From IMG/VR virus record IMGVR_UViG_3300039412_000320: a stretch of DNA of 64,000 nucleotides; one strand, written 5' to 3'. Numbering within the stretch: the stretch's first letter is position 1; each line of letters opens with the position of its first letter. The DNA comes from a virus. Made by a program: the position numbers and the translations under genes. This document shows, piece by piece, positions 1 through 64,000 of this stretch. The notes under the pieces are model-generated. The model ran no database searches. It saw nothing but the letters and a program-made list of their open reading frames with translations, and was not told where the DNA came from.

Positions 1-1916
1 TTATTTCTCTCAACGTTGGCTATAATGCGGGTGCAGGAGCGCAACTCTATGTGGACGGGGTTTTATGGGCTTCTATTGCCACGGGAACCCCTAATCCAAC
101 TTACAATACAGAATTCTCAGTAGGGCTTCAAGGCACAGACACTAACGGAGGTTTTGAAGCCTACTATGACGACATTCTGGTGGACAATGGTTCTGTGACC
201 TTGGGGCCGGGCGGTGCGGTCTTGCTGCCACCGATTGCTGACTCCTCCGTGGGTACTTGGACAGCGGGGGCAGGCGGGGCAACCAATCTCTATAACGCCC
301 TCAAGACCTCGCCGCCTGCGGGGCTTGCTGATGCCTCGGCCACCAACACCAGTCAAATTCACAATTCAAACGCCACGGGCAATCAGGATTACAAAGCGCA
401 GTGTATGTCCTACCGAGCCGCAGGCGTAGCCTCCAACGCTACGATAAATGCCGTCATGGCTGTGGTGAATGATGGTACACCGACGACCTCTGCCCGTGCT
501 GGTGGAGTGTGGATAGACTCGAACCCTGCACAAAGTGCAGGTGGGCAAAGCTTCGAGTATGGCTATAGTGGGGGATTGGGGGCAATTGGAACTTTCCCTA
601 CGGGATGGAATACGCATTACGGGCCGTGCATCCAATCCCCTAGTGTCACGCTTTCCACTGCTCCTGTTGTTGCGGTTCGTAAGACCGATGCGAATGCTCA
701 GGTGGTTGACGTGGACTTTCTCGGCATCTACGTCGATTTCCAGAATGGCCCGTCGCAGCATGTGGTGATTTCGGGCTTGGAGATGGGGTCGCTATACGAA
801 GCAAACTCCTACAGTGGGTCAGGAACCATTGAAGTCATACCCGCCGCTAAACGTACAGGCAATTATGGACTTCATGCTAAGGCTGCGGCAGGACAGACAC
901 CCTACATCACTTTTACATCCCTCGATGGAAACGGGTCAAATATCATCCAGTTGGGGAGTGCCCGCTTCTATATGAAGCTATTAAGTCTTCCCGGCACGAC
1001 TCTTGCTATGTTTGGTGAATTCGGAAATATTAATAGCTGGATTATTGGTATCAATCCCACTGGAACGATTTTCGCTGGCTCATCGGCTGGAGGGGTATCG
1101 CCCAATAGCACTAATGCTCTCTCCGTAGACGGCCTCTGGCATTGTATCGCTGCTAATGTAGGCTATAACAACGGTCAGGGAATCCAACTCTACGTCGATG
1201 GGGTTCTGTGGACTAGCAAAAACACCTTTCCTTTTCTCAGTGGGTTATACAACCTTTGTTTAGGGTGTAGGACTGTTGACACCGTAGGCGGTTTTGAAGC
1301 TTATTTTGATGATTTACTTGTAGACAATGGGTCAGTCTTACTTGGTTTTGGGCAATCGGTTCTGCTTCTTCCTACGGCAGACTCCGCTATCGGTTCATGG
1401 ACTACGGGTAATGGGGGAACGTCAAACTTATTCAATGCGGTCAAAACCATCCCTCCTGTGGGTGTGGCTGATGCTAGTGCTACCAATACCAGTCAAATTC
1501 ACAATGTCAACGCTTCCGGTAACCAAGACTACAAAGCTACTTGTCAGACTTATTCTTCTGTGGGAATAGACGGCAGTTGTATCATCAATGGAGTTATGGG
1601 ATTGACAAACTGGGGGGCGGGGGTCGCCGGGACAAAGGTCGTCTCGGTGTGGATAGACTCCAATCCACCGCAAATAGCGGGTGCTGTGACAGGGAGATAC
1701 GGCGGGGGTGGAGGCATTGGCACCTTTCCATCCAATTGGGTAACCTACAATGGTGTGATCGCAGCTTTACCATCGCTTACGTTAACTTCTGGCCCCGTGG
1801 CGGCGGTGCGTAAAGTGACTTCCACTGTTTCTGCTGTTGATGTGGATTTCCTCGGTGTATATGTGGACTTCCTTCCCGGCACACCGGGTGTATCCAGCGC
1901 CTATTTCCTTGACTAG
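1..1916 (+). CDS. 5'-partial structural (fibre/lectin-like) protein with two tandem ~300-aa concanavalin-A/LamG-like repeats
   Basis: The frame is open from nt 3. The protein repeats internally ('QLYVDGVLW...GGFEAY(Y/F)DD(I/L)LVDNGSV...ASATNTSQIHN..NA(T/S)GNQDYKA...VWIDSNP...AAVRK...VDVDFLG(I/V)YVDF' occurs twice), so the true start lies upstream of the window. It is rich in NxT/S and Gly/Thr. Confidence 0.6.
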   Translation, partial: ISLNVGYNAGAGAQLYVDGVLWASIATGTPNPTYNTEFSVGLQGTDTNGGFEAYYDDILVDNGSVTLGPGGAVLLPPIADSSVGTWTAGAGGATNLYNALKTSPPAGLADASATNTSQIHNSNATGNQDYKAQCMSYRAAGVASNATINAVMAVVNDGTPTTSARAGGVWIDSNPAQSAGGQSFEYGYSGGLGAIGTFPTGWNTHYGPCIQSPSVTLSTAPVVAVRKTDANAQVVDVDFLGIYVDFQNGPSQHVVISGLEMGSLYEANSYSGSGTIEVIPAAKRTGNYGLHAKAAAGQTPYITFTSLDGNGSNIIQLGSARFYMKLLSLPGTTLAMFGEFGNINSWIIGINPTGTIFAGSSAGGVSPNSTNALSVDGLWHCIAANVGYNNGQGIQLYVDGVLWTSKNTFPFLSGLYNLCLGCRTVDTVGGFEAYFDDLLVDNGSVLLGFGQSVLLLPTADSAIGSWTTGNGGTSNLFNAVKTIPPVGVADASATNTSQIHNVNASGNQDYKATCQTYSSVGIDGSCIINGVMGLTNWGAGVAGTKVVSVWIDSNPPQIAGAVTGRYGGGGGIGTFPSNWVTYNGVIAALPSLTLTSGPVAAVRKVTSTVSAVDVDFLGVYVDFLPGTPGVSSAYFLD

Positions 1917-1984
1917 GCTTTACTAAGAAGAAATATAGAATAATCCAAAATTTCAGTATTATTACTTAGCATTACTATAGCCAG

Positions 1985-2030
1985 TTATACGTGGTTACAT
2001 ATAGCTACTTATGGTTATATGTAGTTGTGA
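1985..2030. repeat. AT-rich intergenic region with two ~20-bp direct repeats (GTGGTTACATATAGCTAC / ATGGTTATATGTAGTTGT)
   Basis: Seen directly in the 200-bp untranslated gap 1917-2120; a class B -10-like 'CAGTATTATTAC' lies at 1954-1965. Confidence 0.4.
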
Positions 2031-2120
2031 CCGGTTAAGGGAGAATCATGGGTGTAAAGTTTTCGGTCCGTTTTTTGTCATATTTGAACTATCTAAAACA
2101 CTTGTAGGGAGATAGTTCAA

Positions 2121-2768
2121 ATGTTTGTGTATTTAATATTTAATCGAATAAGCCTTAAGCTATACATCGGTAAGACCACGACATCCAACCTGGGTTTGTA
2201 TCTAAAAAAGAAAATTAGAGACGCTCAAAGGGGAACTTATCCCGGTAGGTCACACCTCTTTTCTGCAATGGAAAAGTACCCATCTACAGCTTGGGGGATA
2301 ATCCCGCTTATCTCAAATCTTACCACTAACGAGGAGCTTTGTTATTGGGAAACGGTTTTAATTAAAGCATTTAATACCCGTTGCCCGGAAGTTGGATACA
2401 ATATCTGTAAAGGTGGAGAAGGATGGACAGGAAGACATTCCGAAGAATCACGAAGAAGGATTGGAGAAGCCACTAGGAATAGACCCGGTCCGTGGCATAA
2501 TAGGCCAATGTCCAAAGAACATAGAAGGAAGCTAGGAGCAACCCATAAAGGTCATCCCAGTGGGATGTTGAATAAACACCACTCCGAGGAATCCCGCAAA
2601 AAGATGAGCAATGCCAAAAAGGGTAAACCCAGCCCTTGGAGGGGGAAACACTTTTCTGCCGAATCCCGTAAAAAGTTAAGTATTTCCCTTAAGGGGAAAC
2701 CATGGACAGAAAGGCGGCGCAAGGCGCAGGAGTTGAAAAGGAGAGCAAGTGAGACCACCAAACTTTAG
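2121..2768 (+). CDS. GIY-YIG homing endonuclease-like protein with NUMOD3 repeats
   Basis: N-terminus 'VYLIFN...LYIGKT' and 'GYNICKGGEG'; C-terminal repeats 'SEESRRRIG', 'SKEHRRKLG', 'SEESRKKMS', 'SAESRKKLS' are NUMOD3-type. A class A-like upstream motif lies at 2087-2110. Confidence 0.75.
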   Translation: MFVYLIFNRISLKLYIGKTTTSNLGLYLKKKIRDAQRGTYPGRSHLFSAMEKYPSTAWGIIPLISNLTTNEELCYWETVLIKAFNTRCPEVGYNICKGGEGWTGRHSEESRRRIGEATRNRPGPWHNRPMSKEHRRKLGATHKGHPSGMLNKHHSEESRKKMSNAKKGKPSPWRGKHFSAESRKKLSISLKGKPWTERRRKAQELKRRASETTKL

Positions 2769-5700
2769 CGTTTGTTTGATTGCAAGAAACGAAGCTCCGA
2801 ACCTCTGGAGAATCCACAAATCACTCAAAGAATTTCAGAAACGTGACGGCGAGGTGGTCCTCGTGGACACTGAGTCTACTGACAACACTCCGGCTGTAGC
2901 TCGTGCTTTAGGCTTCACTGTTTTCGAGGTGGGGGAGAAGTTTATCTTCACCATCCCGGAGAACCTTGCCAAGGCCATCAACACTCAGTTTGTCGTACCG
3001 CCCGAAGCTCCCATTGTCGCCGCTGGCGATAAGCTCTTTGATTATGCCGCCGCCCGCAATTATTCCGCTACCATGGCGAGCAACGATGTGGTATCCATGC
3101 CGGACTGCGATGAGCAATATACCCATCTGGATATCGACGCCATTGAACGCACCATTGACCAAGGGTTCCAGCAGATGGAATTTCACTTCATCTTCTCCCA
3201 CTATCCCAACGGTCAACCCGCTGTTCAGTTCCGGCAATGCAAGATGTACGACCGGCGTATCATGCACTGGCAGGGCATCGTCCATGAGGTTCTGGCGGGA
3301 AACGCCAAGCGCACCTACCTACCGCCCAACGTGCTTCTCTTGGAACACTTCCAAGCCCCGCAGTCACACCGCACCCGGTATCTCGCCGGGCTGTCTCTCG
3401 ATTGCTACCTCAATCAGGACAACGACCGTAACAGCCACTACCTCGGACGAGAGCTTATCTGGAACGGTCATCCCCGGTCAGCCATCAAAGAACTCACTCG
3501 GCATGTCAACATGAACCGTTGGCAACAGGAGCGGGGGCAGTCCATGATTTTCATCGGGGACGCCCACATGCAACTGGGGGAGGATGACAAGGGCATCGAA
3601 TCTTGGCACAAAGCCATCCAAATAGATGATACCCGGCGTGAGCCGTGGCTTCGTCTGGCGGATTACTACTGGAAGAAGAACAATCCGCAGCGGGTAGCCT
3701 GCTATTGTATGGCTGCTTTGGAAATCCCACCTAACGATTGCTATTGTAACGTGGGAGCGCATTACACGTATGAGCCGCATGAAAAACTTTACTGGGCGCT
3801 CTGGTGGCTGGGCGACCGGGAGAGGTCGAAAGAACACTGGAGGAAGGCGTTCGCCTACGACCCGACTAACCCCAAGTATCTTGCCGACAAGCAGTTCTAC
3901 GAGCCGACTAAATATGATTATCAAATGCCCGGAGGAGGTCAAGCCGCAGACGGCGGGGGAATCCAAGGATGGATGACCCACGGCGAGCTTGAATGGTTGT
4001 ACCATCAGGCGCAACGGGAAGAAATCCAAACCATCCTCGAATTGGGTAGCTGGAAAGGCCGGTCCACCCATGCTTTGCTTTCCGGCTTGAACGGCAAGGG
4101 CCTGCTTACCGCCGTAGATACATGGAAAGGCTCGGTTGACCCCCGTGACCAAACCAACGCCATGGCAAAGCAGGAGGATGTCCTCGGCGAGTTCAAGAAA
4201 AACGTCGGGGAGTTCAAGAACCTCGAAATCTGTCAGATGGAGAGCGCAGCGGCAGCGGAGAAGTTCCGGGCCGAGGGACGCACGTTTGACATGGTGTTTA
4301 TCGACGCCGGTCACACTTATGAGGAAGTCAAGAGAGATATCGAACTCTGGCGTCCACTTGCCAAGGTCATTCTATCCGGGCATGATTATACTAATGTTTG
4401 GGAAACCGTTAGAAAAGCAGTCGATGAGCACTGTGGGCGGACCTACCATGCCGAGAGCATTTGGTATTTGCCCGTTGAACCATTTCCACAAATCAAAGGT
4501 ACTTATTTCAAATCCCACGCTGAGATGCAGGAGAAGATTGAGAAAGGTGAGCCATTCTCCTATGTCAAGTGGAATGACGGGGAACAGCAGTGTATCGAAG
4601 GCGTAGAGGGGGCAACGTGTGACGGGCAGGCGTATAGTTTCGAGCTTAACTTAGCACTTAGGAAAGCTTACAACTTTCTCACCACTCTCCAGAACGTATA
4701 CATTAGCAACTGGAAAGAGTGGTTAGATGATAACCTCAATGACGGCGGTATACTTCTGCATAGGGAGAAGCGAGACCTCCAGCCCCTACACGATTTCTAC
4801 AAGGCCATAAAGGAGAGCGGAGTACAGAAGTTCCTCATCGCCCCGGCGAAATTGCAGGGCGCTGCCGACATGCTCAACGCTGAACTTATTGAGGTTCCCG
4901 AGCATGATGCATGGAGCAAGTATAAGGAAATCAAGGATGCCATGCTATCCAAGGTTCATACCCATGGCATCTTTCTGTTCAGTTGCGGGCTGATAAGCAA
5001 GGTGCTCATCGCTGATGCCCTCACGGCGGAGAAGGACATTTGCTGTCTCGATACCGGCAGCAGCTTTGACCCTATTTTCCTCGGACAAACCCAGACTCTA
5101 CAGGCTCCGCAAAGAGAGCTTCTGGACCTGTATGCCGACCTGCTCCCCGAGCAAAAGCAGTATATTCCCAAGAGCATTTTCACCATCTGGTTGTCAGAGA
5201 AAGAAGGCTTGCCGCCGCTCGTGGAGAAGTGTGTCAAGAGCCAGCAGATTCCCGGCTACGAACACAAGGTCTTGGGCCTAACCGATTGCCCCAAGGGTAT
5301 CCCCTATCTGGATGCCGCACTAGCTGCCAAGAAGTGGGTCAAAGCAGCGGACTACCTGCGCATTTGGTGGTTGAAGGAGTACGGCGGCATCTATGTCGAT
5401 TCTGACATGGAAATCCTGCCGGACAGGAACTTCAACCGTTTGCTTGGCAACTCGTTTTTCGTCTGCCGGGAAGACAACGGTTTTATCGCCAATAGTCTCA
5501 TCGGGGCGAAGAGGGGTCATCCCATCCTTGCGGAACATCTCGCCGAAGTGGGGGCCAAGTTCAAGGGTGATGATGACTACATTTTCCAAGCAGCACAGGA
5601 AATCCTCACCCCGAGGATAAGCAGTGCAGCACCCTCAGACCTGACAGTCAAAACTCTTCCCGCTCATGTCTTCTGTCCCTATAACCACCAAAATGGGGAG

Positions 5701-6417
5701 ATTGATGTACGGGATGACACCGTGGCTTTCCACCACTTTGCCAAAGCGTGGATTAAGGAAGACTACACTCGGGACTTCCTTCCCCGTGTCGCCGTCCTAA
5801 TACCCTCGCTGGGACGCCCGGAGGGCCTCCAGAAGTGTTTGGAGTCCGTAGACCACCTCTACTACCCCAAGCACTTGATTAAGGCATTCGTGGACGAAGG
5901 CGAGGGCACGGTAAGCCAGAAGGTCAACCGGCTCGCCGCCGCCAACCCGGACTTTGACGCTTACGTGTATGCGGCCAATGATATGGAGTTCGACCCGTGG
6001 TGTGTGTACCGGGCAGTCAAAGAAGGTCAGGGCAACCCACCCAAGGCTCACCCCTTCGAGACCCCGCCGCATTATCCCTTCGTCAAGGGATTGGTATCCT
6101 TCAACGCCGGACCGGTGTACCCGGATGAGGGGAACATCTGCGAACATTTCCTCATCAGCCGGGACTTGTACTTGAAGCTGGGGGAAATTTTCTCCGAGAA
6201 GTTTCACCACGTTGGCGTGGATAACCTTCTGTGGGTAAAGGCCAAGAAGCTTGGTCAGGTACTTCACTCTGAAACGGCAAAGATAACCCACCACCATTTC
6301 AGCAAGACTCACGTGATGGATGCTATCTACGAGAAGGGTTGGTCACAGGTGGATTCCGACCGGGCTATCCTCGCTCAAGAACTCAAAAAATTGGAAGAAA
6401 CTCCCACTGCAACGTAA
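2749..6417 (+). CDS. 1222-aa multidomain glycosyltransferase/methyltransferase (GT2 - TPR - class I SAM MTase - GT32-like DXD - GT2)
   Basis: GTG start preceded by AAGGAGAG. Domains read in order: 'FSVCLIARNEAP...EVVLVDTESTDNT...DCDE' (GT2); TPR-like helices; 'ILELGSWKGRSTHALL...VFIDAGHTYEEV' (class I SAM MTase); 'IWLSEKEG...AADYLRIWWLKEYGGIYVDSDMEIL' (Gly_transf_sug/DXD); 'AVLIPSLGRPEGLQKCLESV...KAFVDEGEG' (second GT2). Confidence 0.75.
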   Translation: MRPPNFSVCLIARNEAPNLWRIHKSLKEFQKRDGEVVLVDTESTDNTPAVARALGFTVFEVGEKFIFTIPENLAKAINTQFVVPPEAPIVAAGDKLFDYAAARNYSATMASNDVVSMPDCDEQYTHLDIDAIERTIDQGFQQMEFHFIFSHYPNGQPAVQFRQCKMYDRRIMHWQGIVHEVLAGNAKRTYLPPNVLLLEHFQAPQSHRTRYLAGLSLDCYLNQDNDRNSHYLGRELIWNGHPRSAIKELTRHVNMNRWQQERGQSMIFIGDAHMQLGEDDKGIESWHKAIQIDDTRREPWLRLADYYWKKNNPQRVACYCMAALEIPPNDCYCNVGAHYTYEPHEKLYWALWWLGDRERSKEHWRKAFAYDPTNPKYLADKQFYEPTKYDYQMPGGGQAADGGGIQGWMTHGELEWLYHQAQREEIQTILELGSWKGRSTHALLSGLNGKGLLTAVDTWKGSVDPRDQTNAMAKQEDVLGEFKKNVGEFKNLEICQMESAAAAEKFRAEGRTFDMVFIDAGHTYEEVKRDIELWRPLAKVILSGHDYTNVWETVRKAVDEHCGRTYHAESIWYLPVEPFPQIKGTYFKSHAEMQEKIEKGEPFSYVKWNDGEQQCIEGVEGATCDGQAYSFELNLALRKAYNFLTTLQNVYISNWKEWLDDNLNDGGILLHREKRDLQPLHDFYKAIKESGVQKFLIAPAKLQGAADMLNAELIEVPEHDAWSKYKEIKDAMLSKVHTHGIFLFSCGLISKVLIADALTAEKDICCLDTGSSFDPIFLGQTQTLQAPQRELLDLYADLLPEQKQYIPKSIFTIWLSEKEGLPPLVEKCVKSQQIPGYEHKVLGLTDCPKGIPYLDAALAAKKWVKAADYLRIWWLKEYGGIYVDSDMEILPDRNFNRLLGNSFFVCREDNGFIANSLIGAKRGHPILAEHLAEVGAKFKGDDDYIFQAAQEILTPRISSAAPSDLTVKTLPAHVFCPYNHQNGEIDVRDDTVAFHHFAKAWIKEDYTRDFLPRVAVLIPSLGRPEGLQKCLESVDHLYYPKHLIKAFVDEGEGTVSQKVNRLAAANPDFDAYVYAANDMEFDPWCVYRAVKEGQGNPPKAHPFETPPHYPFVKGLVSFNAGPVYPDEGNICEHFLISRDLYLKLGEIFSEKFHHVGVDNLLWVKAKKLGQVLHSETAKITHHHFSKTHVMDAIYEKGWSQVDSDRAILAQELKKLEETPTAT

Positions 6418-6427
6418 AACCTGCCTA

Positions 6428-6449
6428 TAGCCCTCTTAATTGAGGGCTA
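6428..6449 (+). promoter_or_regulatory. Perfect 8-bp stem hairpin (TAGCCCTC-ttaatt-GAGGGCTA) whose 3' arm contains the SD (GAGGG) of the collagen-like gene
   Basis: Inverted repeat read directly; ATG of the next gene at 6454 is 7 nt after the stem; no T-run follows. Confidence 0.55.
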
Positions 6450-6453
6450 AGGC

Positions 6454-8748
6454 ATGGCACTTGTCTGTGTATTCAATCCGGTTTCCAAACTCATCGACTC
6501 TGTAGAGGGACTCGTCGTCACCTTCGTAGGGACGTGGAGTATCAATGCCGTCTATCTTGGGGGCAATGTTGCCAGTTACGGCGGCTCCCTCTGGATATCC
6601 CTCCTTGACAACAACTCAGGAAATCAGCCCGACATTTCTCCCACATGGTGGGCGCAGTATGCCTCCTCCGGTGCCACGGGACCAACAGGACCCGGAAATT
6701 TTACAGGCTATACCGGACCTACCGGACCCAGCGGATACACAGGTTATACCGGCCCCGGTAATTTCACGGGTTACTCAGGGTACACGGGACCAAGCGGTTA
6801 TACTGGACCCAGTGGATATACAGGCTACACTGGTCCCGGAAATTTTACTGGTTACTCTGGGTACACGGGATTTTCTGGTCCCACCGGTTACTCAGGATTC
6901 ACCGGGTACACCGGCCCCGGTAATTTCACGGGTTATACCGGACCCATAGGTCCCTCTGGTTACACCGGTTACTCTGGCTACACCGGCCCGACCGGGCCGG
7001 GTAATTTCACGGGTTTCTCAGGATATACAGGATACACCGGTTATACCGGAGAAGCGGGAACGGCGGCGGCTACCGGAGCTACAGGTTACAGCGGGTATTC
7101 CGGCTACACCGGCCCCACGGGGCCGACTGGACCGGGCAATTTTACCGGTTACACCGGATACACTGGACCCAGCCACACAGGCTACACTGGTTACACAGGA
7201 CCCACGGGTTCCACCGGGGCTACAGGTTACACAGGTTTTACAGGACCCGGTTCCTTTACAGGTTACACAGGTCCAACCGGCTATTTGGGCTACACTGGAC
7301 CTTCCGGTTACTCGGGTTACACGGGATATACAGGGCCAGTCGGTCCTGTTGCTTATGGTGAGATGAGCATTCAAACGAATGCCACTGCCACAACCCTCAC
7401 CACGCAAAACACTTGGTATCAAGTAGTCAACTGGACATTAGGCAGTCTTTTCCAGAACATGACGGGAAATACCTCGTCCCCCGCTACACTGACCTGCACC
7501 ACCGGTCTAGCAGCCTTAACTTGCAGGGTACATTTTACCGGCAGCGTAACCGTCTCCGCTGGTTCTCAGACTTATCAACTGTCTGTATACAAAAATGGTT
7601 CTCAGTTGGTTGACCAGACAGTTAACATTACCTCCAACGGTGGTGGTGCCCCTGCTCTGACTTACCCCGTCTCCTTGTCGGGACTCGATACTATGGCGAA
7701 CAACGATACGTTTGCTATCTTTGCTCGTTGCACCACGTCCAACGCCGTTTCTCTAACCGTCACTCAAGCCAACTTTAACATCGCTACCACTGGTATTGGA
7801 CCGAGTGGACCTACAGGCTACAGCGGTTACACCGGCTATACTGGTCCGGGTAATTTCACGGGTTATACTGGTTACACAGGTCCTAATATCACTGGTCCAA
7901 CCGGACCCACAGGCCCCGGAAATTTCACGGGTTATACCGGAGCCACGGGTTACTCAGGACCAACTGGTTACTCAGGATACACTGGACCCACGGGTTATAC
8001 CGGCTACACAGGTTACACGGGACCGCAGGGAGCTTCTGCTTATGGCGAAATGACCATCGCCAATGAGACTGTGGTTCTTACCAATCAGGGAACATGGTAT
8101 CAGCTAATCAACTGGACTACTGGACAGCTTTCCAACATGACTGGGAATACCAGCGGTACTCAAACTTTGACCTGTACCACGGGTCTGCCCGCTATCGGTT
8201 GCAATACTATCTTCACCGGCTCATTAATCATAAGTACTGCCAATCAGGCCTATCAACTGGCGGTGTTTAAGAATGGCTCTATCCTCACCGAGCACGAGAT
8301 TGATGTTCTCGAAGATAGCACCACGGAACAGGTAGCCTTTGCCATCTCCGGTATCGACAGCATGGCAGATGGAGACTACTTTGCTATCTTTGCTCGCTGT
8401 ACTACCATTGGCTCCGTTACTCTTACGATTAACCAAGGGAACTTCAACATCATCTCCATTGGACCGGGAGCTATCGGGCCTACGGGTCCAGTGGGACCTA
8501 CCGGACCAACGGGTCCCGGTAATTTTACGGGGTATACAGGCCCCCTTGGTGCGACCGGACCGGTCAGCGGCTCCCCCATTACTCCCGTGCCCTTTGCTTC
8601 CCTCGGGTCAGCGGTGGGACTGCCGGGGCGTATCGCAGCGGTCAACAACAGTGGTGTAAACACTTGGGGCGGCACTGCCAATGGCTCCGGTGGTTTCACC
8701 GTGTTGGTTTGGAGCAACGGCTCACTGTGGACCGTCATAGGTTCTTAG
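6454..8748 (+). CDS. Collagen-like repeat fibre protein with two C1q/TNF-like (BclA C-terminal-like) globular domains
   Basis: Long runs of G-Y-T/G-P-T/G-P-S triplets punctuated by a recurring 'PGNFTG'; the collagen run plus ~140-aa beta-rich head ('AYGEM(S/T)I...TWYQ(V/L)(V/I)NWT...LTCTTGL...YQL(S/A)V(Y/F)KNGS...FAIFARCTT') occurs twice; the C-terminus is Gly/Pro-rich. Confidence 0.75.
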
Positions 8749-8762
8749 TGACAGGAAAAATA

Positions 8763-8786
8763 AACTTTCTAAACCTTTTATAGGGG
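8763..8786 (+). promoter_or_regulatory. Class A upstream motif AACTTTCTAAACCTTTTATAGGGG (representative instance)
   Basis: Near-identical 22-25-mers end 8-10 nt before the ATG of many genes (see findings for the full list). Confidence 0.5.
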
Positions 8787-8793
8787 AAAGTTT

Positions 8794-9672
8794 ATGTTTA
8801 TCTATTTAATTGTCAACCGAGAGACTGGTAAATACTACATTGGTCAGCACAAGGGGAAAGACTTAAAAAAGTACTTTCAAACCAAGTTATCGGATGCTAA
8901 ACATAATCGGGGAGGAAAGTCTCACCTATATGCTTCTATGCGGAAATATCCCTTACCTTCCTCTTGGTCTATACATGCCCTCCGCTCCGATATCCAGACA
9001 AAAGAAGAGCTTGACCAAACCGAAAAAGATTTCATTAGGTTCCTGCGGTCACAGGACCCAGAATACGGTTATAACATCTGTCGTGGAGGGGAAGGACATA
9101 CCGGACCGCTTTCTCAAGAATCCGTCAAAAAAATATCGGCTTCTCTTAAAAAGTTATGGGGTGGTTCCAAGGGTAAAGAACTCCGAAGAATAAGCGGGGA
9201 AGCATCTGACAAAAGATGGGCGCAACCGGGAAAAAAGGAACGGGCATCAGAAACAATGAGGGAAATCTGGCAGCAGCTAAAACACAGAGAACATGTTTTA
9301 GGTAAACTCAGAAACTACTGGTCAGGGATATCCGATAGTAAAAAGGCTGAAATCAGCAGTAGAATTTCTGCTACCTTGATGGGTCACTTCGTATCCGAAA
9401 AATCCCGAGTTAAAATGTCTTTAGCTCTTAAGGGAAAGCCTAGTTGGAATAAAGATAAAAATTTATCTAGGGAAACAAAGAACAAAGTATCCGTCTCGAT
9501 AACCAAACTTTGGGAAGACCCGCTATATAGGGAGCACATGGTTATAGCCGCTTCTCATCCTAAGCCATATCTTAGAAAGAGATTTTGTAAACATGGACAT
9601 GATACAAATGTTTGTGGAAGATACCCTAATGGCAACTGTCGAGGCTGCCATTTGAGATTACCTCATCTTTAG
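8794..9672 (+). CDS. GIY-YIG homing endonuclease (paralog family A) with NUMOD repeats and C-terminal Cys/His cluster
   Basis: 'MFIYLIVNRETGKYYIGQHKG...YGYNICRGGEG'; C-terminus 'CKHGHDTNVCGRYPNGNCRGCH'. Confidence 0.8.
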   Translation: MFIYLIVNRETGKYYIGQHKGKDLKKYFQTKLSDAKHNRGGKSHLYASMRKYPLPSSWSIHALRSDIQTKEELDQTEKDFIRFLRSQDPEYGYNICRGGEGHTGPLSQESVKKISASLKKLWGGSKGKELRRISGEASDKRWAQPGKKERASETMREIWQQLKHREHVLGKLRNYWSGISDSKKAEISSRISATLMGHFVSEKSRVKMSLALKGKPSWNKDKNLSRETKNKVSVSITKLWEDPLYREHMVIAASHPKPYLRKRFCKHGHDTNVCGRYPNGNCRGCHLRLPHL

Positions 9673-9687
9673 AGGGTATTATATCCT

Positions 9688-10389
9688 ATGGAGTTCACTA
9701 TTTCCAGTCCGCTCAAAGTCGAAGTTGATACCGTCATCCCCTCCATGGATTTCAAGGAGGCGTTGCCGGGGCTTATCGCCTCGGGGAAGAAGTTCGACCG
9801 TCAGACTCTCCAGAAGATTCCCTACTGCCAACTCCACCTCTGCTGCATCGGTCCAGCCGGATTAGCCGCCTGCTCCCCGAGACTGGTCTTCAAGGAGAAG
9901 GAGCGCCGGTTGAGCCGGTACATCTCCTCCGCCCCGGAGGAGCTTGCCGCCAGTGAGCGCTGGATGAAGACCGAGGGCATGTACAGAGACGTAATGGCGG
10001 AGGTCGCCGCAAAGTCCGCCCCCTCGTGGGATACCCTCAAGCCCCGGCAGAAGGTCGTTGCCAAGCTATTCTGCCTCTACAACCACATAGACGACCCCGA
10101 GGAGAGGGTGGTGGAAGCCGTAGTGCTTCTCCGGGAGGCGGCGGGCAAGGGTATCGACCCCATGCTTTGCTCTGAGTGTTGCTCCCGACTGGTCAACATC
10201 ACCCGGCGTTATCTGGGCATCCAGATTGAGGAAAAGGACAAAATTGGTGCCTCGGAGTTCTGGGAGGGGATTTACCAGACCATGGAATCCGTTTTGGACG
10301 TTTTACCCAAGGAGGAACAGCTAGTTCTGGTGCGGGAAAGGATTAGGGGTTATTCATGTACTTCAGACTGCTTCCGCAGTTGTTTTTAA
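9688..10389 (+). CDS. hypothetical protein (C-terminal segment weakly sigma region-4-like)
   Basis: ORF directly preceded by 'GGTATTATATCCT' with no SD (leaderless-type arrangement); 'LPKEEQLVLVRERIRGYS' is helix-turn-helix-like. Confidence 0.45.
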   Translation: MEFTISSPLKVEVDTVIPSMDFKEALPGLIASGKKFDRQTLQKIPYCQLHLCCIGPAGLAACSPRLVFKEKERRLSRYISSAPEELAASERWMKTEGMYRDVMAEVAAKSAPSWDTLKPRQKVVAKLFCLYNHIDDPEERVVEAVVLLREAAGKGIDPMLCSECCSRLVNITRRYLGIQIEEKDKIGASEFWEGIYQTMESVLDVLPKEEQLVLVRERIRGYSCTSDCFRSCF

Positions 10390-10448
10390 GATACTATATT
10401 TCCCCACAGAAAAGAAACTTCCCATTGTATTGGTAGGGGGAAAATTAA

Positions 10449-11435
10449 ATGGGAAGTAAGGGTACTTGTGGTGTCTATGTAATATGGGTAAAGGACGATA
10501 ACGGAAATGAAAAGCCCTATATAGGCAGCAGCAAATGGATGGAACATAGAAGGAAACAACATCTTCAAGCACTAGCTGTTGGAAAGCACCGTAACTATAA
10601 ACTTCGGCGGGCGTGGCGGGAGTACGGACCGCAAGCGTTTAGGTTTGAGGTCCTGTTTCCTTGTGAAGAGAATGAGAGATTTGTCTGGGAAGAGTTGATG
10701 ATTCGCTTCCTTGATTCTTTTCACAATGGATACAATCTAACCCCCAATGTCATGGACCTGTCAGTGATTCCCCGCTGCAACAGACCCCTGTCTGACAAAA
10801 CCAAGAAAAAATTATCTGAATTGGCATATAAAAAGTATGAGGCCGCCTCGGAGCATGAAAAGACATCTAAGTCGTTAAAGGAGTTCTGGGGTAACGCAGA
10901 AAACCGAGAATGTCTGTTAGCACCGTACCGTACTCCCGAATATAGGGCCAAGTGTAGTTGTCTTACCACCTTGTCTTGGCAGGATGCGGTCATAAGGACA
11001 CGAAGAACGGACGGTCTCAAGAAAGTTATGGCTACGACAGCTTACCGCCATAATCTTTCAGCTTCCTTGACGGGAAAGAAGAAATCGGCACAACACGCCG
11101 AGAATATAGCATTGGGGGCCAAGAAAAAATATAGAAACCCTGCGGAGAGGAAAAAAACCAGCGACTCCCTCCATACTCCCGATGCGCACGCCAAGCTATC
11201 CGAGAAATCCTTTGTGGCTTGGCAAAACCCGATTTATAGAAACCACCTAAGCGAATGCCGTCGTCTCCAATGGCTTAAACCGGGCGTGCGGGAAACAATG
11301 GGGGAAAAAATAGCGGCTGGTTTGGCCAAGCCCGGAGTACTTGAAAAACGAAACCAAAAAATCAGTGAAGGATTAAAGCGGGCGTGGGCGAGAAAAAAAC
11401 TTCTAAGGGTTAAAAGTATAGAAAACTCCCCATGA
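10449..11435 (+). CDS. GIY-YIG homing endonuclease (I-TevI/Seg-like) with NUMOD repeats
   Basis: 'GVYVIWV...YIGSS...RRKQH...FEVLF...GYN'; a class A-like motif lies at 10416-10440. Confidence 0.8.
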   Translation: MGSKGTCGVYVIWVKDDNGNEKPYIGSSKWMEHRRKQHLQALAVGKHRNYKLRRAWREYGPQAFRFEVLFPCEENERFVWEELMIRFLDSFHNGYNLTPNVMDLSVIPRCNRPLSDKTKKKLSELAYKKYEAASEHEKTSKSLKEFWGNAENRECLLAPYRTPEYRAKCSCLTTLSWQDAVIRTRRTDGLKKVMATTAYRHNLSASLTGKKKSAQHAENIALGAKKKYRNPAERKKTSDSLHTPDAHAKLSEKSFVAWQNPIYRNHLSECRRLQWLKPGVRETMGEKIAAGLAKPGVLEKRNQKISEGLKRAWARKKLLRVKSIENSP

Positions 11436-11463
11436 AATCAAATTTAGGGCGTATTATACTTGT

Positions 11464-13281
11464 ATGGGCGACCCTTCTATTGTCATTGAGCAGAATAAGG
11501 AAAGAAGTCTTCCGTTCAAGGAACTCAATACAGAGGCATCCCCTCAAATCCGGGACCACTTCCCCTTTCCGACCATCCGGGCATCGCAGGAGGTAGCTCT
11601 TCAGGTGATAGAAAGGGCTATCAAGGAAGGCAAGAAATACATCATAATGGAACTCCCGTGCGGGGTCGGGAAATCCGGGATTAGTGTTGCGGCTGGCTCC
11701 CTTGCCAAGACCTTCAAAACGCCAGCAGGATACCAGCAGGGGGCATACGTGCTTTCCCCGCAAAAGGTCCTCACAGAACAGTATGTTAATGACTTCGGTG
11801 ATATGGGCCTTGTTGAGCTTAAAGGAAAGGCCAACTACACCTGCCCCGGATATACTTGGGAAGAGACGGGCGAGCTTATGAACTGCGAGGACGCCGCTTT
11901 TAACTACGAAGAGCAGCACAAGGAGGTAGGGGGATGCGGGGGATATAAGCCCGCCAAAGAGGCATTTGTCAACAGTCCACTCGGAGTCACCAACTTTGCC
12001 TATTACCTAAGCGAGACAGCCCACGCCAGTCAGCTTAAGCCCCGTACCATGTTAATTTTAGACGAAGCTCATAATACAGAACAGCACATTCTCTCCCTTG
12101 CCAGTATTGAGATAACCCGATATCGCTGTGAGGAAGCAAGTCTTGATTTTAGCTCCGTACCCTTTATCACGCCCGATGCCGTGGGCATAGGAGAAGCCCT
12201 TGACTGGCTTAACCAGACATTCCGTCCTGCCGCTACAGAAGCCATCCAAAGACTCAGCTTTAACGCCGAGGAACGCCGGGATATGGGAATGCAGAAGGAA
12301 GCTTCAAAGCTTAAGCGGCGGGCAAGCGGCATGGAGAGATTCATCGGACAGCTTGACTTGTTTCTTAAGTCGGAGAACCGCAAGGATTGGATGGTATGGT
12401 CGGAGTCGGAAATCGAGAGGTGCCCCCAGTGCTGTGTGAAGCAAAAATACTCAGGGAAGAAGGAGTGCTGGAAGTGCCACAGCAGGCTCCCCCTGACCCC
12501 GGCAAAGATGATTATCAAGCCACTGACGGCTACCTTGTTCGCCGAGCCGGCCTTGTTCAGCAAGGCGGACAAGGTTATAATGTTGTCCGCCACTATCCTT
12601 GACTTCAATACTTTTTTGCGTAACCTTGGAATCAACCGAAATGACGCTGTATGCGTGGCGGTCCCGAGTGAGTTCCCGGTATGCAACCGCCCCATTTACT
12701 ACCGCCCAGTAGGGAACATGAACTACGGAAACATTGAGGCAACTCTTCCCAAGATGGCGGAGGAAGTGGGTAGGATAATGCGGAAGTACCCCAACAACAA
12801 GGGTATCGTGCATTGCGTGAGCTTCCGAGTGACTAATTACCTTATAAAGTACTTGACAGAAGGAGGGCTTGGCGGACGCATCCTTACCCATTCGGGAGAA
12901 GATACTGGGTCAAGGGAAAGGGTGGTGGAGGAGCATATTGCTTCGTCTTCTCCCTCAGTACTCTTTAGCCCAAGTCTGTCAGAGGGGCTGGATCTCAAGG
13001 AGGACCTGTCAAGGTTCCAGGTTATAGTCAAGATTCCCTATAAGGCATTAGACGTGTATGTCAAGGCACGGATGGCGCTTGATATGGACTGGTATAACCT
13101 ACAGGCGGCAATCTCGCTTGTCCAAGCGACGGGAAGGTCGGTAAGGTCGATGACTGATAGGGCAGACACCTACATCCTTGATTCCGGGTTTGAATCATTC
13201 ATAAAGCGAGCGGGGCATATGCTGCCAGAATGGTGGGTGGAGGCAGTAAAATTTCCCGGTGAATATACGATTGATTGGTAG
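11464..13281 (+). CDS. Rad3/XPD/DinG-family DEAH-box DNA helicase
   Basis: 'RASQ', Walker A 'ELPCGVGKSG', 'LILDEAHN', CxxC...CxxC insert and motif VI 'QATGRSVRS'. Confidence 0.75.
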   Translation: MGDPSIVIEQNKERSLPFKELNTEASPQIRDHFPFPTIRASQEVALQVIERAIKEGKKYIIMELPCGVGKSGISVAAGSLAKTFKTPAGYQQGAYVLSPQKVLTEQYVNDFGDMGLVELKGKANYTCPGYTWEETGELMNCEDAAFNYEEQHKEVGGCGGYKPAKEAFVNSPLGVTNFAYYLSETAHASQLKPRTMLILDEAHNTEQHILSLASIEITRYRCEEASLDFSSVPFITPDAVGIGEALDWLNQTFRPAATEAIQRLSFNAEERRDMGMQKEASKLKRRASGMERFIGQLDLFLKSENRKDWMVWSESEIERCPQCCVKQKYSGKKECWKCHSRLPLTPAKMIIKPLTATLFAEPALFSKADKVIMLSATILDFNTFLRNLGINRNDAVCVAVPSEFPVCNRPIYYRPVGNMNYGNIEATLPKMAEEVGRIMRKYPNNKGIVHCVSFRVTNYLIKYLTEGGLGGRILTHSGEDTGSRERVVEEHIASSSPSVLFSPSLSEGLDLKEDLSRFQVIVKIPYKALDVYVKARMALDMDWYNLQAAISLVQATGRSVRSMTDRADTYILDSGFESFIKRAGHMLPEWWVEAVKFPGEYTIDW

Positions 13282-13290
13282 ATACCAATA

Positions 13291-13312
13291 AGGATATAAA
13301 TCTATCCTTGTA
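13291..13312 (+). terminator. 7-bp stem hairpin AAGGATA-taaatc-TATCCTT followed by a weak T-rich tract, then a class B-like promoter
   Basis: Read directly downstream of the helicase stop. Confidence 0.3.
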
Positions 13313-13339
13313 TTCAATTGTACTGGAGGAAGTCAAACC

Positions 13340-13798
13340 ATGAAAACCATCAAAATGACCCGCACCATCCGTAGAGAGATTAACGGGATGTTCATAACCA
13401 TAGGACCGGAGGGTCTCACCTTTCGGCAGAAGCGCCAGCCGAAAGAGGATACACTCCGTCTGACGTGGGAACAGGCACTTGCAAATGCGGTTGTCGAAGA
13501 ACAAAACAGACCTACCCCGCTTGTTGAAATCAAGCCGGTACCTGACGACCCGGCACAGGTTCCCATGTTCCCCGAGCTTTCTCAACCCCTGACGAATGCT
13601 CACTTGACAGGATTCAAGCGGCTCCTACCTGAGTACGACATCCCGGCTTGCGGCCCGGAGGTTGGGGTTCACATGACGCACTGCAACATGGGAGGGTATG
13701 TTGGGGTGTGTAAGTATGGCGAGCATGACACCTGTCCCGCTCTGGAGACCCCCAAAATCGACGTGGACGAGGTTCTCAGTACCGAAGGAGACGTATGA
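13340..13798 (+). CDS. hypothetical protein
   Basis: ORF with SD 'GGAGGAAG' upstream; its stop overlaps the next start. Confidence 0.5.
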   Translation: MKTIKMTRTIRREINGMFITIGPEGLTFRQKRQPKEDTLRLTWEQALANAVVEEQNRPTPLVEIKPVPDDPAQVPMFPELSQPLTNAHLTGFKRLLPEYDIPACGPEVGVHMTHCNMGGYVGVCKYGEHDTCPALETPKIDVDEVLSTEGDV

Positions 13799-14094
13799 AG
13801 GAAAAGACTCCACTAGAAAAAGCGCAGGAGAAGGTTGTCTATATCCATGTCGCCCTCACCCTCAACGTTGACGAGGGGTCCGAGGTCTACATGCGCCCAC
13901 ATAACCCCTTCTTCGAGTTCAGCAATGACTTCTTCAAGCGGCTCCAGAACCAAATGAAAACCCGTTTGAAGTTTGCAGAAATGGGGATAGAGGACTTCAC
14001 TGCCGTGGAGACATTCGTCATGATGGTCCTCGGAGAATCCGAAGTACGCAGTATTGGAATACCAGAGGGTAAACCATGTCCGAAGAAAAAATGA
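13795..14094 (+). CDS. hypothetical protein
   Basis: ATGA start/stop overlap with neighbours. Confidence 0.45.
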   Translation: MKEKTPLEKAQEKVVYIHVALTLNVDEGSEVYMRPHNPFFEFSNDFFKRLQNQMKTRLKFAEMGIEDFTAVETFVMMVLGESEVRSIGIPEGKPCPKKK

Positions 14095-14318
14095 CCGATT
14101 GCGTTGACATTGACCATCCCCTGCCATGGGAAACACACCCCTGCGGGTGTGTGGTGGACGGCAACTACCAGATTGTGCAGGAGTGCCCGGACCCCGGCTG
14201 CATGACGAAGGCATACCTCGTCAACGCCGGGGGTTGTCACGTGTGCGGAGCGGCGGATACACGGGCGGTACAGGCGAAGGCTCAGAGGGAGCCGGTGAAG
14301 AAAGAATACGTGAACTGA
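14076..14318 (+). CDS. hypothetical Cys-rich small protein
   Basis: 'CGCVVDGNYQIVQECPDPGC...CHVCG'. Confidence 0.45.
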   Translation: MSEEKMTDCVDIDHPLPWETHPCGCVVDGNYQIVQECPDPGCMTKAYLVNAGGCHVCGAADTRAVQAKAQREPVKKEYVN

Positions 14319-14611
14319 TGCGTAGGTCCCGCCCGAGGTATCCAAAGCCGCAGGAAGTGCTGTCCTACAAGACGGCTCTGGAGCAGACCATCCCCGTGGA
14401 TACGCCCATGGTGATGGGCTGGAGGGAAAGTGCCAAGCTTATCCCTAACTGGCGCTTTCAGGGCCTCACAGGGGGCGTAGAATGGGTTGTAGACGTATAC
14501 TGTGGAGGTTACTGCTACGTTTCCGTGGGTAGGTACAACGAACGGGTTAAGTCCATAATGGCCGCTTTGAAATTTCTGCGTGCCCACCTTGCGGCAAGGG
14601 GAGTATTGTGA
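14318..14611 (+). CDS. hypothetical protein
   Basis: ATG at 14318 overlaps the TGA of the upstream gene; the upstream part of the tracked ORF 14126-14611 overlaps another gene out of frame. Confidence 0.4.
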   Translation: MRRSRPRYPKPQEVLSYKTALEQTIPVDTPMVMGWRESAKLIPNWRFQGLTGGVEWVVDVYCGGYCYVSVGRYNERVKSIMAALKFLRAHLAARGVL

Positions 14612-14645
14612 TATCCAGTTTTGAAACTATAGCACTCTATAGTGA

Positions 14646-15215
14646 ATGGAAACAAAGGAGTGCTGTATGCGAACCTTGGCTAGTGAAAAAAAGATAATTT
14701 CTCCCGGCACAAAGATGGGAATGCTTACCGTTTTGGGCTTGGTTGAGGGGAAAACATCCTTTGGGTATAGGGTTTATCGCTGTCAATGTGATTGTGGAAA
14801 AATGGTAGAGAGGGGAAGCGGGAGGCTCCGTGATTTCCGGTGTCGTGTAAGTTGTGGAAATCACTGGCATAGACCTCTTGGTGCGGCTGCGGCTCACGTT
14901 GTTTATTTGAATTACCAAACGAATGCTAAGCGTAGGGGGCATGTATTTGAGTTATCGGAGGACGAGTTTTTAGCGGTCTGTGAGCAGGATTGTCACTATT
15001 GCGGGGCTAAACCCAAGAGCGGAAACTGGAAGCACTTTAAGCGGTGCTTCGGGGATTTTTCATATAATGGTATAGATAGGAAGGATAACTCTTTGGGGTA
15101 CATCATAGGAAATTGTCTTCCTTGCTGTGGGACGTGCAATTACTCCAAGAGGGGACTGTCTTATCAAGAATACATAAGTCAGTGTCAAAGGGTTGCAATC
15201 CTTCACCCTTGCTAG
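14646..15215 (+). CDS. HNH homing endonuclease
   Basis: 'CHYCGAKP...YNGIDRKDNSLGYIIGNCLPCCGTCNYSK'. Confidence 0.8.
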   Translation: METKECCMRTLASEKKIISPGTKMGMLTVLGLVEGKTSFGYRVYRCQCDCGKMVERGSGRLRDFRCRVSCGNHWHRPLGAAAAHVVYLNYQTNAKRRGHVFELSEDEFLAVCEQDCHYCGAKPKSGNWKHFKRCFGDFSYNGIDRKDNSLGYIIGNCLPCCGTCNYSKRGLSYQEYISQCQRVAILHPC

Positions 15216-15236
15216 TGGATTTTGGTATTATATAAT

Positions 15237-15968
15237 ATGATAAAAAGCTCAAATACAGCTAATGGCACCCCTCCAGTTTTAGTTCCTCTTTCCACGTTAG
15301 AAGACTTAAAGAGAGTACTCTTCGTGCAAAAAACTATTGCACAGGAATGTCGCCGGGAGTTGATAGCGACCGCCACGGCGAAAGAGATTGCCACGGGCGA
15401 GGTATCCGCCCCGGAGGAAATGCGCCGGATAATCAAGGCGCAGACCGCCCTGCTGGAGAAGTACGCCAAATATCCCACCCTGTCGGAGTTCATGTTCCAC
15501 CCCGACCTTGCCGGGTCCACCCGGTGGGGAGCGACCTTTGGGGTGACTATCCTCGTCCGGGCGCTCATCCTTGACCCCATCAAAGCAGCTATGCAGGCGT
15601 TTGCTCCCTTCATGCGGAGTATCTACCTTCTGCTCATTAAAGAGTTAGACAACCCTACCCACGAGTATCTTATCGAGCCATTGGAAGAGAACATCAAGTT
15701 CCGGGTAACTATGGGCGAGAACGGTGAGGAAATCACCGACGAGCGCAGCACTCTGCTCACCCGTAAGCTCCTTTACCAAGTCACGGAAAGCCTGTTGATG
15801 ATAAGTGCCCAGTACGGCATCATTGGAGCCACGCCGGGAGGGTTCCAGATAACTGATATGGGTCGCCGGGTTTTACTCCATCTTGTTGACTCTTCAGTTT
15901 TTTTAGAAGAACTTGTGGAGGCCCACAAACGTTTTCAATCTGAAAAGCCGAAACTTAATTTTATATGA
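15237..15968 (+). CDS. hypothetical protein
   Basis: ATG directly after 'GGTATTATATAAT' (class B -10-like, no SD). Confidence 0.45.
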   Translation: MIKSSNTANGTPPVLVPLSTLEDLKRVLFVQKTIAQECRRELIATATAKEIATGEVSAPEEMRRIIKAQTALLEKYAKYPTLSEFMFHPDLAGSTRWGATFGVTILVRALILDPIKAAMQAFAPFMRSIYLLLIKELDNPTHEYLIEPLEENIKFRVTMGENGEEITDERSTLLTRKLLYQVTESLLMISAQYGIIGATPGGFQITDMGRRVLLHLVDSSVFLEELVEAHKRFQSEKPKLNFI

Positions 15969-16012
15969 CGACTGGAAAAATGAACTTTCTAAATCCTTTA
16001 TAGGGATTATTC

Positions 16013-16780
16013 ATGTTTATTTATCTTATCGTCAACCATGTGACCGGCAAATACTATGTCGGTCAGCATAAGGGGAATAACCTTAAAAAGTATCTTCAAA
16101 CAAAAATGTCTTCTGCTAGGTATCGTCACAGGGGAAACTCTCATCTTTTCAATTCAATGCGTAAGTATCCTCAGTCTACTTTATGGTCCATCCATGCTCT
16201 TCGTTCCGATATACAGACTCGTGAGGAGCTTGACGAGACCGAAAAAGACTTCATCCGGTTCTTACGGTCGCAAAACCCTGAGTACGGCTACAACATATGC
16301 CGGGGAGGGGAGGGACGAACTGGACCACATTCTGAAATCTCTCGCAAGAAGACCTCTAATTCAATTAAAAAAGCATGGATGATACCAGAAATACGAGAGA
16401 GACTTATAAGTAATAGACGAGGTAAGACCCACAATCGAGGATGTCTTATTCCATATGAAGCACGGATTCGGGGTGGAAAAATTGGAGGAAGTATAAAAAG
16501 TGATGTAAAAATCCAGCATTGTAAAAATATCGCCCATTTAGGGGGGATTATTGGGGGACTTGCTACTAATGCTACCACTAATGGTCGTAAAAGTAGAGGG
16601 GGTCGTGCCAGCGTTCTTAAAATGACTACAGAAACAAGGATTCTCGCAGGTACCAATGGAGGTAAAGTGACCGCCAGTAAACCGGGATTTTTGATTGAAA
16701 TAGGACGGATTGCTCGGTGTAAACACTGGCAAATAGGCCGTGGTAAGCCGTGTATATGTGGTCATCACAACAGCCTTTAG
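16013..16780 (+). CDS. GIY-YIG homing endonuclease (paralog family A) with C-terminal C..W.I.RGKPC.CG.H module
   Basis: 'MFIYLIVNHVTGKYYVGQHKG'; 'CKHWQIGRGKPCICGHH'; class A motif at 15983-16005. Confidence 0.8.
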   Translation: MFIYLIVNHVTGKYYVGQHKGNNLKKYLQTKMSSARYRHRGNSHLFNSMRKYPQSTLWSIHALRSDIQTREELDETEKDFIRFLRSQNPEYGYNICRGGEGRTGPHSEISRKKTSNSIKKAWMIPEIRERLISNRRGKTHNRGCLIPYEARIRGGKIGGSIKSDVKIQHCKNIAHLGGIIGGLATNATTNGRKSRGGRASVLKMTTETRILAGTNGGKVTASKPGFLIEIGRIARCKHWQIGRGKPCICGHHNSL

Positions 16781-16791
16781 TTCTCTTTTGT

Positions 16792-16950
16792 ATGAAAGTT
16801 TTCCCCGCTCACGGTCCCCTCGTCGTCCTGCTGGTCCTTCTCCTCATGCTGACCGCTGACGACTTCATTTTTCCCTCCAGCACTGTCGTTGTATCTATAA
16901 TTGTTGTCTATGGTTTAATAAGATTCTTCCAGTGGCTCTGGAAGCTATAA
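16792..16950 (+). CDS. possible small hydrophobic membrane protein
   Basis: 52 aa with two hydrophobic stretches; no clear SD. Confidence 0.25.
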   Translation: MKVFPAHGPLVVLLVLLLMLTADDFIFPSSTVVVSIIVVYGLIRFFQWLWKL

Positions 16951-16973
16951 ATTTCTCCCAAAACGGCCATTTT

Positions 16974-16995
16974 CGTGGTATACTGTAGGTGGAAG
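16974..16995 (+). promoter_or_regulatory. Class B promoter-like motif CGTGGTATACTGTAGGTGGAAG (extended -10 TGGTATACT + SD-like)
   Basis: A near-identical copy lies at 17233-17255. Confidence 0.5.
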
Positions 16996-17014
16996 CTTGA
17001 CCCACGGGTCAAGT
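16996..17014. promoter_or_regulatory. Operator-like palindrome CTTGACCCACGGGTCAAG between the class B -10 and the SD of the next gene
   Basis: Read directly. Confidence 0.4.
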
Positions 17015-17225
17015 GGGGCAATTTAAGCAAGGGGACAATATGATTACAGCCAAGCGTTTGAAGAAGGCCGGTTTCTCCTATGTGGGAAGCCAGAAATGTG
17101 GCATGTACAAGAAGGTCTATTGGGTGGACCCGGTGGACCACGAGGTTATTCCTCAGTATCTCGCCGTCCTTTACCTGCAAGAGCGCAATCGAGCCGCCAA
17201 GCTCCAGAAAAACCTTCAAAAATGA
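17013..17225 (+). CDS. hypothetical small basic protein (alternative start 17040)
   Basis: SD 'GGGGA' before ATG 17040. Confidence 0.45.
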   Translation: MGQFKQGDNMITAKRLKKAGFSYVGSQKCGMYKKVYWVDPVDHEVIPQYLAVLYLQERNRAAKLQKNLQK

Positions 17226-17259
17226 CCGGTCACGTGGTATACTGAGAGTGGAGGGAAAC

Positions 17260-17508
17260 ATGGCAAATGCAATCACCCTTTACATTCCATCTGACGCCCT
17301 ACGGCTACCTGATAACGCCCAATGGGGCAACCGCTTCGAGATTCATTCCTCAAGCTCCGACCGTTGCTATACCATCGCACAGAACAAAGACAAGCGCCAT
17401 TGGGGTTGCTCCCGCCCCGGATGGAAGCGCTGGAGACGTTGTCACCATCTCAAGGAACTCGGCATCCCCGGCAACGAAATTCCCTTCGAGGCAAAACTCC
17501 ATGCCTAA
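17260..17508 (+). CDS. small Cys/His-rich protein, translationally coupled to the J-domain gene
   Basis: ATG 6 nt after 'GGAGGG'; 'CYTIAQNKDKRHWGCSRPGWKRWRRCHH'; its stop TAA overlaps the ATG of the next gene (ATGCCTAA). Confidence 0.5.
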   Translation: MANAITLYIPSDALRLPDNAQWGNRFEIHSSSSDRCYTIAQNKDKRHWGCSRPGWKRWRRCHHLKELGIPGNEIPFEAKLHA

Positions 17509-17854
17509 AGCCAAGAAAGGCTTTTTGGACGGCTATAAGACCTACGACCCCGACGCCGAGGGCTACGGCTCCCCGGCGCAGTGGCGGGCGGCGTTTGCCC
17601 ACCGGATGTCGCAGGAAGAGGCCGAGGAAGTGTTCGTGGGCAAGCAGTACGGCCCGTGGGCGGTCCTTGGCGTTCCCGAGGGAAGCCCATGGAGGGTCGT
17701 CAAGAGCGCCTTCCGCCGTCTGTCGATGGCTTGCCATCCTGACCGCTGCATCCTCAATAACATGACCAAGGCCGAGGCGGACGAAAAGTTCAAGGAACTG
17801 ACCGCTGCTTTCACCATAATTGACAACGAGTATACTCGAAAGGGGTTAAAATGA
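17501..17854 (+). CDS. J-domain (DnaJ-like) protein
   Basis: C-terminal 'WAVLGVPEGSPWRVVKSAFRRLSMACHPDR...KAEADEKFKELTAAFTII' carries the HPD motif and helices II/III. The track's longer ORF from 17267 has a low-complexity out-of-frame-looking N-terminus. Confidence 0.6.
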   Translation: MPKAKKGFLDGYKTYDPDAEGYGSPAQWRAAFAHRMSQEEAEEVFVGKQYGPWAVLGVPEGSPWRVVKSAFRRLSMACHPDRCILNNMTKAEADEKFKELTAAFTIIDNEYTRKGLK

Positions 17855-18132
17855 GCGACGAAACGCATCGGGTTACGGGCACGTTCATGACGAGGGACCT
17901 AGAAGCTGACACACAAAGCGGTCGGCCCGGTCATCGGCTCGTCATGGTGTACGGGGTCTTGAGCGTCCCCGAGGGTGCTCTCAAGGGCGAGCACCAGTAC
18001 GTTACCGTGGGCGATGCTCACGAGGGCGTGATGATGCTCAGCCTGCTGACTGACCGGGGAATTGACCGGTCGAATCTCAGCATCGGTAACTCCCCGAGTG
18101 GGATGTACCATGAGGCGATTTGGAGTGTGTAA
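17851..18132 (+). CDS. hypothetical protein
   Basis: ATGA overlap with upstream gene. Confidence 0.45.
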   Translation: MSDETHRVTGTFMTRDLEADTQSGRPGHRLVMVYGVLSVPEGALKGEHQYVTVGDAHEGVMMLSLLTDRGIDRSNLSIGNSPSGMYHEAIWSV

Positions 18133-18154
18133 AACGTTAATGAGGCGTTAGTTT

Positions 18155-19321
18155 ATGGAATTATCTCCGACTCCATATACCCCCGAAACACAAATTCCCG
18201 GAACGCAGCTTATATACCTGCGTGAAAGCAATAGAAGGTCCAATGCGGGAAAACGGATGGTATGGGTACGATGCATCCTTCACGGAAATGAGTTCGAGGT
18301 CGTCTTGTCTCACCTAAAGTCCGGGCACACAAAGGGTTGCTTTCAAAATGAAAAGTGTATTCTTCATGATTTCATTCCGGGAAACCTATACCCCGGAACA
18401 GAGATAACATGTGTTCGAGTGGTGGGAACAAGGAAAGGGCAGACCATCGTTGCTGTTTGTTGCAAACACAAAGAATTTGAGGTTGCTTTGAAAGACCTTA
18501 AAAGCGGAAACACGAAAAGGGGATGTTGGGAGTGCGGGGTAGCCAGCCGGGCGGACAAGCAACGTAAATCGTCGGAAAGCATCCTTGTCGAATTAAAAAG
18601 TAGGTGGGGCAGTGAAACCTATGACTACTCCAAGGCTATATTTTACGGAACCCATGTCCCCGTCACCGTCATCTGCCATAAAACCGATAATAACGGGGTG
18701 GAACACGGAGGGTGGTCTGTTACTCCTCACAATCACATGAAGACCGGTTGTCCCAAATGCGGGGATGATGTCGGGGCTGAAAAGCGTAAATTCACTGAAA
18801 AAGAGTTTAAGGATAAGGTCAAGGAAGTTTGGGGAGACCAATACGACCTAAGTGAGCTTGACTACATCACTGCTCAAGGGTGGATTTACCCCATTTGTCC
18901 TAAATCAGGGCACGGGAAGTGGATGACGAGGGCGTACAGCTTTTTACAAGGGCACGGGTGCCCTGTATGCAGTGAGTCTAAGGGAGAAAGGGCTATACGT
19001 GAATATCTTGAGAAGATGGGGATTGCTTTTTTCCAAGAACAAACTTTTGGTGGTTGCCGAAACCACCTGCCCTTACACTTTGACTTTTTCCTCCCGGATA
19101 TTAAGACTCTGATTGAATTTCAAGGGGTGCATCATTATTGTCCGACTCGATTTGGTGGAATAAATCAGCAAGTAGCGGAAGAAAACTTTTCCAAACAACA
19201 GGAGCGAGATGTACTTAAACGACAGTGGGTAGCTGACAACGGTTTCCGCTTGATTGAAATTCCACATACAATTCAATTTGATTCCATTCCTTCTTATCTT
19301 GAGAAACTTCTAGTCATCTAG
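18155..19321 (+). CDS. putative nuclease (PD-(D/E)XK/Vsr-like C-terminal domain) with tandem N-terminal Zn-ribbon/'KSGxTK' modules; homing-endonuclease-like
   Basis: Duplicated 'GNEFEVVLSHLKSGHTKGC' / 'HKEFEVALKDLKSGNTKRGCWEC'; 'GCPKCG', 'GHGCPVCS'; C-terminus 'EYLEKMGIAFFQEQTF...FDFFLPDIKTLIEFQGVHHY'. Confidence 0.45.
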   Translation: MELSPTPYTPETQIPGTQLIYLRESNRRSNAGKRMVWVRCILHGNEFEVVLSHLKSGHTKGCFQNEKCILHDFIPGNLYPGTEITCVRVVGTRKGQTIVAVCCKHKEFEVALKDLKSGNTKRGCWECGVASRADKQRKSSESILVELKSRWGSETYDYSKAIFYGTHVPVTVICHKTDNNGVEHGGWSVTPHNHMKTGCPKCGDDVGAEKRKFTEKEFKDKVKEVWGDQYDLSELDYITAQGWIYPICPKSGHGKWMTRAYSFLQGHGCPVCSESKGERAIREYLEKMGIAFFQEQTFGGCRNHLPLHFDFFLPDIKTLIEFQGVHHYCPTRFGGINQQVAEENFSKQQERDVLKRQWVADNGFRLIEIPHTIQFDSIPSYLEKLLVI

Positions 19322-19406
19322 TATTATCCAGTATGGACACGCAGTTTAGGCCGGGCATAACCCCATCCGAACATCTTCACAAATCAATCCTATCTGATTC
19401 ATTTAT

Positions 19407-20219
19407 ATGGTTCTAGTTCATCTATACCGGTATCCCCATCCGACTATCCCCAACCAGTGGCTTTATGTTGGTCAGGGAGTAAATCGGGATAAACAACACC
19501 GGTCCGGGGCATCATCCTTTGGTCGCCGATTTAGGAAGTTGTTTCCAGACACTCACCTCCCCGAGCCTGTTAGGTGGACTGAACCCGCCTCAAACCATCT
19601 TGAGGCCAATGAAGCAGAGACTATTGCTATGTTTAGATATCATACTTGGCGAGGGTATCAAGGAGGGATGAATCTGACATTACCCGGCACAAAAGATTAT
19701 GAACACTTAGGGAAAATTGGAGGAGCAGTAGTAGGTCGTATAACTAAGGAAAACGGTACTGGACTTTTCCGTCTTACATCGGAACAATTAAGCCAAGCGG
19801 GGCGTAAAGGTGGACTTATTGGAATTCGCAATATGCCCCGAGAAGCGAAGGTTCGTGGTGGTAAAACTTCGGGTCCAGATAACTTAAAAAAGATGACAAA
19901 AGAAGCAAAAATACGAGGTTGTTACCTTGGTGGTAAATCTTCCGGTTCAATTTCAGGTAAACGATGTAAAGAAAACGGTCATCTAGCAAAAATCTGTCAC
20001 CTTGGGGGGTTAATTCGGGGTCCTATTCAGGGTAGAAAGAATGTAGAAAGCGGACTTCTATCCCGTATTTGTGCGGATGGAGGAAGGATTAGTGGTAGAA
20101 AAATGGCGAAGGTTCCCGGCTATATGTCAGGACTTGGTCGTATTAGTGCTTGCTTACGTTGGAGGATTCCTCGTGGCAGACCTTGTACTTGTGGAAAACA
20201 CTTGCCGCCTGAAACCTAG
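19407..20219 (+). CDS. degenerate GIY-YIG-like protein sharing the C-terminal GG-repeat and RGRPCTCGKH module with the GIY-YIG paralogs
   Basis: 'LYRY...WLYVGQG...YQGGMN'; 'CLRWRIPRGRPCTCGKH'. Confidence 0.55.
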   Translation: MVLVHLYRYPHPTIPNQWLYVGQGVNRDKQHRSGASSFGRRFRKLFPDTHLPEPVRWTEPASNHLEANEAETIAMFRYHTWRGYQGGMNLTLPGTKDYEHLGKIGGAVVGRITKENGTGLFRLTSEQLSQAGRKGGLIGIRNMPREAKVRGGKTSGPDNLKKMTKEAKIRGCYLGGKSSGSISGKRCKENGHLAKICHLGGLIRGPIQGRKNVESGLLSRICADGGRISGRKMAKVPGYMSGLGRISACLRWRIPRGRPCTCGKHLPPET

Positions 20220-20230
20220 TATTATTCCTT

Positions 20231-21007
20231 ATGGGTGTTCGATTCAGGCCGGGAGTATCAATTAGTGGGTATCCTCCCATCACACAACTTCTCCTTAAAA
20301 AATCATCCAAACCCTTCAACATTCTTGTCGGTGAGGACCATTTTCAAATACGTTTCGCCGAACACATCCTTGACCTAAAACACCGTATTGTAGAGAGCGT
20401 TGTCGATGCGGACCTCTTAACGGGAGAACCCTGTCTTTTGTGTGTCACGACCATCCGGGTCGTGGACATTTCCGAAAAAGTCAAAGACAAAACAGCCATT
20501 TGGTCTATCGGACCTTTGGAAAAAGGGAGTCCGGGAGCAATGGCAATCGTGAAATATGCTGTTTCTATTTTGAAAAAGGAAGTGCCTGACAAAGATACCT
20601 TAAAGAAGATTGCTGATGCTCTTACCCAAGAGGGCATCGAAGACATCCCTATTGCCATCTGGAACGCCGTGGGGTTACTCTCAGGACCGGCCCCCGGCGA
20701 GTATGTACGCTGGCTGGAGCCGTGGGAAAGCCATCGAAGCTGGCTCCGCCCGGAGGTAGACCCCGGATACCGGCTAAACACCCTTTTCCGGGACCTGTCG
20801 GCTTATGCCTTCATTAGTGCAGGCGAGGAGGAGAGCCTCAAGAAGGCCGGGCTATTCCTGTCGCCCTCTAAGCTTAAGTACCTGTCAAACCTTAAGCTGG
20901 ATTCCGTGCGGGTGCATAATACGCTCCGGGAATTGTCCCAATGGCGTATCAAACGCCCGGACCCATATCCTTGTGTATTGAAGATTTCGGCCATATGGCA
21001 ACCGTGA
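20231..21007 (+). CDS. hypothetical protein
   Basis: ATG directly after 'TAGTATTATTCCTT'. Confidence 0.5.
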   Translation: MGVRFRPGVSISGYPPITQLLLKKSSKPFNILVGEDHFQIRFAEHILDLKHRIVESVVDADLLTGEPCLLCVTTIRVVDISEKVKDKTAIWSIGPLEKGSPGAMAIVKYAVSILKKEVPDKDTLKKIADALTQEGIEDIPIAIWNAVGLLSGPAPGEYVRWLEPWESHRSWLRPEVDPGYRLNTLFRDLSAYAFISAGEEESLKKAGLFLSPSKLKYLSNLKLDSVRVHNTLRELSQWRIKRPDPYPCVLKISAIWQP

Positions 21008-21046
21008 AAAAACAACTTTCTATCCCTTAATCAGGAGGAAGTTGTT

Positions 21047-21742
21047 ATGTTCATTTATCTGATTGTTAATCATGATATCGGCAAATATTATGCCGGTCAA
21101 CATAAGGGGAATAATCTTAAAAAGTATCTTCAACAGAAATTTAACCATGCTCAAAGGGGGATTTCTGGCCAATCTTACCTTTATAATTCAATGCGGGCAC
21201 ACCCAGACTCCAAGGTCTGGTCCATTCATGCCCTTCGTTCGGATATCCAAACAAAAGAAGAGCTTAACGAAACCGAGAGGGATTTTATCAAATTTCTGCG
21301 GTCACAAGACCCCGAGTATGGGTACAACATTTGTCGGGGCGGAGAAGGATTCACCGGACCGCATACGGAGGAGACTCGAAAAAGGATATCTCACATTGTT
21401 AAAAATGCATGGAAGACCCCGGAAAAGCGAAAAAATATGCAGTGTAATGGTAATCATCAGTCTCGTGAAGTTAGGGTTCGTAACGGTCAAAAATTAGGTA
21501 AGTGGGGTGTGGAAACCGGGCACCTATTAAAGATTTCTTCACTTGGTTCTCTCGCACAACCTCGTGAGGACAAAGTGAGGGCAGGAAAAATTGGTATTCA
21601 GAGAGGACTTTTGAAACGGACCAAAGAACAAATGACCCTTGATGGTAAGAAAGGGGGATTGTTGGGAGGAAAAATCTCTTGTTGCAAACGTTGGAATATT
21701 GACCGTGGGAAACCGTGTGTTTGTGGAAAGCACCTAAAATAG
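21047..21742 (+). CDS. GIY-YIG homing endonuclease (paralog family A)
   Basis: 'MFIYLIVNHDIGKYYAGQHKG'; 'CKRWNIDRGKPCVCGKH'; class A motif at 21014-21038. Confidence 0.8.
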   Translation: MFIYLIVNHDIGKYYAGQHKGNNLKKYLQQKFNHAQRGISGQSYLYNSMRAHPDSKVWSIHALRSDIQTKEELNETERDFIKFLRSQDPEYGYNICRGGEGFTGPHTEETRKRISHIVKNAWKTPEKRKNMQCNGNHQSREVRVRNGQKLGKWGVETGHLLKISSLGSLAQPREDKVRAGKIGIQRGLLKRTKEQMTLDGKKGGLLGGKISCCKRWNIDRGKPCVCGKHLK

Positions 21743-21756
21743 AATTTTATAAAAAA

Positions 21757-22140
21757 ATGAGTATTATATCTCGTGGAAAGGAAGTCATGGGAAGTTCTCG
21801 CATAGGGCTTGAAATCCTAATTGAAAAAGTCAGGCACTCTTTGGGTGTGAGGAAGAATAAAGCAAGGGAAATTGTCTTTGCCGTCGCCTCCTGCCTCGAA
21901 GAAACCCTTAAGGATAACCTCGGTACTGATGGGTTTTCCCTCAAGCTTCACAGTTTCGGAAAGTTCACCGTCCGGCATAGGGCGGCGAGCCTACGGAAAA
22001 TTCCCCTCACGGGGAAAGTCAGCATGACGAGTGAAAAACACAAAATCAAATTTGTCTCACTGGGAGAGTTGCGCAAGCTGGAGAAAGTCAAGCCCCTGCC
22101 CGCTGCCCCCCCGATTTCTTTACCAATGCAGACCGGTTAA
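21757..22140 (+). CDS. HU/IHF-like DNA-binding protein
   Basis: 'FGKFTVRHRAASLRKIPLTGKVSMTSEKHKIKFVSLGELRK' matches the HU arm/beta region. Confidence 0.6.
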   Translation: MSIISRGKEVMGSSRIGLEILIEKVRHSLGVRKNKAREIVFAVASCLEETLKDNLGTDGFSLKLHSFGKFTVRHRAASLRKIPLTGKVSMTSEKHKIKFVSLGELRKLEKVKPLPAAPPISLPMQTG

Positions 22141-22224
22141 TGTTCCAAGAGCCGGTTCAGTGGCTTGGTAACTGAAAGCTTTCTTTACCAACTCAAATCG
22201 TTTAATCTTTAGGAGGATTACAAC

Positions 22225-23199
22225 ATGAAGCAGTTCGCAGATGATGAATTGACCGACTTAGTACCACCCACTTCCCCCGTTCAACAAGCAGCAGCACCTC
22301 CCCCTCCCGCCGCTCCTGCTCCGCAGGCTCCGCCGCCCCCCGTGGCAACGGCAGCGCCAGCGCCCGTATTCACTGCACCAGCACCGGCACCTGTATTCAC
22401 CGCTCCCCTTCAAACCGCCAAAGTAAGTTCCATTGAAGACCTAGACCTTCCCGGCACCGCAGGGACAGCAATCGCCGCAGCGCCCACCTTTGCCGCCACA
22501 CCCGGCACGGAGTTGGTCGGACGGGCTATTGACTTTGACAACGCCGAACCGTTGAAGACGGGAGATGGATTGAGCCGCATCCGCCCGGCGAAGGGCAGTG
22601 GGAAGCCGTCTCGTTTCGCTTTAATCGGACCCCCGCCTTACGGCCCCGGTATCGCTCCTCGTGCCGCCCGCAGTCACTACGTTCCCACCAAAGATGGCAA
22701 GCGGAATTGCATTTGCCTCGCCGATGGCACTAATGACGTTGGACTCTGCTGCACCAAGTTGCAGGAAGAGGGCCGGACGCACATCATCCACCTCGCCCTC
22801 GAATACACCAACTGCAACCCCACCAACGGCAACTACCCGAAGGGGTACACTGGTCCAATCGAATGGAGGATTGGTTTCGTTGACCTCTCCCCCTCTCAGT
22901 TTAACACGTTGAAGGACAAGCCGCAAGAGGGTAAGTCCGTCTACGATTACGACTACGTGATGGTCATGAACGGCAACCGCTACGACTTCAACATCAAGTC
23001 GCCGGTCGCCCGCTGGAAGCTTGACCCCGAAGTGGTCAAGGCCGTTACCGAAGCGGTTCAACCCTTTGTCCGGGACGGCGGCGTGAAGCTTGCCAAGCGC
23101 CTCGGTACGAAGAAGTCTATTCTCGAATGGAAAGCGCTCCTCTCCGGTGTCGCCGTGGGAGCCGCTGAGGCCAGTCTGGACGATGTGGAAAGCATTTAA
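22225..23199 (+). CDS. hypothetical protein with Pro/Ala-rich N-terminus (possible virion protein)
   Basis: Strong SD AGGAGG; PPPP/APAP low-complexity region then a globular domain. Confidence 0.55.
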   Translation: MKQFADDELTDLVPPTSPVQQAAAPPPPAAPAPQAPPPPVATAAPAPVFTAPAPAPVFTAPLQTAKVSSIEDLDLPGTAGTAIAAAPTFAATPGTELVGRAIDFDNAEPLKTGDGLSRIRPAKGSGKPSRFALIGPPPYGPGIAPRAARSHYVPTKDGKRNCICLADGTNDVGLCCTKLQEEGRTHIIHLALEYTNCNPTNGNYPKGYTGPIEWRIGFVDLSPSQFNTLKDKPQEGKSVYDYDYVMVMNGNRYDFNIKSPVARWKLDPEVVKAVTEAVQPFVRDGGVKLAKRLGTKKSILEWKALLSGVAVGAAEASLDDVESI

Positions 23200-23337
23200 C
23201 AACCTGTTCGGTTGGGGGGAGCCAATCTCCCCCCAGCTAGAACAGCAAGATCTTGAACCCGAGGAGGAAAGCATGACGTATTCTGACCTTGAGCTTGGAG
23301 ATATCGTTTTTTGGAAAGCGGCGGACCGCCCAGGACG

Positions 23338-23451
23338 GTGACGAACATCTGCAATAACACTATTACAACGGCGTGGTTTGATGAAGAGTACACTCTCCAC
23401 ACCGTCATTGTCGTTGCCGAAGCTTTAACGTTCGATGACCCCAACGATTGA
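23338..23451 (+). CDS. possible 37-aa small ORF (GTG start) not in the ORF track
   Basis: Protein-like translation 'TNICNNTITTAWFDEEYTLHTVIVVAEALTFDDPND'; AGGA 4 nt upstream. Confidence 0.2.
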   Translation: MTNICNNTITTAWFDEEYTLHTVIVVAEALTFDDPND

Positions 23452-23475
23452 TTAAGTACCTCAAAGGAAGGACTT

Positions 23476-23754
23476 ATGGCTATCAAATATCTGGACCCCA
23501 AGCTCCTCGTGAGCGAGGGCTACTTACAGGAAGCCAACCGGCAGTTTTTCCACCCGCTTGGCATGGCTCTCGAAGTTAACCCGCAGACCGGAGAAATCAA
23601 GGTGTGGGATTACCGGGATGACCCTGAGGGTATCAACTTCTCCGAAAAGGTGGATTTGAAACCCAAGGCGGAAGCTGTTCTCAACCTCGAAGCCACCAAG
23701 TACGCCTCTCGCAAGAAGGCACTTGGTTATTGGGTGCAACCGGTGGTGTCGTGA
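23476..23754 (+). CDS. hypothetical protein
   Basis: SD 'AAGGAAGG' upstream. Confidence 0.5.
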   Translation: MAIKYLDPKLLVSEGYLQEANRQFFHPLGMALEVNPQTGEIKVWDYRDDPEGINFSEKVDLKPKAEAVLNLEATKYASRKKALGYWVQPVVS

Positions 23755-24695
23755 GGACTCCCAAGGAAATCATCTTGAGGTTCCCGGAAGCCTTGCCGGA
23801 CGTGGACCATTGGCTTGTCATGGGGTTGGACCCCAGCCTCTCCCGCACCGGGTATGCGATGATGCATGTCATCCTGCCCGAAGACCCCCACAAAGGCCAA
23901 CCCTGTAAGCATCCCGGATGTCTCAGCCATGTATCCCACCCTTGTGAGGAATGCGGACGCACGGCGGGCATGTTCGGTACCTACGCTGATTGGACACAGG
24001 TGGGCAGTGTCAAGCCGGATTCTTCCAAAGACCCCATTTGGATTCGCAGCAAGGGTATCTCCCTGTTCCTCAAGGAACGTCTCAGTGAAGCGGCCACAAC
24101 CATCAAGTTCGAGGATTTTCTTGCCATAAACAATGGGCAGCCCAGCGTCACTCCCATTCATACCATGGGTCTGCTCATTGCCACGGAGCATCCCACGCCG
24201 ACCAACGATTACCTTGTGGCATTGAACCGTATTATGCATCTTGTTCTGTTCGATGGAGACTTGTGGAAGAAGTTTGCCGTGGTAAAGATTCTCTCCATCA
24301 ATGCCAGCACCTTGCGTAGCCTCATGGGCCTGTCCCAGCGGGGAACTACCAATAAGAAAGAGAACATCCTCAAGGCTTACGAGTTTATTGACAAGACCCG
24401 GTTTCCGGCTCTGGACCCTGATTCCTGTGACGCCGTTCTGTTGGCGATGATGGGGCGGTATGTATCCAGCATATTGCTCGGTCGGCCTCGTGAAATCCCG
24501 GAGAGGGTCCTCCAGTCACTTTGCAACTCCGCCCAAATCTCCAAGGGCAAGGGGCGTAATCAACATTTCGTAACGGCAGGAGTTTTGCATCGTCCTGAGT
24601 ATTTCTATGAGTATCAAAAATTAACTTTCAAATTCTTGAGTAGGGATGCAAGCTCAACGGAACGAAAACTCGATGTGTGTGAGTACCAAATCTAA
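23751..24695 (+). CDS. RuvC-like Holliday junction resolvase with Zn-ribbon insertion
   Basis: 'LVMGLDPSLSRTGYAMM' and 'DSCDAVLLAMMG' are RuvC-like; inserted 'CKHPGCLSHVSHPCEECG'. Start uncertain (GTG 23751 or TTG 23730). Confidence 0.5.
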   Translation: MRTPKEIILRFPEALPDVDHWLVMGLDPSLSRTGYAMMHVILPEDPHKGQPCKHPGCLSHVSHPCEECGRTAGMFGTYADWTQVGSVKPDSSKDPIWIRSKGISLFLKERLSEAATTIKFEDFLAINNGQPSVTPIHTMGLLIATEHPTPTNDYLVALNRIMHLVLFDGDLWKKFAVVKILSINASTLRSLMGLSQRGTTNKKENILKAYEFIDKTRFPALDPDSCDAVLLAMMGRYVSSILLGRPREIPERVLQSLCNSAQISKGKGRNQHFVTAGVLHRPEYFYEYQKLTFKFLSRDASSTERKLDVCEYQI

Positions 24696-25410
24696 GGCCC
24701 GTCATTTGGTTGGGAAAACATTTGGGTTGTGGTTTGTCATATCTTACAAAGGTCGGGGAGTTTATCAATGCCGATGTAGATGTGGAACTGAGAAACCGGT
24801 ATACGGTTCCAATCTTACTCAAAAGAAAACTGGGAGTTGCGGGTGTGTACCTTTTCCCACCAGAAAAGCATGGAATTTCAAAGACCTTTCCGGTAAAAGG
24901 TTTGGTTTTTTGGAGGTACAAGAACTAGACCATGTTGAAAAAAACCGGGTTTTTTGGAAGTGCCTGTGTGTTTGTGGAAAGATTTTACCTGTAAGTACCA
25001 ATAATTTATCCCGCACTACTAGTTGTGGGTGTCGGCGCTATGCCAATCTTTTAGAACCCAAAGAGTTTCTGAGTGGACGGGTATACCGTGAGTATAAGAC
25101 CAGTGCTAAGTCTAGGGGATTGAAATGGGGGCTAGAGAAAGAATTATTCTTGAGTTTAATTTTTCAACCCTGCCATTATTGTGGAGCACCCCCCAGCAAT
25201 GAAGCGGTTACCCGTCGTCTTTACAATAATGGAAAGCTGCCCTACAATGGGATTGATAGGAAAGATATCCATAAGGGATATATTCCGGGCAATGTAGTTC
25301 CTTGTTGTCGTATATGTAATTGGGCAAAACAACAACTTTCCTATGAAGAGTTTTTGAATCATATAAGAAAAATGGCAGTTCATCTCAGTATTCTATCACA
25401 GGAGGAATAA
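24646..25410 (+). CDS. HNH homing endonuclease
   Basis: 'CHYCGAPPS...YNGIDRKDIHKGYIPGNVVPCCRICNWAK'; class A motif at 24623-24645. Confidence 0.8.
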   Translation: MQAQRNENSMCVSTKSKARHLVGKTFGLWFVISYKGRGVYQCRCRCGTEKPVYGSNLTQKKTGSCGCVPFPTRKAWNFKDLSGKRFGFLEVQELDHVEKNRVFWKCLCVCGKILPVSTNNLSRTTSCGCRRYANLLEPKEFLSGRVYREYKTSAKSRGLKWGLEKELFLSLIFQPCHYCGAPPSNEAVTRRLYNNGKLPYNGIDRKDIHKGYIPGNVVPCCRICNWAKQQLSYEEFLNHIRKMAVHLSILSQEE

Positions 25411-26747
25411 TGGCAAAGGCAGCCGCAAAGAAGAAGAAGGAAAAGGAACTCAATTTTGAAATGCCGACTGGCAGTCCCCGGACTTGGACGGTGGAACAGC
25501 GGCGTAATGCCCTTGCTTACTTGCGCAAGGATACGAAGTCCGACCATCGTATCTACGGCAAGGACTTTCAGGAAATCCTTGTTCCCTATGGTCACTTCGT
25601 CTTTGACAAGGTTCTACGGCTCGGCGGTATCGCCCGAGGCGGACGCATTACGCAGATACACGGCAATGAGGGCGCTGGCAAGACCACCACTGCCTTTGTA
25701 AACGCCGCCAATTACCAGCAAGCAACCGGTGAACCCATCGCTATCTTCGAGTACGAACCGGCCATTAGCGCCCAGTACGCTTACGCTCTCGGTGTTGACC
25801 CCGACCTCTGTTTCTTCGAGCAGCCGTCCAACTTGCAAGAGTCCATCAAGCGGCATATTCAGCTTCTCACCAAATATGGTATCCGCTACTTCGTGGATGA
25901 CTCCATCCCGTTCATGCAGATGAAGGTGGAGCTTAAGGATATTGAAAGCGGCAAAGCATTCCGGGCTAACTACGGAAGCCATGCTAAGGGCATCACCACG
26001 TTCTACAAGTTTCTCACTCCTCACCTTATGGAGCAGGATGCCCACCTGACCATCATTAACCAGACTCGTGCCCGTATGGACGACGATGCGGAGAACGCTT
26101 CCCACTGGAGTTACACTAACCGGGAATACAGCCTGCCGGGCGGATATATGGCGAGGTTTGCTCCCAGCGTGATGCTGGAACTCATTCTGGAAACGGAAAT
26201 CAAGCCGTGGAGTTGGGATAAGATGCCGGACAAAAAAGAACAGTGGCTTCTCATCCAGCCCATGGGTGAAGTGCTCAAAAACTACCCGACCGCTAACAAG
26301 GTCCGGGTTCGCTCCCTCAAGAACAAGGTGACGGGCGGCGGCTACCGGGAAGCCTTCGTCTACGTCAGGCCCAACTTCGGCATTGACGAGAACATGAGCA
26401 TCCGGGAGCTTGCCTGCGGGTATGGCTTCATTGAGTACGACAAAAAGAAGTGGTTTGTCGGCAAGTCCGCCGACGACGCCATCATCACCTATGCCAGCAA
26501 AACAGAGCTTGTCGAAGACCTCGTTATCAAGCAAAACCCGGAGGTTCTCGGGAAGCTCAAGGGCATGGTTTTGGATGCCGTGGAGCACGATGAAACCGAG
26601 CGCTTCAAGGGTGAAGGTCTCAGTGAAGCGGAAAAGGCATTCCTCGAAGAGCCAGCGGGGAGCTACCCCGATGAGGAAGATTTTGGTGAAGTCCCCACCG
26701 CAGAATCTCTTGAAAATGCAGTAACAGAGATAGACGAACTTAAGTGA
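25410..26747 (+). CDS. RecA/UvsX-like recombinase
   Basis: 'LGGIARGGRITQIHGNEGAGKTTTAF' is a RecA-type Walker A; SD GGAGG. Confidence 0.7.
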   Translation: MAKAAAKKKKEKELNFEMPTGSPRTWTVEQRRNALAYLRKDTKSDHRIYGKDFQEILVPYGHFVFDKVLRLGGIARGGRITQIHGNEGAGKTTTAFVNAANYQQATGEPIAIFEYEPAISAQYAYALGVDPDLCFFEQPSNLQESIKRHIQLLTKYGIRYFVDDSIPFMQMKVELKDIESGKAFRANYGSHAKGITTFYKFLTPHLMEQDAHLTIINQTRARMDDDAENASHWSYTNREYSLPGGYMARFAPSVMLELILETEIKPWSWDKMPDKKEQWLLIQPMGEVLKNYPTANKVRVRSLKNKVTGGGYREAFVYVRPNFGIDENMSIRELACGYGFIEYDKKKWFVGKSADDAIITYASKTELVEDLVIKQNPEVLGKLKGMVLDAVEHDETERFKGEGLSEAEKAFLEEPAGSYPDEEDFGEVPTAESLENAVTEIDELK

Positions 26748-26753
26748 GGTGGC

Positions 26754-27059
26754 GTGGCTCTTTTTATTTTACTGTTTTTGGTCCTTGTAGTTCTTAATAT
26801 CTCTGATGGGATAACTACCTATATGGGACTTAAGAAAACGGAAAATGAGGAGGTAAACCCCATTGCATCTTGGTTGATGTGTAAAATCGGCAGTATTCCT
26901 GGAATTATTGTGGTGAAGGTCTTAGCCTTAAGCACCATTGCGGCTGGGATTTTCATTGTCGGTGTGAGGGGTGCCCCAGGGGTGGATATCACACTTTCTA
27001 TCCTGATAGCAGTTTACATTTGGGTTGTCGTTCATAACATCAAGGTTATTTACAAATGA
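26754..27059 (+). CDS. small integral membrane protein (3 predicted TM helices)
   Basis: Hydrophobic segments; stop/start overlap (ATGA) with the next gene. Confidence 0.5.
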   Translation: MALFILLFLVLVVLNISDGITTYMGLKKTENEEVNPIASWLMCKIGSIPGIIVVKVLALSTIAAGIFIVGVRGAPGVDITLSILIAVYIWVVVHNIKVIYK

Positions 27060-29326
27060 AACTATCCGGTAAGAATTTTCAACCATGGAAAGATTTCTCC
27101 CTTATTGTGGACGGGTTGACATTGATTGTCGGACCGTCGAATAAGGGTAAGTGTCTTGCTCCAAATACTCCTGTTCTTATGTATGACGGGACAAATAAAT
27201 TAGCAAAGAACATAGGTGTAGGTGACTTTCTTATGGGGCCGGATAGCACGCCTCGCACCGTTCTTAGTATTTCCCACGGGTTTGATGATATGTATGAGGT
27301 TTTGCCCAATAAAGGGGGCTTCGATGGTTCTTGGGGGTGTAATCAGTATCACATTTTGTCCTTGATTTGCCGATTAGATGGAAAAAAACGTCGTCTCAGT
27401 CCCTTACAGTTAAGACAATGCAGGGTGGAGATTTCAGTTAAGGACTTTCTTTCCAAAAGTGCTACCTATAAACGGAATGCCCGTTTGCATCGTTCGGGAG
27501 GTATAGATTTTAAGTGCCGGGTAGATAAAAAATTTGAACCTTATTTGGTGGGCTATTGGCTTGGCGATGGTACCACCGATTTACATAAATTAGAAGTAAC
27601 AACCGCCGACCTTGAGGTTGTAAACTATTGTCGAAAACTTGCCACCAAGTATGGTCTCCATCTTATACCCAATGATGATGATTCCTACCGATTTTCTACT
27701 AAACATAAAGGAAGTCGAAGTAATGCCCTTCTTAACCGTTTCCGGTTGTTAAAGTTGGTGGATGCAGACGGAAAATGCATACCACATAGCTATCTGGTTG
27801 GCTCAAGGGAAGATAGACTTTTACTATTGGCTGGGTTGCTAGATTCTGATGCTGGATTAGAACCGTCTCAATTTGCCTTTTGTTCGCAGTTTGAGCGACT
27901 TGCTAAACAAGTGGCATTTTTAGCGAGGTCTCTCGGGTTTAGGGCATCTATTTCTCCTAAGTTAAACAAACGATACAATAAGATATACCATACGGTTTTA
28001 ATTTTCGGGAATTTGCCTAGTATTCCTACTATCATAAAGCGAAAAAAGGCATTATCGCAATCCAAAAAATCTTGTTTAACAACGGGGTTTAAAATAAAGC
28101 ATAAAGGGTGGGGAGAATATTTCGGATTTGAGTTGAGCGGGGATGGGCTTTTTCTTCTTGGTGATTTTACTATAACTCATAATAGCTCCATCTTCCGTGC
28201 CCTGCGGGGGGTATTCCGCAATGAACTCCCGCAGGATTTTGTCCGTAATGGACAGGATGAGAAGATGGAAGTGACTCTTGAGGTTGAGGGTGTCAACGAC
28301 CCCATCAGGGCCACCCGGACCCGCAAGGGTTCCACCAAGTACGCCATTGGTGAAGATGAAAAGGGTAAGCCGATAGAGTATAAGGCTCTCGGCGATAGTG
28401 TCCCCGAACCCATGAAGGTGCTCAAGTATGGCACCGTCAAAGTGGGGGACACAACCATAGACCCCATCTTTTCTCAACAGAACAAGGCACAATTCCTCAT
28501 TGACCCCGACGCATGGAAGCCCAACGACCTGAATGCCATCCTTGGGGCCTTTGCCTCTACCGAAAAATTGGATGCAGGGAAGAAGGAAGCCAACCGGCGC
28601 ATTACCGAAAAGAACGGGGAAGCCCGAACGCTCGCCGAAGAAATCCGTGAGGCAGAGGAACGCCGGGGTAAACTTGAGAGGTTTAATGCCTCGGCACAGG
28701 ACTCCGCCCACACCGTGTCTGGTTATGAGGCAAAGGTCAACAGCTATGAGTCATTGTTGGCCTCGCTGACCGAGACACTTACAAGGACGAATCGGATAGC
28801 GAAGATGCGGTCCTTCATCCTCAAGCTGTCTGTGCCGGATGTATCCCCCATTGAGAAACAGGAGCGCCTCGCCCGGATGTATGCCGAGGCGGTAAAAATC
28901 CTCCGTCGCCGGGAAGTCACGGGACAGGTGGTACATGGCATTGACAATACTATAGTCCAGTGGGACCTTGTGGCTAAGGGGTACAAACGCAAGCAGGCGG
29001 TTCTATCCCTGTTGGAAATTGTCGAAAGAAAGGGAGCAAGCCCCAAGGAGTGCGGGGAGAAGTTAGAGGGTGTGCTACAAGAAGCCAACTTCCTACTCGG
29101 AGTCATTGCTCACTACCTCTCGGCGCTTAAGAACATCAACTTGTTGGCAGAGGCATTGAAGCTCCCCAGCAAGAAGAGTGAGCTTAAGTTTACGGAAGAG
29201 GAACTGGACGCCGCTAACGCCAAGGTTAACTCTTTGACGTTGCTTCTGTCCAAGGAATCCAAACCGAAATGCCCGGACTGTGGTACGGAGCTATGCTGCC
29301 CGTCTTGTCAACCGGAATCGAGGTAG
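27056..29326 (+). CDS. SMC/SbcC/RecF-family P-loop ATPase N-terminal half + coiled coil, interrupted by an intein
   Basis: Extein 'MKLSGKNF..LTLIVGPSNKGK|SSIFRALRGVF' gives an SbcC/gp46-like N-terminus; long coiled coil; ends 'CPDCGTELCCPSCQ'; no signature/Walker B region. Confidence 0.55.
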   Translation: MKLSGKNFQPWKDFSLIVDGLTLIVGPSNKGKCLAPNTPVLMYDGTNKLAKNIGVGDFLMGPDSTPRTVLSISHGFDDMYEVLPNKGGFDGSWGCNQYHILSLICRLDGKKRRLSPLQLRQCRVEISVKDFLSKSATYKRNARLHRSGGIDFKCRVDKKFEPYLVGYWLGDGTTDLHKLEVTTADLEVVNYCRKLATKYGLHLIPNDDDSYRFSTKHKGSRSNALLNRFRLLKLVDADGKCIPHSYLVGSREDRLLLLAGLLDSDAGLEPSQFAFCSQFERLAKQVAFLARSLGFRASISPKLNKRYNKIYHTVLIFGNLPSIPTIIKRKKALSQSKKSCLTTGFKIKHKGWGEYFGFELSGDGLFLLGDFTITHNSSIFRALRGVFRNELPQDFVRNGQDEKMEVTLEVEGVNDPIRATRTRKGSTKYAIGEDEKGKPIEYKALGDSVPEPMKVLKYGTVKVGDTTIDPIFSQQNKAQFLIDPDAWKPNDLNAILGAFASTEKLDAGKKEANRRITEKNGEARTLAEEIREAEERRGKLERFNASAQDSAHTVSGYEAKVNSYESLLASLTETLTRTNRIAKMRSFILKLSVPDVSPIEKQERLARMYAEAVKILRRREVTGQVVHGIDNTIVQWDLVAKGYKRKQAVLSLLEIVERKGASPKECGEKLEGVLQEANFLLGVIAHYLSALKNINLLAEALKLPSKKSELKFTEEELDAANAKVNSLTLLLSKESKPKCPDCGTELCCPSCQPESR
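27152..28183 (+). mobile_element. Intein (344 aa) with LAGLIDADG homing endonuclease domain inserted in the Walker A P-loop
   Basis: Begins 'CLAPNTPVLMYDG', ends 'ITHN' followed by Ser; DOD motifs 'LVGYWLGDGT' and 'LLAGLLDSDAG'. Confidence 0.8.
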
Positions 29327-29328
29327 AT

Positions 29329-29925
29329 ATGGGAAAACTTGAGGGCGCTGATTTTCGGGATAAGGATTATGATGCATATGATAACCCCGGAAAATCTGCC
29401 TTAATTGAATTCCTGTCCCAACGGGAAATCTGGGCAAAAAAACTCCGTGAAGTTGGACTTGGCGATGTTCAGGTTTATCTAGGACCACGTCATCCCGAGG
29501 GTAAGTGGGTGACGGGGGATGTGGAAATTAGAGATGAAAAGCGGAGCGACAATCCGTGGGTGATGCACAACGGTCACCCTTGCTTCAAACACAACACAGT
29601 TTCCATATTTGACAGACGGAAAGACTCCCCGGCGCTCTTTCAGTTTAGTTTCTCTCTTGATGGTTTGAATGCATACACTGTCCTTACGGAGGATGTCCCA
29701 AAGGGGAAGTATTTTCTTGCAGATTTCAGTTATCGTAAGGAGGATGCTTCACGTCACATCTCCTTTAGGCTGGCCCTGATGTTTCATCGGGGTTCTCGCC
29801 AAGACCTTTGGAAGTTATGCGATGGTACATGCTGGGGGACCTTTTTATGCGAAGATGATATTGACCCCACCCCCCATCAAATTCGACTGTTGAATATACT
29901 CAAATTTGAGTGGATTAGACCTTAA
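29329..29925 (+). CDS. hypothetical protein
   Basis: ATG preceded by GAGGTAGAT; the track's earlier start overlaps the upstream gene. Confidence 0.5.
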   Translation: MGKLEGADFRDKDYDAYDNPGKSALIEFLSQREIWAKKLREVGLGDVQVYLGPRHPEGKWVTGDVEIRDEKRSDNPWVMHNGHPCFKHNTVSIFDRRKDSPALFQFSFSLDGLNAYTVLTEDVPKGKYFLADFSYRKEDASRHISFRLALMFHRGSRQDLWKLCDGTCWGTFLCEDDIDPTPHQIRLLNILKFEWIRP

Positions 29926-29964
29926 AGGTCCAGCCGGAATTAGTATTATAGTGAGGAGGATTAC

Positions 29965-30261
29965 ATGCCCGACATCCAAGAACAGTTGCGCACTGCTCAA
30001 GCAAGAGTGAAAACCTTGGCAGGCAAACGAGACCAGCTTAACCGGGAAGTGGGGGTTGAGGAGCAGAAGCTCAAGCAGGTCCATGATAACCTCCGGGCAC
30101 TTAACATCAGCAACCCCGAGCGTCTGTCGGTGGAGGAGCTTAAGAAGCTCGCCGAGGATACCCAGTTGGAGTTGGAAAAGAACCTGAGTAGCCTCATGGC
30201 CTCCCTTGAGAACGGTGAGTCTTTGCTCAAAGACTACGAACAATTTCAACAGGCACAGTAA
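29965..30261 (+). CDS. small coiled-coil protein
   Basis: Class B motif + SD GAGGAGG upstream; heptad-rich. Confidence 0.5.
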   Translation: MPDIQEQLRTAQARVKTLAGKRDQLNREVGVEEQKLKQVHDNLRALNISNPERLSVEELKKLAEDTQLELEKNLSSLMASLENGESLLKDYEQFQQAQ

Positions 30262-30941
30262 TGGAAAATGAACAGCTTCCGGCAATCGAAGAGCTTGTCG
30301 GGCAGGAGGTTAGTCTTGAGCGGGATGCCGTTCAAAACTTCTATCGTAGCTCATATGGGGGCATCAATCCTGACCGGTGGGAACGAGCCAACAACGAAAT
30401 CCCGTTTCAGGATGTCGTAGCGGAGCTTACCGGTCATCGTGATACGGTCATCCGCTGCCCCTTTCATGGTCGTGACCGCACGCCGTCTTTTACCCTCTAT
30501 TCCCGCACCAATGACGCTTATTGCTTTGGATGTCCGCCCGGCAGCATGTTGTATGACAATGTAACCTTTGTATCCAAGTATATGGAACTCAGCCGGGTGC
30601 AGGCTCTTTACTGGCTGGAAAAAACCTTCAACCTTCCCTCCATACCTAATATGCTGGTTGACGACGAGGAAGAAGAGGGTGGTGTTTTAAGCTTCTGGGA
30701 CCTTGCGGAGCACTTTATTTTGAAGGCGCAACGAGATGTTCAGGAAACCAAGGATGCGGAGCTTGCCGAAGACTACATCCGCATCTACTTCACTGGGTTG
30801 ACGCTGGAAAAGAGCGCCAAGGATGCGGAGAGGAGCGATGAGGTAGACCCACAGGAGTTGCACTTGCAAGCCACGGTAGGGCTTGCCGAAGTGCTGGGCA
30901 AGGAAGAGTTGACGGCAATCGCCGATGGAAAGGTAATTTAA
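30261..30941 (+). CDS. CHC2 zinc-finger protein (DnaG primase N-terminal-like), no TOPRIM domain
   Basis: 'CPFHGRDRTPSFTLYSRTNDAYCFGCPPGS'. Confidence 0.6.
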   Translation: MENEQLPAIEELVGQEVSLERDAVQNFYRSSYGGINPDRWERANNEIPFQDVVAELTGHRDTVIRCPFHGRDRTPSFTLYSRTNDAYCFGCPPGSMLYDNVTFVSKYMELSRVQALYWLEKTFNLPSIPNMLVDDEEEEGGVLSFWDLAEHFILKAQRDVQETKDAELAEDYIRIYFTGLTLEKSAKDAERSDEVDPQELHLQATVGLAEVLGKEELTAIADGKVI

Positions 30942-30958
30942 GGAGTACTATATAGAGC

Positions 30959-33900
30959 ATGGCAAAGGTTAAGAAAGAAAAAGTCACCACCGACGATTTG
31001 AAGAAGGTTAAGAAGAAGAAAGTCGTCAAGCTCCGGGACATTCGCACCATGTTCCGGGAGATTCTTGCCGAGCTTTCCGCTGGCGGTGGTGTAGCCAAAG
31101 TCAAAAAAGACTGGATGAGTAAGAAGGCGTTCGAGATTGTCGATACGCCCGAAGCCCTACAGAAGTGGGTTGACGAGGTTCTCACCAATGCTCCCCGCTT
31201 TGAGTTTTACGGGGTCACCGAACCAGTTGTGGCTTTGGATACGGAAGACGTGAGCCTTGACACCCGGCTCTTTATCAGGATGGTGAAGCTGCCTGATGGC
31301 TCCTACCACCAAGAGTATGAAATCAAGACCGATATTTCCGGCATCTGTCTCTCTGCCGATGGTGTCAAGGGCATATACATCCCCATCACCCATGAGTTTC
31401 AGGACCTTGCTCTCACCACCCCGGCCCGCAACATAGACCGCAGGATATGCGCTGAGATTCTCCAGCCGTTCTTCAATCAGGTACACCTTGTTTTTTACAA
31501 TGGGAAATTCGACCGGGAAGTCATGCGCCTCACCATGGGCATTGTCTTTCGTCCTTATCCTCACTTTGAAGATGTGCAGGTTTTGCAATACATTGATGAC
31601 CCCAAAGCTGACATGGAAGACAAGCAGTTCTATACGGGGGATAGCGGCGGCTTGAAGGCGTTGTCCAGCAACCTGCTGGGTATTGAGCAAATCGAGCTTG
31701 AGGAAATCGCCAAGGTCAAGGCGGATACTTGTCCCCACAATGGCTCTCCTTTCTGCTCCTGCACGTTGGAGCAGAAGAAAGAGAATAAGCACGGGCTTAA
31801 GCAGCACTTTGTTCCTTTCAGTTGGATACCCGTAGACATCGCTCTCTATTACGCCGCCTCTGATGCCATTTGTACTTGGCTTCTATGGGAAAAGCTCCAT
31901 CCCCTTGCCCGGACCCGCAAGACCGTGCATCGCATCGACCATGAGCTTGTTGACTCTATCACTTGGATTGAACGGCAGCGGTTCCTTATCGACACCGACC
32001 GTCATACTCGCACTGTCAAAGGGCACCAACGGGTTCTCGCTCAATTTCAGAAGAAACTGTATGACCTTGCCATAGCGGCTGGGTACAAAGAGAATGCCAC
32101 TGATGACGGTGTGGTGTTACCTCATGACCGTTTTAATCCCGATTCCAATGACGACCTGCGCATACTTTTCTTTGATGTCAAAGGATATGCTCCCCTCAAG
32201 ATGACGGATGGTGGGAAGAGCGGCGTGAAGAAAGCCTCGTGTGATGCCGAGGTGGTGGAAGACCTCCACAAGCTGCACCCGGAGGATGAGTTCCTCGAAG
32301 TATTCTCAGACTACAAGAGCTACATCTCCCTACACCCTTCCAGCCTCCACTATGACCCGAGTGATGGCACCGCCCGCATATACCTCAAGCAGAATGTGGT
32401 CTCCGGGGGACGCCTGTCTTCCGCTGGCGGTGACTTTTACAAGGATGGTGGGTTCGGTCTTAACAGCCAAGCTGTGAAAAAGGTGGAAGGTTATTTGATG
32501 TGGAAAGTGACGGGAAATGTCCTCATTCCCGATGAGATTCCCGAAGACCAGATAGAACCCCACACCGAGGAAGAGCTTCACCCTTCATGTTTCAGGGAGA
32601 TGGAAGAGAGTTACATCGTTGAAGAGCACGATGAGGAAGTAGCGGCGGAGCCAGCCGGGGATTGGGTTGATGGTAAGCCCCGTTCCACGATTAAACACGT
32701 CGTTACCATGGGCAAGCGCAAGGTCAAAAAGCGGGCTCCCGGTATTATCCATAATCATATGGGTCAGTACATGGGTTATACCGTTTGTCTGGTGCCGGGC
32801 TGTCAGACCTGCAAAGATAAGTTTGGCTTCCTTATTGAGAACGGTAAGATTGATGCCAACCAGAGAGTCAATCTCCGCTGCTTGTTCTACTCGCCGCCCG
32901 GATGGACATTCTTCACCGTTGACTACGGCAATATCGAAATGCGTGCCGCCGCCAACTGCTCGGGTGAGCCGGAATTCATCAATGAGTTTTTGCATGGCAA
33001 GGGTGACTTCCACTCCCTCACTGCTAGCAAGGTCTTCCCGGAGTTCTCCGACTCCAAGAGTCCTAACTACCGTGCTAAGCACCTGCGTGACTTGGCAAAA
33101 ATCATCAATTTTGCACTTTTATACGGCGGTATCGCCTACACCATTTACGAGAACATGAAGAAGCAGGACCCCAACATCACCTTCCAACGGTGCGAGGAAA
33201 TGGTGGAAAACTACTGGAAGGGCGTGCCGGTGTTCTTCGAGTTTTGCCAGCGCAAACAAGCAATTGCCCGAGACCAACTCATTTGCACCACCACTACGAA
33301 TCGAGTCATCAAGTTTGACTCCGCCATGAAGGCGCTACACATTCATGTCCCGAACGAGGAGGAAAAGAAGAACCTATGGCAGTATCGGGATTACATGAAA
33401 AAGTCGAAGGAGCTTAGGGAAGCTGATGACCCCCGGTGGAAAGAGTATCTCAACCTTGCCAACTCCATGTGGAAGAACCCCGACACTGGCGTTCGCAATA
33501 CCATGGACTACAGCAAGTTCATGGGCAAGATTCAGCGGGTCAGCGTTAATGCCCCCATTCAAGGACTCTGCGGGGATTTCATGCGGATGTCTCTCAACAA
33601 GATTCGCCAGTGGGTTGAAGCAGACCCGCTTATTGCAACCATCTTCATGTTGCATTGTTCGGTTCACGATGAAATCGACTTTTCCGTGAAGAATGAATAC
33701 GTGCCTTTCGTTCTCCCCCGTATCACTCGCATGATGAAGTTGCGCAAGCTGCACCAGATTATGAAGTGGCAGGTGCCCATCGAAGCGGATGCTGAATATG
33801 GATCCAGTTGGGACGTTGAACACCATGTGACCGGTGATGATGACCACATCCCCGCCGCTTGGACAAGGGTATCCGGTATGGACAGGTACCTCCCCGGCGA

Positions 33901-34654
33901 GTGGGATAGTGCGACTATCAAGAACCTGATAAAAGCCATCTCTTCGCAGGTGGAAGCTCGGGTCGAAAAGGCAAAAGCCTTCCTCAAGGAAAACCTGCAC
34001 GAGCGGGCCTTCCAAGCGGCTTGGTGGTGCTTCAACAAGAAGAAGGGGAAGAAAGAAGTCGTACTTCAGACCGACCCCAAGGAAATCCAGCGGGCGCTCA
34101 TAGCGGCTATTCAGCTTGATGAATTCTGGCGTATTGACAATATGCCCGACGAGGATGATGCGAAGTTGGAGACCTTGGAACAGTACGAAACTCGGATGGG
34201 CCTTGGACCGGCTGACCGTAACCCGGCAGCTTTGATATATGGACCTCTCGGTTCTCTGCCCTTAGACGCTCCGGTGAAACGCTATGTCCCCGAACCCCTG
34301 AAAGTGGAGATTTCGTGGAATTCACCACAGGAAGCGTCAGAAGGGGTTGGGGGTACCCAAGGTACCCTCAATCTGTTCGTCGCAGCGGAGAACCTCCCTG
34401 TAGCCCCGCCAGAACCCACTGTAGCTCCCCCCGTGGTAGATTCCACCCCCCAAGTACCGGAAACCAAGGGACCCCCTCCCGGTGTAACCGTGTACGATAT
34501 CTCCGGGGCCGACCAGCTTACCCTTATGCAAATCGACATCACTCTGGGTAAGGGGGACAAGTCCGTATGGGTGCTTCATGATGGCATACGGATGTGCCTT
34601 CATGACCGAGCCATGGACTCCGTTCCCGAACATTACCTCAAGAAACCTGCCTAA
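30959..34654 (+). CDS. Family A DNA polymerase with 3'-5' exonuclease domain and ~330-aa C-terminal extension
   Basis: Exo motifs 'ALDTEDVSLD', 'YNGKFD', 'YYAASDA'; motif A 'DYGNIEMRAAAN', motif B 'RAKHLRDLAKIINFALLYG', motif C 'HCSVHDEIDF'; Pro-rich tail. Confidence 0.85.
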   Translation: MAKVKKEKVTTDDLKKVKKKKVVKLRDIRTMFREILAELSAGGGVAKVKKDWMSKKAFEIVDTPEALQKWVDEVLTNAPRFEFYGVTEPVVALDTEDVSLDTRLFIRMVKLPDGSYHQEYEIKTDISGICLSADGVKGIYIPITHEFQDLALTTPARNIDRRICAEILQPFFNQVHLVFYNGKFDREVMRLTMGIVFRPYPHFEDVQVLQYIDDPKADMEDKQFYTGDSGGLKALSSNLLGIEQIELEEIAKVKADTCPHNGSPFCSCTLEQKKENKHGLKQHFVPFSWIPVDIALYYAASDAICTWLLWEKLHPLARTRKTVHRIDHELVDSITWIERQRFLIDTDRHTRTVKGHQRVLAQFQKKLYDLAIAAGYKENATDDGVVLPHDRFNPDSNDDLRILFFDVKGYAPLKMTDGGKSGVKKASCDAEVVEDLHKLHPEDEFLEVFSDYKSYISLHPSSLHYDPSDGTARIYLKQNVVSGGRLSSAGGDFYKDGGFGLNSQAVKKVEGYLMWKVTGNVLIPDEIPEDQIEPHTEEELHPSCFREMEESYIVEEHDEEVAAEPAGDWVDGKPRSTIKHVVTMGKRKVKKRAPGIIHNHMGQYMGYTVCLVPGCQTCKDKFGFLIENGKIDANQRVNLRCLFYSPPGWTFFTVDYGNIEMRAAANCSGEPEFINEFLHGKGDFHSLTASKVFPEFSDSKSPNYRAKHLRDLAKIINFALLYGGIAYTIYENMKKQDPNITFQRCEEMVENYWKGVPVFFEFCQRKQAIARDQLICTTTTNRVIKFDSAMKALHIHVPNEEEKKNLWQYRDYMKKSKELREADDPRWKEYLNLANSMWKNPDTGVRNTMDYSKFMGKIQRVSVNAPIQGLCGDFMRMSLNKIRQWVEADPLIATIFMLHCSVHDEIDFSVKNEYVPFVLPRITRMMKLRKLHQIMKWQVPIEADAEYGSSWDVEHHVTGDDDHIPAAWTRVSGMDRYLPGEWDSATIKNLIKAISSQVEARVEKAKAFLKENLHERAFQAAWWCFNKKKGKKEVVLQTDPKEIQRALIAAIQLDEFWRIDNMPDEDDAKLETLEQYETRMGLGPADRNPAALIYGPLGSLPLDAPVKRYVPEPLKVEISWNSPQEASEGVGGTQGTLNLFVAAENLPVAPPEPTVAPPVVDSTPQVPETKGPPPGVTVYDISGADQLTLMQIDITLGKGDKSVWVLHDGIRMCLHDRAMDSVPEHYLKKPA

Positions 34655-34690
34655 TAAACCACCTATCGTTCTCTTCTATAGGGGGAGACC

Positions 34691-35119
34691 ATGGGTAGAC
34701 TTCGATTATTCAATGATAAGGAAAAGTGGTGTTCCGCTTGTACATCATGGCTCCCATTGGATGCTTTTTCAAAATTGAAGAGAGAACCTTCCGGTAGAGC
34801 AACCTATTGTCGGCTCTGCAAAAAGAAAAAAAATCAAAAATGGGGGTATAAACATCAGAAAAAGTATACCCATAATCACCTCTATGGGATTACACTGGAA
34901 GAACGAGAAATCTTGTGGGAAAAACAAAATAGATGCTGCGGGATATGTAAAGAACCCATCCCCGTGCAAGGGAATAAAAGTCATTTAGACCATAACCACG
35001 ACACTGGAAAAGTTAGAGGACTTCTTTGCCCAACCTGCAATATGGGAATAGGTCTTTTAGGTGAAGGAAGGTTTCTTATTGCCGCTATCCAATACTTAGA
35101 GAAGGCAGAATGCACATGA
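34691..35119 (+). CDS. Endonuclease VII-family (T4 gp49-like) HNH nuclease
   Basis: 'HLDHNHDTGKVRGLLCPTCNMGIGLLGE'. Confidence 0.7.
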   Translation: MGRLRLFNDKEKWCSACTSWLPLDAFSKLKREPSGRATYCRLCKKKKNQKWGYKHQKKYTHNHLYGITLEEREILWEKQNRCCGICKEPIPVQGNKSHLDHNHDTGKVRGLLCPTCNMGIGLLGEGRFLIAAIQYLEKAECT

Positions 35120-35757
35120 CCAAGAAATGCACGAAATGCGGAAGCTCTTACTACGGCGACCATCACAGGTGCGCTCACTCTCCCGTCAGGACTTTTAAGA
35201 CCCGAAAACAGATGGGATTGAAGGAGGGGGAACTCCCCTTCAAATTCCGAGCAGAGTTGGATGTTAAGGAGGATGGTGAGACGGAAGTAGTTCAAAAGAG
35301 AGCACTTCTTCGGCTAAACTCCCAACGGGTCTATTCTCAGATGGGGTGTGCCGTGCAAGCGTTAAACTCCATGAAGGAGTCGGCGAAGTGGCTCTCCCGG
35401 CTGCTTGACAACATGGACGAGGAGGACAAAACTGACATTTCTCCCGTTCTCGCCATGGTGGGAACCTCCCTATATGGTCTGGAGCAGCTTTCCGCCCAGA
35501 AAGTCAAATATGCCGTGCAGATGGAGGAATTACTCGAAAAGGAGCGGCGTAAGGCTCGCACCGTGCGGATGAGGATAGCCAAGGAGTCTGTGGATAAACG
35601 TAAGAAAAATAATGAGTTTGGAATTCTAAGAGCCGGAAGTCCGACGTTGGAGATGTTGCCAGTTGGCCTCGATAACGAGGTCATTTTGGAGCATTTTAGG
35701 CTACTTCCCAGAAACAGCGAGGCGGTGGATAGACCCACGGAAGAGCCGAAATCGTAA
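35110..35757 (+). CDS. hypothetical protein
   Basis: Overlapping start; N-terminus 'CTKCGSSYYGDHHRC'. Confidence 0.45.
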   Translation: MHMTKKCTKCGSSYYGDHHRCAHSPVRTFKTRKQMGLKEGELPFKFRAELDVKEDGETEVVQKRALLRLNSQRVYSQMGCAVQALNSMKESAKWLSRLLDNMDEEDKTDISPVLAMVGTSLYGLEQLSAQKVKYAVQMEELLEKERRKARTVRMRIAKESVDKRKKNNEFGILRAGSPTLEMLPVGLDNEVILEHFRLLPRNSEAVDRPTEEPKS

Positions 35758-35791
35758 TTTTTCCGCTTTCTATCCCCTTTATTGAGGACTT

Positions 35792-37945
35792 ATGGTTGAA
35801 AAGAAAACTACGACGACCCCCAAGAGCGTGTTGGTTAAGAGGGAACGGGGAGCCAATTTGCGTGTGGGGACCACCGAAATAAAGCGAAAGGTTGCTGCCA
35901 GCAAGGGTGGTAAGCAATACGCCTCCGCAGGCCCCCGGACCAGTATGACGAACGACGGAATGATTGCCGACGTTCTGGTTAGCCGGGTCCGCCAGATGGC
36001 GACCCAAGGCTCTCCCTTTGGGGCGCAGGGATGGGGGATGTACGAACTTACCCGCAACAAGACCGCCGCTCTGTTCAGTGATGGCACCCTCGGCAATGCC
36101 GACATCGCCGACAGCAACAACATTGGTTACTACAGCTACGAGTTTCCCGTAGACGCCCTCGAACTGCCAGCCAGCCGGGCGGAAGAACTCCGGTTCTATC
36201 GGCTTGCCTATGACCGGGACCCCATCGTCGGACGTGCTATCGACATGCACACCGAGCTTCCCCTGTCCAAGTGGGCATTAGAAAAGCCCAAGTGTTCCAG
36301 TGATGACTTTGCCGACTACGTTTACGACTTCTATCAGGGACTCATCAGCGGCACCAAGTTCTTTCAGGTTTTGATTCAGGCAGTCCGGGAGTATTGGACT
36401 ATCGGAGAGGCTTTCATCTTTATTCAGGAAGCCGAACCCGTTGAACCTTCCAAGCTGGCAAAGGCTCAGTTAGAAAAAGCGAAGGCTAAGAATAAGCAGC
36501 ATTCTAATTCTCAGTCCACCGAGCCGGGCATGGAAGGTGAAGGCTCCATGATGGGCGGTACATCGGATGCCATCTTGGACTTCCTCCAGCCTGAGAAGCG
36601 TTCAAGTTGGCTTAGAAAGAAATCCGCTGTTATCTGTGAAATCAAGAAGGCAGGCATTAAGTTCAATCTCTTCGCCCCCGATGAAACCATTGCCAACGTC
36701 AAGAATGAAATCCGCAAGAAGAAAATCAGCTACACAAAGAAAGCGGTCAGCATTAAGAGCTTCATCAAGCTGGCTATGGACAATAAAGAATCTAAACTCA
36801 TCTCCCGTGATGATGCTGACGATGACTACCCTATTCAGGTAAAGGTCGCCGCTCCTCCTGATGCGGGCGCACCCCCACCCGCTGGTGGAGAGGGAGCGCC
36901 GATGGGAGACGCCGGGTTGGAAGGCGTTGCTGGTGTAGACCCCATGGGAGAACCCGGTGGAGACCTTCCTCCCGGTGACTTGGGTGGAGATTTAGGTGGA
37001 GATTTAGGTGGAGGCGGTGGGCTTCCCCCTATGGGAGGCGGTGGTGGAGGGGGAATGCCTCCCGAGCCGACGACCCCCGGCGACCAAGTGGGTGCGGTGC
37101 AGAATGCCATTGCCCAAGGGTCAACCCTCGCCAAGCAAAAGGAGCTTCTCGAACTCAAACGCATCATCAAACTGTTGGAGAAAAAGAAGCAGGTTTTGGA
37201 GGAGTTGCAGGAAATCCGTGAGAAGCGTAAGGAAGAAGAGGAGCTTTTCTCCCACTTGGAGAATAAAGACTACGAGGGCTTTGATGCCATCAATGTCCTT
37301 CCTCCCGAGCAGATAGAGCTTGAGGCCGGGGACAGCATGACAGCCGGGCCGACCGTATACTATAAACCGCTCGAAAAGCAGAAAACCGCATACCTTGAAG
37401 ACCCCGAGGTCGATTCCGAAGTCAAGGGTATGTTGGAAGCGGACGGCAAAGTTGCTTTGAACAAGGACCCCTTCGAGGGTTCTTACGTCATCCACTTCGC
37501 CCGCAAGAAGAGTGACTACGAGCTTCACGGTCGTTCTATCCTCCAGCGTTGTATCCGCACAGTCATCTACCGTGAAAAGCTGCGGCAAGTGCAGTCCACG
37601 TTGGCGTCTCGTAACATGACGCCCAAGACGTTAGTCATTGCTCCTGACATCCCGCCCGCCGAAGTTATGGCTCTTCGTGCGCACATTGACGAAGCCAAGG
37701 CCGACCCGGACTACAGCGTCGTGTTGAACTATGAGGCCCGGTGGGATGAAATTGGTTCAGATGGTAGGTTGCTATCTCTGGATGGAGAATGGCAGCACAC
37801 CAACTCTGACCTGTCTATTGGTCTTGGATTCAGCCCGGAAATCCTCATCGGTGAAGGACTCTATTCCGGCAACAAAGTCCAGTGGTCTCGCACAGTGTAC
37901 GTGGTTAATCGGGACGGAGACTTTGGACTAATTGAGTGCCCTTAA
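35792..37945 (+). CDS. putative portal or other virion structural protein with Gly/acidic-rich disordered segment
   Basis: 717 aa; 'FYRLAYDRDPIVGRAIDMHTELPLSKW'; '(GDLG)n GGGGG' tract; class A-like motif at 35766-35787. Confidence 0.35.
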   Translation: MVEKKTTTTPKSVLVKRERGANLRVGTTEIKRKVAASKGGKQYASAGPRTSMTNDGMIADVLVSRVRQMATQGSPFGAQGWGMYELTRNKTAALFSDGTLGNADIADSNNIGYYSYEFPVDALELPASRAEELRFYRLAYDRDPIVGRAIDMHTELPLSKWALEKPKCSSDDFADYVYDFYQGLISGTKFFQVLIQAVREYWTIGEAFIFIQEAEPVEPSKLAKAQLEKAKAKNKQHSNSQSTEPGMEGEGSMMGGTSDAILDFLQPEKRSSWLRKKSAVICEIKKAGIKFNLFAPDETIANVKNEIRKKKISYTKKAVSIKSFIKLAMDNKESKLISRDDADDDYPIQVKVAAPPDAGAPPPAGGEGAPMGDAGLEGVAGVDPMGEPGGDLPPGDLGGDLGGDLGGGGGLPPMGGGGGGGMPPEPTTPGDQVGAVQNAIAQGSTLAKQKELLELKRIIKLLEKKKQVLEELQEIREKRKEEEELFSHLENKDYEGFDAINVLPPEQIELEAGDSMTAGPTVYYKPLEKQKTAYLEDPEVDSEVKGMLEADGKVALNKDPFEGSYVIHFARKKSDYELHGRSILQRCIRTVIYREKLRQVQSTLASRNMTPKTLVIAPDIPPAEVMALRAHIDEAKADPDYSVVLNYEARWDEIGSDGRLLSLDGEWQHTNSDLSIGLGFSPEILIGEGLYSGNKVQWSRTVYVVNRDGDFGLIECP

Positions 37946-38023
37946 TGTCACCAGTTCCAGAGTCTCTATTTCCAAAGGGAGACTAGGGATTTCGATTGCT
38001 GTATCTGCGGTCTCCGCTTTGAT

Positions 38024-38296
38024 GTGTACTTGGAGGATGGGTTGGTAAAGATGCAAGACCATCGAGAAGGCAACATTCCCACCCCTGGTACGTGCGTGGA
38101 GGATAACACCGGCAGATGGCATATCGGCATAGCCAAGGATGCTCCATGGTGGTGGAAGCGCAAAGACATCCACCGGGACTTTAACCCCAAAACGGGCAGG
38201 GATGGTCATGACCATTATCCCTATGCCACGTTACCACCCCGTCCGCAACAGCCCGGTCCGGGAGAGTGCGAAATGGAGGCCCCCAATGTCAAATAG
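38024..38296 (+). CDS. hypothetical protein (frame stays open and protein-like back to the upstream stop at 37945)
   Basis: See findings. Confidence 0.35.
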   Translation: MYLEDGLVKMQDHREGNIPTPGTCVEDNTGRWHIGIAKDAPWWWKRKDIHRDFNPKTGRDGHDHYPYATLPPRPQQPGPGECEMEAPNVK

Positions 38297-38364
38297 CCTT
38301 TAGTGATTGGGTTGGTTATTTTCATTAAAATGACTATCAGCCCCTATATCAGAAAGAGAGGGGG

Positions 38365-38955
38365 TTGATTATGCCTACAGGGGTTTATGAGAGAACAGCA
38401 GAACAAAAACAGCGGTTAGCCCAATATGCTAACTGTAGAAAAGGTAAAAAGTATATAAATTCTCGGTTAACCTGCAAATATGGTCATCCGTTAACCGAAG
38501 ACAATTTAACGGGAGGAAAGAGAAGGCGGTGTAAGATATGTCGCCGAAATATTGTTGAAAAGTGGAGGCTTGCTAATCCTGAAAAGGTTGCAGCTAAAAC
38601 TCGTCGGTGGAGAAAAAATAACACAGAAAAAGACAAGCTTATACGCCGACGTTCCGTTTTAAAAAGGCAATATAAGTTAACTCCAGAAAAAGTAAAGGAA
38701 ATGTTTGAATTACAGGGAAGAAAATGTGCTAACTTAGGGTGTGGTTCTACTTCACCGGGGCGGAGGGGGTGGGATTGGTCAATAGACCATAATCACACTA
38801 CTTTGAAAGTGAGAGGAATCCTCTGTAATGGATGCAATGCTGCTTTGGGGTTTTTACACGAGAACAAGGAAAGAATTTTAGGATTGGCTGAATACCTTAA
38901 GAAATATGAGGAGGAAAAATGTTTGGACATTCTAACTGGGCTATCTTCGGCATAG
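38365..38955 (+). CDS. Endonuclease VII-family HNH nuclease
   Basis: 'WSIDHNHTTLKVRGILCNGCNAALGFL'. Confidence 0.7.
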   Translation: MIMPTGVYERTAEQKQRLAQYANCRKGKKYINSRLTCKYGHPLTEDNLTGGKRRRCKICRRNIVEKWRLANPEKVAAKTRRWRKNNTEKDKLIRRRSVLKRQYKLTPEKVKEMFELQGRKCANLGCGSTSPGRRGWDWSIDHNHTTLKVRGILCNGCNAALGFLHENKERILGLAEYLKKYEEEKCLDILTGLSSA

Positions 38956-40124
38956 AATCAGATTCTACAGTTTTTCAAAACAACCTTAATGGTGGTAATA
39001 TTCAGGAGTTTCTACAAGCTACGGTTTTGGCTGAAACTAAGGGAACCGAAACTGAAAGCATAGGCATAAATCCCTTCTTTAGCCCCCGCCTTGATGAGGA
39101 AAAGGAAGTTCCCCCCGCCTTAGACTTCTCATTGAGTAATGGATGTTATGGGTTTTGGCTAATAGTAAACGGGGGTAAAGACCTTCAAGACCCGATGTCA
39201 AAAAAGGAGGCACTCTCTTACCGAAATATGGGAAGACCCTTTAAGTTCCTCGCTAAAAAGGAAAAGGAGGTTATTGAAGAACAGGTCAATTCTTCTATTG
39301 TTACTTCTCGACAACAATTTCCCGTACTCTTGGATTTCCCACATGGGCAGGCGTTTATTGAGAATACTTCCAAAGATGTTATCCTTGCTCTACGGAACAT
39401 CCTTGAGGATTTAGGTGTAAAGACGTTCTCCCTCTGCTGGTCGTTCGGGGGGGCGGAATGGCCGTCTTTCTTTTTGAACAAAATCTACAACGGGACTCGC
39501 TATTCAGCGGAGATGAAATCCCGTGCGGACGAGCTTGCCAAATTCCGCCCGGATGAAGTAGAGAAGCTGGAAGACAAAGAGATGGAAAAGATTGTTTCCG
39601 CTTTCTTCGCTTTCACACCCTTGGAGAATGAGTTTGTCGCCTGCCTCGGATGCCCGTCACAGGTGCGCATCCATAAGGTCAGCGACCCTGTGGGGGTAAC
39701 AAGTCCTTCCGTGGCGTTCACTCTGATGGAGATGACCAATGACCCCGAGCTTGCCGGGGCGAATCTTACCCTCGTGCAGCCGGTTGTCAAGAAGGTCAAG
39801 GGTGGCGGGGAGAAGATTGTCAACAAGCCTATCTTGAGCGTAGATATCAACCCCAATGTCAACAACTTCGACGCCGGGGCGGCATTGCTCCGGGGGTTCG
39901 ACATGCCAGAATTCAGGAAGCATGTCAAGCTCGCCATCAAGGCGCAGGGCGGGTTGCAAATCAAGGATTTCTGGGCTATCTGGCTAACCGATATGCATGA
40001 TGCCACGCTCACCATCGTTGACAGCATTATCAACGCCTTGGCATTAGACGGTGCGGGAAATTATGGACTGGCGGTGATTGGCACCGAAGCGGATTCCAGC
40101 GAGGAGATTAAGGATGAGTCTTGA
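38919..40124 (+). CDS. hypothetical protein
   Basis: SD GAGGAGG 4 nt before ATG; overlaps the upstream gene's 3' end. Confidence 0.55.
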   Translation: MFGHSNWAIFGIESDSTVFQNNLNGGNIQEFLQATVLAETKGTETESIGINPFFSPRLDEEKEVPPALDFSLSNGCYGFWLIVNGGKDLQDPMSKKEALSYRNMGRPFKFLAKKEKEVIEEQVNSSIVTSRQQFPVLLDFPHGQAFIENTSKDVILALRNILEDLGVKTFSLCWSFGGAEWPSFFLNKIYNGTRYSAEMKSRADELAKFRPDEVEKLEDKEMEKIVSAFFAFTPLENEFVACLGCPSQVRIHKVSDPVGVTSPSVAFTLMEMTNDPELAGANLTLVQPVVKKVKGGGEKIVNKPILSVDINPNVNNFDAGAALLRGFDMPEFRKHVKLAIKAQGGLQIKDFWAIWLTDMHDATLTIVDSIINALALDGAGNYGLAVIGTEADSSEEIKDES

Positions 40125-40491
40125 TTTCTATCTTGAGTACCCGATAAACCGGCTGCGGAACTGCCCGGAGTGCGGGTCTACTCTCCCTGAGTTGGATGAA
40201 AGGGAGGTTGTGTATGATAGCAATATCACTCACAATCTTGGCAGGATGGCAGTGGAAGCGGGTATTTATAAGCACCTCTGGCGACCCGAGGAGATTGGTA
40301 TCACCAAGGCAGAGGGGCTTATTGAGCCGCTCACTAAGGCGATAGCTGAGATGAAGGCTGGCCCTGCCCGGTTTGAGAAATTCAATGCTTCCAACGGATG
40401 GGGATTGTACGTTCACTTTGTTCCCTTCGTGGAGGAAATTCTCGCAGCGTGTAAGAAACACCCGAAGGCTTGCCCTCGGGCGTCAAGATAA
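40114..40491 (+). CDS. hypothetical Zn-ribbon protein
   Basis: 'MSLDFYLEYPINRLRNCPECGS'; start overlaps the upstream stop. Confidence 0.45.
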   Translation: MSLDFYLEYPINRLRNCPECGSTLPELDEREVVYDSNITHNLGRMAVEAGIYKHLWRPEEIGITKAEGLIEPLTKAIAEMKAGPARFEKFNASNGWGLYVHFVPFVEEILAACKKHPKACPRASR

Positions 40492-40518
40492 CGCAGTATT
40501 ATACAAAGGAGGCCAGTC

Positions 40519-40995
40519 ATGGCAGTCGAAAAAGACTTTGATGAGGGGGAGACATATATCTCCCTGCCACAGGCAGAGGTAGCTGTAATCGTCATGGATG
40601 AACACGGGTTGGTGCTTCTCGGCAAAGCCAAGGAAGGCATCGACAAAGACCGGATAACCGTTCCCATCGGTCAAATCATGTCCTTCGAGTCGTTCTTTGA
40701 AACGTCCCGTCGTCTTGCTATCGAGTGGTCCGGGGTGGACATTGACCCTCAGCACGCCCTGTTTGTGTGCGAGGAAATTCGACAGGACCAACAGGTCCAT
40801 CGGCTGGTGGTGTTCGTGTTCGCCAAGCGCATGGGCAGGATTTCCGGTAACTCCGATGCTCTATGGGTTGATGTCCGGGACCTCGGTCAATATCAAGACG
40901 AGATGACTGACATCGCCGTGGAGGGATTCCAGAAGCTCAGCACCGTCCTGCAAAGGCAGGCGGCTCACGTTGCCTCTATTCCCAAACAAGCATAG
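40519..40995 (+). CDS. Nudix-like hydrolase (degenerate Nudix box)
   Basis: 'GQIMSFESFFETSRRLAIEWSG' approximates Gx5Ex7REUxEExGU; class B motif upstream. Confidence 0.35.
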   Translation: MAVEKDFDEGETYISLPQAEVAVIVMDEHGLVLLGKAKEGIDKDRITVPIGQIMSFESFFETSRRLAIEWSGVDIDPQHALFVCEEIRQDQQVHRLVVFVFAKRMGRISGNSDALWVDVRDLGQYQDEMTDIAVEGFQKLSTVLQRQAAHVASIPKQA

Positions 40996-41013
40996 GAGAG
41001 GTAACGTAACGCT

Positions 41014-42120
41014 ATGAATCTAATCTCCTTTCGTCCCACGGCTTGGAGCGAAGTCGTGGGACAAGACAGAGTCGTATCCTTACTCAAGAGTCTCCTGACT
41101 ACGGGAAAGTTTCTTCCTCGTGGTTTCATCCTCAAAGGTCCATGGGGCCTTGGGAAAACCTCTGTGGCCTACCTTCTTTCCCGTGCGCTCATGTGCGCCG
41201 GGAGTGACCCACTGGGTTGTGGAACGTGCCCCTCCTGTCGCTTCATCGACCAAGAGACAATTGAGCATGACGCCGACTTCTTTGAAACGGATGCTGCTGA
41301 ACACCCCGGCGTGCAAGATGCCCGCAATTTAATGGACTGCATGGCGCAGCCGCCCATCACTGGGAAGCGCCGGGTCGCTGTGATTGATGAAGCCCATCGG
41401 CTTTCTTCGGAAGCTTGGGATGTTTTCCTCAAGCCACTGGAGCGCCCCGACACTGACAGTATCTTCATGTTCGTTACCACCGATGACAACCGCATCCCCA
41501 AGACCATCCAGTCCCGCTGTTTGCCGCTGACTTTCTATCGTGCCACAGACGACGTGATTACCGGCCTGATGGCGAGCATAGCCTCCCGTAACGGCATTGA
41601 CTATGAACTTGATGCTATCAAGGACATCGCCAAACACTCCAAAGGCATCATAAGGGAGGCGGTCCGTTGGCTGGGATTCGCCGCCGCACTGGGCAAGGTG
41701 AACAGGGAGAACGTTGACAAGGTTCTGGATAATCCCCTAGAAAGCGTATGCTACAGCATCCTGCTGGCTATAAGCCATGGGGACCAAGCCGCTGCCGTCA
41801 AGCTTGCCGACGATGGCGCACGGGTAGCGCTTCCAACCAAGGTCATTGAAACTACCTTTTCCCTTTATGCCAAGTCCCCATGGTCGGAGCCAGCCTCGGA
41901 GCTTGCTCGTATTGCTGAGACGCTCCCCAACATTAAGGAGACTTCCGCTATATTTCTCAAATGGTTAGCGACCCCGTTCATTCCCGCTGATGCCCTCCCC
42001 CTTTTTGTGTACGAGCTTATGGCGGCGGCGAGAATCCTCAAATCAGTCAAGCCGCCGACCAATGCTCCAAGCAAGAATTTCTCTTCCAGCCAAGCCATCC
42101 TGAAAGGTGAAGTTTTGTAA
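41014..42120 (+). CDS. Clamp-loader AAA+ ATPase subunit (DnaX/gp44/RFC-like)
   Basis: 'GPWGLGKTS', Zn module 'CGTCPSCRF', 'VIDEAHRL', 'QSRC'. Confidence 0.75.
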   Translation: MNLISFRPTAWSEVVGQDRVVSLLKSLLTTGKFLPRGFILKGPWGLGKTSVAYLLSRALMCAGSDPLGCGTCPSCRFIDQETIEHDADFFETDAAEHPGVQDARNLMDCMAQPPITGKRRVAVIDEAHRLSSEAWDVFLKPLERPDTDSIFMFVTTDDNRIPKTIQSRCLPLTFYRATDDVITGLMASIASRNGIDYELDAIKDIAKHSKGIIREAVRWLGFAAALGKVNRENVDKVLDNPLESVCYSILLAISHGDQAAAVKLADDGARVALPTKVIETTFSLYAKSPWSEPASELARIAETLPNIKETSAIFLKWLATPFIPADALPLFVYELMAAARILKSVKPPTNAPSKNFSSSQAILKGEVL

Positions 42121-42155
42121 AAAACAACTTCCTAATCCTTAATCGGGAAGAAGTT

Positions 42156-42905
42156 ATGTTCATTTATCTCATTGTTAACCACGAGACCGGTAAGTACTAT
42201 GTCGGTCAGCATAAGGGGAACAATCTAAAGAAATATCTTCAGCAGAAGTTTCACCACGCCCAAAGAGGTATCTCAAACCAATCTCGCCTTTATCAGTCTA
42301 TGCGAGCACACTCAGACCCCTCTTCTTGGTCCATACACGCCCTCCGGGCCGACATCACTGACCGAGAAGAGCTTGACCAAACTGAACGGGATTTCATCAA
42401 GTTCCTGCGGTCGCAGGACCCTGAGTATGGGTACAATATATGCCGGGGTGGGGAGGGAAGAACCGGACCCCTTTCAGATGAAACTCGTAAGAAGATTGGA
42501 GAAGGTAATAAGGCTGCTTGGGCTAATCCAGAGACTAAACAGTCCCGCATTGACAGCATACGGAAATGTATGTGTAACCGAGAGGTGTCTCAGGAAACAA
42601 GACAAAAATTGAGCAATGCATTAACGGGCAGAGAAGTTCCAATTGAGGAAAGAATCAAGATGAGTAAAGTAGCGAAAGGAAGAAAGCAGGCTCCCGAATG
42701 CACTGCTAAAATATCCGCATCCAATCGTGGTAGAAAACGGTCGGAAGAATTCCGTGCTAAGTGCAGACAGAGGGTTGTGTCAGATGAGACTAGAGCCAAA
42801 CTTAGTAAAATAGCGAGTGCGAGACGGCTTTCTCCCGAGATACGTGCCAAAATCAGTAAAAGCACACAGGGAAGACAACGGGATAAGCTAGGACGTTTGC
42901 GCTAA
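42156..42905 (+). CDS. GIY-YIG homing endonuclease (paralog family A) with NUMOD repeats
   Basis: 'MFIYLIVNHETGKYYVGQHKG'; class A motif at 42126-42147. Confidence 0.8.
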   Translation: MFIYLIVNHETGKYYVGQHKGNNLKKYLQQKFHHAQRGISNQSRLYQSMRAHSDPSSWSIHALRADITDREELDQTERDFIKFLRSQDPEYGYNICRGGEGRTGPLSDETRKKIGEGNKAAWANPETKQSRIDSIRKCMCNREVSQETRQKLSNALTGREVPIEERIKMSKVAKGRKQAPECTAKISASNRGRKRSEEFRAKCRQRVVSDETRAKLSKIASARRLSPEIRAKISKSTQGRQRDKLGRLR

Positions 42906-42932
42906 ACAATCAGTATTATACTGTGGAGGACC

Positions 42933-44117
42933 ATGTTACTAACATATAGAGACTGCTCCAAGCTGAAAGGCAAGGAGTGGTGTATGCTGGAAGTTCGCAG
43001 CGAGAAGACCATCGAACCCACCCTACGCCGGATAGGCAAACAAATACCTCAGATTTTTCGAGAAGATGCTGTGGAATTGTTCATACCGGTAGGTCACCGG
43101 GACCTTGACGTTTTTGACCTCACGGCGGCGGCGTACCTCTTTGTCCGCAGTGATAGTTTCCAAGGGCTATTGCGGCTAAAGACCATCACGGGTGTGGTGT
43201 CTCTGGTCACTGAGGGAGATTCAAACCGGCCAAATAAGGTAATAAGAGTCTCCGACACGGAAGTTCAGAAGCTTATGTCCCCTGCCGAGAAGCAGTTCAG
43301 GGAACACTCCTCCGGGGTAGAGGTGGGGTCCTTTGTCCGGGTTCTTAACGGCGAGACCCGAGATTTCTGTGGGACGGTAACAGCTATTGGAGCCGGGCGG
43401 GCGGTCATTCGCATAACCTTGAAGACCAAGAGTATCATGCTGGAGACCCCTGTTCGGAACCTCCTCAACCTCTCCTATGTTCCCAAAGACATACGAACTT
43501 ACTACTATTGTCCCCTTGTTTCCACCCTCAAGGAAGATGACGAAAAGGAAGGAGAAAAGGCCCTCTCCGAACTTTATGCTGAGTTCGACGCCGAAGAGGC
43601 TGAGGCGCTCAAGGAAGCAACTACCGAAAAAGAGATTGGGGAAATCAAGGACTCCACTGTCCGCAGGAAGTTTGCCGCCGCCAGCCGGGCGAAGGATATC
43701 AAGGAGGCTTTAAGCCTCATCCGGGAAGACACCAAGCTGGGAGAGTCTCCCCTCGTTCCCACCGCCAAGCGGAAAGACCAGCACGAGCCGCTCAAGAAGT
43801 CCCGGCAGAAGACGGTCACAGCCCTTGTGCGCAAACTCATTCTCGTGGATGGCATCCACGTTCCCTCCACCATCGCTGCCAAAATTGTGGAGGCCATCAA
43901 GAAAGGGGAAGTCAAATCCCCTAAGAACTACTTCATTATTTACACAATAGTGAAGGATAACGTCATGAAGCACTGGGTGAAAAAGGAAAATCCAGCCTTC
44001 AAAAACTACCGGGAAGTGGTGAAGAAGTATGGAGATACCTATAAGTTTTCCGCTAAACAGATGGCAAAGGTGGACCCCTCACTACCAATTCCTTTAGGTA
44101 GCAGCAAAGAGGAGTAG
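42933..44117 (+). CDS. NusG-like (NGN + KOW) transcription factor with long Lys-rich C-terminal extension
   Basis: KOW-like 'EVGSFVRVLNGETRDFCGTVTAIGAGRAVIRITLKTKSIMLETPVRNL'; class B motif + GGAGG directly upstream. Confidence 0.45.
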   Translation: MLLTYRDCSKLKGKEWCMLEVRSEKTIEPTLRRIGKQIPQIFREDAVELFIPVGHRDLDVFDLTAAAYLFVRSDSFQGLLRLKTITGVVSLVTEGDSNRPNKVIRVSDTEVQKLMSPAEKQFREHSSGVEVGSFVRVLNGETRDFCGTVTAIGAGRAVIRITLKTKSIMLETPVRNLLNLSYVPKDIRTYYYCPLVSTLKEDDEKEGEKALSELYAEFDAEEAEALKEATTEKEIGEIKDSTVRRKFAAASRAKDIKEALSLIREDTKLGESPLVPTAKRKDQHEPLKKSRQKTVTALVRKLILVDGIHVPSTIAAKIVEAIKKGEVKSPKNYFIIYTIVKDNVMKHWVKKENPAFKNYREVVKKYGDTYKFSAKQMAKVDPSLPIPLGSSKEE

Positions 44118-44121
44118 AATC

Positions 44122-45027
44122 ATGAGTAATATCGCACCCACGGGAACCACGGGATATATGGGCAACACGGGATATACGGGTCCATTGTCGCCCCCGGCCC
44201 CGGTCGCCCCCACCGTAACTGTGCCGCAGGAAATTTTGAATAAGATGGTGAACCACCATATCACGCTCAACTATGTCATCGTTCTCATCCTGTTTTTTGT
44301 TCTCACCTGTGGCGGCGTAGGAGCGTACTACGGCCTTAAAGGATATGACAAACTCATGCAGCGGGCGGAGGCTTCTGAGAAGCTCATGGTTCAGTATGAG
44401 CAGTCGTGGAAGCAGGCCGACAGCCAGTATCAGAAGGAGGCGACGGAACATGCCGCTGACCGGGCGCAATGGGCCACACAGATTGCCGCCGCCAACGCCA
44501 AGGAAGCTGGCCTCATTCAGCAACTAAAAGACCTCAACACCAAGGTTGACCAGTCCATTACCGCCGTTCTCCAGCCGGGCAAGTCGGCACAGGAAGTATT
44601 CGGGGACTTGAAGGATTCTTACAAGAACACCCCGCTGCCGCTCACACTTAACGTATCCGCCGACCCGGCGACGAAAGAACAGTTGCTCACCTTCCCCATC
44701 ACCATCGTGCAGCAGTTTACCGCCACGAAACTGGACCGGGACCGGCTGGCAAGTAACGTGGACAACCTTAACCAACAGATAACAACCAAGAACCAGACCA
44801 TTGACGGTCTGACCAAGACCAACGCCAGCCTGACTACGGATTTCAATGCTCTTCGGGCCGATGATGACAAGCTTAAGCTCGCCAACGGGCAGTGCCAAGA
44901 CACTGTGAAGAAGTACAAGGCAGTATCCGTCAAGACGAGATGGCAGAAAATTTGGGCGGGCACCAAAAAGGGTGCGGAGATTGCCGGGGCGCTATTAGCC
45001 GGTTATGAACTGGGGAAACACTTATGA
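44122..45027 (+). CDS. membrane-anchored coiled-coil protein with N-terminal GYTGP mini-collagen-like tag
   Basis: 'TGTTGYMGNTGYTGP', one TM helix, then long coiled coil. Confidence 0.45.
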   Translation: MSNIAPTGTTGYMGNTGYTGPLSPPAPVAPTVTVPQEILNKMVNHHITLNYVIVLILFFVLTCGGVGAYYGLKGYDKLMQRAEASEKLMVQYEQSWKQADSQYQKEATEHAADRAQWATQIAAANAKEAGLIQQLKDLNTKVDQSITAVLQPGKSAQEVFGDLKDSYKNTPLPLTLNVSADPATKEQLLTFPITIVQQFTATKLDRDRLASNVDNLNQQITTKNQTIDGLTKTNASLTTDFNALRADDDKLKLANGQCQDTVKKYKAVSVKTRWQKIWAGTKKGAEIAGALLAGYELGKHL

Positions 45028-45227
45028 AATTAGAGATTTACAGTACTATCAATCAGAAGAAGTTCATCGCCAGTGACCCGGAAGATGACCACGCACCACT
45101 CCTCTCATTGGAGTTCTACAACGATATGTCCAGCGGCATCCTCTACGAGGATAAGCTTGAAATCGCCAAGAAGGTGCTGACCGACGCCTCTGAACTGTGC
45201 TTCAAAGCACTCATGAAGGGAGTTTAA
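45024..45227 (+). CDS. hypothetical small acidic protein
   Basis: ATGA overlap. Confidence 0.4.
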   Translation: MKLEIYSTINQKKFIASDPEDDHAPLLSLEFYNDMSSGILYEDKLEIAKKVLTDASELCFKALMKGV

Positions 45228-45228
45228 G

Positions 45229-45789
45229 ATGAAAGTAGAAAGCCTTAGTATTCATAGGATTAGCGTAAAGCTATCATGTGGCTGCGGGGTCATTGCCGAC
45301 TTCAAAGACAGGCTTTGCAAGGAGCCATTCGCTCCCTTACCCAACAAGGAGGGTGAGGAAGTGGTGGAAGCCAGCAAGGTCTATGACATCTGTAAGAAGC
45401 ACGCCAAGGACCCGCAGCGCTCCATGTTGGAGTTTATGATGGCGGAGCGTCTGGAAGAGGCCGTTGCGGAGGCGCAGAAGGCTCCAGCAGCGCCTCAGAG
45501 GCTTGTTGCCGGTGTACCCATGGCTCCGACCGAGAACTTTGATGGTGAGGCCGTACAGAAGGTTGCCGCCCTCGCCGGGCCGAAGCGCCCGCCCATCGTT
45601 AAGACCATCAAGCGGAATCAGGAGCAGCTTGCCGCAGCCGGGGCGGCGGTAGACCGGGAGTTGGCTGGTGTGGCGGCAGAAGAATCCGGGGTAGCTTTTG
45701 CTGCGGATGGACCAGCACAATCTTTGGACCAGTTGTTGGATGATAGTGACCCGACCGAAAACAAGAATTTGACGCAGGCCAAGGATTAG
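45229..45789 (+). CDS. hypothetical protein
   Basis: ORF with Ala-rich low-complexity centre. Confidence 0.45.
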   Translation: MKVESLSIHRISVKLSCGCGVIADFKDRLCKEPFAPLPNKEGEEVVEASKVYDICKKHAKDPQRSMLEFMMAERLEEAVAEAQKAPAAPQRLVAGVPMAPTENFDGEAVQKVAALAGPKRPPIVKTIKRNQEQLAAAGAAVDRELAGVAAEESGVAFAADGPAQSLDQLLDDSDPTENKNLTQAKD

Positions 45790-46006
45790 GGCATGATGTT
45801 TTGCGCCCGCCCAATCCCCATGAGGTAGGACTTGCTGTAGGACCTTGCCAGCACTCGAAGCCGGTAGAAGTTATTCTTAAGGGGCAGTTGGCCTTCCCGG
45901 AAGATGAAATACCCTTCTCCGCCCACCAAATAACTGAGGCACATCCTTGGCCCCCGGCGCTCGATTGCTCCTCGTGTCATCTTACCGGTGTTTCCTGCCA
46001 TAATAC

Positions 46007-46732
46007 CTACCTTATAGAATCTTCTAAGTATTGTGCCGCTTTCCTAAGTAGTTCAGGTTTATCTTTGAACATACCGAGACCGGGATTACATCTTGAGCAT
46101 AAAATACCACGAAATTTTCCTGTGATGTGGTCGTGGTCCGCTGCCCGTGTCCGATGACCCACTGCTTCCCCGCAGATAGCACAGAACCACCCATGAATTT
46201 CTATCCATTTGAAGACCTCTTTGGGGTCGAGTCCTAATTTTCTCCATTGCCGCCGCCATTGGGCTTTCTGTGCCTTGGCTGAGCGCACAGGGTCTTTCTT
46301 GCATCTTTCCAACGAGCGTTGTTTTATGTCCTTAGCTTTCTTCGGAAACTTGGAACGCCGTTCCTTTTGTTCGTCTGACTCGCACTTCTTGCAGCGGCTA
46401 CGTCGTTTATGTCCGCCCCTGCCATCAGGTCTGAGACTATATGCCTCAATTGGGAAAGGATTTCCACACCTGTTGCACCTTTTTTCTAATGGCTCTTTGC
46501 CCTTGCACACCGTGCATCTCAGTGCCCTCTTGTCCTTTGTAAGACCACAGGGGCAGAAGTCTCGTTTGTGGTTACAGTCCCGACACAAGGGTTTAGTTTT
46601 ATATTTAGGTTTACCGCATACGCAAGTATCCCTGCGGTTTTTCAAGTGGCATTGCTGGCATTCTACTGCGTAGCGGTTCTTAGGATTTCCGCAAGCGCAT
46701 AGGTCTTGCCATGAATGGACGAGTCGTGCCAT
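46007..46732 (-). CDS. Endonuclease VII-family HNH nuclease with N-terminal Cys-rich repeats
   Basis: 'ADHDHITGKFRGILCSRCNPGLGMF'; multiple CxxC pairs. Confidence 0.7.
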   Translation of the reverse strand: MARLVHSWQDLCACGNPKNRYAVECQQCHLKNRRDTCVCGKPKYKTKPLCRDCNHKRDFCPCGLTKDKRALRCTVCKGKEPLEKRCNRCGNPFPIEAYSLRPDGRGGHKRRSRCKKCESDEQKERRSKFPKKAKDIKQRSLERCKKDPVRSAKAQKAQWRRQWRKLGLDPKEVFKWIEIHGWFCAICGEAVGHRTRAADHDHITGKFRGILCSRCNPGLGMFKDKPELLRKAAQYLEDSIR

Positions 46733-46789
46733 ATGTTTCCTTCACTTATAGTTTTGTTAGGCAAGTTTTGCGCATTAGAGACCGATTCC

Positions 46790-47254
46790 TTACATTTTTG
46801 CAGCACAAATAGGGCCAATGCCGGTTAAGCATGACTCCGGGGTCGTAAGTGTTCTCCCACAAACTCCGCACCTTCCTTCGTGGTATATCTCCGTCATGGG
46901 AGGTTCTTGCTCGCAGGCAAGGTACTCTATTACCCAGCTTATTGCTATAACGCACGGGCTGTTGTAGTTAAACTTGGAACCCTTAGTGAGGTTGAAGGTG
47001 ACCTCGGTTGGGCGGTCAAAAATCATGCCGACATAAGTGTAGTCGTTCTCGTTGTCGGGTCCGCTCAAGACACTGACGAAATATGCCGGAGGCATCCCTT
47101 CCTTCTTGGACAAAGGTTTGATTTTGTAGGTGAAATGGTTGCCGGTCTTTTGGCTTCTGAAAGTAACTGTGGGGATATATTCTTTTTCACCAACCTTCCC
47201 ACTGAGCATGAACTTTAGGGCAGCCTCGGGGTCCGTAATCATTCCCTGCATCAT
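46790..47254 (-). CDS. hypothetical protein (start set at the Met pair preceded by a minus-strand class B motif)
   Basis: Reverse complement of 47255-47280 reads AGGTATACTGTAAGTGGAGGGAAAAC then ATGATG. Confidence 0.45.
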   Translation of the reverse strand: MMQGMITDPEAALKFMLSGKVGEKEYIPTVTFRSQKTGNHFTYKIKPLSKKEGMPPAYFVSVLSGPDNENDYTYVGMIFDRPTEVTFNLTKGSKFNYNSPCVIAISWVIEYLACEQEPPMTEIYHEGRCGVCGRTLTTPESCLTGIGPICAAKM

Positions 47255-47260
47255 GTTTTC

Positions 47261-47329
47261 CCTCCACTTACAGTATACCTCAATGTGACCGATTATTTCC
47301 GTTATTTTTTGGTATTTATACAGTGGAGG
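47261..47329. promoter_or_regulatory. Back-to-back divergent class B promoter-like motifs
   Basis: Minus: AGGTATACTGTAAGTGGAGGG; plus: GGTATTTATACAGTGGAGG, then ATG at 47334. Confidence 0.5.
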
Positions 47330-47333
47330 TTGT

Positions 47334-47714
47334 ATGAGCAAATTTGATAGCATTGCGGTTGGTCGGTACTTCAAGGCGGCTGGGGCGAGCTACAAGAAGA
47401 CCGCTCCCGGCATCTACGTGAGCTTGGAATCCCCCGACATTGAGATTTACTGGGACCCCATGTTTGATGCCAGAATCGAAGGAGTGGGTGCACCCTCGGA
47501 CGGGAAACCGGTCAATACCGAGGACAAGTTCATCACCAATCCTCAGACCCGGCTGGTTACCCCCAACCCCAATTACAAGTATCGGACCGCCGAGGCGGCT
47601 TTCGCCGAGCTTTGGGGTTCCGCTCTGTTCGACTGCGGCCCCGAGGATTACGAAATCATGGTGAAGAAGGCAATCGAAGCCGTCCGGTTCATGAAGGCCA
47701 AAGAACTGATGTAG
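47334..47714 (+). CDS. hypothetical protein
   Basis: Class B motif + SD directly upstream. Confidence 0.5.
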   Translation: MSKFDSIAVGRYFKAAGASYKKTAPGIYVSLESPDIEIYWDPMFDARIEGVGAPSDGKPVNTEDKFITNPQTRLVTPNPNYKYRTAEAAFAELWGSALFDCGPEDYEIMVKKAIEAVRFMKAKELM

Positions 47715-47753
47715 TCTCGATTTCTTTACAGAAAAATCCCAACAGGAGGAAGT

Positions 47754-48335
47754 GTGAGTAAATCATCCTTACAGCCCAAGCCCTTTGTATTGAAAAAGTC
47801 CACCGTCAAAAAGCAGTTCCTCAGTTCCCTGCAAAAGTACTGCAGACAACTCGAAGAAGAACTCCAGAAGATTTACAACAACCCGGATGAAATCGTTGGC
47901 AAACTGGCGACCGCCTATCAGGGAGCACAAGGCTCCGCCAAGAGGCTATCCGCTCTTGCCGCCACACTCCTCAAGCACGCCGGGGGCAGGGTGGAACTCA
48001 GCAAGGTGGAACTTGAACAGTTCAAGGGCATGGCAATCAACATCAAGTGGGAACTGCCGGAAGGAATCACCGACGCTGAGAAAGCCGAGTCCTACGTTTT
48101 CTCCTACGATGCCATTACAGAGGCCGAACTCGCCAAGATGCAGGCTCAGCCCGCCCCACCGCCCGCCCCTGCGCCGGGAGCGCCTCCTAGCGGGCCTGCG
48201 GGGCCTTCTACGTTCACCGCCGATGAAAATCCGGCTGATGTCGTGCCTCAAGGTACCGCCTTCCCGGATGCTGTGACCGGTCCTACGGGTCCCGCTGTGG
48301 AGGAGTCCACCCCCTCCGCCGACGCAACTGCGTAG
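47754..48335 (+). CDS. hypothetical protein with Pro/Ala-rich C-terminus
   Basis: SD 'AGGAGGAAG' upstream. Confidence 0.5.
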   Translation: MSKSSLQPKPFVLKKSTVKKQFLSSLQKYCRQLEEELQKIYNNPDEIVGKLATAYQGAQGSAKRLSALAATLLKHAGGRVELSKVELEQFKGMAINIKWELPEGITDAEKAESYVFSYDAITEAELAKMQAQPAPPPAPAPGAPPSGPAGPSTFTADENPADVVPQGTAFPDAVTGPTGPAVEESTPSADATA

Positions 48336-48388
48336 GGAAGTTCGACTATCATCCTCATAGTGAAAGCAAAAATTTCGGGGAGGAAACA

Positions 48389-49549
48389 ATGAGTGAGGGG
48401 TGCAGGAAAAAAGTGGCAGTTGCCCTATGCTACAAGGACTTTGCCTTTTGGACAGGGTACAGTTCGGTGGGTCTCGCCGTAGCAGCAAAGAAGACAGCGG
48501 AAGAACTTAACCAACATGGAATCAGGACTTACGTTATCGGCGTTAAAGATAACGTTGAGCTTCTCCAGTCCATTCTCTTTCACAATGGCAAGCGAGCGAA
48601 AGAAGGCAAGGGTCCATTGACCCACTGTGTCATCATGGCACCGTGGATTACGCCGCTGGATTTGAAGGCACTGGTCAACTACTTCCCCGACATGGAGTTC
48701 ACCGTAAAGTCGCATTGTAACGTGGCGGCTTTATATGGCGATTACCGGGGAATAGGAAACTTCCGCCAGTACGCCGACTTGATGAACGACCTTCCCAACC
48801 TTTCGGTATCCGGGAACTCTCGTTCATTCACCCAGTGGTTCAGTGAAGCCTATGGGGTCAATACCTTCCTGCTGCCTGACTTGTATTCCAGTCGGGGCCA
48901 TCACGAGGGCAAGGTACGGTTCTCATCTCAACCTCTACGTCTTGGTGCATTCGGCGCACTCCGCCCGGAGAAGAACATCCCCTCGGCGGTTGCTGCCGGT
49001 CTTCTCATTCAGAACCGCTTGCAGGTGCCCGTCTCTTTCCATATCAATCAGGGAGGGGAGTCTGAGGGCAAGGCCATTGTTAACACGATTGAACAGATGT
49101 CTCAGGCTATCCCCGGATTTGATGTAGTCAAGCACAGGTGGATGCCGTGGGAAAAGTTCTCCGAACTCGTGAGAACCATGGACCTCCTGTTTCAGCCGTC
49201 ATTCACCGAGTCGTTCAATATCGTGACGGCGGATGGTGTGGTCATGGGAGTTCCTACCGTGGTCTCTGACGCTGTGCGATGGGCACCCAAGCAGTGGAAG
49301 GCAAACCCCGATAGCCCGGAGAACATCGCCAACGTGGGCCTTCACCTTCTGGACGACCCACGGGCGTGGCTTGATGGTAAGGAAGCTCTCAACGAGCACA
49401 ACCACAAAGGTCTTCGTCTGTGGAAGAACTATCTCTACGATGAGGAACCAGAGGAGCCGGTCATCCCGGCTCCCGAGCCTGTCCCGGAAGTGGAAGAACC
49501 CGGTTGGGTAAGCCAGCTTATTCAGTTAGTCAAAGACCTCTGGTCATAA
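48389..49549 (+). CDS. GT1/GT4-type (GT-B) glycosyltransferase
   Basis: C-terminal 'SFTESFNIVTADGVVMGVPTVVSD' matches the Glycos_transf_1 EX7E region. Confidence 0.5.
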   Translation: MSEGCRKKVAVALCYKDFAFWTGYSSVGLAVAAKKTAEELNQHGIRTYVIGVKDNVELLQSILFHNGKRAKEGKGPLTHCVIMAPWITPLDLKALVNYFPDMEFTVKSHCNVAALYGDYRGIGNFRQYADLMNDLPNLSVSGNSRSFTQWFSEAYGVNTFLLPDLYSSRGHHEGKVRFSSQPLRLGAFGALRPEKNIPSAVAAGLLIQNRLQVPVSFHINQGGESEGKAIVNTIEQMSQAIPGFDVVKHRWMPWEKFSELVRTMDLLFQPSFTESFNIVTADGVVMGVPTVVSDAVRWAPKQWKANPDSPENIANVGLHLLDDPRAWLDGKEALNEHNHKGLRLWKNYLYDEEPEEPVIPAPEPVPEVEEPGWVSQLIQLVKDLWS

Positions 49550-49587
49550 TATGGATTATCATTTGCTTATTTGGGGATGTACATCAA

Positions 49588-50175
49588 ATGATGTTCAAAG
49601 ATTTGACGGGAATGCGTTTTGGTAGATTAACCATCCTTAAATTGTTTGGCAGGGATAAGTACCAAAAAATAAAGTGGTTGGCTCGTTGTGATTGTGGTGT
49701 AGAAAAACCCACTTTAGGAAGACACCTGATTAGTGGTGCTGTAAAGAGTTGTGGGTGTCTTCAAAGAGAAAATGCAAGAAAGTGTAGATTAGGCAAAGCA
49801 TCCGGGAATAAACTCCCTGCCGGTCAAAGTATGAGAAACCGGGTTCTCTCAATCTATAAAAACCAAGCAAAAAAACGTGGATACGAGTGGGCATTAAGCG
49901 ATGCCCAATTCGATACTCTTGTTTGTCAGCCTTGTCATTACTGTGGTAGACCCCCTGTTGGATGTGCAAAAACTAAAGCTAACAATGGGGCTTTTATATA
50001 CAACGGTCTGGACCGCATGAATAATGATTGCGGTTATACAGAGGGAAATACGGTGACTTGTTGCAAAATATGTAATCGTTGTAAAAGTAATATGTCTTAT
50101 ATGGAATTCATTGACTATTTGATTACAGCAAGCCATTATATAAAAAAGATGGGTTTACATGAATCTAAAACTTAA
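49588..50175 (+). CDS. HNH homing endonuclease
   Basis: 'CHYCGRPP...YNGLDRMNNDCGYTEGNTVTCCKICNRCK'. Confidence 0.75.
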   Translation: MMFKDLTGMRFGRLTILKLFGRDKYQKIKWLARCDCGVEKPTLGRHLISGAVKSCGCLQRENARKCRLGKASGNKLPAGQSMRNRVLSIYKNQAKKRGYEWALSDAQFDTLVCQPCHYCGRPPVGCAKTKANNGAFIYNGLDRMNNDCGYTEGNTVTCCKICNRCKSNMSYMEFIDYLITASHYIKKMGLHESKT

Positions 50176-50821
50176 GGCCGAAATTGATGCAATTAAGTGG
50201 TGGCACAGGATTGACCTTGGCGACGGGGTCATCACCCCCGGCACCACCGACAGCGAGGAGAAGCTTCGTCGTTTGCATCTCCCCGAGGACTTAACCGGCA
50301 AGAGCGTACTGGATGTAGGTGCGTGGGATGGCTGGTGGAGCTTCTTGTGCGAGCGCCGGGGGGCCTCTGCGGTGACTGCCGTGGATACGTGGTGCTTTGA
50401 CACCGGACGCCGGGGATTTGACCTCGCCACACGAGTGTTAAATTCCAAGGTGGTGGGGATAAAACTTGATGTTCATGACTTGGACCCGGACCTTCTTGGG
50501 AAGTATGACTTCGTTCTTTGCCTCGGGGCGCTCCACCACTTTCAAAACCCCCTTCTTGCCCTCCAGAAGCTTCACTCTGTCTGCAAGGGAAAGCTCATCT
50601 TGGAAACCCATTTGGATTGGATTTTCAAGGAAGAACCCATATGCAGTTTCTATGATAAAAACAAGCCTTACGGTGACCCCACATGCCTTTGGGGACCAAA
50701 TCCCCCATGCGTTGAATCTTGGCTAAAGTTCGCTGGTTTCAATGATGCCCACATGGTCAGCATTAAATACAAACCCGCTAACTGGAGTGGTGACCGAGGC
50801 GTGTTTCACGCCTTAGCATAA
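50159..50821 (+). CDS. Class I SAM-dependent methyltransferase
   Basis: Motif I 'VLDVGAWDGWWS'; 'FVLCLGALHH'. Confidence 0.6.
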   Translation: MNLKLKAEIDAIKWWHRIDLGDGVITPGTTDSEEKLRRLHLPEDLTGKSVLDVGAWDGWWSFLCERRGASAVTAVDTWCFDTGRRGFDLATRVLNSKVVGIKLDVHDLDPDLLGKYDFVLCLGALHHFQNPLLALQKLHSVCKGKLILETHLDWIFKEEPICSFYDKNKPYGDPTCLWGPNPPCVESWLKFAGFNDAHMVSIKYKPANWSGDRGVFHALA

Positions 50822-50885
50822 TCAAAACCACAACTATCACACCCTCTATTGTGGGGCTATTATGCCCCTAGTGTAGTCAAATTCA

Positions 50886-51524
50886 GTGCAGTACAGTGGG
50901 GGATATATGTCCGCAAAAAGAAAGATTCGTAAGACCCGTGTGTCTCCCGAGGGAATTCAAACGGAGACCGTCAAAGCCAAAACCACCAAACTCAGAGCCG
51001 AAATAGAAAGATTGGAGAAGGAGCTTACCGAAGCCGGTGCCGCCGATTTCTTTGATTATGGTGCCGACGTTCCCAAGCTCACCCCCAAGACGGCAGAGAC
51101 CTTGGTTGCTTCCCTTTTTCATGAGGGGAAGGATGGGGAACCACTGGTGGAAACACCCCCACCCCCGGAGAAGGTCAGCCGCCCCGTGCAGGCACTCGAA
51201 AACCTGATGGAAGCGGATGAAGAGAAGATGCATTGCGCCGTGGCAAATGCAGACGCCAAGGCAGAGGCCATCAAAACCGAGGTGGAGGTTTCGGAATTCA
51301 AACGATTCCCGCATCTAGCCGTTGATATTGTGCCTTCCCGTGTTTCCGGTTTGGACAAGAGTGCAAACCTCGGTTACTTCCGGTCATTGGAAGGCAGGGT
51401 GCTGACTATCCTTGACGCTTCTTCTTCCGACAGGACTCAAAGAGAGGCCCTTAAGACGTTGATACGGAAAGAGTTCAGGAGCACCATGACTTCGGTTGAG
51501 GTTGCTCTAACTCCACCAAGGTAG
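50886..51524 (+). CDS. hypothetical protein
   Basis: ORF. Confidence 0.45.
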   Translation: MQYSGGYMSAKRKIRKTRVSPEGIQTETVKAKTTKLRAEIERLEKELTEAGAADFFDYGADVPKLTPKTAETLVASLFHEGKDGEPLVETPPPPEKVSRPVQALENLMEADEEKMHCAVANADAKAEAIKTEVEVSEFKRFPHLAVDIVPSRVSGLDKSANLGYFRSLEGRVLTILDASSSDRTQREALKTLIRKEFRSTMTSVEVALTPPR

Positions 51525-51549
51525 CTATGAAAGCCTCTATTGAGGCCCC

Positions 51550-52056
51550 ATGAATCCGTTGCTCCGCCCCAAGCAGGCGATGCCCTTGACTCCCGAAGCG
51601 CAGAAGCGCTTTAAGGTAACGGGGGACCGTGTCTTGGATGAGGTACAGGTGGGGGACTACGAACTCTTTCTCACCGTAGACTCCCGCTTTGGATTTCATC
51701 AGATTGGTCTCCAGCGCCGGGGACAGGACTTCACCAGCGAAGAGCAGTTGGAACACATCGTCCCCAAGGTCTGGGGTAGCTTCGACCGCAAGGCGTTCAA
51801 GGAATCCATCACCCGCTGGCTCGCCCAATACCACATGCTGGTGGTTGCTTCCCATAGCGCCGTCAAGACCAAGATGTACGGGCTGGCTCTGCGGGCTATC
51901 GGGTTTAAGCTGACTCCGGTTCCTTCCACGGGCCTGTTCTCCTACATCGGCGACGGGAGGGAAGACCCTCGTAAGATAAAGATGCTTGAACAAATGGGGC
52001 AGTTCATGGAGCAAATGCAAAATCCCCTCGAAGAAGAGCCGGAAGAAGAGTACTAA
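51550..52056 (+). CDS. hypothetical protein
   Basis: ORF. Confidence 0.45.
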   Translation: MNPLLRPKQAMPLTPEAQKRFKVTGDRVLDEVQVGDYELFLTVDSRFGFHQIGLQRRGQDFTSEEQLEHIVPKVWGSFDRKAFKESITRWLAQYHMLVVASHSAVKTKMYGLALRAIGFKLTPVPSTGLFSYIGDGREDPRKIKMLEQMGQFMEQMQNPLEEEPEEEY

Positions 52057-52181
52057 ATTTCCCATAAAACTCAGTATTATAAATAAGCCAAAACGTAATA
52101 TTTTCTTTGCTTCATAGGTCCGATAATTAAATGGGTGTTTATAAAAGAACCAATATGATTTCCCTATGTGGGGAGTTATGA

Positions 52182-52913
52182 ATGTTAAATAATTTTTATG
52201 TGTACGTATTTCTACGAAAGGATGGTACCCCTTATTATGTTGGTAAGGGCCATGGCAAACGGGCGTTTAACGCCAGTCGGAGGTTTCACCCTCGTGATTT
52301 AACACGAATTCAAATAGTTAAAGATAATCTTGATGAACCAACTGCCTTTAATTTGGAAAAAAGCTTGGTGGCTAAATACGGTAGAAAAGATTTGGGTACC
52401 GGAATTCTCCATAATCACACAGATGGTGGAGAAGGCACCGCCGGATACACTCTAAATGAAAAACAAAGAAAAGTTCGGTCAATAATCTCTAAAAACCAGT
52501 CCGCCGTTACACGAGCTAAAATTTCGGCGACATTAAAAGGAAGGAAATTTTCAAAAAGTACTTTAATTAAAATGAAAAGGTCTGCGGTTATTCGGTCAGC
52601 AAGTGAAATATATCGCACTATGATGTCTAAAGCCAAGAAAGCTAGCATGACCACTGAAGTTAAAAAGAAAATCAGTCTAGGACTTAAAGGAAAAACGAAA
52701 TCAGAGACTCATCGAGAACATTTAAGAGAAGCGTGGAAGTTTCGGTTACGGGGTGAAAAAAGAAACGAGGAAAGTAAAAAACACAGTAAAGTCGCTCAAC
52801 AAAATTATTGGAGTACGGTTACTCGGTTTCAATGTCCCCACTGCGGTAAAACCGTAGTAGAGAGGTTCTATTATAAATGGCACGGGGAAAATTGCAAGAA
52901 AAACGTAAGATAA
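52182..52913 (+). CDS. GIY-YIG homing endonuclease (distinct subtype) with NUMOD repeats
   Basis: 'FYVYVFLRKDGTPYYVGKGHGKRAF'; NUMOD-like 'KQRKVRSIISKNQSAVTRAKISATLKG'. Confidence 0.7.
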   Translation: MLNNFYVYVFLRKDGTPYYVGKGHGKRAFNASRRFHPRDLTRIQIVKDNLDEPTAFNLEKSLVAKYGRKDLGTGILHNHTDGGEGTAGYTLNEKQRKVRSIISKNQSAVTRAKISATLKGRKFSKSTLIKMKRSAVIRSASEIYRTMMSKAKKASMTTEVKKKISLGLKGKTKSETHREHLREAWKFRLRGEKRNEESKKHSKVAQQNYWSTVTRFQCPHCGKTVVERFYYKWHGENCKKNVR

Positions 52914-53464
52914 CAGATGGTTTTGGGGCTTGGTGGTTTCTCTACTACCATCCTAAACTTAACTGTCGGGTGAGAACCCCGGAGTCTCCTGTGGATGCCG
53001 CCCGGTCCAAGCGGAAGGGATTCATCGTTACCAAAGACAGGGGTGGTCAGCACTGGCGGGAATGGCGGCACGAGTTCCATCGTGCTATTGAGGAAAACCT
53101 TAGCATCTTCTACACGCTCGTGGACGACAAGGGTGAAGTCAACGATGACAGAACCAAGAATGTCAACCCTGAGTGCTGGCTGGAACTGGGTCACTTGGAG
53201 TGGGGTTACATGTCGGAGTGGGATACCAGTACCGCCCTGATGCCCTTCCATGACGTGGAGCTTGACTGCGGCGGTCCCACTTTCGATGAAGCTCTTATCG
53301 AGCTTGCCAATTTGACGTTCAAACATTACGGAAACTATCGGCTCAAAAAGAACATGGTTCGAGAAGGGAAGTGCTCTCGCCCGTGCGCCGACTGCAAGTG
53401 GCTGAATGCCCTCAGCCGGAAGGTAATGAAGCGCATCAAGAAGGAAAAAGGGGATGCACATTGA
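52877..53464 (+). CDS. hypothetical protein
   Basis: Overlaps the 3' end of the upstream gene. Confidence 0.4.
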   Translation: MARGKLQEKRKITDGFGAWWFLYYHPKLNCRVRTPESPVDAARSKRKGFIVTKDRGGQHWREWRHEFHRAIEENLSIFYTLVDDKGEVNDDRTKNVNPECWLELGHLEWGYMSEWDTSTALMPFHDVELDCGGPTFDEALIELANLTFKHYGNYRLKKNMVREGKCSRPCADCKWLNALSRKVMKRIKKEKGDAH

Positions 53465-53581
53465 TTGGGGAGTTGTCGCATATTTCGCTTTTGGCGTAAT
53501 CTCTATTGGTGGTATTCTTCTCTGGTTTTGCCACAATAAGAACTCATTGTCATAAAAACAACAACTTTCGCTCCCCTTTAT

Positions 53582-54235
53582 ATGGATAAACTAACGGAGA
53601 GATTTCGTACCTGTATTTGTGGAAGAGAGTTTTCTTACCAAGTTGGTAGGGGTACAGACCGCAAATATTGCTCTGTTAAGTGTAGAACCGAGTATGAAAA
53701 GTCTACCTTAAAATCCAGAAGAAAAATTAAAAGAGCGTTAGTTTGTAATACACCAAATTGTGGTAAGCTGGTTGACCGCCCCACCTACGGTCTATGTGAG
53801 GCTTGTTATTATCAACAAAGAAGAACGGGCAGTGTGGTTAGACAAGGAGTTAAGTTTCGTGCCGTCAAGAAAGATGGGTATGTAAGACTAATCCTCCCTC
53901 AGCATCCTTTAGCGATTAGTGCGGGATACGTTTTAGAACACAGAAAAGTTTTATACGATAGGTATGGTCCCGGCGTTCACCCCTGTTTTTGGTGTGGAAA
54001 TACTCTTGAATGGAAGGATATTGTGGGTGACCACTTAAATGAAATTAAAGAGGATAATAGTCCAGAAAATCTAGTTATTTCATGTAATAAGTGTAATCGT
54101 TTGAGGGGTGGTATGATTGGGTTTTTCAAATGCTTAAGACCGGAAGCCCTGCCCATTTTTTTGAAATGCATGGAAGGGTGGATAATTCCTTTTGTGAAAG
54201 AACCACCCGTCTTTCAAACCTTGCCGTTTTCATGA
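53582..54235 (+). CDS. Zn-ribbon + HNH endonuclease
   Basis: 'CFWCGNTLEWKDIVGDHLNEIKEDNSPENLVISCNKCN'; class A-like motif at 53563-53581. Confidence 0.65.
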   Translation: MDKLTERFRTCICGREFSYQVGRGTDRKYCSVKCRTEYEKSTLKSRRKIKRALVCNTPNCGKLVDRPTYGLCEACYYQQRRTGSVVRQGVKFRAVKKDGYVRLILPQHPLAISAGYVLEHRKVLYDRYGPGVHPCFWCGNTLEWKDIVGDHLNEIKEDNSPENLVISCNKCNRLRGGMIGFFKCLRPEALPIFLKCMEGWIIPFVKEPPVFQTLPFS

Positions 54236-54569
54236 GTTTGGTCTTAACTTTATGAGACTCTAAACACATTGTTCGTAAGTTCTCCATCACTGTCTGCCCA
54301 CCGTCTTGCAACTCCACGATATGGTCAACTTCCAGCGAACCCGCCTCATGCTTATTGCGATGACAGAGGACACAGCGGTACTTGTCCCGGCGCTTTACTT
54401 TGTTGCGGATGAATGACCAGTCGCAGAGGAGGAGGACTTCGATGGTGCATTGTTTGCTGCACCATGAGGTCCGGCGACCGGTTAGAGCTTTGCCGCAGAA
54501 GCGGCAAAGGTTAAACCCTAATTCATCTTTACGTTTTGGAAAATCTTCCCAACTATGTGACATTCCTCT
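54126..54569 (-). CDS. HNH endonuclease
   Basis: 'YRCVLCHRNKHEAGSLEVDHIVELQDGG...NLRTMCLESH'; start moved to 'MAKERG'. Confidence 0.65.
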   Translation of the reverse strand, partial: RGMSHSWEDFPKRKDELGFNLCRFCGKALTGRRTSWCSKQCTIEVLLLCDWSFIRNKVKRRDKYRCVLCHRNKHEAGSLEVDHIVELQDGGQTVMENLRTMCLESHKVKTKLMKTARFERRVVLSQKELSTLPCISKKWAGLPVLSI

Positions 54570-54636
54570 TTCTTTAGCCATTTGATTAAGAAAATCAAAT
54601 ATGGAATATATTAGTAATGGGAGGAATATACAACGA

Positions 54637-55425
54637 ATGCACAAATTTATAGATATGAGAAATAGACCAGAGTTATTGCCCCAAGATTGTATATGGATTG
54701 TTTTAAGTGATTCACCTCAAGGTGGAGGGAAGAGGGGTAAGCCGTATAAGTGGTATTGTCAGTGTTCTGGGTGTGGGGTTAAACGCTGGATTGTGGGGTT
54801 GAATTTACGTTCTGGTAGAACACTAGGTTGTAGACGATGCTGGGGTAAGCGGATGTCTCAAAGGCAGCTTATTGATATGAGGATTCAGCCGTTACCCCCA
54901 GAGTGTCCTTGGGAAATTTTGGATGAACCTCCTAAAACTATCCAACAGCAACGAGGTAAGGCATATCTTTGGCACGCACGATGCCGCATTCATGGAGTGA
55001 AGTCTTGGATTCGTATAAGGAAAGACAGGAACAGCGGTTGTTACCTTTGCGGGCGGCATCTTCAATCTTTAGGTCGTCAGAAACGGCCCCTTGAGTGGAT
55101 GATAGCGCAAATTCGTAGAAGTAAAAAATGGGAGGGATTAACTTATGAGGAACTTGTTACTATAACCGAATCTAAAACATGCCACTATTGTGATGAACCC
55201 CTAATTTGGAATGCTTTATCCCATAAGGGATGTGGGGCGAACAATAGGACAAACCTTGATAGGAAAGACTCTTCAATTGGATATCGAAAAGATAACTTGG
55301 TTCCGTGCTGCCCTAAATGCAATTGCGGAAAATCAAACCGGTTTACATATGAACAGTGGGTAGAAATTGGACAACTCATAAAGGCAATGAGAGAACACCA
55401 CCCCTATACATTTACTCCCGCTTAG
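54637..55425 (+). CDS. HNH homing endonuclease with N-terminal repeated Cys modules
   Basis: 'CHYCDEPLIW...NNRTNLDRKDSSIGYRKDNLVPCCPKCNCGK'; SD GGGAGG before ATG 54637. Confidence 0.7.
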   Translation: MHKFIDMRNRPELLPQDCIWIVLSDSPQGGGKRGKPYKWYCQCSGCGVKRWIVGLNLRSGRTLGCRRCWGKRMSQRQLIDMRIQPLPPECPWEILDEPPKTIQQQRGKAYLWHARCRIHGVKSWIRIRKDRNSGCYLCGRHLQSLGRQKRPLEWMIAQIRRSKKWEGLTYEELVTITESKTCHYCDEPLIWNALSHKGCGANNRTNLDRKDSSIGYRKDNLVPCCPKCNCGKSNRFTYEQWVEIGQLIKAMREHHPYTFTPA

Positions 55426-55526
55426 GTGAAGAGGAGAACTGGTATTATCCCTCTTCACCTAAGCGGGTATATGTAACCCATAACTAGATGGATGAATGTC
55501 CACTTGAGCCTTTTTGAAAAACATAA

Positions 55527-56798
55527 TTACATGGGCGGCGTCCAAGCGACCCAATCGAACAGCTTGTGTTCCGGGTGAACAAGGAAGCTGACCTGCGATG
55601 GGCGGGCGTGCCGTCCACAGCCGTGGTCAAATTCCGATGTGCCGCTGAGACTTCCGTTGATGAGAATGTTGCCGGATACAATACCGGGGACATGCCAGTG
55701 ACCACAGGAGATATAGTCGAAGCCGAGCTTCGCCATGTCTTCCATTTCCTGCCGCCAAGCATCCAGCATTGCCTGCATCCGCTTGATGGCTTCCCGGCCC
55801 CGCTCACGTTCGAGGCCATAGAAGGGAATGCCCATCCATGCCTTTACGGTGTCGCCGTGTTCGATGAGGAACTTCACACCCACCATATCGACCACATGCT
55901 TCATGCCCTCGGTAGTGACGATGTCAATGTTCTCGTGATTCTGGAGATAGGCATTGGCGATTTCGTACACCACGTGGCTCATGGAGTTGCTGGACTTCTG
56001 CTTGGATTGCGGCTTCTGTAACAGCCGTCCGTGGTTGTCCGCCCCAATCTCCACAAGGGTTATCTTGTCGAAATGGGGAGCGAAAGTGGAGACGGTCTGT
56101 GCAAGCAGTTTGCCCGCTTGCGTTGCCTGTACGGGGAGGGGGAACTCATTCGTGCGGCGGAGTTCTTCGTGGATGTCGCCGGATACCCAGTCACCTTCTC
56201 CGAAGACATACAGGTTGGGGATGTTGAAGGTAGTTCGGTGTGTATCCACCCAGCCGAGGAACTTCTGCGCAATGTACTTCATACGTTCCTGTGCTATATC
56301 CCAGTTGTAAATACCGAATCCCTCGGTCTCCTCGGGCTTGATGATTTCCCCAATATGCCAGTCGGAGAGTTTGATGCACGCAGCCATGTCGCTGCCCGCA
56401 CCCATGGGTGATTCAAACTCCACGGGCGGTAACGGGTCCAAGCCAGTGATGGCGTCCACAATGGCGTCGGTCATCTCTTGCCAGTAGCCCTGCTCCTCAT
56501 GTGCTTTCCTGACTTCGTTTCTGAGACGGCTGTTGTCCCGGCGCAGATATACTTCCCTCGGCTCTTCCGGGGGTGGAGCAACTTTGGCGGCTTTGACGGC
56601 GGGTTGGGCAACCTTGCGGGCGTGCTTTATGTTGGCTGCATCAAGAAGGGCCTCGAAGGTGGGGAAATACGCAGCCCATCGGTCCTTAAGTGGGCTGTTG
56701 TTACGAAAGAAATCACGACTAACTGGCTGGCTTCCATTGTTGGATAGCCTCTGCGCCTCCAGAATAAAATCTTCCCTCGTAGGCTTCTCTGCACTCAT
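55527..56798 (-). CDS. SbcD/Mre11-like calcineurin-type phosphoesterase (nuclease)
   Basis: 'KLSDWHIG', 'GDWVSGD', 'GADNHG', 'CGHWH'; start set at ATG preceded by AGGAGG (reverse complement of 56799-56806). Confidence 0.55.
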   Translation of the reverse strand: MSAEKPTREDFILEAQRLSNNGSQPVSRDFFRNNSPLKDRWAAYFPTFEALLDAANIKHARKVAQPAVKAAKVAPPPEEPREVYLRRDNSRLRNEVRKAHEEQGYWQEMTDAIVDAITGLDPLPPVEFESPMGAGSDMAACIKLSDWHIGEIIKPEETEGFGIYNWDIAQERMKYIAQKFLGWVDTHRTTFNIPNLYVFGEGDWVSGDIHEELRRTNEFPLPVQATQAGKLLAQTVSTFAPHFDKITLVEIGADNHGRLLQKPQSKQKSSNSMSHVVYEIANAYLQNHENIDIVTTEGMKHVVDMVGVKFLIEHGDTVKAWMGIPFYGLERERGREAIKRMQAMLDAWRQEMEDMAKLGFDYISCGHWHVPGIVSGNILINGSLSGTSEFDHGCGRHARPSQVSFLVHPEHKLFDWVAWTPPM

Positions 56799-56945
56799 AA
56801 TCCTCCTGTGGCGGTGTTTGTTGGCGTTATCACTACTGATGGGGGTGATAGTTGGCGTTTTGGGTACATTCCATGCACTCGCCGTTACATCCCCTTGATG
56901 GAGCATTCTCTGCGCATGATGTCTAATACTACAATTTCCCGATTC

Positions 56946-58103
56946 TTATTGTTCTTCTTTTTGATTTATAATACCACTAATTTGGTGGTCCCATCTAGTC
57001 TGGGGCCATCGTAAGCGTTTAGCCCTTGCCATAGAAGAACATTTTCTGCAAACGCTCCCCCGCTCCTCCATTTGTTTGCATAACCAAGCATATTTATAGT
57101 GCAAAGAAACACCACAAACCGGGCAGTGGCGTTCCGTTTTAGTATATAAGGGGGCACATCTATTCTTTGCCGCACAACTACCACACAGCCCGTTAGTCTT
57201 ATCAGCTATTTTACAGTGGTACTTATTCTTATAGATTAGTCTTTTTTTACATTGGGGACAAAGGCGGGATTTTATGTTTGGCGATACCGGGCTACCATCT
57301 GGCGAATATCCGGTACGGGCATGAATCAAGTCCCCATTTTGGTACGCCGGGTCTGTCACTCTTACTCGTTTGTAGACACCATCTTTATCTATTGTTAGAA
57401 CATATCCTTTGTTTACATGGGTGAGTTCCCCGGTTATCAGCCGTGGGTCATCACAGGTGGTATCAATCACAATCCCAGCCTTGTCCTTCGTTGTTATTCT
57501 GCCCTTTCGTACATGCACTAACTCCCCGGACAAATATCGAGGGTCATCTTTTCTTACTTTGAAGCGGTTTCCGAGAGAGTCTTTAACATTGACCGTGTAT
57601 CTCGCAAAGTGCGTTAGGCTACCGTCTTTAAGGCGGGGGTCATTTGTTTCTACATGGTATATATCCCCATTTTTATCCTTTGCGGCAACCTTTCCTCTCA
57701 TTGTTTTACCGCACTGGTCCTTAACCACACTAACCGCCCTTTCGTACTCTTGAAGATATTCGTCTTCTATTTTAATCTTTCCCATTTTGCTCATCATTTT
57801 CCATGCATAGGCGGTAGCTTGGCATTTGACGGCCCTGAATAAAAGGTAGTGAGCCTTGAAGTGGTCAAATGGGCTTATTTTAACTGAATTCCACGGATGA
57901 CCGACTCTACTCTTGTATTCCGGGAACATAGATTTAGGGAGGATGTGGTGCCAGTTTCCTTTTTCTCTTTCTGGTAGTTTTGACTTTTGGATGTGGTCTA
58001 AGTATGCCCAAAAGGCGTCTCGGTCAACCATCGGATATCGTTCTATAAATATGTCTATGAGTTCCTTCATTGGGAATCCTCTAATAAGGAGTTCGGTAAT
58101 CAT
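56946..58103 (-). CDS. HNH-like homing endonuclease with four tandem 'DPRLxxGxLxH' repeats and C-terminal Zn fingers
   Basis: 'NWHHILPKS...N...FDHFKAH'; repeats 'DPRLKDGSLTHFARYT', 'DPRYLSGELVHVRKG', 'DPRLITGELTHVNKG', 'DPAYQNGDLIHARTG'; 'CPQCKK...CGSC', 'CPVCG...CRKC'. Confidence 0.45.
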   Translation of the reverse strand: MITELLIRGFPMKELIDIFIERYPMVDRDAFWAYLDHIQKSKLPEREKGNWHHILPKSMFPEYKSRVGHPWNSVKISPFDHFKAHYLLFRAVKCQATAYAWKMMSKMGKIKIEDEYLQEYERAVSVVKDQCGKTMRGKVAAKDKNGDIYHVETNDPRLKDGSLTHFARYTVNVKDSLGNRFKVRKDDPRYLSGELVHVRKGRITTKDKAGIVIDTTCDDPRLITGELTHVNKGYVLTIDKDGVYKRVRVTDPAYQNGDLIHARTGYSPDGSPVSPNIKSRLCPQCKKRLIYKNKYHCKIADKTNGLCGSCAAKNRCAPLYTKTERHCPVCGVSLHYKYAWLCKQMEERGSVCRKCSSMARAKRLRWPQTRWDHQISGIINQKEEQ

Positions 58104-58130
58104 TTAATACCCGTTTACCGCAAGTTGCTC

Positions 58131-59279
58131 ATGGAATCTGAAAAGAAATTAATTCAAGCCAAGCTTTCGCAGATGCATACTACCGAATTTCGGGGTATGC
58201 CCATTCTGATTGAGTGGCCAGCGGGGTTGGAGCGTGTCGGTACTGATGAAGACGGCAAGACGTGGCGAAGGAAAATGCACTTCGATTATGGGCATTTTAT
58301 CGGTGTAAATGGTAAAGATGATGAAGGATTGGACTGCTATATAGGCCCCTACCCTCACTCTGATAAAGTTTATATAGTAGAACAATTGAAGGCTAATGGG
58401 GAGACCCCGGATGAATTTAAAGTGATGCTGGGATTTGATACATTAGAACATGCTCAGCAGGCGTATCTTGTCCACTACCCTAAAGGATGGGAAGAAGAAA
58501 GGCTGGGGGACGTGTTTGAGACAGACCTTGGTTCTCTCCGCACTAAAGTGGAGGAGCATCAAGAAGGGGATGAGGACAGGAAAAAGACAGCAACACTTAA
58601 AAAGTTTGATACTGGGGAAGTTGCATTCGAGGAGCAAGGAGTTGAGATATACATTTTACCCTTAAACCCTAAGAAGTTACGTCGGGGTGAACCTCATGCT
58701 ATGTGGACGGTACAGGTTTTGGATGAGGAGAATCGTTTTGCTATGACTTATCGGTCGAACATAATCGACCCCGAAGATATCATCAAGCGTCAGTTGAAGA
58801 ATTATCTGCCTATACGGGGGACAGTGACAAGCTGGACCAAGGATGATGTTTGGCTCCGTGAATGGAAATCTACACACAAGGAGAATAAAATGGGTAGTTT
58901 GAACAAGACAGAGGGACTTTTGGAGAAAATAAAAGGGACAGAATATGACATGGCAGGGTCAAAGCTTTCAGGTTTCTGGCATGACGGCCCAGCGACCTGC
59001 ATGGACTGCCGCCACAGGACACCCCACTCCAAGAATGCCGAGGGGGTAGAAGTAGACTCCTGTAAGCATCCCGTGGTCATGGTAGACCCGGAGCTACAAG
59101 AAAAAAAGCTCCCGGACGGCACCATTGAGGTGGACGCCGACGACTGGTGCCGGTTTGCCCAGAAGCCGGTAAAAAAGGAAGAAAAGTCCGAACCGGCCAA
59201 ACCAGAAACCCCAGAAAAGCTTGAGAAAAAGCCAATGACCGGCTCCATCTACTTTAAGGTGCTGAACTCAATGAGATAA
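58131..59279 (+). CDS. hypothetical protein
   Basis: ATG 58131 (the track used an upstream TTG). Confidence 0.45.
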   Translation: MESEKKLIQAKLSQMHTTEFRGMPILIEWPAGLERVGTDEDGKTWRRKMHFDYGHFIGVNGKDDEGLDCYIGPYPHSDKVYIVEQLKANGETPDEFKVMLGFDTLEHAQQAYLVHYPKGWEEERLGDVFETDLGSLRTKVEEHQEGDEDRKKTATLKKFDTGEVAFEEQGVEIYILPLNPKKLRRGEPHAMWTVQVLDEENRFAMTYRSNIIDPEDIIKRQLKNYLPIRGTVTSWTKDDVWLREWKSTHKENKMGSLNKTEGLLEKIKGTEYDMAGSKLSGFWHDGPATCMDCRHRTPHSKNAEGVEVDSCKHPVVMVDPELQEKKLPDGTIEVDADDWCRFAQKPVKKEEKSEPAKPETPEKLEKKPMTGSIYFKVLNSMR

Positions 59280-59336
59280 AGAAAACTTCCGGGCGCATGG
59301 TTGAAGGACCCCAAATCCGGTAATATTCATAGGTAG

Positions 59337-59618
59337 GTGACCATGAAGCCGAAGGGAGTAATAATCAAAGGTGTGCGATTCCGCCCCGGCGAGGTGGACT
59401 GGGAAGATGCTTATTCGGAAGGCAGAAAACCCCTCCCCGATTTTGAGAAGGTTAAGCTGGGCGGGGACTTTATCGGTTCCAAGATTACCGCAGTCGGTCT
59501 TATCGCCAAGATAGGACACTACTTAGTCATCATAACGGAGAAGAATGAGGAAGCGGACGAGTACGATTACACCGTCATTCCCCTTCACGCTAAGACCACT
59601 ATTAGGTTTCACAGGTAA
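59337..59618 (+). CDS. hypothetical protein
   Basis: ORF. Confidence 0.4.
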   Translation: MTMKPKGVIIKGVRFRPGEVDWEDAYSEGRKPLPDFEKVKLGGDFIGSKITAVGLIAKIGHYLVIITEKNEEADEYDYTVIPLHAKTTIRFHR

Positions 59619-59651
59619 CTGAACTATGGGTTCCTTTATAGGGGGCTTATT

Positions 59652-60503
59652 ATGTTCATATACCTTATCGCTAATCACATCACAGGAAAATACTACATCG
59701 GTCAGCATAAGGGTAGAGACCTCCGCAAATATCTTCACAAAAAATTTTGGGAAGCGGAACATGGTTTAGGCGGGTCCTCCCATCTTTACGCCGCTATAAG
59801 AAAATATGGAAGAAGTAGTTTCAGCATTCATGCTCTCCGTTCGGATATCCAAACAAAAGAAGAGTTAGACCAAGTCGAAAAGGATTTTATTATTTTTCTA
59901 AAAGCCCAAGACCCTGAATATGGTTACAACATCCGTCGAGGAGGAGAGGGATTTACCTCAGAAGAAGCAAAGGAAATTGCCAAAAATCGACTAGCCGACC
60001 CCACATTTATTACCAGATTAACTATGGCGTTGAAAGAAGCATGGAAAGACCCTGAAACTCAAGCCAAACATTCCGAGTCTATCAAAAAATTATGGCAAGA
60101 TTCGGAGTTCCGTGACAAAGTTGTTAAAAAACTGAGGAGCCCAGAAGTAAGAGATAGAAAATCTAAGGCTAATAGGAAAAGATTTTCTACTTATGAGGCT
60201 CGTACTAAACAAGCCAAAGCAGTAAATGCGGGGTGGTCTGATTTAGAGCTTCGCACCAGACAATCTGAGTTAGTTAAGAAGCTATGGTCAGACCCCCAAA
60301 CTCGATATAAAATGATGGAGGGGGTTAAGAAACGAGCAGCTACCATAAGTTTGAATGGTAAAAAAACTATGTCCAAGCCAGGACACCTGTCTTATATGAC
60401 TAAAAAAGGGCATTGCCAACGCTGGAACATCAACCGTGGCAAACCTTGTACCTGCGGATATCATCCTTTGCTTATGCTCAAGGTAAATGAGAGAACCACT
60501 TAA
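59652..60503 (+). CDS. GIY-YIG homing endonuclease (paralog family A) with C-terminal C..W.I.RGKPC.CG.H module
   Basis: 'MFIYLIANHITGKYYIGQHKG'; 'CQRWNINRGKPCTCGYH'; class A motif at 59631-59646. Confidence 0.8.
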   Translation: MFIYLIANHITGKYYIGQHKGRDLRKYLHKKFWEAEHGLGGSSHLYAAIRKYGRSSFSIHALRSDIQTKEELDQVEKDFIIFLKAQDPEYGYNIRRGGEGFTSEEAKEIAKNRLADPTFITRLTMALKEAWKDPETQAKHSESIKKLWQDSEFRDKVVKKLRSPEVRDRKSKANRKRFSTYEARTKQAKAVNAGWSDLELRTRQSELVKKLWSDPQTRYKMMEGVKKRAATISLNGKKTMSKPGHLSYMTKKGHCQRWNINRGKPCTCGYHPLLMLKVNERTT

Positions 60504-60581
60504 CCCTACTGAAAACAACCCGACTTCCTATTTCTCAATCAGGGGGAAACTTGTCCCCGGACTTGAAAAACCAAGGGTTAT

Positions 60582-63500
60582 ATGAGTTCACTCAATCCAT
60601 TGCTTCAACCGACAGCCGGGGCATCCGGGGAAGCGCCCCCCATGACAGTTCGTTTGGAAATCCATGATTCCCACCGAGGAGAGCTTTCCGGCAGGGTAGA
60701 AGCTTGGCTGGAGGGTGGCGGGGTATGGGCGACCGGTCCAGACGGCAAGGAGACCCAACAGGGAACACGTATTGGCTACGTGGACTTTTCGGAGTACGAT
60801 AACGAAATTTGGATAAAGTACGTTCATGTTCAGCCGGAATACCGTCGCCGTGGTGTGGCGACCGCCATGTACGAGAAGCTCAAGGCAGAGTTTCCCGGTG
60901 AGCAAATTGTTAGCAGCGGCACCACGGGAGAGGGTGGGGAACTTAGGAAGTCTTTGAAGGAGCGGGGAGTCATTGCCGCCGATGAGGCTTTGGACTACGG
61001 AGAGGTCATCAATGTGCTTCACAGCCTCATGCCGGATGTGGACCCCAGCCTCCCGGAGCCACAAATCAGGATTGCCGACTATACCCGCTCCAAGTGGCTA
61101 GGCCGGACCGAGTGGCGGCACGGGGAACCCAATACCACTATCGTCCTTCAAAAAGCCATTTGTCATGATGAGGAGACCCTCCGCCGTATCATTGCCCACG
61201 AGCTTGTACACCACGAACAGATGCTTAAGGTGTGGTCAACCTACCCCGGAGGAAAGGTCTTCGATAGGATAGTGAGAATCGAAGGTGGGCATGGTGGGGT
61301 CTTTAAGGAGATAGCCAACCGTTGGAACGCCAAACACGGCAAAGACTTCATCACAAATAAATCTGATGAGAGTTACGAGAAACAGTTTACCGAGCGTCCC
61401 TTCTTTGTTTTAGTCTCTCGTACTAGCTGGGGTTCTCCCCGTTGGCAGGCGTCTATCCGCATTTCTGGCAAACAGAAAATATGGATGAGCGGCAAGAACA
61501 TGGAAGAGTACCGGCTGACTCAGACCACCGACCAAGATTTCGTTGATGCCCCTAATATTGGTTCTAGGCATTGGGAGTACCCCCACAAGGATAACCATGG
61601 TTTGATTCTCGCTGCCGAGGCATTGATGAAAATGCCAGACCTCCGTTTGCAATGGGATGAAAAGCCCCCGGCAAGTGTTGCCGAGGAGCGTGCCAAGAGG
61701 CAGGAGATTTATGAGAAAATGAGGGAGTGGTCTCGGTCCCGGCGACAGAAGAAAACCGAGAAGTGGTTTCAAGACCTCAAAGACAGGTCGGATGCTTACC
61801 AGCAAAGTAAGGCATCCGCTGTGAATACTCAGCCCACTCCCGAGGTCTTGGATGAGGCTCGTGCTCTGCGCACGGAGTTGCGCATGGGGGATACCACCGC
61901 CGTGAGGGGTCAGGGTAACTGCGGATTCATTGCTGACTCCGCTTCTAAAAAGTATGGTTGGGATGTTTATGCCGGGCTGTACTTGGAAGACAACGGCAAG
62001 CAAATCGACCATGTTTGGAACGTCTCGGAAGACGGAACCATCATAGACATCACCCATGACCAGTTTGGACCACCCGATATCAACGTGGTCAAGCCCGGTC
62101 AGCCGGGGTACGATGACTACCACGCTTACTGCTGGCAGTATCTCCCAGAGGATGAAGCGAACGCCTGTCCCATCTGTGGTAATGGAGTAGTGAACGAGGA
62201 GTCCCAGCCTGATGAAGATATGGAAGAACTGAAAAAGACTTCCTCTCAGAAGGTGGGGTTGGATGCTATCAGGAAACAGGCAAGGGTGAGTCAAAATCTC
62301 ACTTGGCTAGTCAACTATCTCACCATGAGCAGGCGGGATATGGGTGAGGGATATTCACTATCGGATGAGTATGTCAGGCGGTATGATGAGCTTAATGACC
62401 GCTATGGGATAACATGGAAAGACAGCTTTCGATATATGGAAACGGTAAGACAGAAACAGCCGATAAGCGTCAACCAAATTGAGAAGATTGACATAGTAGA
62501 CAAGTCTATAAAAACAGCAGACTCCCACAAGCAGACGCCCCATAGGGAGAATGACTTCGAGAGCTTGAGTGAAGGCGAGGGGCTAGAGGGATACGCTAAC
62601 CAACCGGAATGCGAGGGTGGTAATAAGGCGATTATTCCTATGAACGTTCTGGAGGAGCAGGCCAAGCTTACGATGACCGCCTCTCCTGTTGCTCACTTCC
62701 CGTCGTGGGATGAGTTCGTTAAGAAAGAAGGCGGGATTGAGAAGATTGTCAATGGGTTTGGCTCCAGTTGGGACCAGTGGGAACCCTATGACCGGGCGGA
62801 GACGGAAGCTTTCGATGCTCTGGAGCAGAAGGAGCAACAGGAATATCTGGAGCGTCGGGCCTATGAAGATTTGGAGAACCGGTACTATGATGTTCTTGGC
62901 GACCACTCCATGTGGTCCTTCCCATTGGATGTCTACCGGGTAGTTACCCTCAAAGACATCAGGGGATTAAAGCGCCGGGGTATCGGGGTTTTCTGGTCAC
63001 GGGATGAAAATGCCGCCGAAGCACACTGGGGAAACTTTGGACCGGGGTATCAGAAATACATCATTCATGCACAAGTGCAGGAGCAGGATGTTGACTGGGA
63101 GGCAACCGTCTGGGTGAACCTTGACCCCTCCCTTGGAGAAGAGGAAAAGGAGATACGCTTAAAGGAGGGAACACACCCGCAGATACTCGGTTGGAAGGGA
63201 ACCAGTGAAAATTCATGGCATCAACCCCCGGCAGCTTGGAAGAATGTAACCGCTTCTTCCTCGTGGGTTATCCCCAAGGAAGCCGCCACGGTGGGGTATG
63301 TCTATCATGTGACCTATGCCAACCGACTTGAGGATATCATCTGGCAGGGGTTGGAACCCGGTCATCCCCCGGTCATCGGTGAGAATTACGGTTGGCACAC
63401 TGAGGGGCGTATTTTCTTCTCTGACCCACGGGGCGTGGGGTTCTGGGTCAGTAGAGTGGAGGAGTGGGCTTACCACAACTCAGATAGCCCCGTTTCTGAT

Positions 63501-63839
63501 GGCATGATTCCCGTAGTCTTGCGCATCAAGGAGTACAAACGTTACGGGTTTGAGGAAGATGAATATGGAACGGGTGATGCTGGTGCCGAAGCCTTCTTTA
63601 CCCAAAAGACCATCCCCGCCAGTCGGATAGAGATGTGGGATGGAAAGGTCTGGCGCAAACTCAATGAGGATTTGCTTGAGGAACTTGGCCTTGTACGCTT
63701 TGGCATGAATGAACCTGACCCATCTTGGGACCTTAACGGAACATTGAGGGAAAAGCAGGAAGAGAAGGCAGAGAAAGAGGGGTACTTGGATGAGCAATTT
63801 GGTCCTTTAATGAATCCTAGGTTTTCTAATGAAAGTTAA
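60582..63839 (+). CDS. 1085-aa polyvalent protein: GNAT acetyltransferase-like N-domain + HExxH metallopeptidase-like + Cys-protease/transglutaminase-like segment + large C-terminal region
   Basis: 'IWIKYVHVQPEYRRRGVATAMYEKL' (GNAT motif A); 'RRIIAHELVHHEQ'; 'GQGNCGFIADSA...DHVWN'. Confidence 0.45.
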   Translation: MSSLNPLLQPTAGASGEAPPMTVRLEIHDSHRGELSGRVEAWLEGGGVWATGPDGKETQQGTRIGYVDFSEYDNEIWIKYVHVQPEYRRRGVATAMYEKLKAEFPGEQIVSSGTTGEGGELRKSLKERGVIAADEALDYGEVINVLHSLMPDVDPSLPEPQIRIADYTRSKWLGRTEWRHGEPNTTIVLQKAICHDEETLRRIIAHELVHHEQMLKVWSTYPGGKVFDRIVRIEGGHGGVFKEIANRWNAKHGKDFITNKSDESYEKQFTERPFFVLVSRTSWGSPRWQASIRISGKQKIWMSGKNMEEYRLTQTTDQDFVDAPNIGSRHWEYPHKDNHGLILAAEALMKMPDLRLQWDEKPPASVAEERAKRQEIYEKMREWSRSRRQKKTEKWFQDLKDRSDAYQQSKASAVNTQPTPEVLDEARALRTELRMGDTTAVRGQGNCGFIADSASKKYGWDVYAGLYLEDNGKQIDHVWNVSEDGTIIDITHDQFGPPDINVVKPGQPGYDDYHAYCWQYLPEDEANACPICGNGVVNEESQPDEDMEELKKTSSQKVGLDAIRKQARVSQNLTWLVNYLTMSRRDMGEGYSLSDEYVRRYDELNDRYGITWKDSFRYMETVRQKQPISVNQIEKIDIVDKSIKTADSHKQTPHRENDFESLSEGEGLEGYANQPECEGGNKAIIPMNVLEEQAKLTMTASPVAHFPSWDEFVKKEGGIEKIVNGFGSSWDQWEPYDRAETEAFDALEQKEQQEYLERRAYEDLENRYYDVLGDHSMWSFPLDVYRVVTLKDIRGLKRRGIGVFWSRDENAAEAHWGNFGPGYQKYIIHAQVQEQDVDWEATVWVNLDPSLGEEEKEIRLKEGTHPQILGWKGTSENSWHQPPAAWKNVTASSSWVIPKEAATVGYVYHVTYANRLEDIIWQGLEPGHPPVIGENYGWHTEGRIFFSDPRGVGFWVSRVEEWAYHNSDSPVSDGMIPVVLRIKEYKRYGFEEDEYGTGDAGAEAFFTQKTIPASRIEMWDGKVWRKLNEDLLEELGLVRFGMNEPDPSWDLNGTLREKQEEKAEKEGYLDEQFGPLMNPRFSNES

Positions 63840-63868
63840 CTTTTCAACCCATCTATAGGAGGATATGG

Positions 63869-64000
63869 ATGGGCAGAAAATACGAAAAGGGTAACATTCC
63901 TTGGAATAAGGGGTCAGAGCTTTCTAGTGACCACCGAAGAAAAATTAGTGAATCCCATAAGGGAATCAAGGTAATTCGGGGACACTCAAAGGAGGAAGAG
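63869..64000 (+). CDS. 3'-truncated ORF with NUMOD3-type motif (homing-endonuclease-associated DNA-binding module)
   Basis: SD TAGGAGGA; 'NIPWNKGSELSSDHRRKISESHKGIK'; class A-like motif at 63838-63862. Confidence 0.45.
   Translation, partial: MGRKYEKGNIPWNKGSELSSDHRRKISESHKGIKVIRGHSKEEE

Follow-up and report, generated by a model that had tools for sequence, protein, structure and literature searches.

The open reading frame at positions 27056..29326 (+) of the window, the 64,000-nucleotide stretch of viral DNA analysed here (IMG/VR record IMGVR_UViG_3300039412_000320), very probably codes for one chain, the N-terminal one, of an SbcC/Rad50-type ATPase that a jumbo phage makes as two chains; the C-terminal half is missing from the window, which skips between copies of a 169-bp repeat. 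Rad50/SbcC is held to be a single chain, the two ends of which meet as the ATPase head. A large clade of jumbo phages, including the cultured Tunturiibacter phage Tunturi_5, appears instead to run SbcC/Rad50 from two distant genes. Because the two halves are complementary and co-occur, we infer that they pair physically; the ATPase activity of the pair and the identity of its nuclease partner are likewise presumed.

The window gene encodes an N-lobe interrupted by an intein

The ORF encodes 756 amino acids, made up of a 412-residue extein and a 344-residue intein, and its product ends in KPKCPDCGTELCCPSCQPESR directly before the stop codon. The gene is divided as follows.

27056..27151, plus strand: N-extein (residues 1-32), first beta-hairpin and Walker A to GPSNKGK; from the translation, which aligns with residues 1-32 of the relative P0001
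27152..28183, plus strand: intein of 344 aa, Hint and LAGLIDADG homing endonuclease; from Pfam and the gap relative to P0001
28184..29326, plus strand: C-extein (extein residues 33-412, stop included), remainder of the N-lobe, arm and putative zinc motif; from Pfam AAA_23/AAA_15 and Foldseek
29270..29308, plus strand: C-terminal cysteine motif CPDCGTELCCPSC (CPDCG..CCPSC), extein C395, C398, C403/C404 and C407

An earlier note on this DNA had put the spliced protein at about 410 residues and described it as an N-lobe Walker A followed by a long coiled coil and a C-terminal cysteine motif. The exact length is 412 residues, and translation, Pfam and AlphaFold2 bear out an N-lobe, a helical stretch and the cysteine motif, in that order.

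The intein occupies ORF residues 33-376, between Lys32 and Ser33 of the Walker A motif (GPSNKGK/S). It starts with C33 and ends with His-Asn (HN376), and the +1 residue, S377, is the Walker A serine. Its borders are fixed by P0001, an intein-less relative of 412 aa and 97% identity, which aligns to residues 1-32 and 377-756, has nothing between the two segments and lacks exactly these 344 residues; the intein is precisely missing from all other homologues compared as well. Pfam matches are to PF05203 (Hom_end_hint, 2e-15), PF14528 (LAGLIDADG_3, 2e-9) and PF05204 (Hom_end, 6e-6), and the nearest inteins, 35-38% identical, lie in the P-loops of Klebsiella and Salmonella phage helicase/terminase genes. 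The element thus combines a Hint domain with an initial Cys, a terminal His-Asn, a +1 nucleophile, an endonuclease insert and clean absence from orthologues.

Removal of the intein makes the Walker A motif, GPSNKGKS, whole again, and the C-extein carries the Q-loop region DPIFSQQNKAQFL. The Walker A residues G26, G31, K32 and S33 and the residue Q131 are invariant in the N-half family alignment (A1). Pfam AAA_23 matches extein residues 2-192 (E 2e-8), PHROG 16465/77 match the N-lobe only, and a Foldseek search with the N-half model retrieves the N-terminal chains of Rad50/SMC heads (5h66_A, 3qkr_A, 1ii8_A and 1f2t_A). An OLD or AAA_15-type identity was considered and rejected: the best PDB sequence match, 6p74 (OLD), spans only residues 2-68, i.e., the P-loop region, the protein has neither a Toprim domain nor a C-lobe, and its fold matches are to Rad50/SMC. 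The suggestion that the protein might belong to a distinct ATPase family is therefore unsupported, since sequence and fold both group it with Rad50/SMC N-lobes.

The signature motif, Walker B and H-loop are absent from the extein, and neither a signature nor a Walker B lies 3′ of the ORF in any frame. The six-frame translation of the window gives no match to the HMM of the C-half family described below with all filters off, Pfam scans of 30 further window ORFs reveal no ABC C-lobe, and searches of the window with a regular expression for LSGGE/Walker B and with Pfam are negative, as are those of the window and the flanks of N-half genes with Tunturi_5 gp14 (tblastn) and the C-half HMM. The claim that no window ORF supplies the missing lobe is therefore upheld by the six-frame HMM, Pfam and pattern searches alike.

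Half length is conserved in the N-half family

A profile search of 1.84 billion representatives returned 146 proteins at E<=1e-30. The N-half family comprises 146 clusters (50% identity) of 350-530 aa on jumbo-phage contigs, and in nearly all of them the cysteine motif is the end of the protein. Close homologues (n=139) measure 385-488 aa, save for one 302-aa fragment. The best 150 listed profile matches are about 350-530 aa long, the exceptions being some shorter fragments and a pair of longer entries that seem to carry inteins; they align almost to the C-terminus, with no more than a few residues left over, and no full-length protein is among them. Judged from these sequences, half length is a conserved family trait and not a truncation.

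It is extremely improbable that the window gene is a pseudogene left by truncation or frameshift of a full-length sbcC. Homing endonucleases are indeed numerous in the window, rearrangement has affected one region or more, and an ORF of 218 aa runs across the 3′ end of the gene. Yet no ABC motif is present in the frames beyond the stop, the ORF downstream is restricted to the clade and matches no family, and the stop after the cysteine motif is common to homologues in 146 clusters. Because these homologues stop there, a frameshift at 29326, which the earlier note had allowed for, is excluded.

A separate protein family carries the C-lobe

The missing lobe is found in a family of more than 300 proteins of 193-300 aa, typically about 225 aa, in which a 60-residue helix is followed by a TFGGG signature, an hhhhDE Walker B and an H-loop. 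Alignment A2 is without variation at G118, G119, D146 and E147 (Tunturi_5 gp14 numbering), which correspond to G121, G122, D149 and E150 in alignment A4 (numbered as in P0380). For the H-loop His the same is true of A2 alone: some clades have Gly or Gln in its place, and the clade of the window has Gly (LAITGQ), which argues for slow or altered hydrolysis. The best PDB match of the C-half profile is Rad50 3aux (E 4e-5), with FGGG aligned to LSGGE, LDE to LDE and TH to TH. An AlphaFold2 model (pLDDT 86) matches the structures 3qkr_B (1.5e-8), 5h66_B, 1ii8_B, 1f2t_B and 1f2u_D (TM 0.73). Indeed, the N-half and C-half models match opposite chains, N-terminal and C-terminal respectively, of the same two-chain head entries. 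Most C-halves are missed by Pfam. A degenerate DNA pattern for the C-half missed the nearest relatives of the window, which read DESL where the pattern has DESF, and an IMG/VR single-protein scan with the C-half of locus L112 returned only the query itself.

The two halves occur in the same genomes

On shared contigs the two genes lie 7-108 kb apart and are never adjacent. Both halves are present on at least 14 IMG/VR contigs, 15-83 kb apart, and in three GenBank phage records: Tunturi_5, where the N-half is gp181 and the C-half gp14 on the opposite strand, LR745208.1, and Microbacterium phage Magritte (gp155 and gp2). Several N-/C-half pairs share the same longest-contig figure, namely P0001/P0380 (364,142), P0002/P0471 (218,966), P0008/P0384, P0017/P0411, P0026/P0419, P0064/P0428 and P0027/P0196. 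Both halves are also present on the contigs of the window's nearest relatives. Contig Ga0455670_0000114 has the N-half at 223,286-224,521 and the C-half at 205,664-206,332. No fused N+C form was seen in this clade. The contig Ga0427918_0001286, from the same strain as the window, carries the identical 756-aa gene at 22,091-24,361 and, 16.9 kb downstream on the same strand, a C-half of 223 aa at 41,262-41,933 with the motifs TFGGG, FLDE and ITGQ.

The existence of the C-half family, the co-occurrence of the two halves and the downstream C-half of the same strain support the split SbcC that the earlier note had put forward. The note had proposed searching the rest of the genome for an ORF with an LSGGE signature and a Walker B: such a C-half does exist outside the window, its signature being TFGGG and not LSGGE.

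The 412-aa protein could alternatively be self-sufficient, as a distinct family that binds nucleotide or serves as a purely structural coiled coil, with the 225-aa protein finding its partners elsewhere. We regard this as very unlikely. The distance between the genes and their opposite strands in Tunturi_5 would fit it, as would the failure of Pfam to recognise most C-halves and the fact that the constant companion of the N-half is a 98-aa helical protein and not the C-half. However, an ABC N-lobe on its own would have neither catalytic base nor signature, even though the family keeps its Walker A and Q-loop residues without variation; in the Rad50/SMC head structures, the chain matched by one model is the complement of the chain matched by the other; most contigs of at least 200 kb with one half also have the other; and the Tunturi_5 annotation shows no other ABC partner lacking an N-lobe or a C-lobe.

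Two copies of a 169-bp repeat and the 11.2-kb block missing from the window

The position at which the window loses the C-half gene is located by comparison with same-strain loci.

37715..37883, no strand: 169-bp segment, skip point of an 11.2-kb block that holds the C-half gene; from the L009/L188 comparison

L009, which lies on a 52-kb contig, matches window 17056..37883 at 100% identity; L188 comes from that same JGI contig and matches window 37715..45871 at 99.975%. In this intact contig the 169-bp segment occurs twice (L009 20660-20828 and L188 7197-7365), and the C-half gene lies at L188 4506-5177. The C-half is therefore missing from the window because the window joins the two repeat copies and omits 11.2 kb, through either a recombinational deletion or an assembly collapse.

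If the deletion were real, the N-half would be an orphan in the window genome, which would then be a natural variant generated by recombination between the repeats, its N-half being non-functional or complemented only in co-infection with an intact phage. This reading is somewhat unlikely. The same junction, with a 717-aa fusion ORF at 35792..37945, is present on three contigs, one of them Ga0427934_0000967 (JGI 3300038423) from another sample, and a perfect direct repeat of 169 bp is a substrate for UvsX-type recombination. On the other side, the MEGAHIT contig k141_400892 has both of its ends inside the repeat (window 37855 and 37743), which is the signature of an unresolved repeat with a false terminal overlap; the skipped block takes out the end of an 852-aa portal-like gene together with a 1423-aa gene; and three other same-strain contigs (L185, L188 and L191) are intact. 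The window also serves as a case for genome quality control, in that an internal repeat of 169 bp can give a contig whose ends overlap falsely and from which 11 kb are missing without any sign of it.

The helical arm and the C-terminal cysteine motif

AlphaFold2 places helices at extein residues 160-246, 253-313, 319-357 and 360-389, with a pTM of only 0.31. The C-extein has about 230 helical residues, with an invariant L-P-D turn (P250). Across the families, the helical region of the N-half varies from about 175 to 330 residues, whereas the C-half helix is about 60 residues throughout (median 61). Given these unequal lengths, the arm is not a simple Rad50-like antiparallel pair with one helix per chain, the C-half helix being too short to pair along its full length. 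Mean-field DCA on about 200 N-halves yields block-like couplings (244/245-255, 198-203 with 291-294, and 291/292-393) that would suit a fold-back at P250 and a C-terminus near W292; the columns are nearly invariant and alignment effects are likely, so the couplings are not relied on here.

In alignment A1, C395 never varies, and conservation of C398 is 90% or more. Nearly all N-half family members (219/223) have a CxxC within their last 45 residues, 175/223 have CPxCG, and a second HxC or CxxC pair is found in 113/223, so that about half of the family, the window's member included, has four potential ligands in cis at the extreme C-terminus. Profile matches of the region to PDB entries are weak, one with the Rad50 hook 1l8d (E 0.06), the other with the CPMCG of 9hqu. 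The motif would be expected to bind zinc.

A less likely reading is a previously undescribed SMC-like architecture in which one chain would form nearly the whole arm, folded on itself and ending in a free C-terminal zinc motif, and the other would provide a 60-residue stalk helix and the C-lobe. If so, the zinc motif would not be an apical hook between two long helices. Members with only the CxxC would have a terminal hook bridging two N-halves, while in four-ligand members, such as that of the window, it would be a cis zinc knuckle clasping the arm near the nick. Such a family would amount to a natural experiment on the need for the Rad50 arm and hook.

Proposed assembly and relation to known systems

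In the model that we favour, that of a two-chain ATPase, the spliced 412-aa chain would supply the Walker A loop, the Q-loop, almost the whole helical arm and the CPxCG end, and the 223-aa chain the 60-residue helix, the TFGGG signature, the FLDE Walker B, the D-loop region and the H-loop. The chains would join like engineered two-chain Rad50 heads, the central beta-sheet of the head being completed across them and the C-half helix running antiparallel to the beginning of the N-half arm. Two ATP molecules would be sandwiched between a pair of these heterodimers, the Walker A of one facing the signature motif of the other. Together with an SbcD/Mre11-type nuclease, the complex would act on DNA ends and hairpins in the setting of the UvsX-dependent recombination and replication module of the phage.

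The phage pair resembles SbcC/Rad50 (E. coli SbcC, phage T4 gp46 and P. furiosus Rad50) in its N-lobe with Walker A and Q-loop, its C-lobe with signature, Walker B and H-loop, and its long helical insertion (predicted in the phage protein) with a CPxCG zinc motif, which in the phage protein is putative. The genes also belong to recombination modules, and an SbcD-type nuclease adjoins in several relatives. Unlike in SbcC/Rad50, each phage lobe is a polypeptide of its own, the two genes being 7-108 kb apart, and the break is asymmetric and away from the apex, leaving about 175-330 helical residues on one side and a constant 60 or so on the other. The phage cysteine motif stands at a free C-terminus and, in the clade of the window, has four potential ligands on a single chain; the signature is TFGGG and not LSGGE/Q, and some clades have Gly or Gln for the H-loop His.

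The chains matched by the N-half and C-half models are chains A and B of the engineered heads (PDB 1F2T/1F2U, 1II8, 3QKR and 5H66), so a two-chain head is structurally feasible. Indeed, engineered two-chain Rad50 constructs, the work of Hopfner et al. in 2000, reportedly assemble and hydrolyse ATP. These are laboratory truncations that lack the coiled coil, whereas the phage split is natural, conserved in a large clade and leaves a long arm on one chain. Literature searches for a naturally split Rad50/SbcC returned nothing relevant, and SbcC/SbcD are not mentioned in the Tunturi paper.

In Aeromonas phage Aeh1, the essential enzyme NrdA is split by a homing endonuclease gene into two polypeptides that reassemble. 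The phage SbcC would likewise be an enzyme in two polypeptides, in genomes rich in homing endonucleases. However, its halves are separated by tens of kilobases of unrelated genes and not by one mobile insert, and its split is old, being common to at least 146 sequence clusters. The distal helices and CPxCG also give a weak profile match to the CPMCG region of Lamassu LmuB/DUF3732 (9hqu, E 2e-4). Lamassu LmuB and RloC are single chains with both lobes, host-encoded and coupled to effector nucleases; the phage protein has no effector domain and lies in a replication context.

In Rad50, conformational changes pass through the arm and the zinc hook by a mechanism that is still under debate. An asymmetric arm with a zinc motif at the end of a chain would offer a natural system for testing which covalent connections of the arm matter. 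Because the C-half escapes Pfam and the two halves are labelled 'exonuclease' and 'ATPase' in annotations, these genomes would be taken to have a partial SbcC or none.

Neighbouring genes and the nuclease

Three neighbours or candidate partners encoded in the window were considered.

25410..26747, plus strand: UvsX/RecA-like recombinase, conserved upstream neighbour of the N-half gene; from Pfam RecA (5e-15), PHROG 97 (3e-29) and synteny
29965..30261, plus strand: 98-aa all-helical protein, always after the N-half gene; from synteny, 40-64% identical
55527..56906, minus strand: calcineurin-type phosphoesterase ('exonuclease'); from PHROG 284 'exonuclease' (E 3e-46) and motifs found by eye

The 98-aa protein is syntenic in all clades examined (L001, L004, L006-L008 and Tunturi_5 gp180), has no meaningful Pfam, PHROG or PDB match and is a candidate accessory subunit. 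As the missing lobe it was rejected, having no ABC motifs or family matches; so was the 198-aa ORF at 29329-29925, which has none either and is not conserved outside the clade.

The earlier note had also pointed to an SbcD-like gene 26 kb away on the opposite strand. The gene does encode a phosphoesterase (SDWHIG, GDWVSGD, GADNHG and GHWH by eye), yet it shows no significant similarity to the SbcD of the Tunturi_5 gp177 type or to gp270 by BLAST, or to PDB entries. On these comparisons it is not the syntenic SbcD ortholog, and it is probably not the cognate nuclease. No gp177-type SbcD was found in the window. An SbcD-type Metallophos gene follows the N-half at a distance of 1.5-4 kb in Tunturi_5 (gp177) and in loci L006-L008. 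In the nearest relatives of the window the gp177-type gene lies about 130-150 kb from both halves (about 150 kb from the N-half), outside the region that the window covers. Directly after the C-half gene, the window's strain carries a GIY-YIG/NUMOD3 gene.

An intein-interrupted N-terminal half of SbcC

27056..29326, + strand: N-half ORF, 756 aa
27152..28183, + strand: intein, residues 33-376

The intein is recognized by Pfam Hom_end_hint (2e-15), LAGLIDADG_3 (2e-9) and Hom_end (6e-6), starts with Cys and ends with His-Asn followed by Ser. Its borders are set by the cluster P0001 protein (412 aa, 97% identical), whose alignment covers residues 1-32 and 377-756 and nothing between them. The insertion falls within the Walker A loop, after GPSNKGK and before S, so that the serine of this motif serves as the +1 nucleophile. 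The closest inteins (35-38% identity) lie in the P-loops of helicase/terminase genes of Klebsiella and Salmonella phages. The extein is 412 aa long, close to the 410 aa estimated in the earlier note, and matches Pfam AAA_23 (2e-8, residues 2-192) and AAA_15, as well as PHROGs 16465 'exonuclease' and 77 'SbcC-like', all of these matches being confined to the N-lobe. An AlphaFold2 model (27-sequence alignment, pLDDT 72, pTM 0.31) predicts a beta-rich N-lobe followed by helices 160-246, 253-313, 319-357 and 360-389; Foldseek against the PDB retrieves the N-terminal chains of two-chain Rad50/SMC heads (5h66_A, 3qkr_A, 1ii8_A, 1f2t_A). The protein ends at KPKCPDCGTELCCPSCQPESR. No signature motif, Walker B or H-loop is found 3' of the gene in any frame, and Pfam scans of 30 further window ORFs reveal no ABC C-lobe. 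The earlier note was thus right that the gene encodes an N-terminal half only and that no window ORF supplies the remainder.

Close homologues, 139 in number and found on contigs up to 465 kb, are 385-488 aa long, save one 302-aa fragment. A profile search covering 1.84 billion representative proteins gave 146 matches at E<=1e-30. The best 150 listed measure ~350-530 aa, except shorter fragments and two longer, seemingly intein-bearing entries; the family match extends to within a few residues of their C-termini, and no full-length SbcC is among them. Truncation of the gene was considered and rejected, half length and C-terminal end being common to the homologues. Invariant positions comprise Walker A G26, G31, K32 and S33, Q131, the blocks DPIF..Q..QF and GAF.STE.L..GK, P250 at an L-P-D helix break, and the first Cys of the terminal motif. 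A CxxC lies within the last 45 residues in 219 of 223 members (175 in the CPxCG form), with a median of 9 residues beyond it. About half of the members carry an extra HxC or CxxC, and some, such as gp181 of phage Tunturi_5, a single CxxC only.

A separate family carries the C-terminal half

A tblastn search of cultured phages with the extein identified Tunturiibacter phage Tunturi_5 (PP885688.1, 308,711 bp, complete), whose gp181 'exonuclease' (485 aa) is 42.6% identical to the extein over residues 1-282. Reading the entire genome annotation uncovered gp14, an 'ATPase' of 221 aa in which a 55-residue helix precedes ETFGGGVANV, FMVCDESFNNVS and LAVTHQ, the motifs of an ABC signature, Walker B and H-loop. 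This C-half family (>300 proteins, 193-300 aa) is PHROG 15167 'ATPase', and most of its members go unrecognized by Pfam. G118, G119, D146, E147 and H180 (gp14 numbering) are invariant in alignment A2, the H-loop His losing its invariance in the wider alignment A4. The top PDB match of the family profile is Rad50 3aux (E 4e-5), in an alignment that pairs FGGG with LSGGE, LDE with LDE and TH with TH. The AlphaFold2 model of P0380, the C-half cluster of the window's nearest relatives (pLDDT 86), matches 3qkr_B (1.5e-8), 5h66_B, 1ii8_B, 1f2t_B and 1f2u_D (TM 0.73), i.e., the C-terminal chains of crystal entries whose N-terminal chains match the N-half.

Both halves occur in the same genomes

Tunturi_5, 126,949-128,406, - strand: N-half
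Tunturi_5, 19,071-19,736, + strand: C-half
JGI Ga0455670_0000114 (316,945 bp), 223,286-224,521: N-half, 97% identical to the window's
Ga0455670_0000114, 205,664-206,332, strand of the N-half: C-half, 17 kb downstream
JGI Ga0427918_0001286 (52,109 bp), 22,091-24,361: N-half identical to the window's, intein included
Ga0427918_0001286, 41,262-41,933, strand of the N-half: C-half, 223 aa, 16.9 kb downstream, 85% identical to P0380

The halves are ~7.5 kb apart in GenBank LR745208.1 (485 kb) and 15-83 kb apart on at least 14 IMG/VR contigs; Microbacterium phage Magritte encodes them as gp155 (350 aa) and gp2 (216 aa). Several pairs of N- and C-half clusters share their longest contig: P0001/P0380 (364,142), P0002/P0471 (218,966), P0008/P0384, P0017/P0411, P0026/P0419, P0064/P0428 and P0027/P0196. 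Ga0427918_0001286 comes from the same strain as the window, matching 17056..37883 at 100% identity and 37715..45871 at 99.975%, and its 223-aa C-half bears out the proposal of a split SbcC with the second half elsewhere in the genome. The motifs of this protein are TTFGGGVQN, AIFLDESFNNING and LAITGQ, the last of which therefore places Gly at the H-loop His position in this clade (4506-5177 of L188, a locus from this contig; clusters P0380 and P0470); other clades have Gln there. The TFGGG signature together with Gly or Gln at the H-loop suggests that the kinetics of ATP hydrolysis are altered. Directly 3' of this C-half lies a GIY-YIG/NUMOD3 homing endonuclease gene.

A 169-bp repeat accounts for the missing block

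Window 37715..37883: 169-bp perfect repeat
L009 20660-20828 and L188 7197-7365 (both loci from Ga0427918_0001286): repeat copies

The intact contig holds two copies of the repeat, 11,203 bp apart, copy 1 within an 852-aa portal-like gene and copy 2 inserted in a '194-aa' gene. In the window a single copy is bordered by the left flank of copy 1 and the right flank of copy 2, which creates a 717-aa fusion ORF (35792..37945). The C-half is missing from the window because this junction skips 11.2 kb, in which a 1423-aa gene, ~10 small genes and the end of the 852-aa gene also lie. A real recombinational deletion would explain why the collapsed junction recurs in another sample, on a JGI contig, yet three other contigs are intact across the region. 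A repeat-induced assembly path would fit the 338-kb MEGAHIT contig k141_400892: both its ends fall inside the repeat, at window 37855 and 37743, and their 113-bp overlap mimics a circular genome or direct terminal repeat. We lean towards an artefact or a minority variant. An in-frame TAG at ~37943-37945 (..GLIECP*CHQFQS..) stands where the '194-aa' gene of relatives reads Gln. This stop is one of three disruptions of the gene in this strain, the others being the 169-bp insert and an Endonuclease VII gene downstream.

Proposed assembly and relation to known SbcC/Rad50

Most likely, the two halves rebuild a Rad50-type head, in which the N-half arm would pair at its base with the helix of the C-half and ATP would be held between the Walker A of one heterodimer and the TFGGG of its counterpart. 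The C-half keeps its helix at a constant length (median 61 residues ahead of the SANGIG block), whereas the helical part of the N-half spans ~175-330 residues, which argues that most of the arm must be built by the N-half alone. Tunturi_5 gp181 (locus L012, 11995-13452) has three tandem units of L-x-[IV]-P-[DE] plus a ~35-residue helix, the window protein one, and the P0009 N-half shows a 75-residue duplication; the arm therefore appears to grow by internal duplication, the C-half being unchanged. The conserved N-half motif is one CPxCG at the free C-terminus, and the four-ligand Cys form of the window's protein is an elaboration of its clade. The motif may lie at a distal hook-like tip or fold back onto the arm; the covariation signal on this point was weak.

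In content, N-half plus C-half are SbcC/Rad50, but the phage system is not a single chain. No description of a naturally split Rad50/SbcC was found in the literature searched. Iyer et al., in surveying jumbo phages, treat SbcC-SbcD as near universal and do not mention a split (PMC7824862), and the Tunturi paper does not discuss the two genes.

Candidate nuclease partner

55527..56906, - strand: phosphoesterase-type 'exonuclease', 459 aa, phosphoesterase motifs, PHROG 284
56946..58103, - strand: HNH/homing endonuclease, PHROG 12434, directly upstream of the 'exonuclease'

In Tunturi_5 and loci L006-L008 of related contigs, a gp177-type Metallophos protein (330-336 aa, 46-54% identical to each other) is encoded 1.5-4 kb downstream of the N-half. 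In the nearest relatives, the ortholog lies at ~72.4-73.4 kb on the 316,945-bp contig, ~150 kb from the N-half; the window holds no gp177-type SbcD ortholog. The gene at 55527, previously called SbcD-like, does carry phosphoesterase motifs, but its partner role is not borne out: BLAST shows no similarity between its product and gp177 or gp270 of Tunturi_5, no PDB sequence matches it, and it should not be taken for the SbcD partner of the N-half. Its ~110 N-terminal residues fall outside the PHROG 284 profile.

Neighbouring genes

26754-27059, + strand: DUF5658 membrane protein, 101 aa, between uvsX and the N-half, overlapping its start by 4 nt
29269-29925, + strand: 198-218-aa ORF, overlapping the N-half 3' end by 58 nt from its first ATG
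29965-30261, + strand: 98-aa all-helical protein
6454-8748, + strand: 764-aa protein, mostly collagen-like G-x-x repeats
2121-2768, 8794-9672, 16013-16780, 21047-21742, 42156-42905, 59652-60503: at least six GIY-YIG-like paralogues, starting MFIYLI(V/A/F)N
24646-25410, 34691-35119, 38365-38955: further homing endonucleases

The 98-aa protein, directly downstream of the N-half in every clade examined (Tunturi_5 gp180 included), is matched by nothing in Pfam, PHROGs or the PDB; it could serve the split SbcC as an accessory subunit, or act beside UvsX as a recombination mediator. The 29269-29925 ORF is confined to the window's close relatives and matches no family; unrelated low-complexity proteins occupy its position in other clades. 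The DUF5658 gene is missing in the 97% relative L001, where the N-half directly follows uvsX. The 764-aa repeat protein is probably a fibre protein. Free-standing homing endonuclease genes are very numerous in the window, and many of them are missing from the 97%-identical relatives. Among the GIY-YIG-like paralogues, 42156-42905 is matched by Pfam NUMOD3 and, below threshold, by GIY-YIG, the other five being called by eye only; several of the further homing endonucleases are HNH or Endonuclease VII genes.

Follow-up and report, generated by a model that had tools for sequence, protein, structure and literature searches.

The 64,000-nucleotide stretch of viral DNA analysed here (the window) carries a class-1 intein of the PI-SceI/VMA type, probably with an active endonuclease, at the GK|S site of a jumbo-phage half-Rad50 protein, and this intein appears to have spread by homing. 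The probability of this reading as a whole is put at about 0.85. The anatomy of the intein and the match of the spliced product to a natural intein-free allele are far beyond chance.

Anatomy of the intein

The features of the precursor gene and its surroundings are listed in Table 1. The exact 756-aa protein is present on 19 metagenomic contigs. The intein comprises residues 33 to 376 of the precursor and has a GC content of 40.7%. The flanks of the insert read LIVGPSNKGK|...|SSIFRALRG, so that the Walker A Lys is separated from the next Ser. The earlier note, made from the sequence alone, had described a LAGLIDADG intein with GK|C...HN|S junctions and both dodecapeptide motifs at this site, and the codons in Table 1 bear this out to the base.

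Table 1. Features of the intein-containing gene and the adjacent region (positions in the window).
Feature	Position	Strand	Remarks
DUF5658 small membrane-protein ORF	26754-27059	+	Pfam DUF5658, 3.4e-12; GC 40.8%
Precursor gene, Rad50/SbcC-like N-lobe protein split by intein	27056-29326	+	Single uninterrupted ORF, 756 aa
N-extein	27056-27151	+	32 aa; Walker A GPSNKGK at its end; GC 41.7%
Intein, Hint splicing domain with nested LAGLIDADG homing endonuclease	27152-28183	+	344 aa; Pfam, phmmer, AF2, Foldseek
Cys1, block A nucleophile for N-S acyl shift	27152-27154	+	TGT codon
Block B N-x-x-H	27341-27352	+	N96-Q-Y-H99 of precursor; alignment A2
LAGLIDADG motif 1	27545-27571	+	LVGYWLGDG; HMMER alignment to PI-SceI
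LAGLIDADG motif 2	27827-27853	+	LAGLLDSDA; alignment to PI-SceI
Block G, penultimate His375 and cyclising Asn376	28178-28183	+	CAT AAT
C-extein	28184-29326	+	380 aa; first residue Ser+1 is the Walker A Ser; GC 53.9%
Ser+1 codon	28184-28186	+	AGC; S377, directly after H375-N376
Putative 3' co-conversion tract	28184-28303	+	Raised divergence from L002

The features of a class-1 intein that were found are Cys1, the block B N..H pair, His-Asn|Ser+1 at the C-terminal junction, and the Hint fold. The insert keeps the reading frame, occupies a conserved position of the host, and is precisely missing from homologues. Among the best 120 intein relatives, C33 (Cys1), H375, and N376 were each conserved in at least 90%, and HN formed the C-terminal end in 114 of the 120. 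In block B, H99 was invariant in 121 aligned sequences, and N96 was conserved in at least 90%.

Three Pfam families matched the 344-aa insert above their cut-offs. The match to Hom_end_hint (2.3e-15; 57.7 bits versus a curated cut-off of 32.1) provided the Hint blocks on which the earlier note had made its proposal depend; the others were LAGLIDADG_3 (1.9e-9; 38.1 versus 22.5 bits) and Hom_end (6.5e-6; 26.7 versus 21.1 bits). In the AF2 model of the precursor, pLDDT was approximately 93 to 98 across the intein. The best Foldseek match of the intein model was PI-SceI (E, 1.7e-25; target-normalised TM, 0.65), followed by TliVMA, PhoVMA, PI-PfuI, and I-DmoI. The Prp8 and gp41-1 inteins were also among the matches. 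A group I or group II intron was rejected because an Rfam scan of positions 24000 to 31000 was empty, and a transposon with target duplication was rejected because a repeat search around the insert found no repeats flanking it. The insert is a genuine class-1 intein, and its coordinates are exact to the base.

LAGLIDADG endonuclease

Each of the two LAGLIDADG motifs ends in a catalytic acidic residue, as in the two-motif monomeric type. The phmmer similarity of the intein to PI-SceI (1e-10) spans both domains. Asp171 in motif 1 is the equivalent of PI-SceI Asp218, Asp265 in motif 2 is the equivalent of Asp326, and Lys240 (within GKCIP) aligns with Lys301. G170 and G260 were invariant among the relatives, and D171, D263, and D265 were conserved in at least 90%. 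From these conserved residues and those of the splice junctions we infer both endonuclease cleavage and splicing, and the nested homing endonuclease is probably active. Several extra Cys residues are also present within the intein.

The intein had been counted as a fifth endonuclease class in the window, which was a loose count. The homing-type endonucleases in the window are of the GIY-YIG, HNH, EndoVII, and LAGLIDADG types, and HNH and EndoVII both belong to the His-Me finger group. The window also has a metallophosphoesterase exonuclease and a RuvC-like match, the latter weak.

Host protein

The host polypeptide consists of an N-lobe with Walker A and a putative Q-loop Gln, a coiled coil of about 230 aa, and a C-terminal CPDC...CPSC knuckle. 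The spliced sequence matched AAA_23 (2.1e-8; 35.5 bits versus a gathering score of 27). With the intein in place, the score fell to 16.3 bits, under the threshold, and the match to gp8 of Bacillus phage 0305phi8-36 was lost, indicating that the intein masks the gene from annotation. The PHROG matches of the extein were "exonuclease" and "SbcC-like." Its top Foldseek matches were the N-lobes of SMC and Rad50 proteins (5h66_A, 3qkr_A, and 1f2t_A), the kind of head with which the earlier note had expected it to align, and the RecN and RecF N-lobes were also matched. These results support the extein as the N-lobe of an SMC/Rad50/RecN/RecF-type head.

In an alignment with 47 homologues, G26, G31, K32, S33, Q131 (the putative Q-loop residue), and C395 of the extein were invariant. 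Helices extend from residue 159 to 389 in the AF2 model of the extein, and the Cys knuckle is located at the extreme C terminus, not at the apex of an antiparallel coiled coil. Neither the 412-aa extein nor the 47 aligned homologues contained a signature motif, Walker B, H-loop, or D-loop. Only the N-terminal half of an ATPase of this type is present in the host. The previous description of it as a RecF/SbcC/Rad50-type head ATPase therefore stands for the N-lobe but not for the signature, Walker B, and H-loop of a complete head, and since the head has no C-lobe of its own, the label "ATPase" depends on the existence of a separate C-lobe partner.

Partners were searched for in the window. Two regular-expression scans of all six frames for an ABC signature with Walker B gave spurious matches only, and Pfam and PHROG scans of approximately 45 window ORFs found no C-lobe. 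An HMM for the C-lobe, based on gp5 of 0305phi8-36 and three metagenomic homologues, had no match within the 64 kb; this gp5-like profile found partners only in three distant loci. An SbcD-like ORF is located 1.3 to 4.9 kb downstream of the host gene in 34 related loci, including that of Tunturiibacter phage Tunturi_5, and an HMM made from these 34 loci had no match within the window. The only nuclease candidate for the SbcD role in the window is a phrog_284 "exonuclease" at 55527 to 56906 on the minus strand. The conserved neighbourhood of the host gene includes a UvsX-like recombinase.

The host family proper comprises 174 cluster representatives at an E value of ≤1e-30, and this half-Rad50 family with a terminal Cys knuckle is poorly characterised. 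Megablast of positions 25400 to 31000 against 50,697 phage records gave no match. The nearest cultured relative, at the protein level only, is gp181 of Tunturi_5 (42.6% identity).

The host might instead be another ABC-type N-lobe (OLD, AAA_15, or Septu/Gabija-like) or a nucleotide-binding structural coiled-coil protein. Its best PDB sequence match is the N terminus of an OLD-family ATPase (1e-5), AAA_15 and AAA_21 are weaker Pfam matches, and the polypeptide has no Walker B or signature motif. We consider this unlikely, given the UvsX-like recombinase in the neighbourhood and the SbcD-like nuclease in the 34 related loci. Moreover, the structures matched best are the N-lobes of SMC and Rad50 and the hook region of Rad50. 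The profile match of the host to the Rad50 hook entries 6zff and 1l8d is weak (E, ~0.1). In addition, 0305phi8-36 gp8 joins SbcD to the same N-lobe, coiled coil, and a CPTC motif, with the C-lobe encoded separately as gp5.

Intein-free allele and flank divergence

A natural intein-free allele (P0001) encodes a 412-aa protein, exactly the length of the predicted spliced product and 97% identical to the extein. Its junction reads ...GPSNKGKSSIFRALRG... and is seamless at the protein level (GKSS, within GPSNKGKSSIF). The intein-free allele was found on 9 contigs and the intein-plus allele on 19 independent contigs, which makes an assembly chimera unlikely for the latter. The two alleles co-circulate. 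Six intein-plus contigs were compared and all six were identical in DNA, leaving no within-allele variation in which purifying selection on the endonuclease could be seen.

Divergence of the flanks was measured against L002, a locus carrying the intein-free allele. The N-extein differs from L002 at 20 of 96 nt (21%), compared with approximately 9% for the UvsX-like gene next to it (binomial P of ~5e-4; Fisher exact test, 0.001). At 13 of these 20 differences the window has A or T, and only 3 aa are changed. On the other side, 13 of the first 120 nt of the C-extein are mismatched to L002 (11%), compared with 31 of the remaining 1,020 (3%; Fisher P = 3e-4), and the Ser+1 codon is AGC in the window versus TCC in the intein-free allele. 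Identity to L002 is mosaic, at about 91 to 93% upstream and 97.3 to 97.5% over positions 28186 to 34653, so that the left end of an imported tract cannot be placed, and other recombination accounts for part of the flank contrast.

A low-GC block (approximately 26750 to 28183), at about 41% GC compared with 52 to 54% in the neighbouring core genes, comprises the DUF5658 ORF upstream, the N-extein, and the intein. The stop of the DUF5658 ORF overlaps the start of the host gene (ATGA). This ORF was present in all five intein-plus loci that have upstream DNA (L057 to L061) and was found neither in L002 nor in any of 51 IMG/VR loci of the host family. The low-GC block points to acquisition by homing with co-conversion, and the composition and divergence of the N-extein suggest that it is probably donor-derived and co-converted. 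The coexistence of 97%-identical plus and minus alleles, with a gradient consistent with co-conversion, offers a snapshot from nature of homing within a population of uncultured jumbo phages.

Two further length differences were considered and set aside. A 155-aa difference in the DNA polymerase of L002, a candidate second intein, is a variable linker without Hint motifs. The 218-aa ORF at 29269 to 29925, a candidate insertion compared with the relatives, has a 198-aa counterpart in the intein-free L002 and so is not linked to the intein.

In a rival reading, the intein splices while its endonuclease is inactive or decaying, as late in the homing cycle, with vertical inheritance and with flank divergence arising from unrelated mosaic recombination. 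The genome is indeed strongly mosaic relative to L002, and most of the DNA-recognition insert of PI-SceI is missing from the intein. However, the intein has kept the two catalytic Asp residues and the equivalent of Lys301, the ORF is uninterrupted, a 97%-identical intein-free allele coexists with the intein-plus allele as a polymorphism, and the rise in divergence coincides exactly with the junction on either side, with AT-rich codons resembling those of a donor. These observations make a decaying endonuclease improbable.

A role of the intein as a conditional post-translational switch (redox or temperature) that gates assembly of the repair ATPase is more doubtful still. It is suggested only by analogy with the conditional splicing of inteins in the P-loop or ATPase domains of RadA and DnaB (PMC4513877 and PMC6195587), and the extra Cys residues would suit it. 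The coexistence in nature of the intein-free allele and the absence of an intein from more than 98% of host-family members indicate that a regulatory role is not required. That the insert does not splice and has inactivated a pseudogene or dispensable host gene is very improbable: no C-lobe or family-type SbcD is detectable in the window, so the gene could be dispensable, but C1, N..H, HN, and S+1 are all intact, the insert is in frame and stop-free, and the extein retains every family-invariant residue at 97% identity to the intein-free protein.

Proposed mechanism

In the favoured reading, with a splicing intein and a homing endonuclease, the 756-aa precursor would be translated with its Walker A physically divided and should consequently not bind ATP. 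Splicing would begin with an N-S acyl shift at Cys1 and proceed by attack of the Ser+1 hydroxyl, cyclisation of Asn376 with the help of His375, and an O-N shift. The expected products are a free 344-aa endonuclease and a ligated 412-aa protein with an intact GPSNKGKSS P-loop. During mixed infection, the intein-free allele would be cut by the endonuclease across the junction ...AATAAGGGGAAG|TCCTCCATC..., after which repair by recombination would copy the intein and flanking extein DNA into the cut allele. This is most likely how the lineage of the window obtained the intein, along with the N-extein and the DUF5658 ORF, from an unsampled relative of lower GC content.

Comparison with known inteins and Rad50 systems

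PI-SceI (the intein of S. cerevisiae VMA1) and the archaeal VMA inteins TliVMA and PhoVMA share the build of the window intein, in which an endonuclease with two LAGLIDADG motifs is nested in a Hint domain. In both sequence and fold, the best match is PI-SceI, although the identity is only about 20%. The block B N..H, the C-terminal HN, and the catalytic Asp/Asp/Lys are common to both. The window intein is 110 aa shorter (344 versus 454 aa), since the greater part of the DNA-recognition insert is missing; the alignment is gapped between residues 52 and 127. Its +1 nucleophile is Ser, whereas that of PI-SceI is Cys, and its host is a phage ABC-type N-lobe, whereas the VMA inteins reside in V/A-ATPases. 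Both inteins are inserted in Walker A. The VMA1 intein insertion site is G|CGKT, and in the PI-SceI alignment the intein begins at residue 284 of V-ATPase subunit A (9cop_A). The GK|S insertion point in the window is two residues downstream of the VMA site G|xGKT and is identical to that of the TerL1-a, DnaB-b, PhoH, UvrD, RecA, RFC, and MCM inteins. Classic P-loop inteins lie directly after the invariant Walker A Lys, ahead of the Ser/Thr nucleophile (Kelley 2016, PMC5050341; Novikova 2016, PMC4760082).

The best 120 of about 400 intein homologues (33 to 49% identity) are all inserted inside Walker A, approximately 88 at K|S/T and approximately 25 at G|[ST]GK[ST]. Their hosts include PhoH, AAA_24, DEAD/ResIII, ABC_tran, UvrD, DnaB, thymidine kinase, AAA+, KaiC, terminase, and RecA. 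No SbcC, Rad50, or SMC host appeared in the Pfam annotations of these 120 matches. In the papers and surveys consulted, no intein was found in SbcC or Rad50, in agreement with the earlier note, which had called such an insertion much less commonly described. Within this scope, the intein is a known kind of element in a host protein without an earlier report; it extends the P-loop intein hosts to a repair protein of the SMC/Rad50 superfamily and does not overturn current understanding.

Within the host family, inteins were found in 3 of approximately 150 cluster representatives and in none of the 51 IMG/VR loci. One same-family host among the top 120, the metagenomic P0121, was recognised only from its sequence. 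Its intein is located at the same GK|S/T site and is 49% identical over the full length, and the extein N-lobe is 52% identical; the two inteins are allelic. P0295, also metagenomic, belongs to the same half-Rad50 family and has an intein at the same site, but this intein starts with Ala instead of Cys. Its N-terminal Hint region has no detectable similarity, and identity is only 29% over the endonuclease and C-terminal part, which makes it a distinct lineage at the same site.

At least 12 other ATPase host families carry inteins at 33 to 42% identity to that of the window, little less than the 49% of its only allelic partner. The intein may belong to a PI-SceI-like clade that switches exteins among the Walker A motifs of unrelated ATPases in the phage community. 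The half-Rad50 gene would then be a sparsely colonised host in which the same codon has been struck by at least two lineages (Cys1 and Ala1). This extension is tentative, and the odds are against it. If it is true, this host, with its co-circulating intein-plus and intein-free alleles, would lend itself to the study in nature of non-allelic homing at nucleotide-binding sites.

Like Rad50/SbcC proteins (T4 gp46 and E. coli SbcC) and gp8 plus gp5 of 0305phi8-36, the host has an N-lobe fold that carries Walker A and a conserved Gln, together with a long coiled coil and a CxxC element. Unlike Rad50/SbcC, the window protein stops at the Cys knuckle and has no return coiled coil and no C-lobe. In the split 0305phi8-36 system the C-lobe is supplied by gp5, whereas no gp5-like partner was found in the window. 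A neighbourhood with a recombinase and an SbcD-like nuclease is common to the Rad50/SbcC systems and the relatives of the host.

Nature of the insert and its intein-free allele

The 344-aa insert assigned to a LAGLIDADG intein in the earlier note agreed exactly with the codons and motif positions in its coordinates, junctions and both dodecapeptides (see table). The junctions read LIVGPSNKGK / C...THN / SSIFRALRG, with slashes marking the splice points. In a Pfam scan of the isolated insert judged by curated thresholds, three families passed: Hom_end_hint (2.3e-15, 57.7 bits against a cut-off of 32.1), LAGLIDADG_3 (1.9e-9, 38.1 bits against 22.5) and Hom_end (6.5e-6, 26.7 bits against 21.1). 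The Hint blocks, for which the note had proposed a profile search, were thereby recovered.

The best PDB match of the intein, by sequence and by modelled fold, was PI-SceI (the yeast VMA1 intein). The phmmer alignment (E 1e-10) spanned the N-terminal Hint region as well as the endonuclease and C-terminal Hint region, and placed Asp171, Asp265 and Lys240 of the intein on PI-SceI Asp218, Asp326 and Lys301, respectively. When the precursor was aligned with its 120 closest intein-bearing relatives, His99, G166, G170, G260 and G357 were invariant, and C33, N96, D171, K240, D263, D265, H375 and N376 were at least 90% conserved. In the AlphaFold2 precursor model built on this alignment, residues 33-376 had a pLDDT of ~93-98, and Foldseek ranked PI-SceI first (E 1.7e-25, target-normalised TM 0.65), followed by the archaeal TliVMA and PhoVMA inteins, PI-PfuI and the monomeric LAGLIDADG enzyme I-DmoI. 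The Pfam matches, PI-SceI alignment, conservation and model together show that the residues required for class-1 splicing and LAGLIDADG catalysis are all present, and we infer splicing and endonuclease activities. Neither flanking repeats around the insert nor an Rfam family was found, and this speaks against the insert being a transposon or an intron.

The conceptually spliced 412-aa extein was searched against 5.8 billion proteins and returned 139 homologues; the 120 listed were all intein-free, since their lengths were only 302-488 aa. The top homologue, P0001 (412 aa, 97% identical), reads ...GPSNKGKSSIFRALRG... and agrees with the predicted ligation product in both length and junction sequence. 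Its gene sits on a 364-kb contig, L002, in the same order as in the window: UvsX-like recombinase, host gene, 198-aa ORF, 98-aa coiled-coil ORF, primase zinc-ribbon protein and DNA polymerase A. The conserved 198-aa ORF (29329-29925), directly 3' of the host gene, is present in L002 and not in Tunturiibacter phage Tunturi_5, and had no match in Pfam, PHROG or NCBIfam. Its D...E.K-like stretch, VTGDVEIRDEK, might be a sign of a PD-(D/E)xK nuclease.

Features of the window around the intein, its neighbours and other nuclease genes (L002, contig with the intein-free allele; L058 and L059, intein-plus loci)
Feature	Position	Strand	Remark
Precursor gene, 756 aa	27056-29326	+	one ORF
Cys, precursor residue 33	27152-27154	+	TGT
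His-Asn, residues 375-376	28178-28183	+	CAT AAT
Ser directly after His-Asn	from 28184	+	AGC
Dodecapeptide motif 1	27545-27571	+	LVGYWLGDG
Dodecapeptide motif 2	27827-27853	+	LAGLLDSDA
N-extein vs L002	27056-27151	+	20/96 nt mismatched (21%)
First 120 nt of C-extein vs L002		+	13/120 nt mismatched (11%)
Remainder of C-extein vs L002		+	31/1020 nt mismatched (3%)
DUF5658 small membrane-protein ORF	26754-27059		GC 40.8%; overlaps start codon of host gene
Paralogous GIY-YIG/NUMOD3-type endonuclease genes	2121-2768, 8794-9672, 10449-11435, 16013-16780, 21047-21742, 42156-42905
HNH/EndoVII-like ORF	24646-25410		missing from L002, L058, L059
Small EndoVII-motif ORF	within 34654-35116		downstream of polA; missing from L002
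Candidate nuclease, 459 aa	55527-56906	-	PHROG 284 'exonuclease' 3e-46; metallophosphoesterase motifs

The host protein

The spliced extein matched AAA_23 (2.1e-8, 35.5 bits; gathering score 27), with weaker matches to AAA_15 and AAA_21, and PHROGs 16465 'exonuclease' (8.6e-17) and 77 'SbcC-like subunit' (1.9e-7). With the intein retained, AAA_23 scored a sub-threshold 16.3 bits, indicating that the intein conceals the gene from annotation. In a 47-sequence host alignment, Walker A residues G26, G31, K32 and S33 were invariant, as was Q131, plausibly the Q-loop, and a CxxC...(H/C)xC motif stood at the C-terminus. The AlphaFold2 model of P0001 (mean pLDDT 75) had a beta-rich N-domain followed by helices over residues 159-389. 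Its top PDB matches by Foldseek were N-terminal halves of SMC/Rad50 heads (5h66_A at 1.9e-5, 3qkr_A, 1f2t_A), with Smc5/6, RecN and RecF ranked lower.

No signature motif, Walker B or H-loop was found in the 412-aa extein or its homologues, and the chain ends at the Cys knuckle. When 1.84 billion cluster representatives were searched exhaustively with a profile, 174 host-family members were recovered at E ≤ 1e-30, with an N-lobe, a coiled coil and the C-terminal CxxC..(H/C)xC knuckle, without a C-lobe. The most fitting description of the host is the N-terminal half of a Rad50/SbcC-type head. The extein thus aligns with SMC/SbcC heads as the earlier note had expected, and the intein finding is real and was correctly interpreted, but the 'SbcC/SMC-like ATPase' is only a half-Rad50: the N-lobe with Walker A stands, and the signature motif, Walker B and H-loop are missing.

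Distribution of the intein

Only 2 of the best 150 of the 174 family members carried an insert after profile position 32, and none of 51 IMG/VR loci had an intein in the host gene. The first, P0121 (587 aa), has an intein at the same site 49% identical to that of the window, with an N-lobe extein 52% identical; the two inteins are allelic. The second, P0295 (819 aa), is a metagenomic protein and a distant family member. Its 371-aa insert has GK / ...HN / T junctions, resembles the window intein in the endonuclease and C-terminal part alone (29% identity) and is a distinct intein lineage at the same codon. The Ala in place of Cys at its start (AQPLDCKVL...) suggests splicing outside class 1 and a separate invasion of the site.

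Besides P0121, the 119 closest intein relatives were 33-42% identical. All of the best 120 were in Walker A, ~88 at K|S/T and ~25 at G|[ST]GK[ST], in hosts including PhoH, AAA_24, DEAD/ResIII helicases, ABC transporters, UvrD, DnaB, thymidine kinase, AAA+, KaiC, terminase and RecA. [quoted passage not shown] 2016, PMC5050341), and homing between P-loops of non-homologous proteins has been described (Gallot-Lavallee et al. 2023, PMC10710043). The main text of Novikova et al. (2016, PMC4760082) covers many P-loop hosts without SbcC, Rad50, RecF or RecN. A 2025 actinophage survey proposed extein switching via shared nucleotide-binding sites and did not mention SbcC or Rad50 (bioRxiv 10.1101/2025.01.02.630785). 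No report of an intein in an SbcC or Rad50 host was found in the literature searched, in keeping with the note's view that such insertions are seldom described. Element kind and insertion site are well known and the host family is new to that literature; a P-loop intein in a half-Rad50 is no conceptual surprise.

Polymorphism and probable homing

The identical 756-aa intein-plus protein occurred on 19 contigs from at least 6 samples and the intein-free P0001 on 9 contigs, indicating that the element is polymorphic in nature. The intein-plus gene was DNA-identical in all six contigs examined, which indicates a single recent haplotype.

Divergence from L002 climbed sharply beside the intein on both flanks, and the mismatch excess was significant (N-extein, p ~5e-4 to 1e-3; proximal C-extein, p 3e-4). 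The N-extein differences led to only 3 amino acid changes, and in 13 of the 20 the window had A/T where L002 had G/C; the Ser+1 codon was TCC in L002. GC was ~41% over one continuous block (~26750-28183) comprising the DUF5658 ORF, N-extein and intein, compared with 52-54% in neighbouring core genes. All five intein-plus loci with sequence upstream of the gene had the DUF5658 ORF; L002 and 51/51 IMG/VR host-family loci lacked it, and it seems to have travelled along with the intein. The simplest reading of the low-GC block and flank divergence is that a single recombination event brought in DNA from a lower-GC relative not yet sampled. As homing with co-conversion, that event would have transferred ~1.4 kb on the 5' side and ~120 nt on the 3' side, making the locus a neat case of natural homing in an uncultured jumbo-phage lineage.

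Where the import begins on its left side could not be placed, as the two genomes are mosaic: identity was ~91-93% over 13.6-26.7 kb, 97.3-97.5% over 28186-34653 and ~93% over 35117-37883. The block from C-extein through polA (L002 10099-17031), set against ~87-94% in the remaining shared region, indicates recent exchange of ~6.5 kb of replication genes between the two lineages. A variable acidic and basic linker makes the L002 DNA polymerase A 155 aa longer (14522-15111, against window ~32609-32733, polA aa ~557-583); an intein was ruled out there, as Hint motifs were lacking.

This jumbo-phage lineage also harbours many free-standing GIY-YIG, HNH and EndoVII genes, all with a GC content below that of the core. 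The GIY-YIG/NUMOD3-type paralogues, mostly beginning MFIYLIVN..., are scattered through the window; they and the other measured endonuclease ORFs (HNH, EndoVII) had 38-48% GC, compared with 51-55% for core genes. Two free-standing homing-endonuclease-like genes (24614-25400 and 34654-35116) are missing from L002, and the HNH/EndoVII-like ORF is missing also from two intein-plus loci, so mobile-endonuclease content varies among near-identical genomes.

Partner genes

Any ATPase activity of the host would depend on a separate partner, which was not found in the window. An HMM based on gp5 of Bacillus phage 0305phi8-36 detected C-lobe ORFs in three distant loci only (L050, L054, L056), where they lay 2.1-2.5 kb downstream of the N-lobe gene; closer relatives and the whole 64-kb window gave no hit. 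In 34 related loci, Tunturi_5 among them, an SbcD-like ORF was located 1.3-4.9 kb downstream; a profile from these loci found none in the window. The only candidate partner nuclease in the window, the 459-aa ORF, carries motifs typical of calcineurin-like phosphoesterases (DWH, GDxxxGD, GADNH, EHGD, GHWH) and has no Pfam match. Located 26 kb off on the opposite strand, it may be a diverged Mre11/SbcD-type partner nuclease. A split arrangement has a precedent in phage 0305phi8-36: in gp8 an SbcD nuclease is fused to the N-lobe and coiled coil of the host family, followed by CPTC, and gp5, a separate 236-aa gene with ...SRGGG...IILDEP...VTHQ..., is the C-lobe.

Follow-up and report, generated by a model that had tools for sequence, protein, structure and literature searches.

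A Phage NusG/Spt5-Like Protein with a Conserved, Strongly Basic Domain Predicted Downstream of Its NGN and KOW Domains

INTRODUCTION

To our knowledge, no transcription factor other than NusG/Spt5 is conserved throughout cellular life. The textbook case of long foreign operons evading Rho-mediated silencing is that of the specialized NusG paralogs; well-studied phages either use the host NusG or have invented unrelated antiterminators. The specialized paralogs (NusG-SP proteins) promote read-through of very long co-directional arrays in horizontally mobile genomes, and accessory domains acquired by the NGN-KOW core can alter how such proteins are recruited or how stable they are (PMC7819879). 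Phage antitermination makes the host polymerase on phage DNA resistant to Rho, to pausing, and to intrinsic terminators (PMC7819879). Lambda N and Q, HK022 put RNA, Xp10 p7, and P4 Psu presumably answer the same need as the protein described here, but they are unrelated to it in sequence and fold. Lambda N uses host NusG and other phage antiterminators use other sites, whereas in the present case the phage supplies a NusG of its own. Another group of Caudoviricetes proteins, the viral KOW histones (VKH), is described in a preprint as joining a NusG-like KOW domain to a histone fold via a long loop (10.1101/2024.12.06.627149).

Here we describe a NusG-like protein encoded in a 64,000-nucleotide stretch of phage DNA (IMG/VR virus record IMGVR_UViG_3300039412_000320), which is called the window below. 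All features given by a range of positions lie on the plus strand of the window.

RESULTS

The gene and its domain order

The open reading frame at positions 42933 to 44117 is a real gene. It is complete from ATG to stop and encodes 394 amino acids (aa), and inspection of the sequence places a Shine-Dalgarno element, GGAGGA, at 42925 to 42930. The protein has 206 homologs at an E value of ≤0.001 (best E value, 1e-251), and query coverage is 91 to 100% for most homologs among the matches listed. The AlphaFold2 model has a pLDDT of 83.9. At the N terminus, an extension of aa 1 to 15 (42933 to 42977) forms a short beta strand ahead of NGN strand 1 (model strand E2-5) and has a mean pairwise identity of 55% in the family alignment. 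It is followed by an NGN domain at aa 16 to 125 (42978 to 43307), placed by Foldseek, NCBIfam, and the Pfam score of the distant family member P0155, and by a KOW beta-barrel at aa 128 to 182 (43314 to 43478), placed by PDB profile alignment and model strands. A linker at aa 183 to 282 (43479 to 43778), recognized from the model and from homolog spacing, leads to an orphan C-terminal domain (CTD) at aa 283 to 385 (43779 to 44087). Alignment and tail classification assign only aa 386 to 394 (IPLGSSKEE) and the stop codon (44088 to 44117) to the C-terminal end; the DPSLP just before it (aa 381 to 385) is part of the CTD.

NGN and KOW domains indicate membership in the NusG/Spt5 superfamily

We read the secondary-structure order of the modeled NGN domain as beta1-alpha1-beta2-hairpin-beta3-alpha2-beta4-alpha3, and it is followed by a beta-barrel whose KOW strands lie within aa 134 to 179. 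When the model was compared with the PDB by Foldseek, the best 23 matches were all NusG/Spt5 (E values from 1e-5), with alignments of 118 to 251 columns, mostly ~170 to 180, that span NGN and KOW. A PDB profile search gave NusG chains in 8 of 8 matches, aligned in register, with the KOW domain on that of NusG in 1nz9, 1m1g, and 2lq8. Matches to family profiles are weaker. The phrog_6386 profile ("transcription antiterminator") matches aa 66 to 163 only weakly (E value, 9.4e-5), the NCBIfam UpxY model matches aa 64 to 173 (E value, 3.8e-5; 23.7 bits versus a cutoff of 100), and the NCBIfam nusG model (TIGR00922) aligns from aa 79 (E value, 1.3e-4; 21.9 bits versus a cutoff of 135.7). The same models are matched below threshold across the family, nusG by 31 of 32 members and UpxY by 23 of 32; KOW_SPT5 Pfam families are matched by several members, and P0155 reaches 20.8 bits on Pfam NusG (positions 2 to 91 of 93) against a cutoff of 22.2. 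In the family alignment, NGN has 30 invariant columns and a mean identity of 70%, and KOW has a mean identity of 74%.

Because every curated NusG-family score of the window protein is far under its cutoff, the homology is remote. The case for it, which is weak in any single profile but consistent across them and with the predicted structure, supports placing the protein in the NusG/Spt5 superfamily, as a phage-encoded member in which KOW comes after NGN. The sequence-only reading had proposed a phage NusG/Spt5-like protein with an NGN-like fold and then a KOW motif in the N-terminal ~170 aa, and aa 16 to 182 bear this out. Of the checks that it named, structure prediction gave the NGN order, the KOW barrel, and the NusG/Spt5 fold matches, while the profile searches were divided: the Pfam NusG (PF02357) and KOW models left the window protein below threshold, but the NCBIfam and PDB profiles returned NusG. 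The alternative it had raised, a ribosomal L24/L26-type protein as the source of the KOW similarity, can be set aside because Pfam, NCBIfam, PDB, and Foldseek gave no such family or structure match and because an NGN domain precedes the KOW.

In E. coli NusG, the residues that bind Rho are I164-F165-G166 (PMC7593976). In the alignment to 1nz9, the equivalent loop of the phage KOW domain reads KSI(L/M)L, is two residues longer, and has no F-G pair, although this comparison uses E. coli residues, whereas the phage probably infects an acidobacterium or some other bacterium of soil. The change resembles the loss of Rho-binding loop residues in RfaH.

Comparison with characterized NusG proteins

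Housekeeping NusG (TIGR00922; 2jvv, 1m1g, and 1nz9) shares the NGN-linker-KOW order and folds with the window protein. The two align in register through the end of NGN (GxxSxRP...D/E-V), the linker, and KOW (G-x-V-R-V...G...DF.G.V), with ~12 to 19% identity in fold alignments. By our reading, the FPGY-type motif of E. coli NusG is absent. The window protein differs from housekeeping NusG by an added N-terminal extension of 12 to 15 aa and a conserved basic domain of 100 aa, and it is phage encoded, whereas housekeeping NusG belongs to a secE-nusG-rplK operon.

Like the NusG-SP proteins (RfaH, UpxY, LoaP, TaA, and ActX), it is a divergent additional copy of NusG on a mobile genome, and that genome has very long co-directional gene arrays, as in NusG-SP settings. 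However, it reaches none of the curated NusG-SP thresholds, its gene is not the first of a polysaccharide or secondary-metabolite operon, and none of these paralogs has its third domain. The LoaP model (NF033641) is matched by only 2 of 32 family members (best E value, 0.006), and the genomic context does not fit, since LoaP adjoins a polyketide or polysaccharide cluster. The gene for UpxY (NF033644) opens a capsular polysaccharide operon, and UpxY is paired with UpxZ, whereas the window gene follows a clamp loader gene. There is no match to the RfaH family, and the KOW domain is predicted to be a beta-barrel with no sign of an alpha-hairpin state.

Other elaborated NusG proteins also differ. 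Thermotoga maritima NusG has its extra domain, DII, inserted within NGN, whereas the helical basic domain of the window protein comes after KOW; eukaryotic Spt5 has several KOWs and a CTR, whereas the addition in the window protein is a helical domain without a detectable relative. PHROG 6386 collects known phage proteins about as long as NusG; its alignment to the window protein covers positions 64 to 162 of 179, and the profile has no counterpart of the C-terminal 210 aa of the window protein. VKH resembles the window protein in combining KOW, a long connection, and a small helical domain (of DNA-binding type in VKH). The description of VKH does not mention NGN, and the CTD of the window protein shows no similarity to a histone fold.

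The CTD is a conserved third domain

The CTD is predicted to fold into five helices, has a pI of 10 and a net charge of +13, and carries the motifs RQ(K/R)TVTA and PKNxFIxYxIxKD. Its mean identity of 62% nearly matches that of NGN (70%) and KOW (74%). It is almost confined to the NGN-KOW-CTD architecture (55 clusters among 1.84 billion proteins), and some relatives bear tandem copies. Among relatives, a LAGLIDADG intein interrupts the CTD exactly between PKNLFIVY and CIIKD, which is the most conserved motif; inteins favor critical sites of information-processing proteins. A conserved extended segment, DPxLxIP(V/L), follows the last CTD helix. Directly after the CTD, 23 of 120 homologs have AT-hook tails (KRRGRPRK), and zinc-ribbon tails follow it in 52 of 120. 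The window protein has no AT-hook core (R-G-R-P) and no basic tail at its C terminus.

Searches with 16 CTDs found no relatives in Pfam, a PDB profile search found none that was convincing, and comparison with the BFVD viral structure library by Foldseek gave only E values above 1. Two TPR proteins from a search of representative sequences look spurious as CTD relatives, and we detected no similarity to a histone fold of the VKH type. We conclude from conservation and modeling that the CTD is a conserved, strongly basic third domain found only in this phage family.

The linker consists of a post-KOW segment, a highly charged helical insert at about aa 205 to 267, and then a disordered stretch at aa 271 to 291. 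AlphaFold2 predicts helices in this region at aa 194 to 267 with a pLDDT of 90 to 97, versus below 50 for aa 271 to 291. The linker/insert region has 45% charged residues and a net charge of −3. Only 10 of 120 homologs, the sub-clade of the window protein, carry the insert, and their KOW-to-CTD spacing is 101 to 118 aa, versus 46 to 63 aa in the other homologs. The insert appears to be a dispensable spacer of one sub-clade.

The C-terminal half of the protein is lysine rich (31 K in aa 205 to 394), and the sequence-only reading had taken it for a lysine-rich tail, a 220-aa basic/acidic extension unlike known NusG paralogs. It is indeed unlike the characterized paralogs considered here, but it is not a simple tail. 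A disordered lysine-rich tail does not agree with the AlphaFold2 prediction of folded helices and a compact domain or with the conservation of the CTD; instead, the region comprises the clade-specific charged helical insert and the conserved basic domain, which is predicted to be folded.

Genomic setting and upstream elements

The upstream neighbor of the gene encodes a DnaX-like clamp loader (41014 to 42120; Pfam DNA_pol3_delta2, 2.2e-28). Of 27 related loci (40 to 99% protein identity), 22 likewise have a clamp loader gene just ahead of the NusG-like gene and in the same orientation; this synteny is lost in L004, L020, and L030, and the upstream flanks of L026 and L027, which are shorter, showed no clamp loader. 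Between the two genes of the window lies a GIY-YIG/NUMOD3 homing endonuclease gene (42156 to 42905; Pfam and PHROG matches), which is missing from this junction in L009/L010 (99% identical) and L007/L008. By this sequence comparison, the homing endonuclease gene appears to be a recent insertion. The NusG-like gene is located in a conserved replication/core module, and the core genome is collinear across these phages. The family was found only on phage and metagenomic contigs, many of 200 to 460 kb, and no cellular homolog was found in 185,579 GTDB species genomes.

A candidate promoter or regulatory element, CAGTATTATA, is at 42911 to 42920, 22 nucleotides (nt) upstream of the ATG. It has 8 matches in the window versus 2.1 expected and also precedes the starts at 25410 and 40519 by 24 to 25 nt. 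In 6 of 27 related loci, AGTATTA is present in the 80 nt before the NusG-like gene (background, 0.006). For the ops element GGCGGTAGnnTG, an enterobacterial consensus, there are 57 ops-like matches versus 44 ± 6 expected, which is not a meaningful enrichment; most are inside coding sequence, and the single exact match is probably due to chance. Nor is there an excess of terminator-like sites in the surroundings of the gene (21 versus 16.1 ± 3.8), and no Rfam families or tRNAs were found in the 64-kb window. A recurrent intergenic hairpin motif, AACTTTCTA...TTTATAGGG, was rejected as a promoter or ops candidate; it belongs to homing-endonuclease cassettes, in which it is the Shine-Dalgarno-sequestering leader of six paralogous GIY-YIG genes. 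The link to late operons, such as a fiber/glycosylation operon, that the sequence-only reading had suggested thus finds no support in a gene that follows a clamp loader in the replication/core module, and the ops-like pause elements for which it proposed a search gave no enriched signal.

Polymerase-related genes of a cultured relative

A cultured phage with a related protein is Tunturi_5, which infects Tunturiibacter psychrotolerans X4BP1 (Acidobacteriota); its gp25 is labeled "transcription antiterminator" in GenBank. Among the 345 of 350 Tunturi_5 features reviewed, no RNA polymerase subunit is annotated, although the annotation could overlook a very divergent phage RNA polymerase. Two sigma factors, gp3 and gp211, are present, and we confirmed one of them, gp211, as ECF type with sigma-70 regions 2 and 4. 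Tunturi_5 also has a clamp (gp9) and a clamp loader (gp24) of its own. Three giant "NUDIX" proteins were considered as RNA polymerase candidates and are ART polyvalent proteins. No homologs of the Tunturi_5 sigma factors and clamp were found within the 64-kb window, and the window ORFs scanned gave no match to RNA polymerase families in PHROGs or Pfam.

DISCUSSION

We consider it fairly probable that the window protein is a phage-specific, highly divergent NusG paralog that acts on the host polymerase. By analogy with NusG, Spt5, and RfaH, the docking site of the NGN domain on a multisubunit RNA polymerase would consist of the beta-prime clamp helices and the beta gate loop, and docking would make the enzyme resistant to pausing and termination. 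Occupancy of this site by the phage protein would, by the same analogy, exclude host NusG and therefore also NusG-stimulated Rho termination of foreign DNA. Because Tunturi_5 has sigma factors and no annotated RNA polymerase, the target would be the core enzyme of the host, with sigma factors of the phage redirecting it. From homology, we infer that the protein may bring about operon-specific antitermination. The CTD may contact either a phage partner or nucleic acid, be it the upstream DNA or the nascent RNA, as suggested by its charge, the AT-hook and zinc-ribbon tails of relatives, and the intein at its most conserved motif; for nucleic acid, the argument draws on charge and on motifs fused in relatives, the window protein having neither tail. 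Such a contact would stabilize the factor on phage transcription complexes or target it to them.

A bolder possibility, which we hold only tentatively and think rather unlikely, is that the CTD is a new module for binding nucleic acid or the replisome that makes NusG a tethered, phage-genome-specific processivity factor. The CTD would then anchor the NGN-modified host polymerase to phage DNA, to nascent RNA, or to the sliding-clamp machinery. If this is true, antitermination would be phage genome wide and coupled to replication, would need no ops-type recruitment sequence, and would represent a mode of NusG specialization not seen in cellular paralogs.

It is unlikely, but a little less so than the possibilities that follow, that the protein occupies the NusG site mainly to disable NusG-dependent host functions (rRNA antitermination complexes, transcription-translation coupling, and Rho/NusG silencing) and not to aid phage genes. 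The evidence for NusG homology fits such a decoy equally well, the KOW loop is unlike the one with which E. coli NusG binds Rho, so that KOW partners may not be engaged, and the lineage's own sigma factors indicate extensive takeover of the polymerase. However, a simple decoy would not need a KOW domain and a third domain conserved at 74% and 62%, respectively, and the two roles are compatible, as in RfaH, which both excludes NusG and activates its targets.

The clamp loader gene just upstream on the same strand in most loci, the clamp and clamp loader of Tunturi_5, and the conserved extended segment after the last CTD helix would all suit a coupler of replication and transcription, which we regard as decidedly improbable. 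In such a coupler, the CTD or DPxLxIP(V/L) would bind some part of the phage replisome, such as the sliding clamp or the clamp loader, and tether the NusG-modified polymerase to replicating phage DNA, much as late transcription in T4 employs the gp45 clamp together with gp33 and gp55. However, these phages have a collinear core genome, so adjacency to the clamp loader may reflect common descent and not functional linkage, and the adjacency is itself lost in three loci and undetected in the two shorter flanks. The P-x-L segment follows both copies in tandem-CTD proteins, which suggests a part of the fold and not a clamp-binding peptide, and it does not have the leading glutamine with which beta-clamp motifs usually start.

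Recruitment of NGN-KOW to a role outside transcription, whether in translation, RNA processing, DNA packaging, or as a chromatin protein of the VKH type, has in its favor that KOW domains also occur in ribosomal proteins, that the CTD is basic, and that VKH proteins of Caudoviricetes carry a histone fold along with their NusG-like KOW (10.1101/2024.12.06.627149). We consider this very improbable; as to VKH, the CTD has no detectable histone-fold similarity. Least probable of all is a phage-encoded multisubunit RNA polymerase as the partner in place of the host enzyme: many jumbo phages, such as phiKZ-like ones, have multisubunit polymerases so divergent that they can escape annotation pipelines, and the window is 64 kb of a ~317-kb genome, but no subunit was found among the Tunturi_5 features or the window ORFs scanned, the largest unexplained Tunturi_5 proteins are ART polyvalent proteins, and phage sigma factors, one of them confirmed as ECF type, act on the bacterial core enzyme.

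If the protein is a NusG paralog acting on the host polymerase, as we favor, the combination of a remodeled NusG and sigma factors of its own suggests that this soil jumbo-phage lineage has a third route to polymerase takeover. Since a cultured member, Tunturi_5, exists, the question is open to experiment, and the CTD could point to a new partner of an elongation factor or to a new mode of recruiting one.

Identification of a NusG/Spt5 superfamily protein

The NusG-like gene at 42933-44117 (plus strand) is an unbroken open reading frame (ORF) with an ATG start, encodes 394 aa, and is preceded by a Shine-Dalgarno sequence, GGAGGA, at 42925-42930. Its product has 206 homologs (E ≤ 0.001) in a collection of 5.8 billion proteins; among the 120 matches listed, E values go down to 1e-251, query coverage is mostly 91 to 100%, and many of the homolog-bearing contigs are 200 to 463 kb long. 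The number of homologs and the strength of these matches show that this is not a chance reading frame. The only match in a cultured phage is gp25 of Tunturiibacter phage Tunturi_5, a 309-kb jumbo myovirus, which is annotated as a "transcription antiterminator." No member of the family was found among 185,579 bacterial and archaeal species genomes, and its distribution is phage only in the collections searched.

The Pfam NusG and KOW models do not match the protein, while every test more sensitive than Pfam agrees that it belongs with NusG. It is matched by PHROG 6386, "transcription antiterminator" (aa 66 to 163; E = 9.4e-5), by NCBIfam UpxY (aa 64 to 173; E = 3.8e-5), and by NCBIfam nusG (aa 79 to 163; E = 1.3e-4); in a sample of 32 family members, nusG matches 31 and UpxY matches 23, all far under the curated cutoffs. 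A family profile searched against all PDB sequences gives eight matches, all of them NusG (E = 0.085 to 1.3), whose alignments stay in register from the end of the NGN domain through the linker and the KOW motif. An hhalign comparison with E. coli NusG has the same register (E = 5.5e-4), and the distant homolog P0155 scores 20.8 bits against the Pfam NusG (NGN) model, which has a threshold of 22.2. The alignment-based AlphaFold2 model is confident (mean pLDDT of 83.9): aa 16 to 125 have a strand and helix order that we take to be that of the NGN fold, and aa 134 to 179 form a β-barrel. The top 23 Foldseek matches in the PDB are NusG or Spt5 chains (E from 1e-5), aligned over 118 to 251 columns, most of them over about 170 to 180.

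The sequence-only reading had proposed an NGN-KOW protein of the NusG paralog type and had named a ribosomal L24/L26-type protein as the competing source of the KOW similarity. Since PHROG, NCBIfam, the PDB profile search, AlphaFold2, and Foldseek are concordant and L24/L26 is absent from the matches at every search level, that observation is confirmed. Based on fold and remote homology, we place the protein in the NusG/Spt5 superfamily; of its curated subfamilies, nusG, RfaH, UpxY, and LoaP either score far below threshold or give no match.

A conserved basic domain in the C-terminal half

Alignment and structure models indicate that, rather than a low-complexity tail, the C-terminal 210 residues form three parts: a short post-KOW segment; a charged helical insert and a disordered stretch; and a five-helix domain, the C-terminal domain (CTD). 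The insert (aa ~205 to 267; 45% charged, net charge of -3), which is followed by the disordered stretch (aa 271 to 291), is limited to the window's own subclade, and among the 120 matches listed the spacing between the KOW and CTD motifs is 101 to 118 residues in 10 homologs and 46 to 63 in the rest. The CTD (aa 283 to 385) is compact (stand-alone model pLDDT of 84.7, pTM of 0.75) and basic (pI of 10.0, net charge of +13, 19 lysines in 103 residues). Mean pairwise identity is 70% for the NGN domain, 74% for KOW, 62% for the CTD, and 37% for the insert, and the family alignment has 19 invariant CTD columns. The signature motifs of the CTD are RQ(K/R)TVTA and PKNxFIxYxIxKD. The CTD is nearly as conserved as the canonical NGN and KOW domains. 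What had been described as a long lysine-rich tail is indeed rich in lysine within the CTD, but it is an insert plus a folded, conserved domain rather than a tail.

No known domain was recognized in the CTD: Pfam searches with 16 CTDs gave no consistent family, and neither the PDB sequences nor the viral structures of BFVD yielded a match. Among 1.84 billion representative proteins, a CTD profile picked out only 55 clusters, in which most matches fall at about residues 220 to 345 of proteins of 340 to 520 aa and have the same NGN-KOW-CTD architecture. The matches outside this architecture are mostly short proteins, which may be fragments; two TPR proteins ranked last appear to be spurious.

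Distant members P0130, P0146, and P0155 carry a tandem double CTD, and P0125 (755 aa, from the representative search) has a LAGLIDADG intein inside the most conserved CTD motif, between PKNLFIVY and CIIKD, with intein ends C...HN (Cys1 ... His-Asn/Cys+1). Inteins tend to occupy sites that are critical to the function of replication, recombination, and transcription proteins. Most relatives extend past the CTD with a basic tail; among the 120 matches listed, where such variants fall in the range P0015 to P0120, a canonical AT-hook, KRRGRPRK, is present in the tails of 23, a Cys4-type zinc ribbon in those of 52, and a DGRSREAR motif in 74 homologs. The zinc ribbon probably explains the JGI label "ribosomal protein L32" on one homolog. 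The window protein itself has neither an AT-hook nor a zinc-ribbon tail. The charge of the CTD, the tandem CTDs, the intein site, and the AT-hook and zinc-ribbon tails of the relatives together suggest that the C-terminal region works beside nucleic acid. Our preferred guess is that the CTD serves in nucleic acid contact or tethering; alternatively, it might bind a replisome component or a phage sigma factor. A preprint (10.1101/2024.12.06.627149) describes "viral KOW histones," which join a NusG-like KOW to a histone fold through a long loop; a test of this idea on the CTD gave no histone-fold signal.

Genomic context and homing endonucleases

The window comes from a jumbo phage genome and has genes for a terminase, a DnaG-type primase, a large DNA polymerase, a portal protein, a UvsX-like recombinase, a helicase, tail fibers, and glycosyltransferases. 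The NusG-like gene sits in a core block (primase, DNA polymerase, portal, gp23-like, clamp loader, NusG-like, gp27-like) that is collinear with Tunturi_5, and the proposed link to a late fiber operon is unsupported. In 22 of 27 related loci (40 to 99% protein identity), the clamp-loader gene is found upstream in the same orientation; given the collinear core of these phages, this adjacency is weak evidence for functional coupling.

L004 is the one long contig examined in which no clamp loader adjoins the NusG-like gene; there, a protein of 246 aa that faintly matches Phage_antitermQ (8305-9045) is encoded two genes upstream of the NusG-like gene, after very large fiber-like ORFs. In the window, tblastn with Tunturi_5 gp1 finds nothing at an E of 1e-3 for the terminase large-subunit gene (27056-29326), even though the primase, polymerase, and portal genes around it show clear homology and collinearity with those of Tunturi_5, which suggests that the terminase may have undergone module exchange or rapid divergence. 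A 1,222-aa ORF at 2749-6417 (plus strand), with regions resembling β-1,4-glycosyltransferase (aa 97 to 386) and DNA methyltransferase (aa 424 to 563), is a possible DNA-modification enzyme.

In the window, the clamp-loader and NusG-like genes are separated by a GIY-YIG/NUMOD3 homing endonuclease gene (42156-42905), one of six paralogous free-standing GIY-YIG genes, all on the plus strand (the others are at 2121-2768, 8794-9672, 16013-16780, 21047-21742, and 59652-60503). Their products all begin MF(I/V)YLI and are 34 to 74% identical to one another. The junction copy is absent from the 99%-identical loci L009 and L010, which indicates that its insertion is recent, and also from L007 and L008. 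GIY-YIG genes lie at or near this junction (42121-42932 in the window) in other lineages (loci compared, L007 to L010, L013, and L025 to L027), which suggests a homing hotspot. With further homing-type nucleases at 18155-19321 (HNH), 24646-25410 (HNH/Endo VII), and 34691-35119 and 38365-38955 (two Endonuclease VII-domain ORFs), the 64-kb window holds at least ten nuclease genes.

Each of the six GIY-YIG genes is preceded by a short AACTTTCTA...TTTATAGGG element or a variant of it. This intergenic motif occurs 4 times in the window (0.03 expected) and in several cases folds into a hairpin, the 3' arm of which holds the Shine-Dalgarno sequence. Homing endonucleases of T4 are under similar control by sequestration of the ribosome-binding site. 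As the leader of these endonuclease genes, the element is unrelated to NusG recruitment, and we rejected it as a recruitment element.

Candidate regulatory elements

The suggested search for ops-like pause elements found no meaningful enrichment of the enterobacterial consensus in the window (57 matches with ≤2 mismatches versus 44 ± 6 expected). One exact match, GGCGGTAGCTTG at 57810-57821 (plus strand; about 0.1 expected by estimate), lies antisense in a minus-strand ORF (56946-58103) and ~315 nt upstream of a plus-strand ORF starting at 58125; it is probably a chance occurrence. Terminator-like hairpins are not enriched near the NusG-like gene.

The motif CAGTATTATA occurs 8 times in the window (2.1 expected), with plus-strand sites at 1954, 21759, 25386, 29941, 40494, 42911, and 52072, and is usually located 22 to 25 nt ahead of a start codon, as it is for the NusG-like gene, the ORF at 40519, and the UvsX-like gene. 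Many related loci have a variant of (C/T)AGTATT(A/G/T) in front of the NusG-like gene, and exact AGTATTA is present in 6 of 27 (background of 0.006 per 80 nt). In other phages, (C/T)AGTATTA elements are 12 to 32 nt upstream of this gene, and the closest leave no space for a Shine-Dalgarno sequence. The motif may be a promoter element of a class that includes the NusG-like gene, or CAGTATTATA/(C/T)AGTATTA may mark leaderless starts.

Likely polymerase target and mode of action

Among the 345 of 350 annotated Tunturi_5 features reviewed, there is no RNA polymerase subunit, and there are two sigma factors, gp3 and gp211, the latter with sigma-70 regions 2 and 4 confirmed by Pfam. The giant "MutT/NUDIX hydrolase" proteins of this phage, gp225, gp273, and gp321 (1,262 to 1,489 aa; L032:13409-17197, minus strand; L033:25802-30271 and L034:11501-15589, plus strand), were ruled out as polymerase subunits; by Pfam they are ART-type polyvalent proteins, combining ART-PolyVal with, variously, GNAT, 2'-5' RNA ligase, SprT-like, and nucleoside deoxyribosyltransferase-like domains. 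The Tunturi paper has no discussion of transcription (PMC11924767). Most economically, this lineage would use its own sigma factors to redirect the host core polymerase, which makes the host polymerase the likely target of the NGN domain.

Across all domains of life, the NGN domain docks on the clamp helices and gate loop of elongating polymerase and suppresses pausing; the KOW domain brings in partners (Rho and ribosomal protein S10 in the case of NusG, the ribosome in that of RfaH), and specialized paralogs keep NusG out, so that long foreign operons are shielded from Rho (PMC7593976, PMC7819879). The phage protein has the NGN and KOW folds, with strong purifying constraint on all three domains, and would act likewise on phage transcription units. 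These units are very long codirectional arrays: 58 of 69 roughly called window genes are on the plus strand, and intergenic gaps of ≥30 nt total about 2.2 kb across 64 kb. Aligned with the Thermus NusG KOW, the KOW loop has a longer K-S-I-(L/M)-L at the position of the E. coli NusG I-F-G loop, which contacts Rho (PMC7593976). With the E. coli residues as reference, this is a hint of a change like the one by which the RfaH lineage lost Rho binding early on.

Like the specialized paralogs, the protein is an extra NusG in a mobile genome with long operons. It differs from them in its third, orphan domain, as anticipated when the extension was called unlike known NusG paralogs, in having no identifiable recruitment element, and in being encoded by a core gene of a phage lineage. 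The earlier interpretation thus stands as to a NusG paralog but not as to the tail or the late fiber operon. Automated pipelines have already labeled some family members "NusG" or "transcription antiterminator," PHROG 6386 comprises NusG-sized phage proteins, and rfaH-like genes have been noted on prophages and plasmids; our literature search found no paper on phage-encoded NusG. The finding would gain interest if the orphan domain proves to anchor the elongation complex on DNA, on RNA, or at the replisome.
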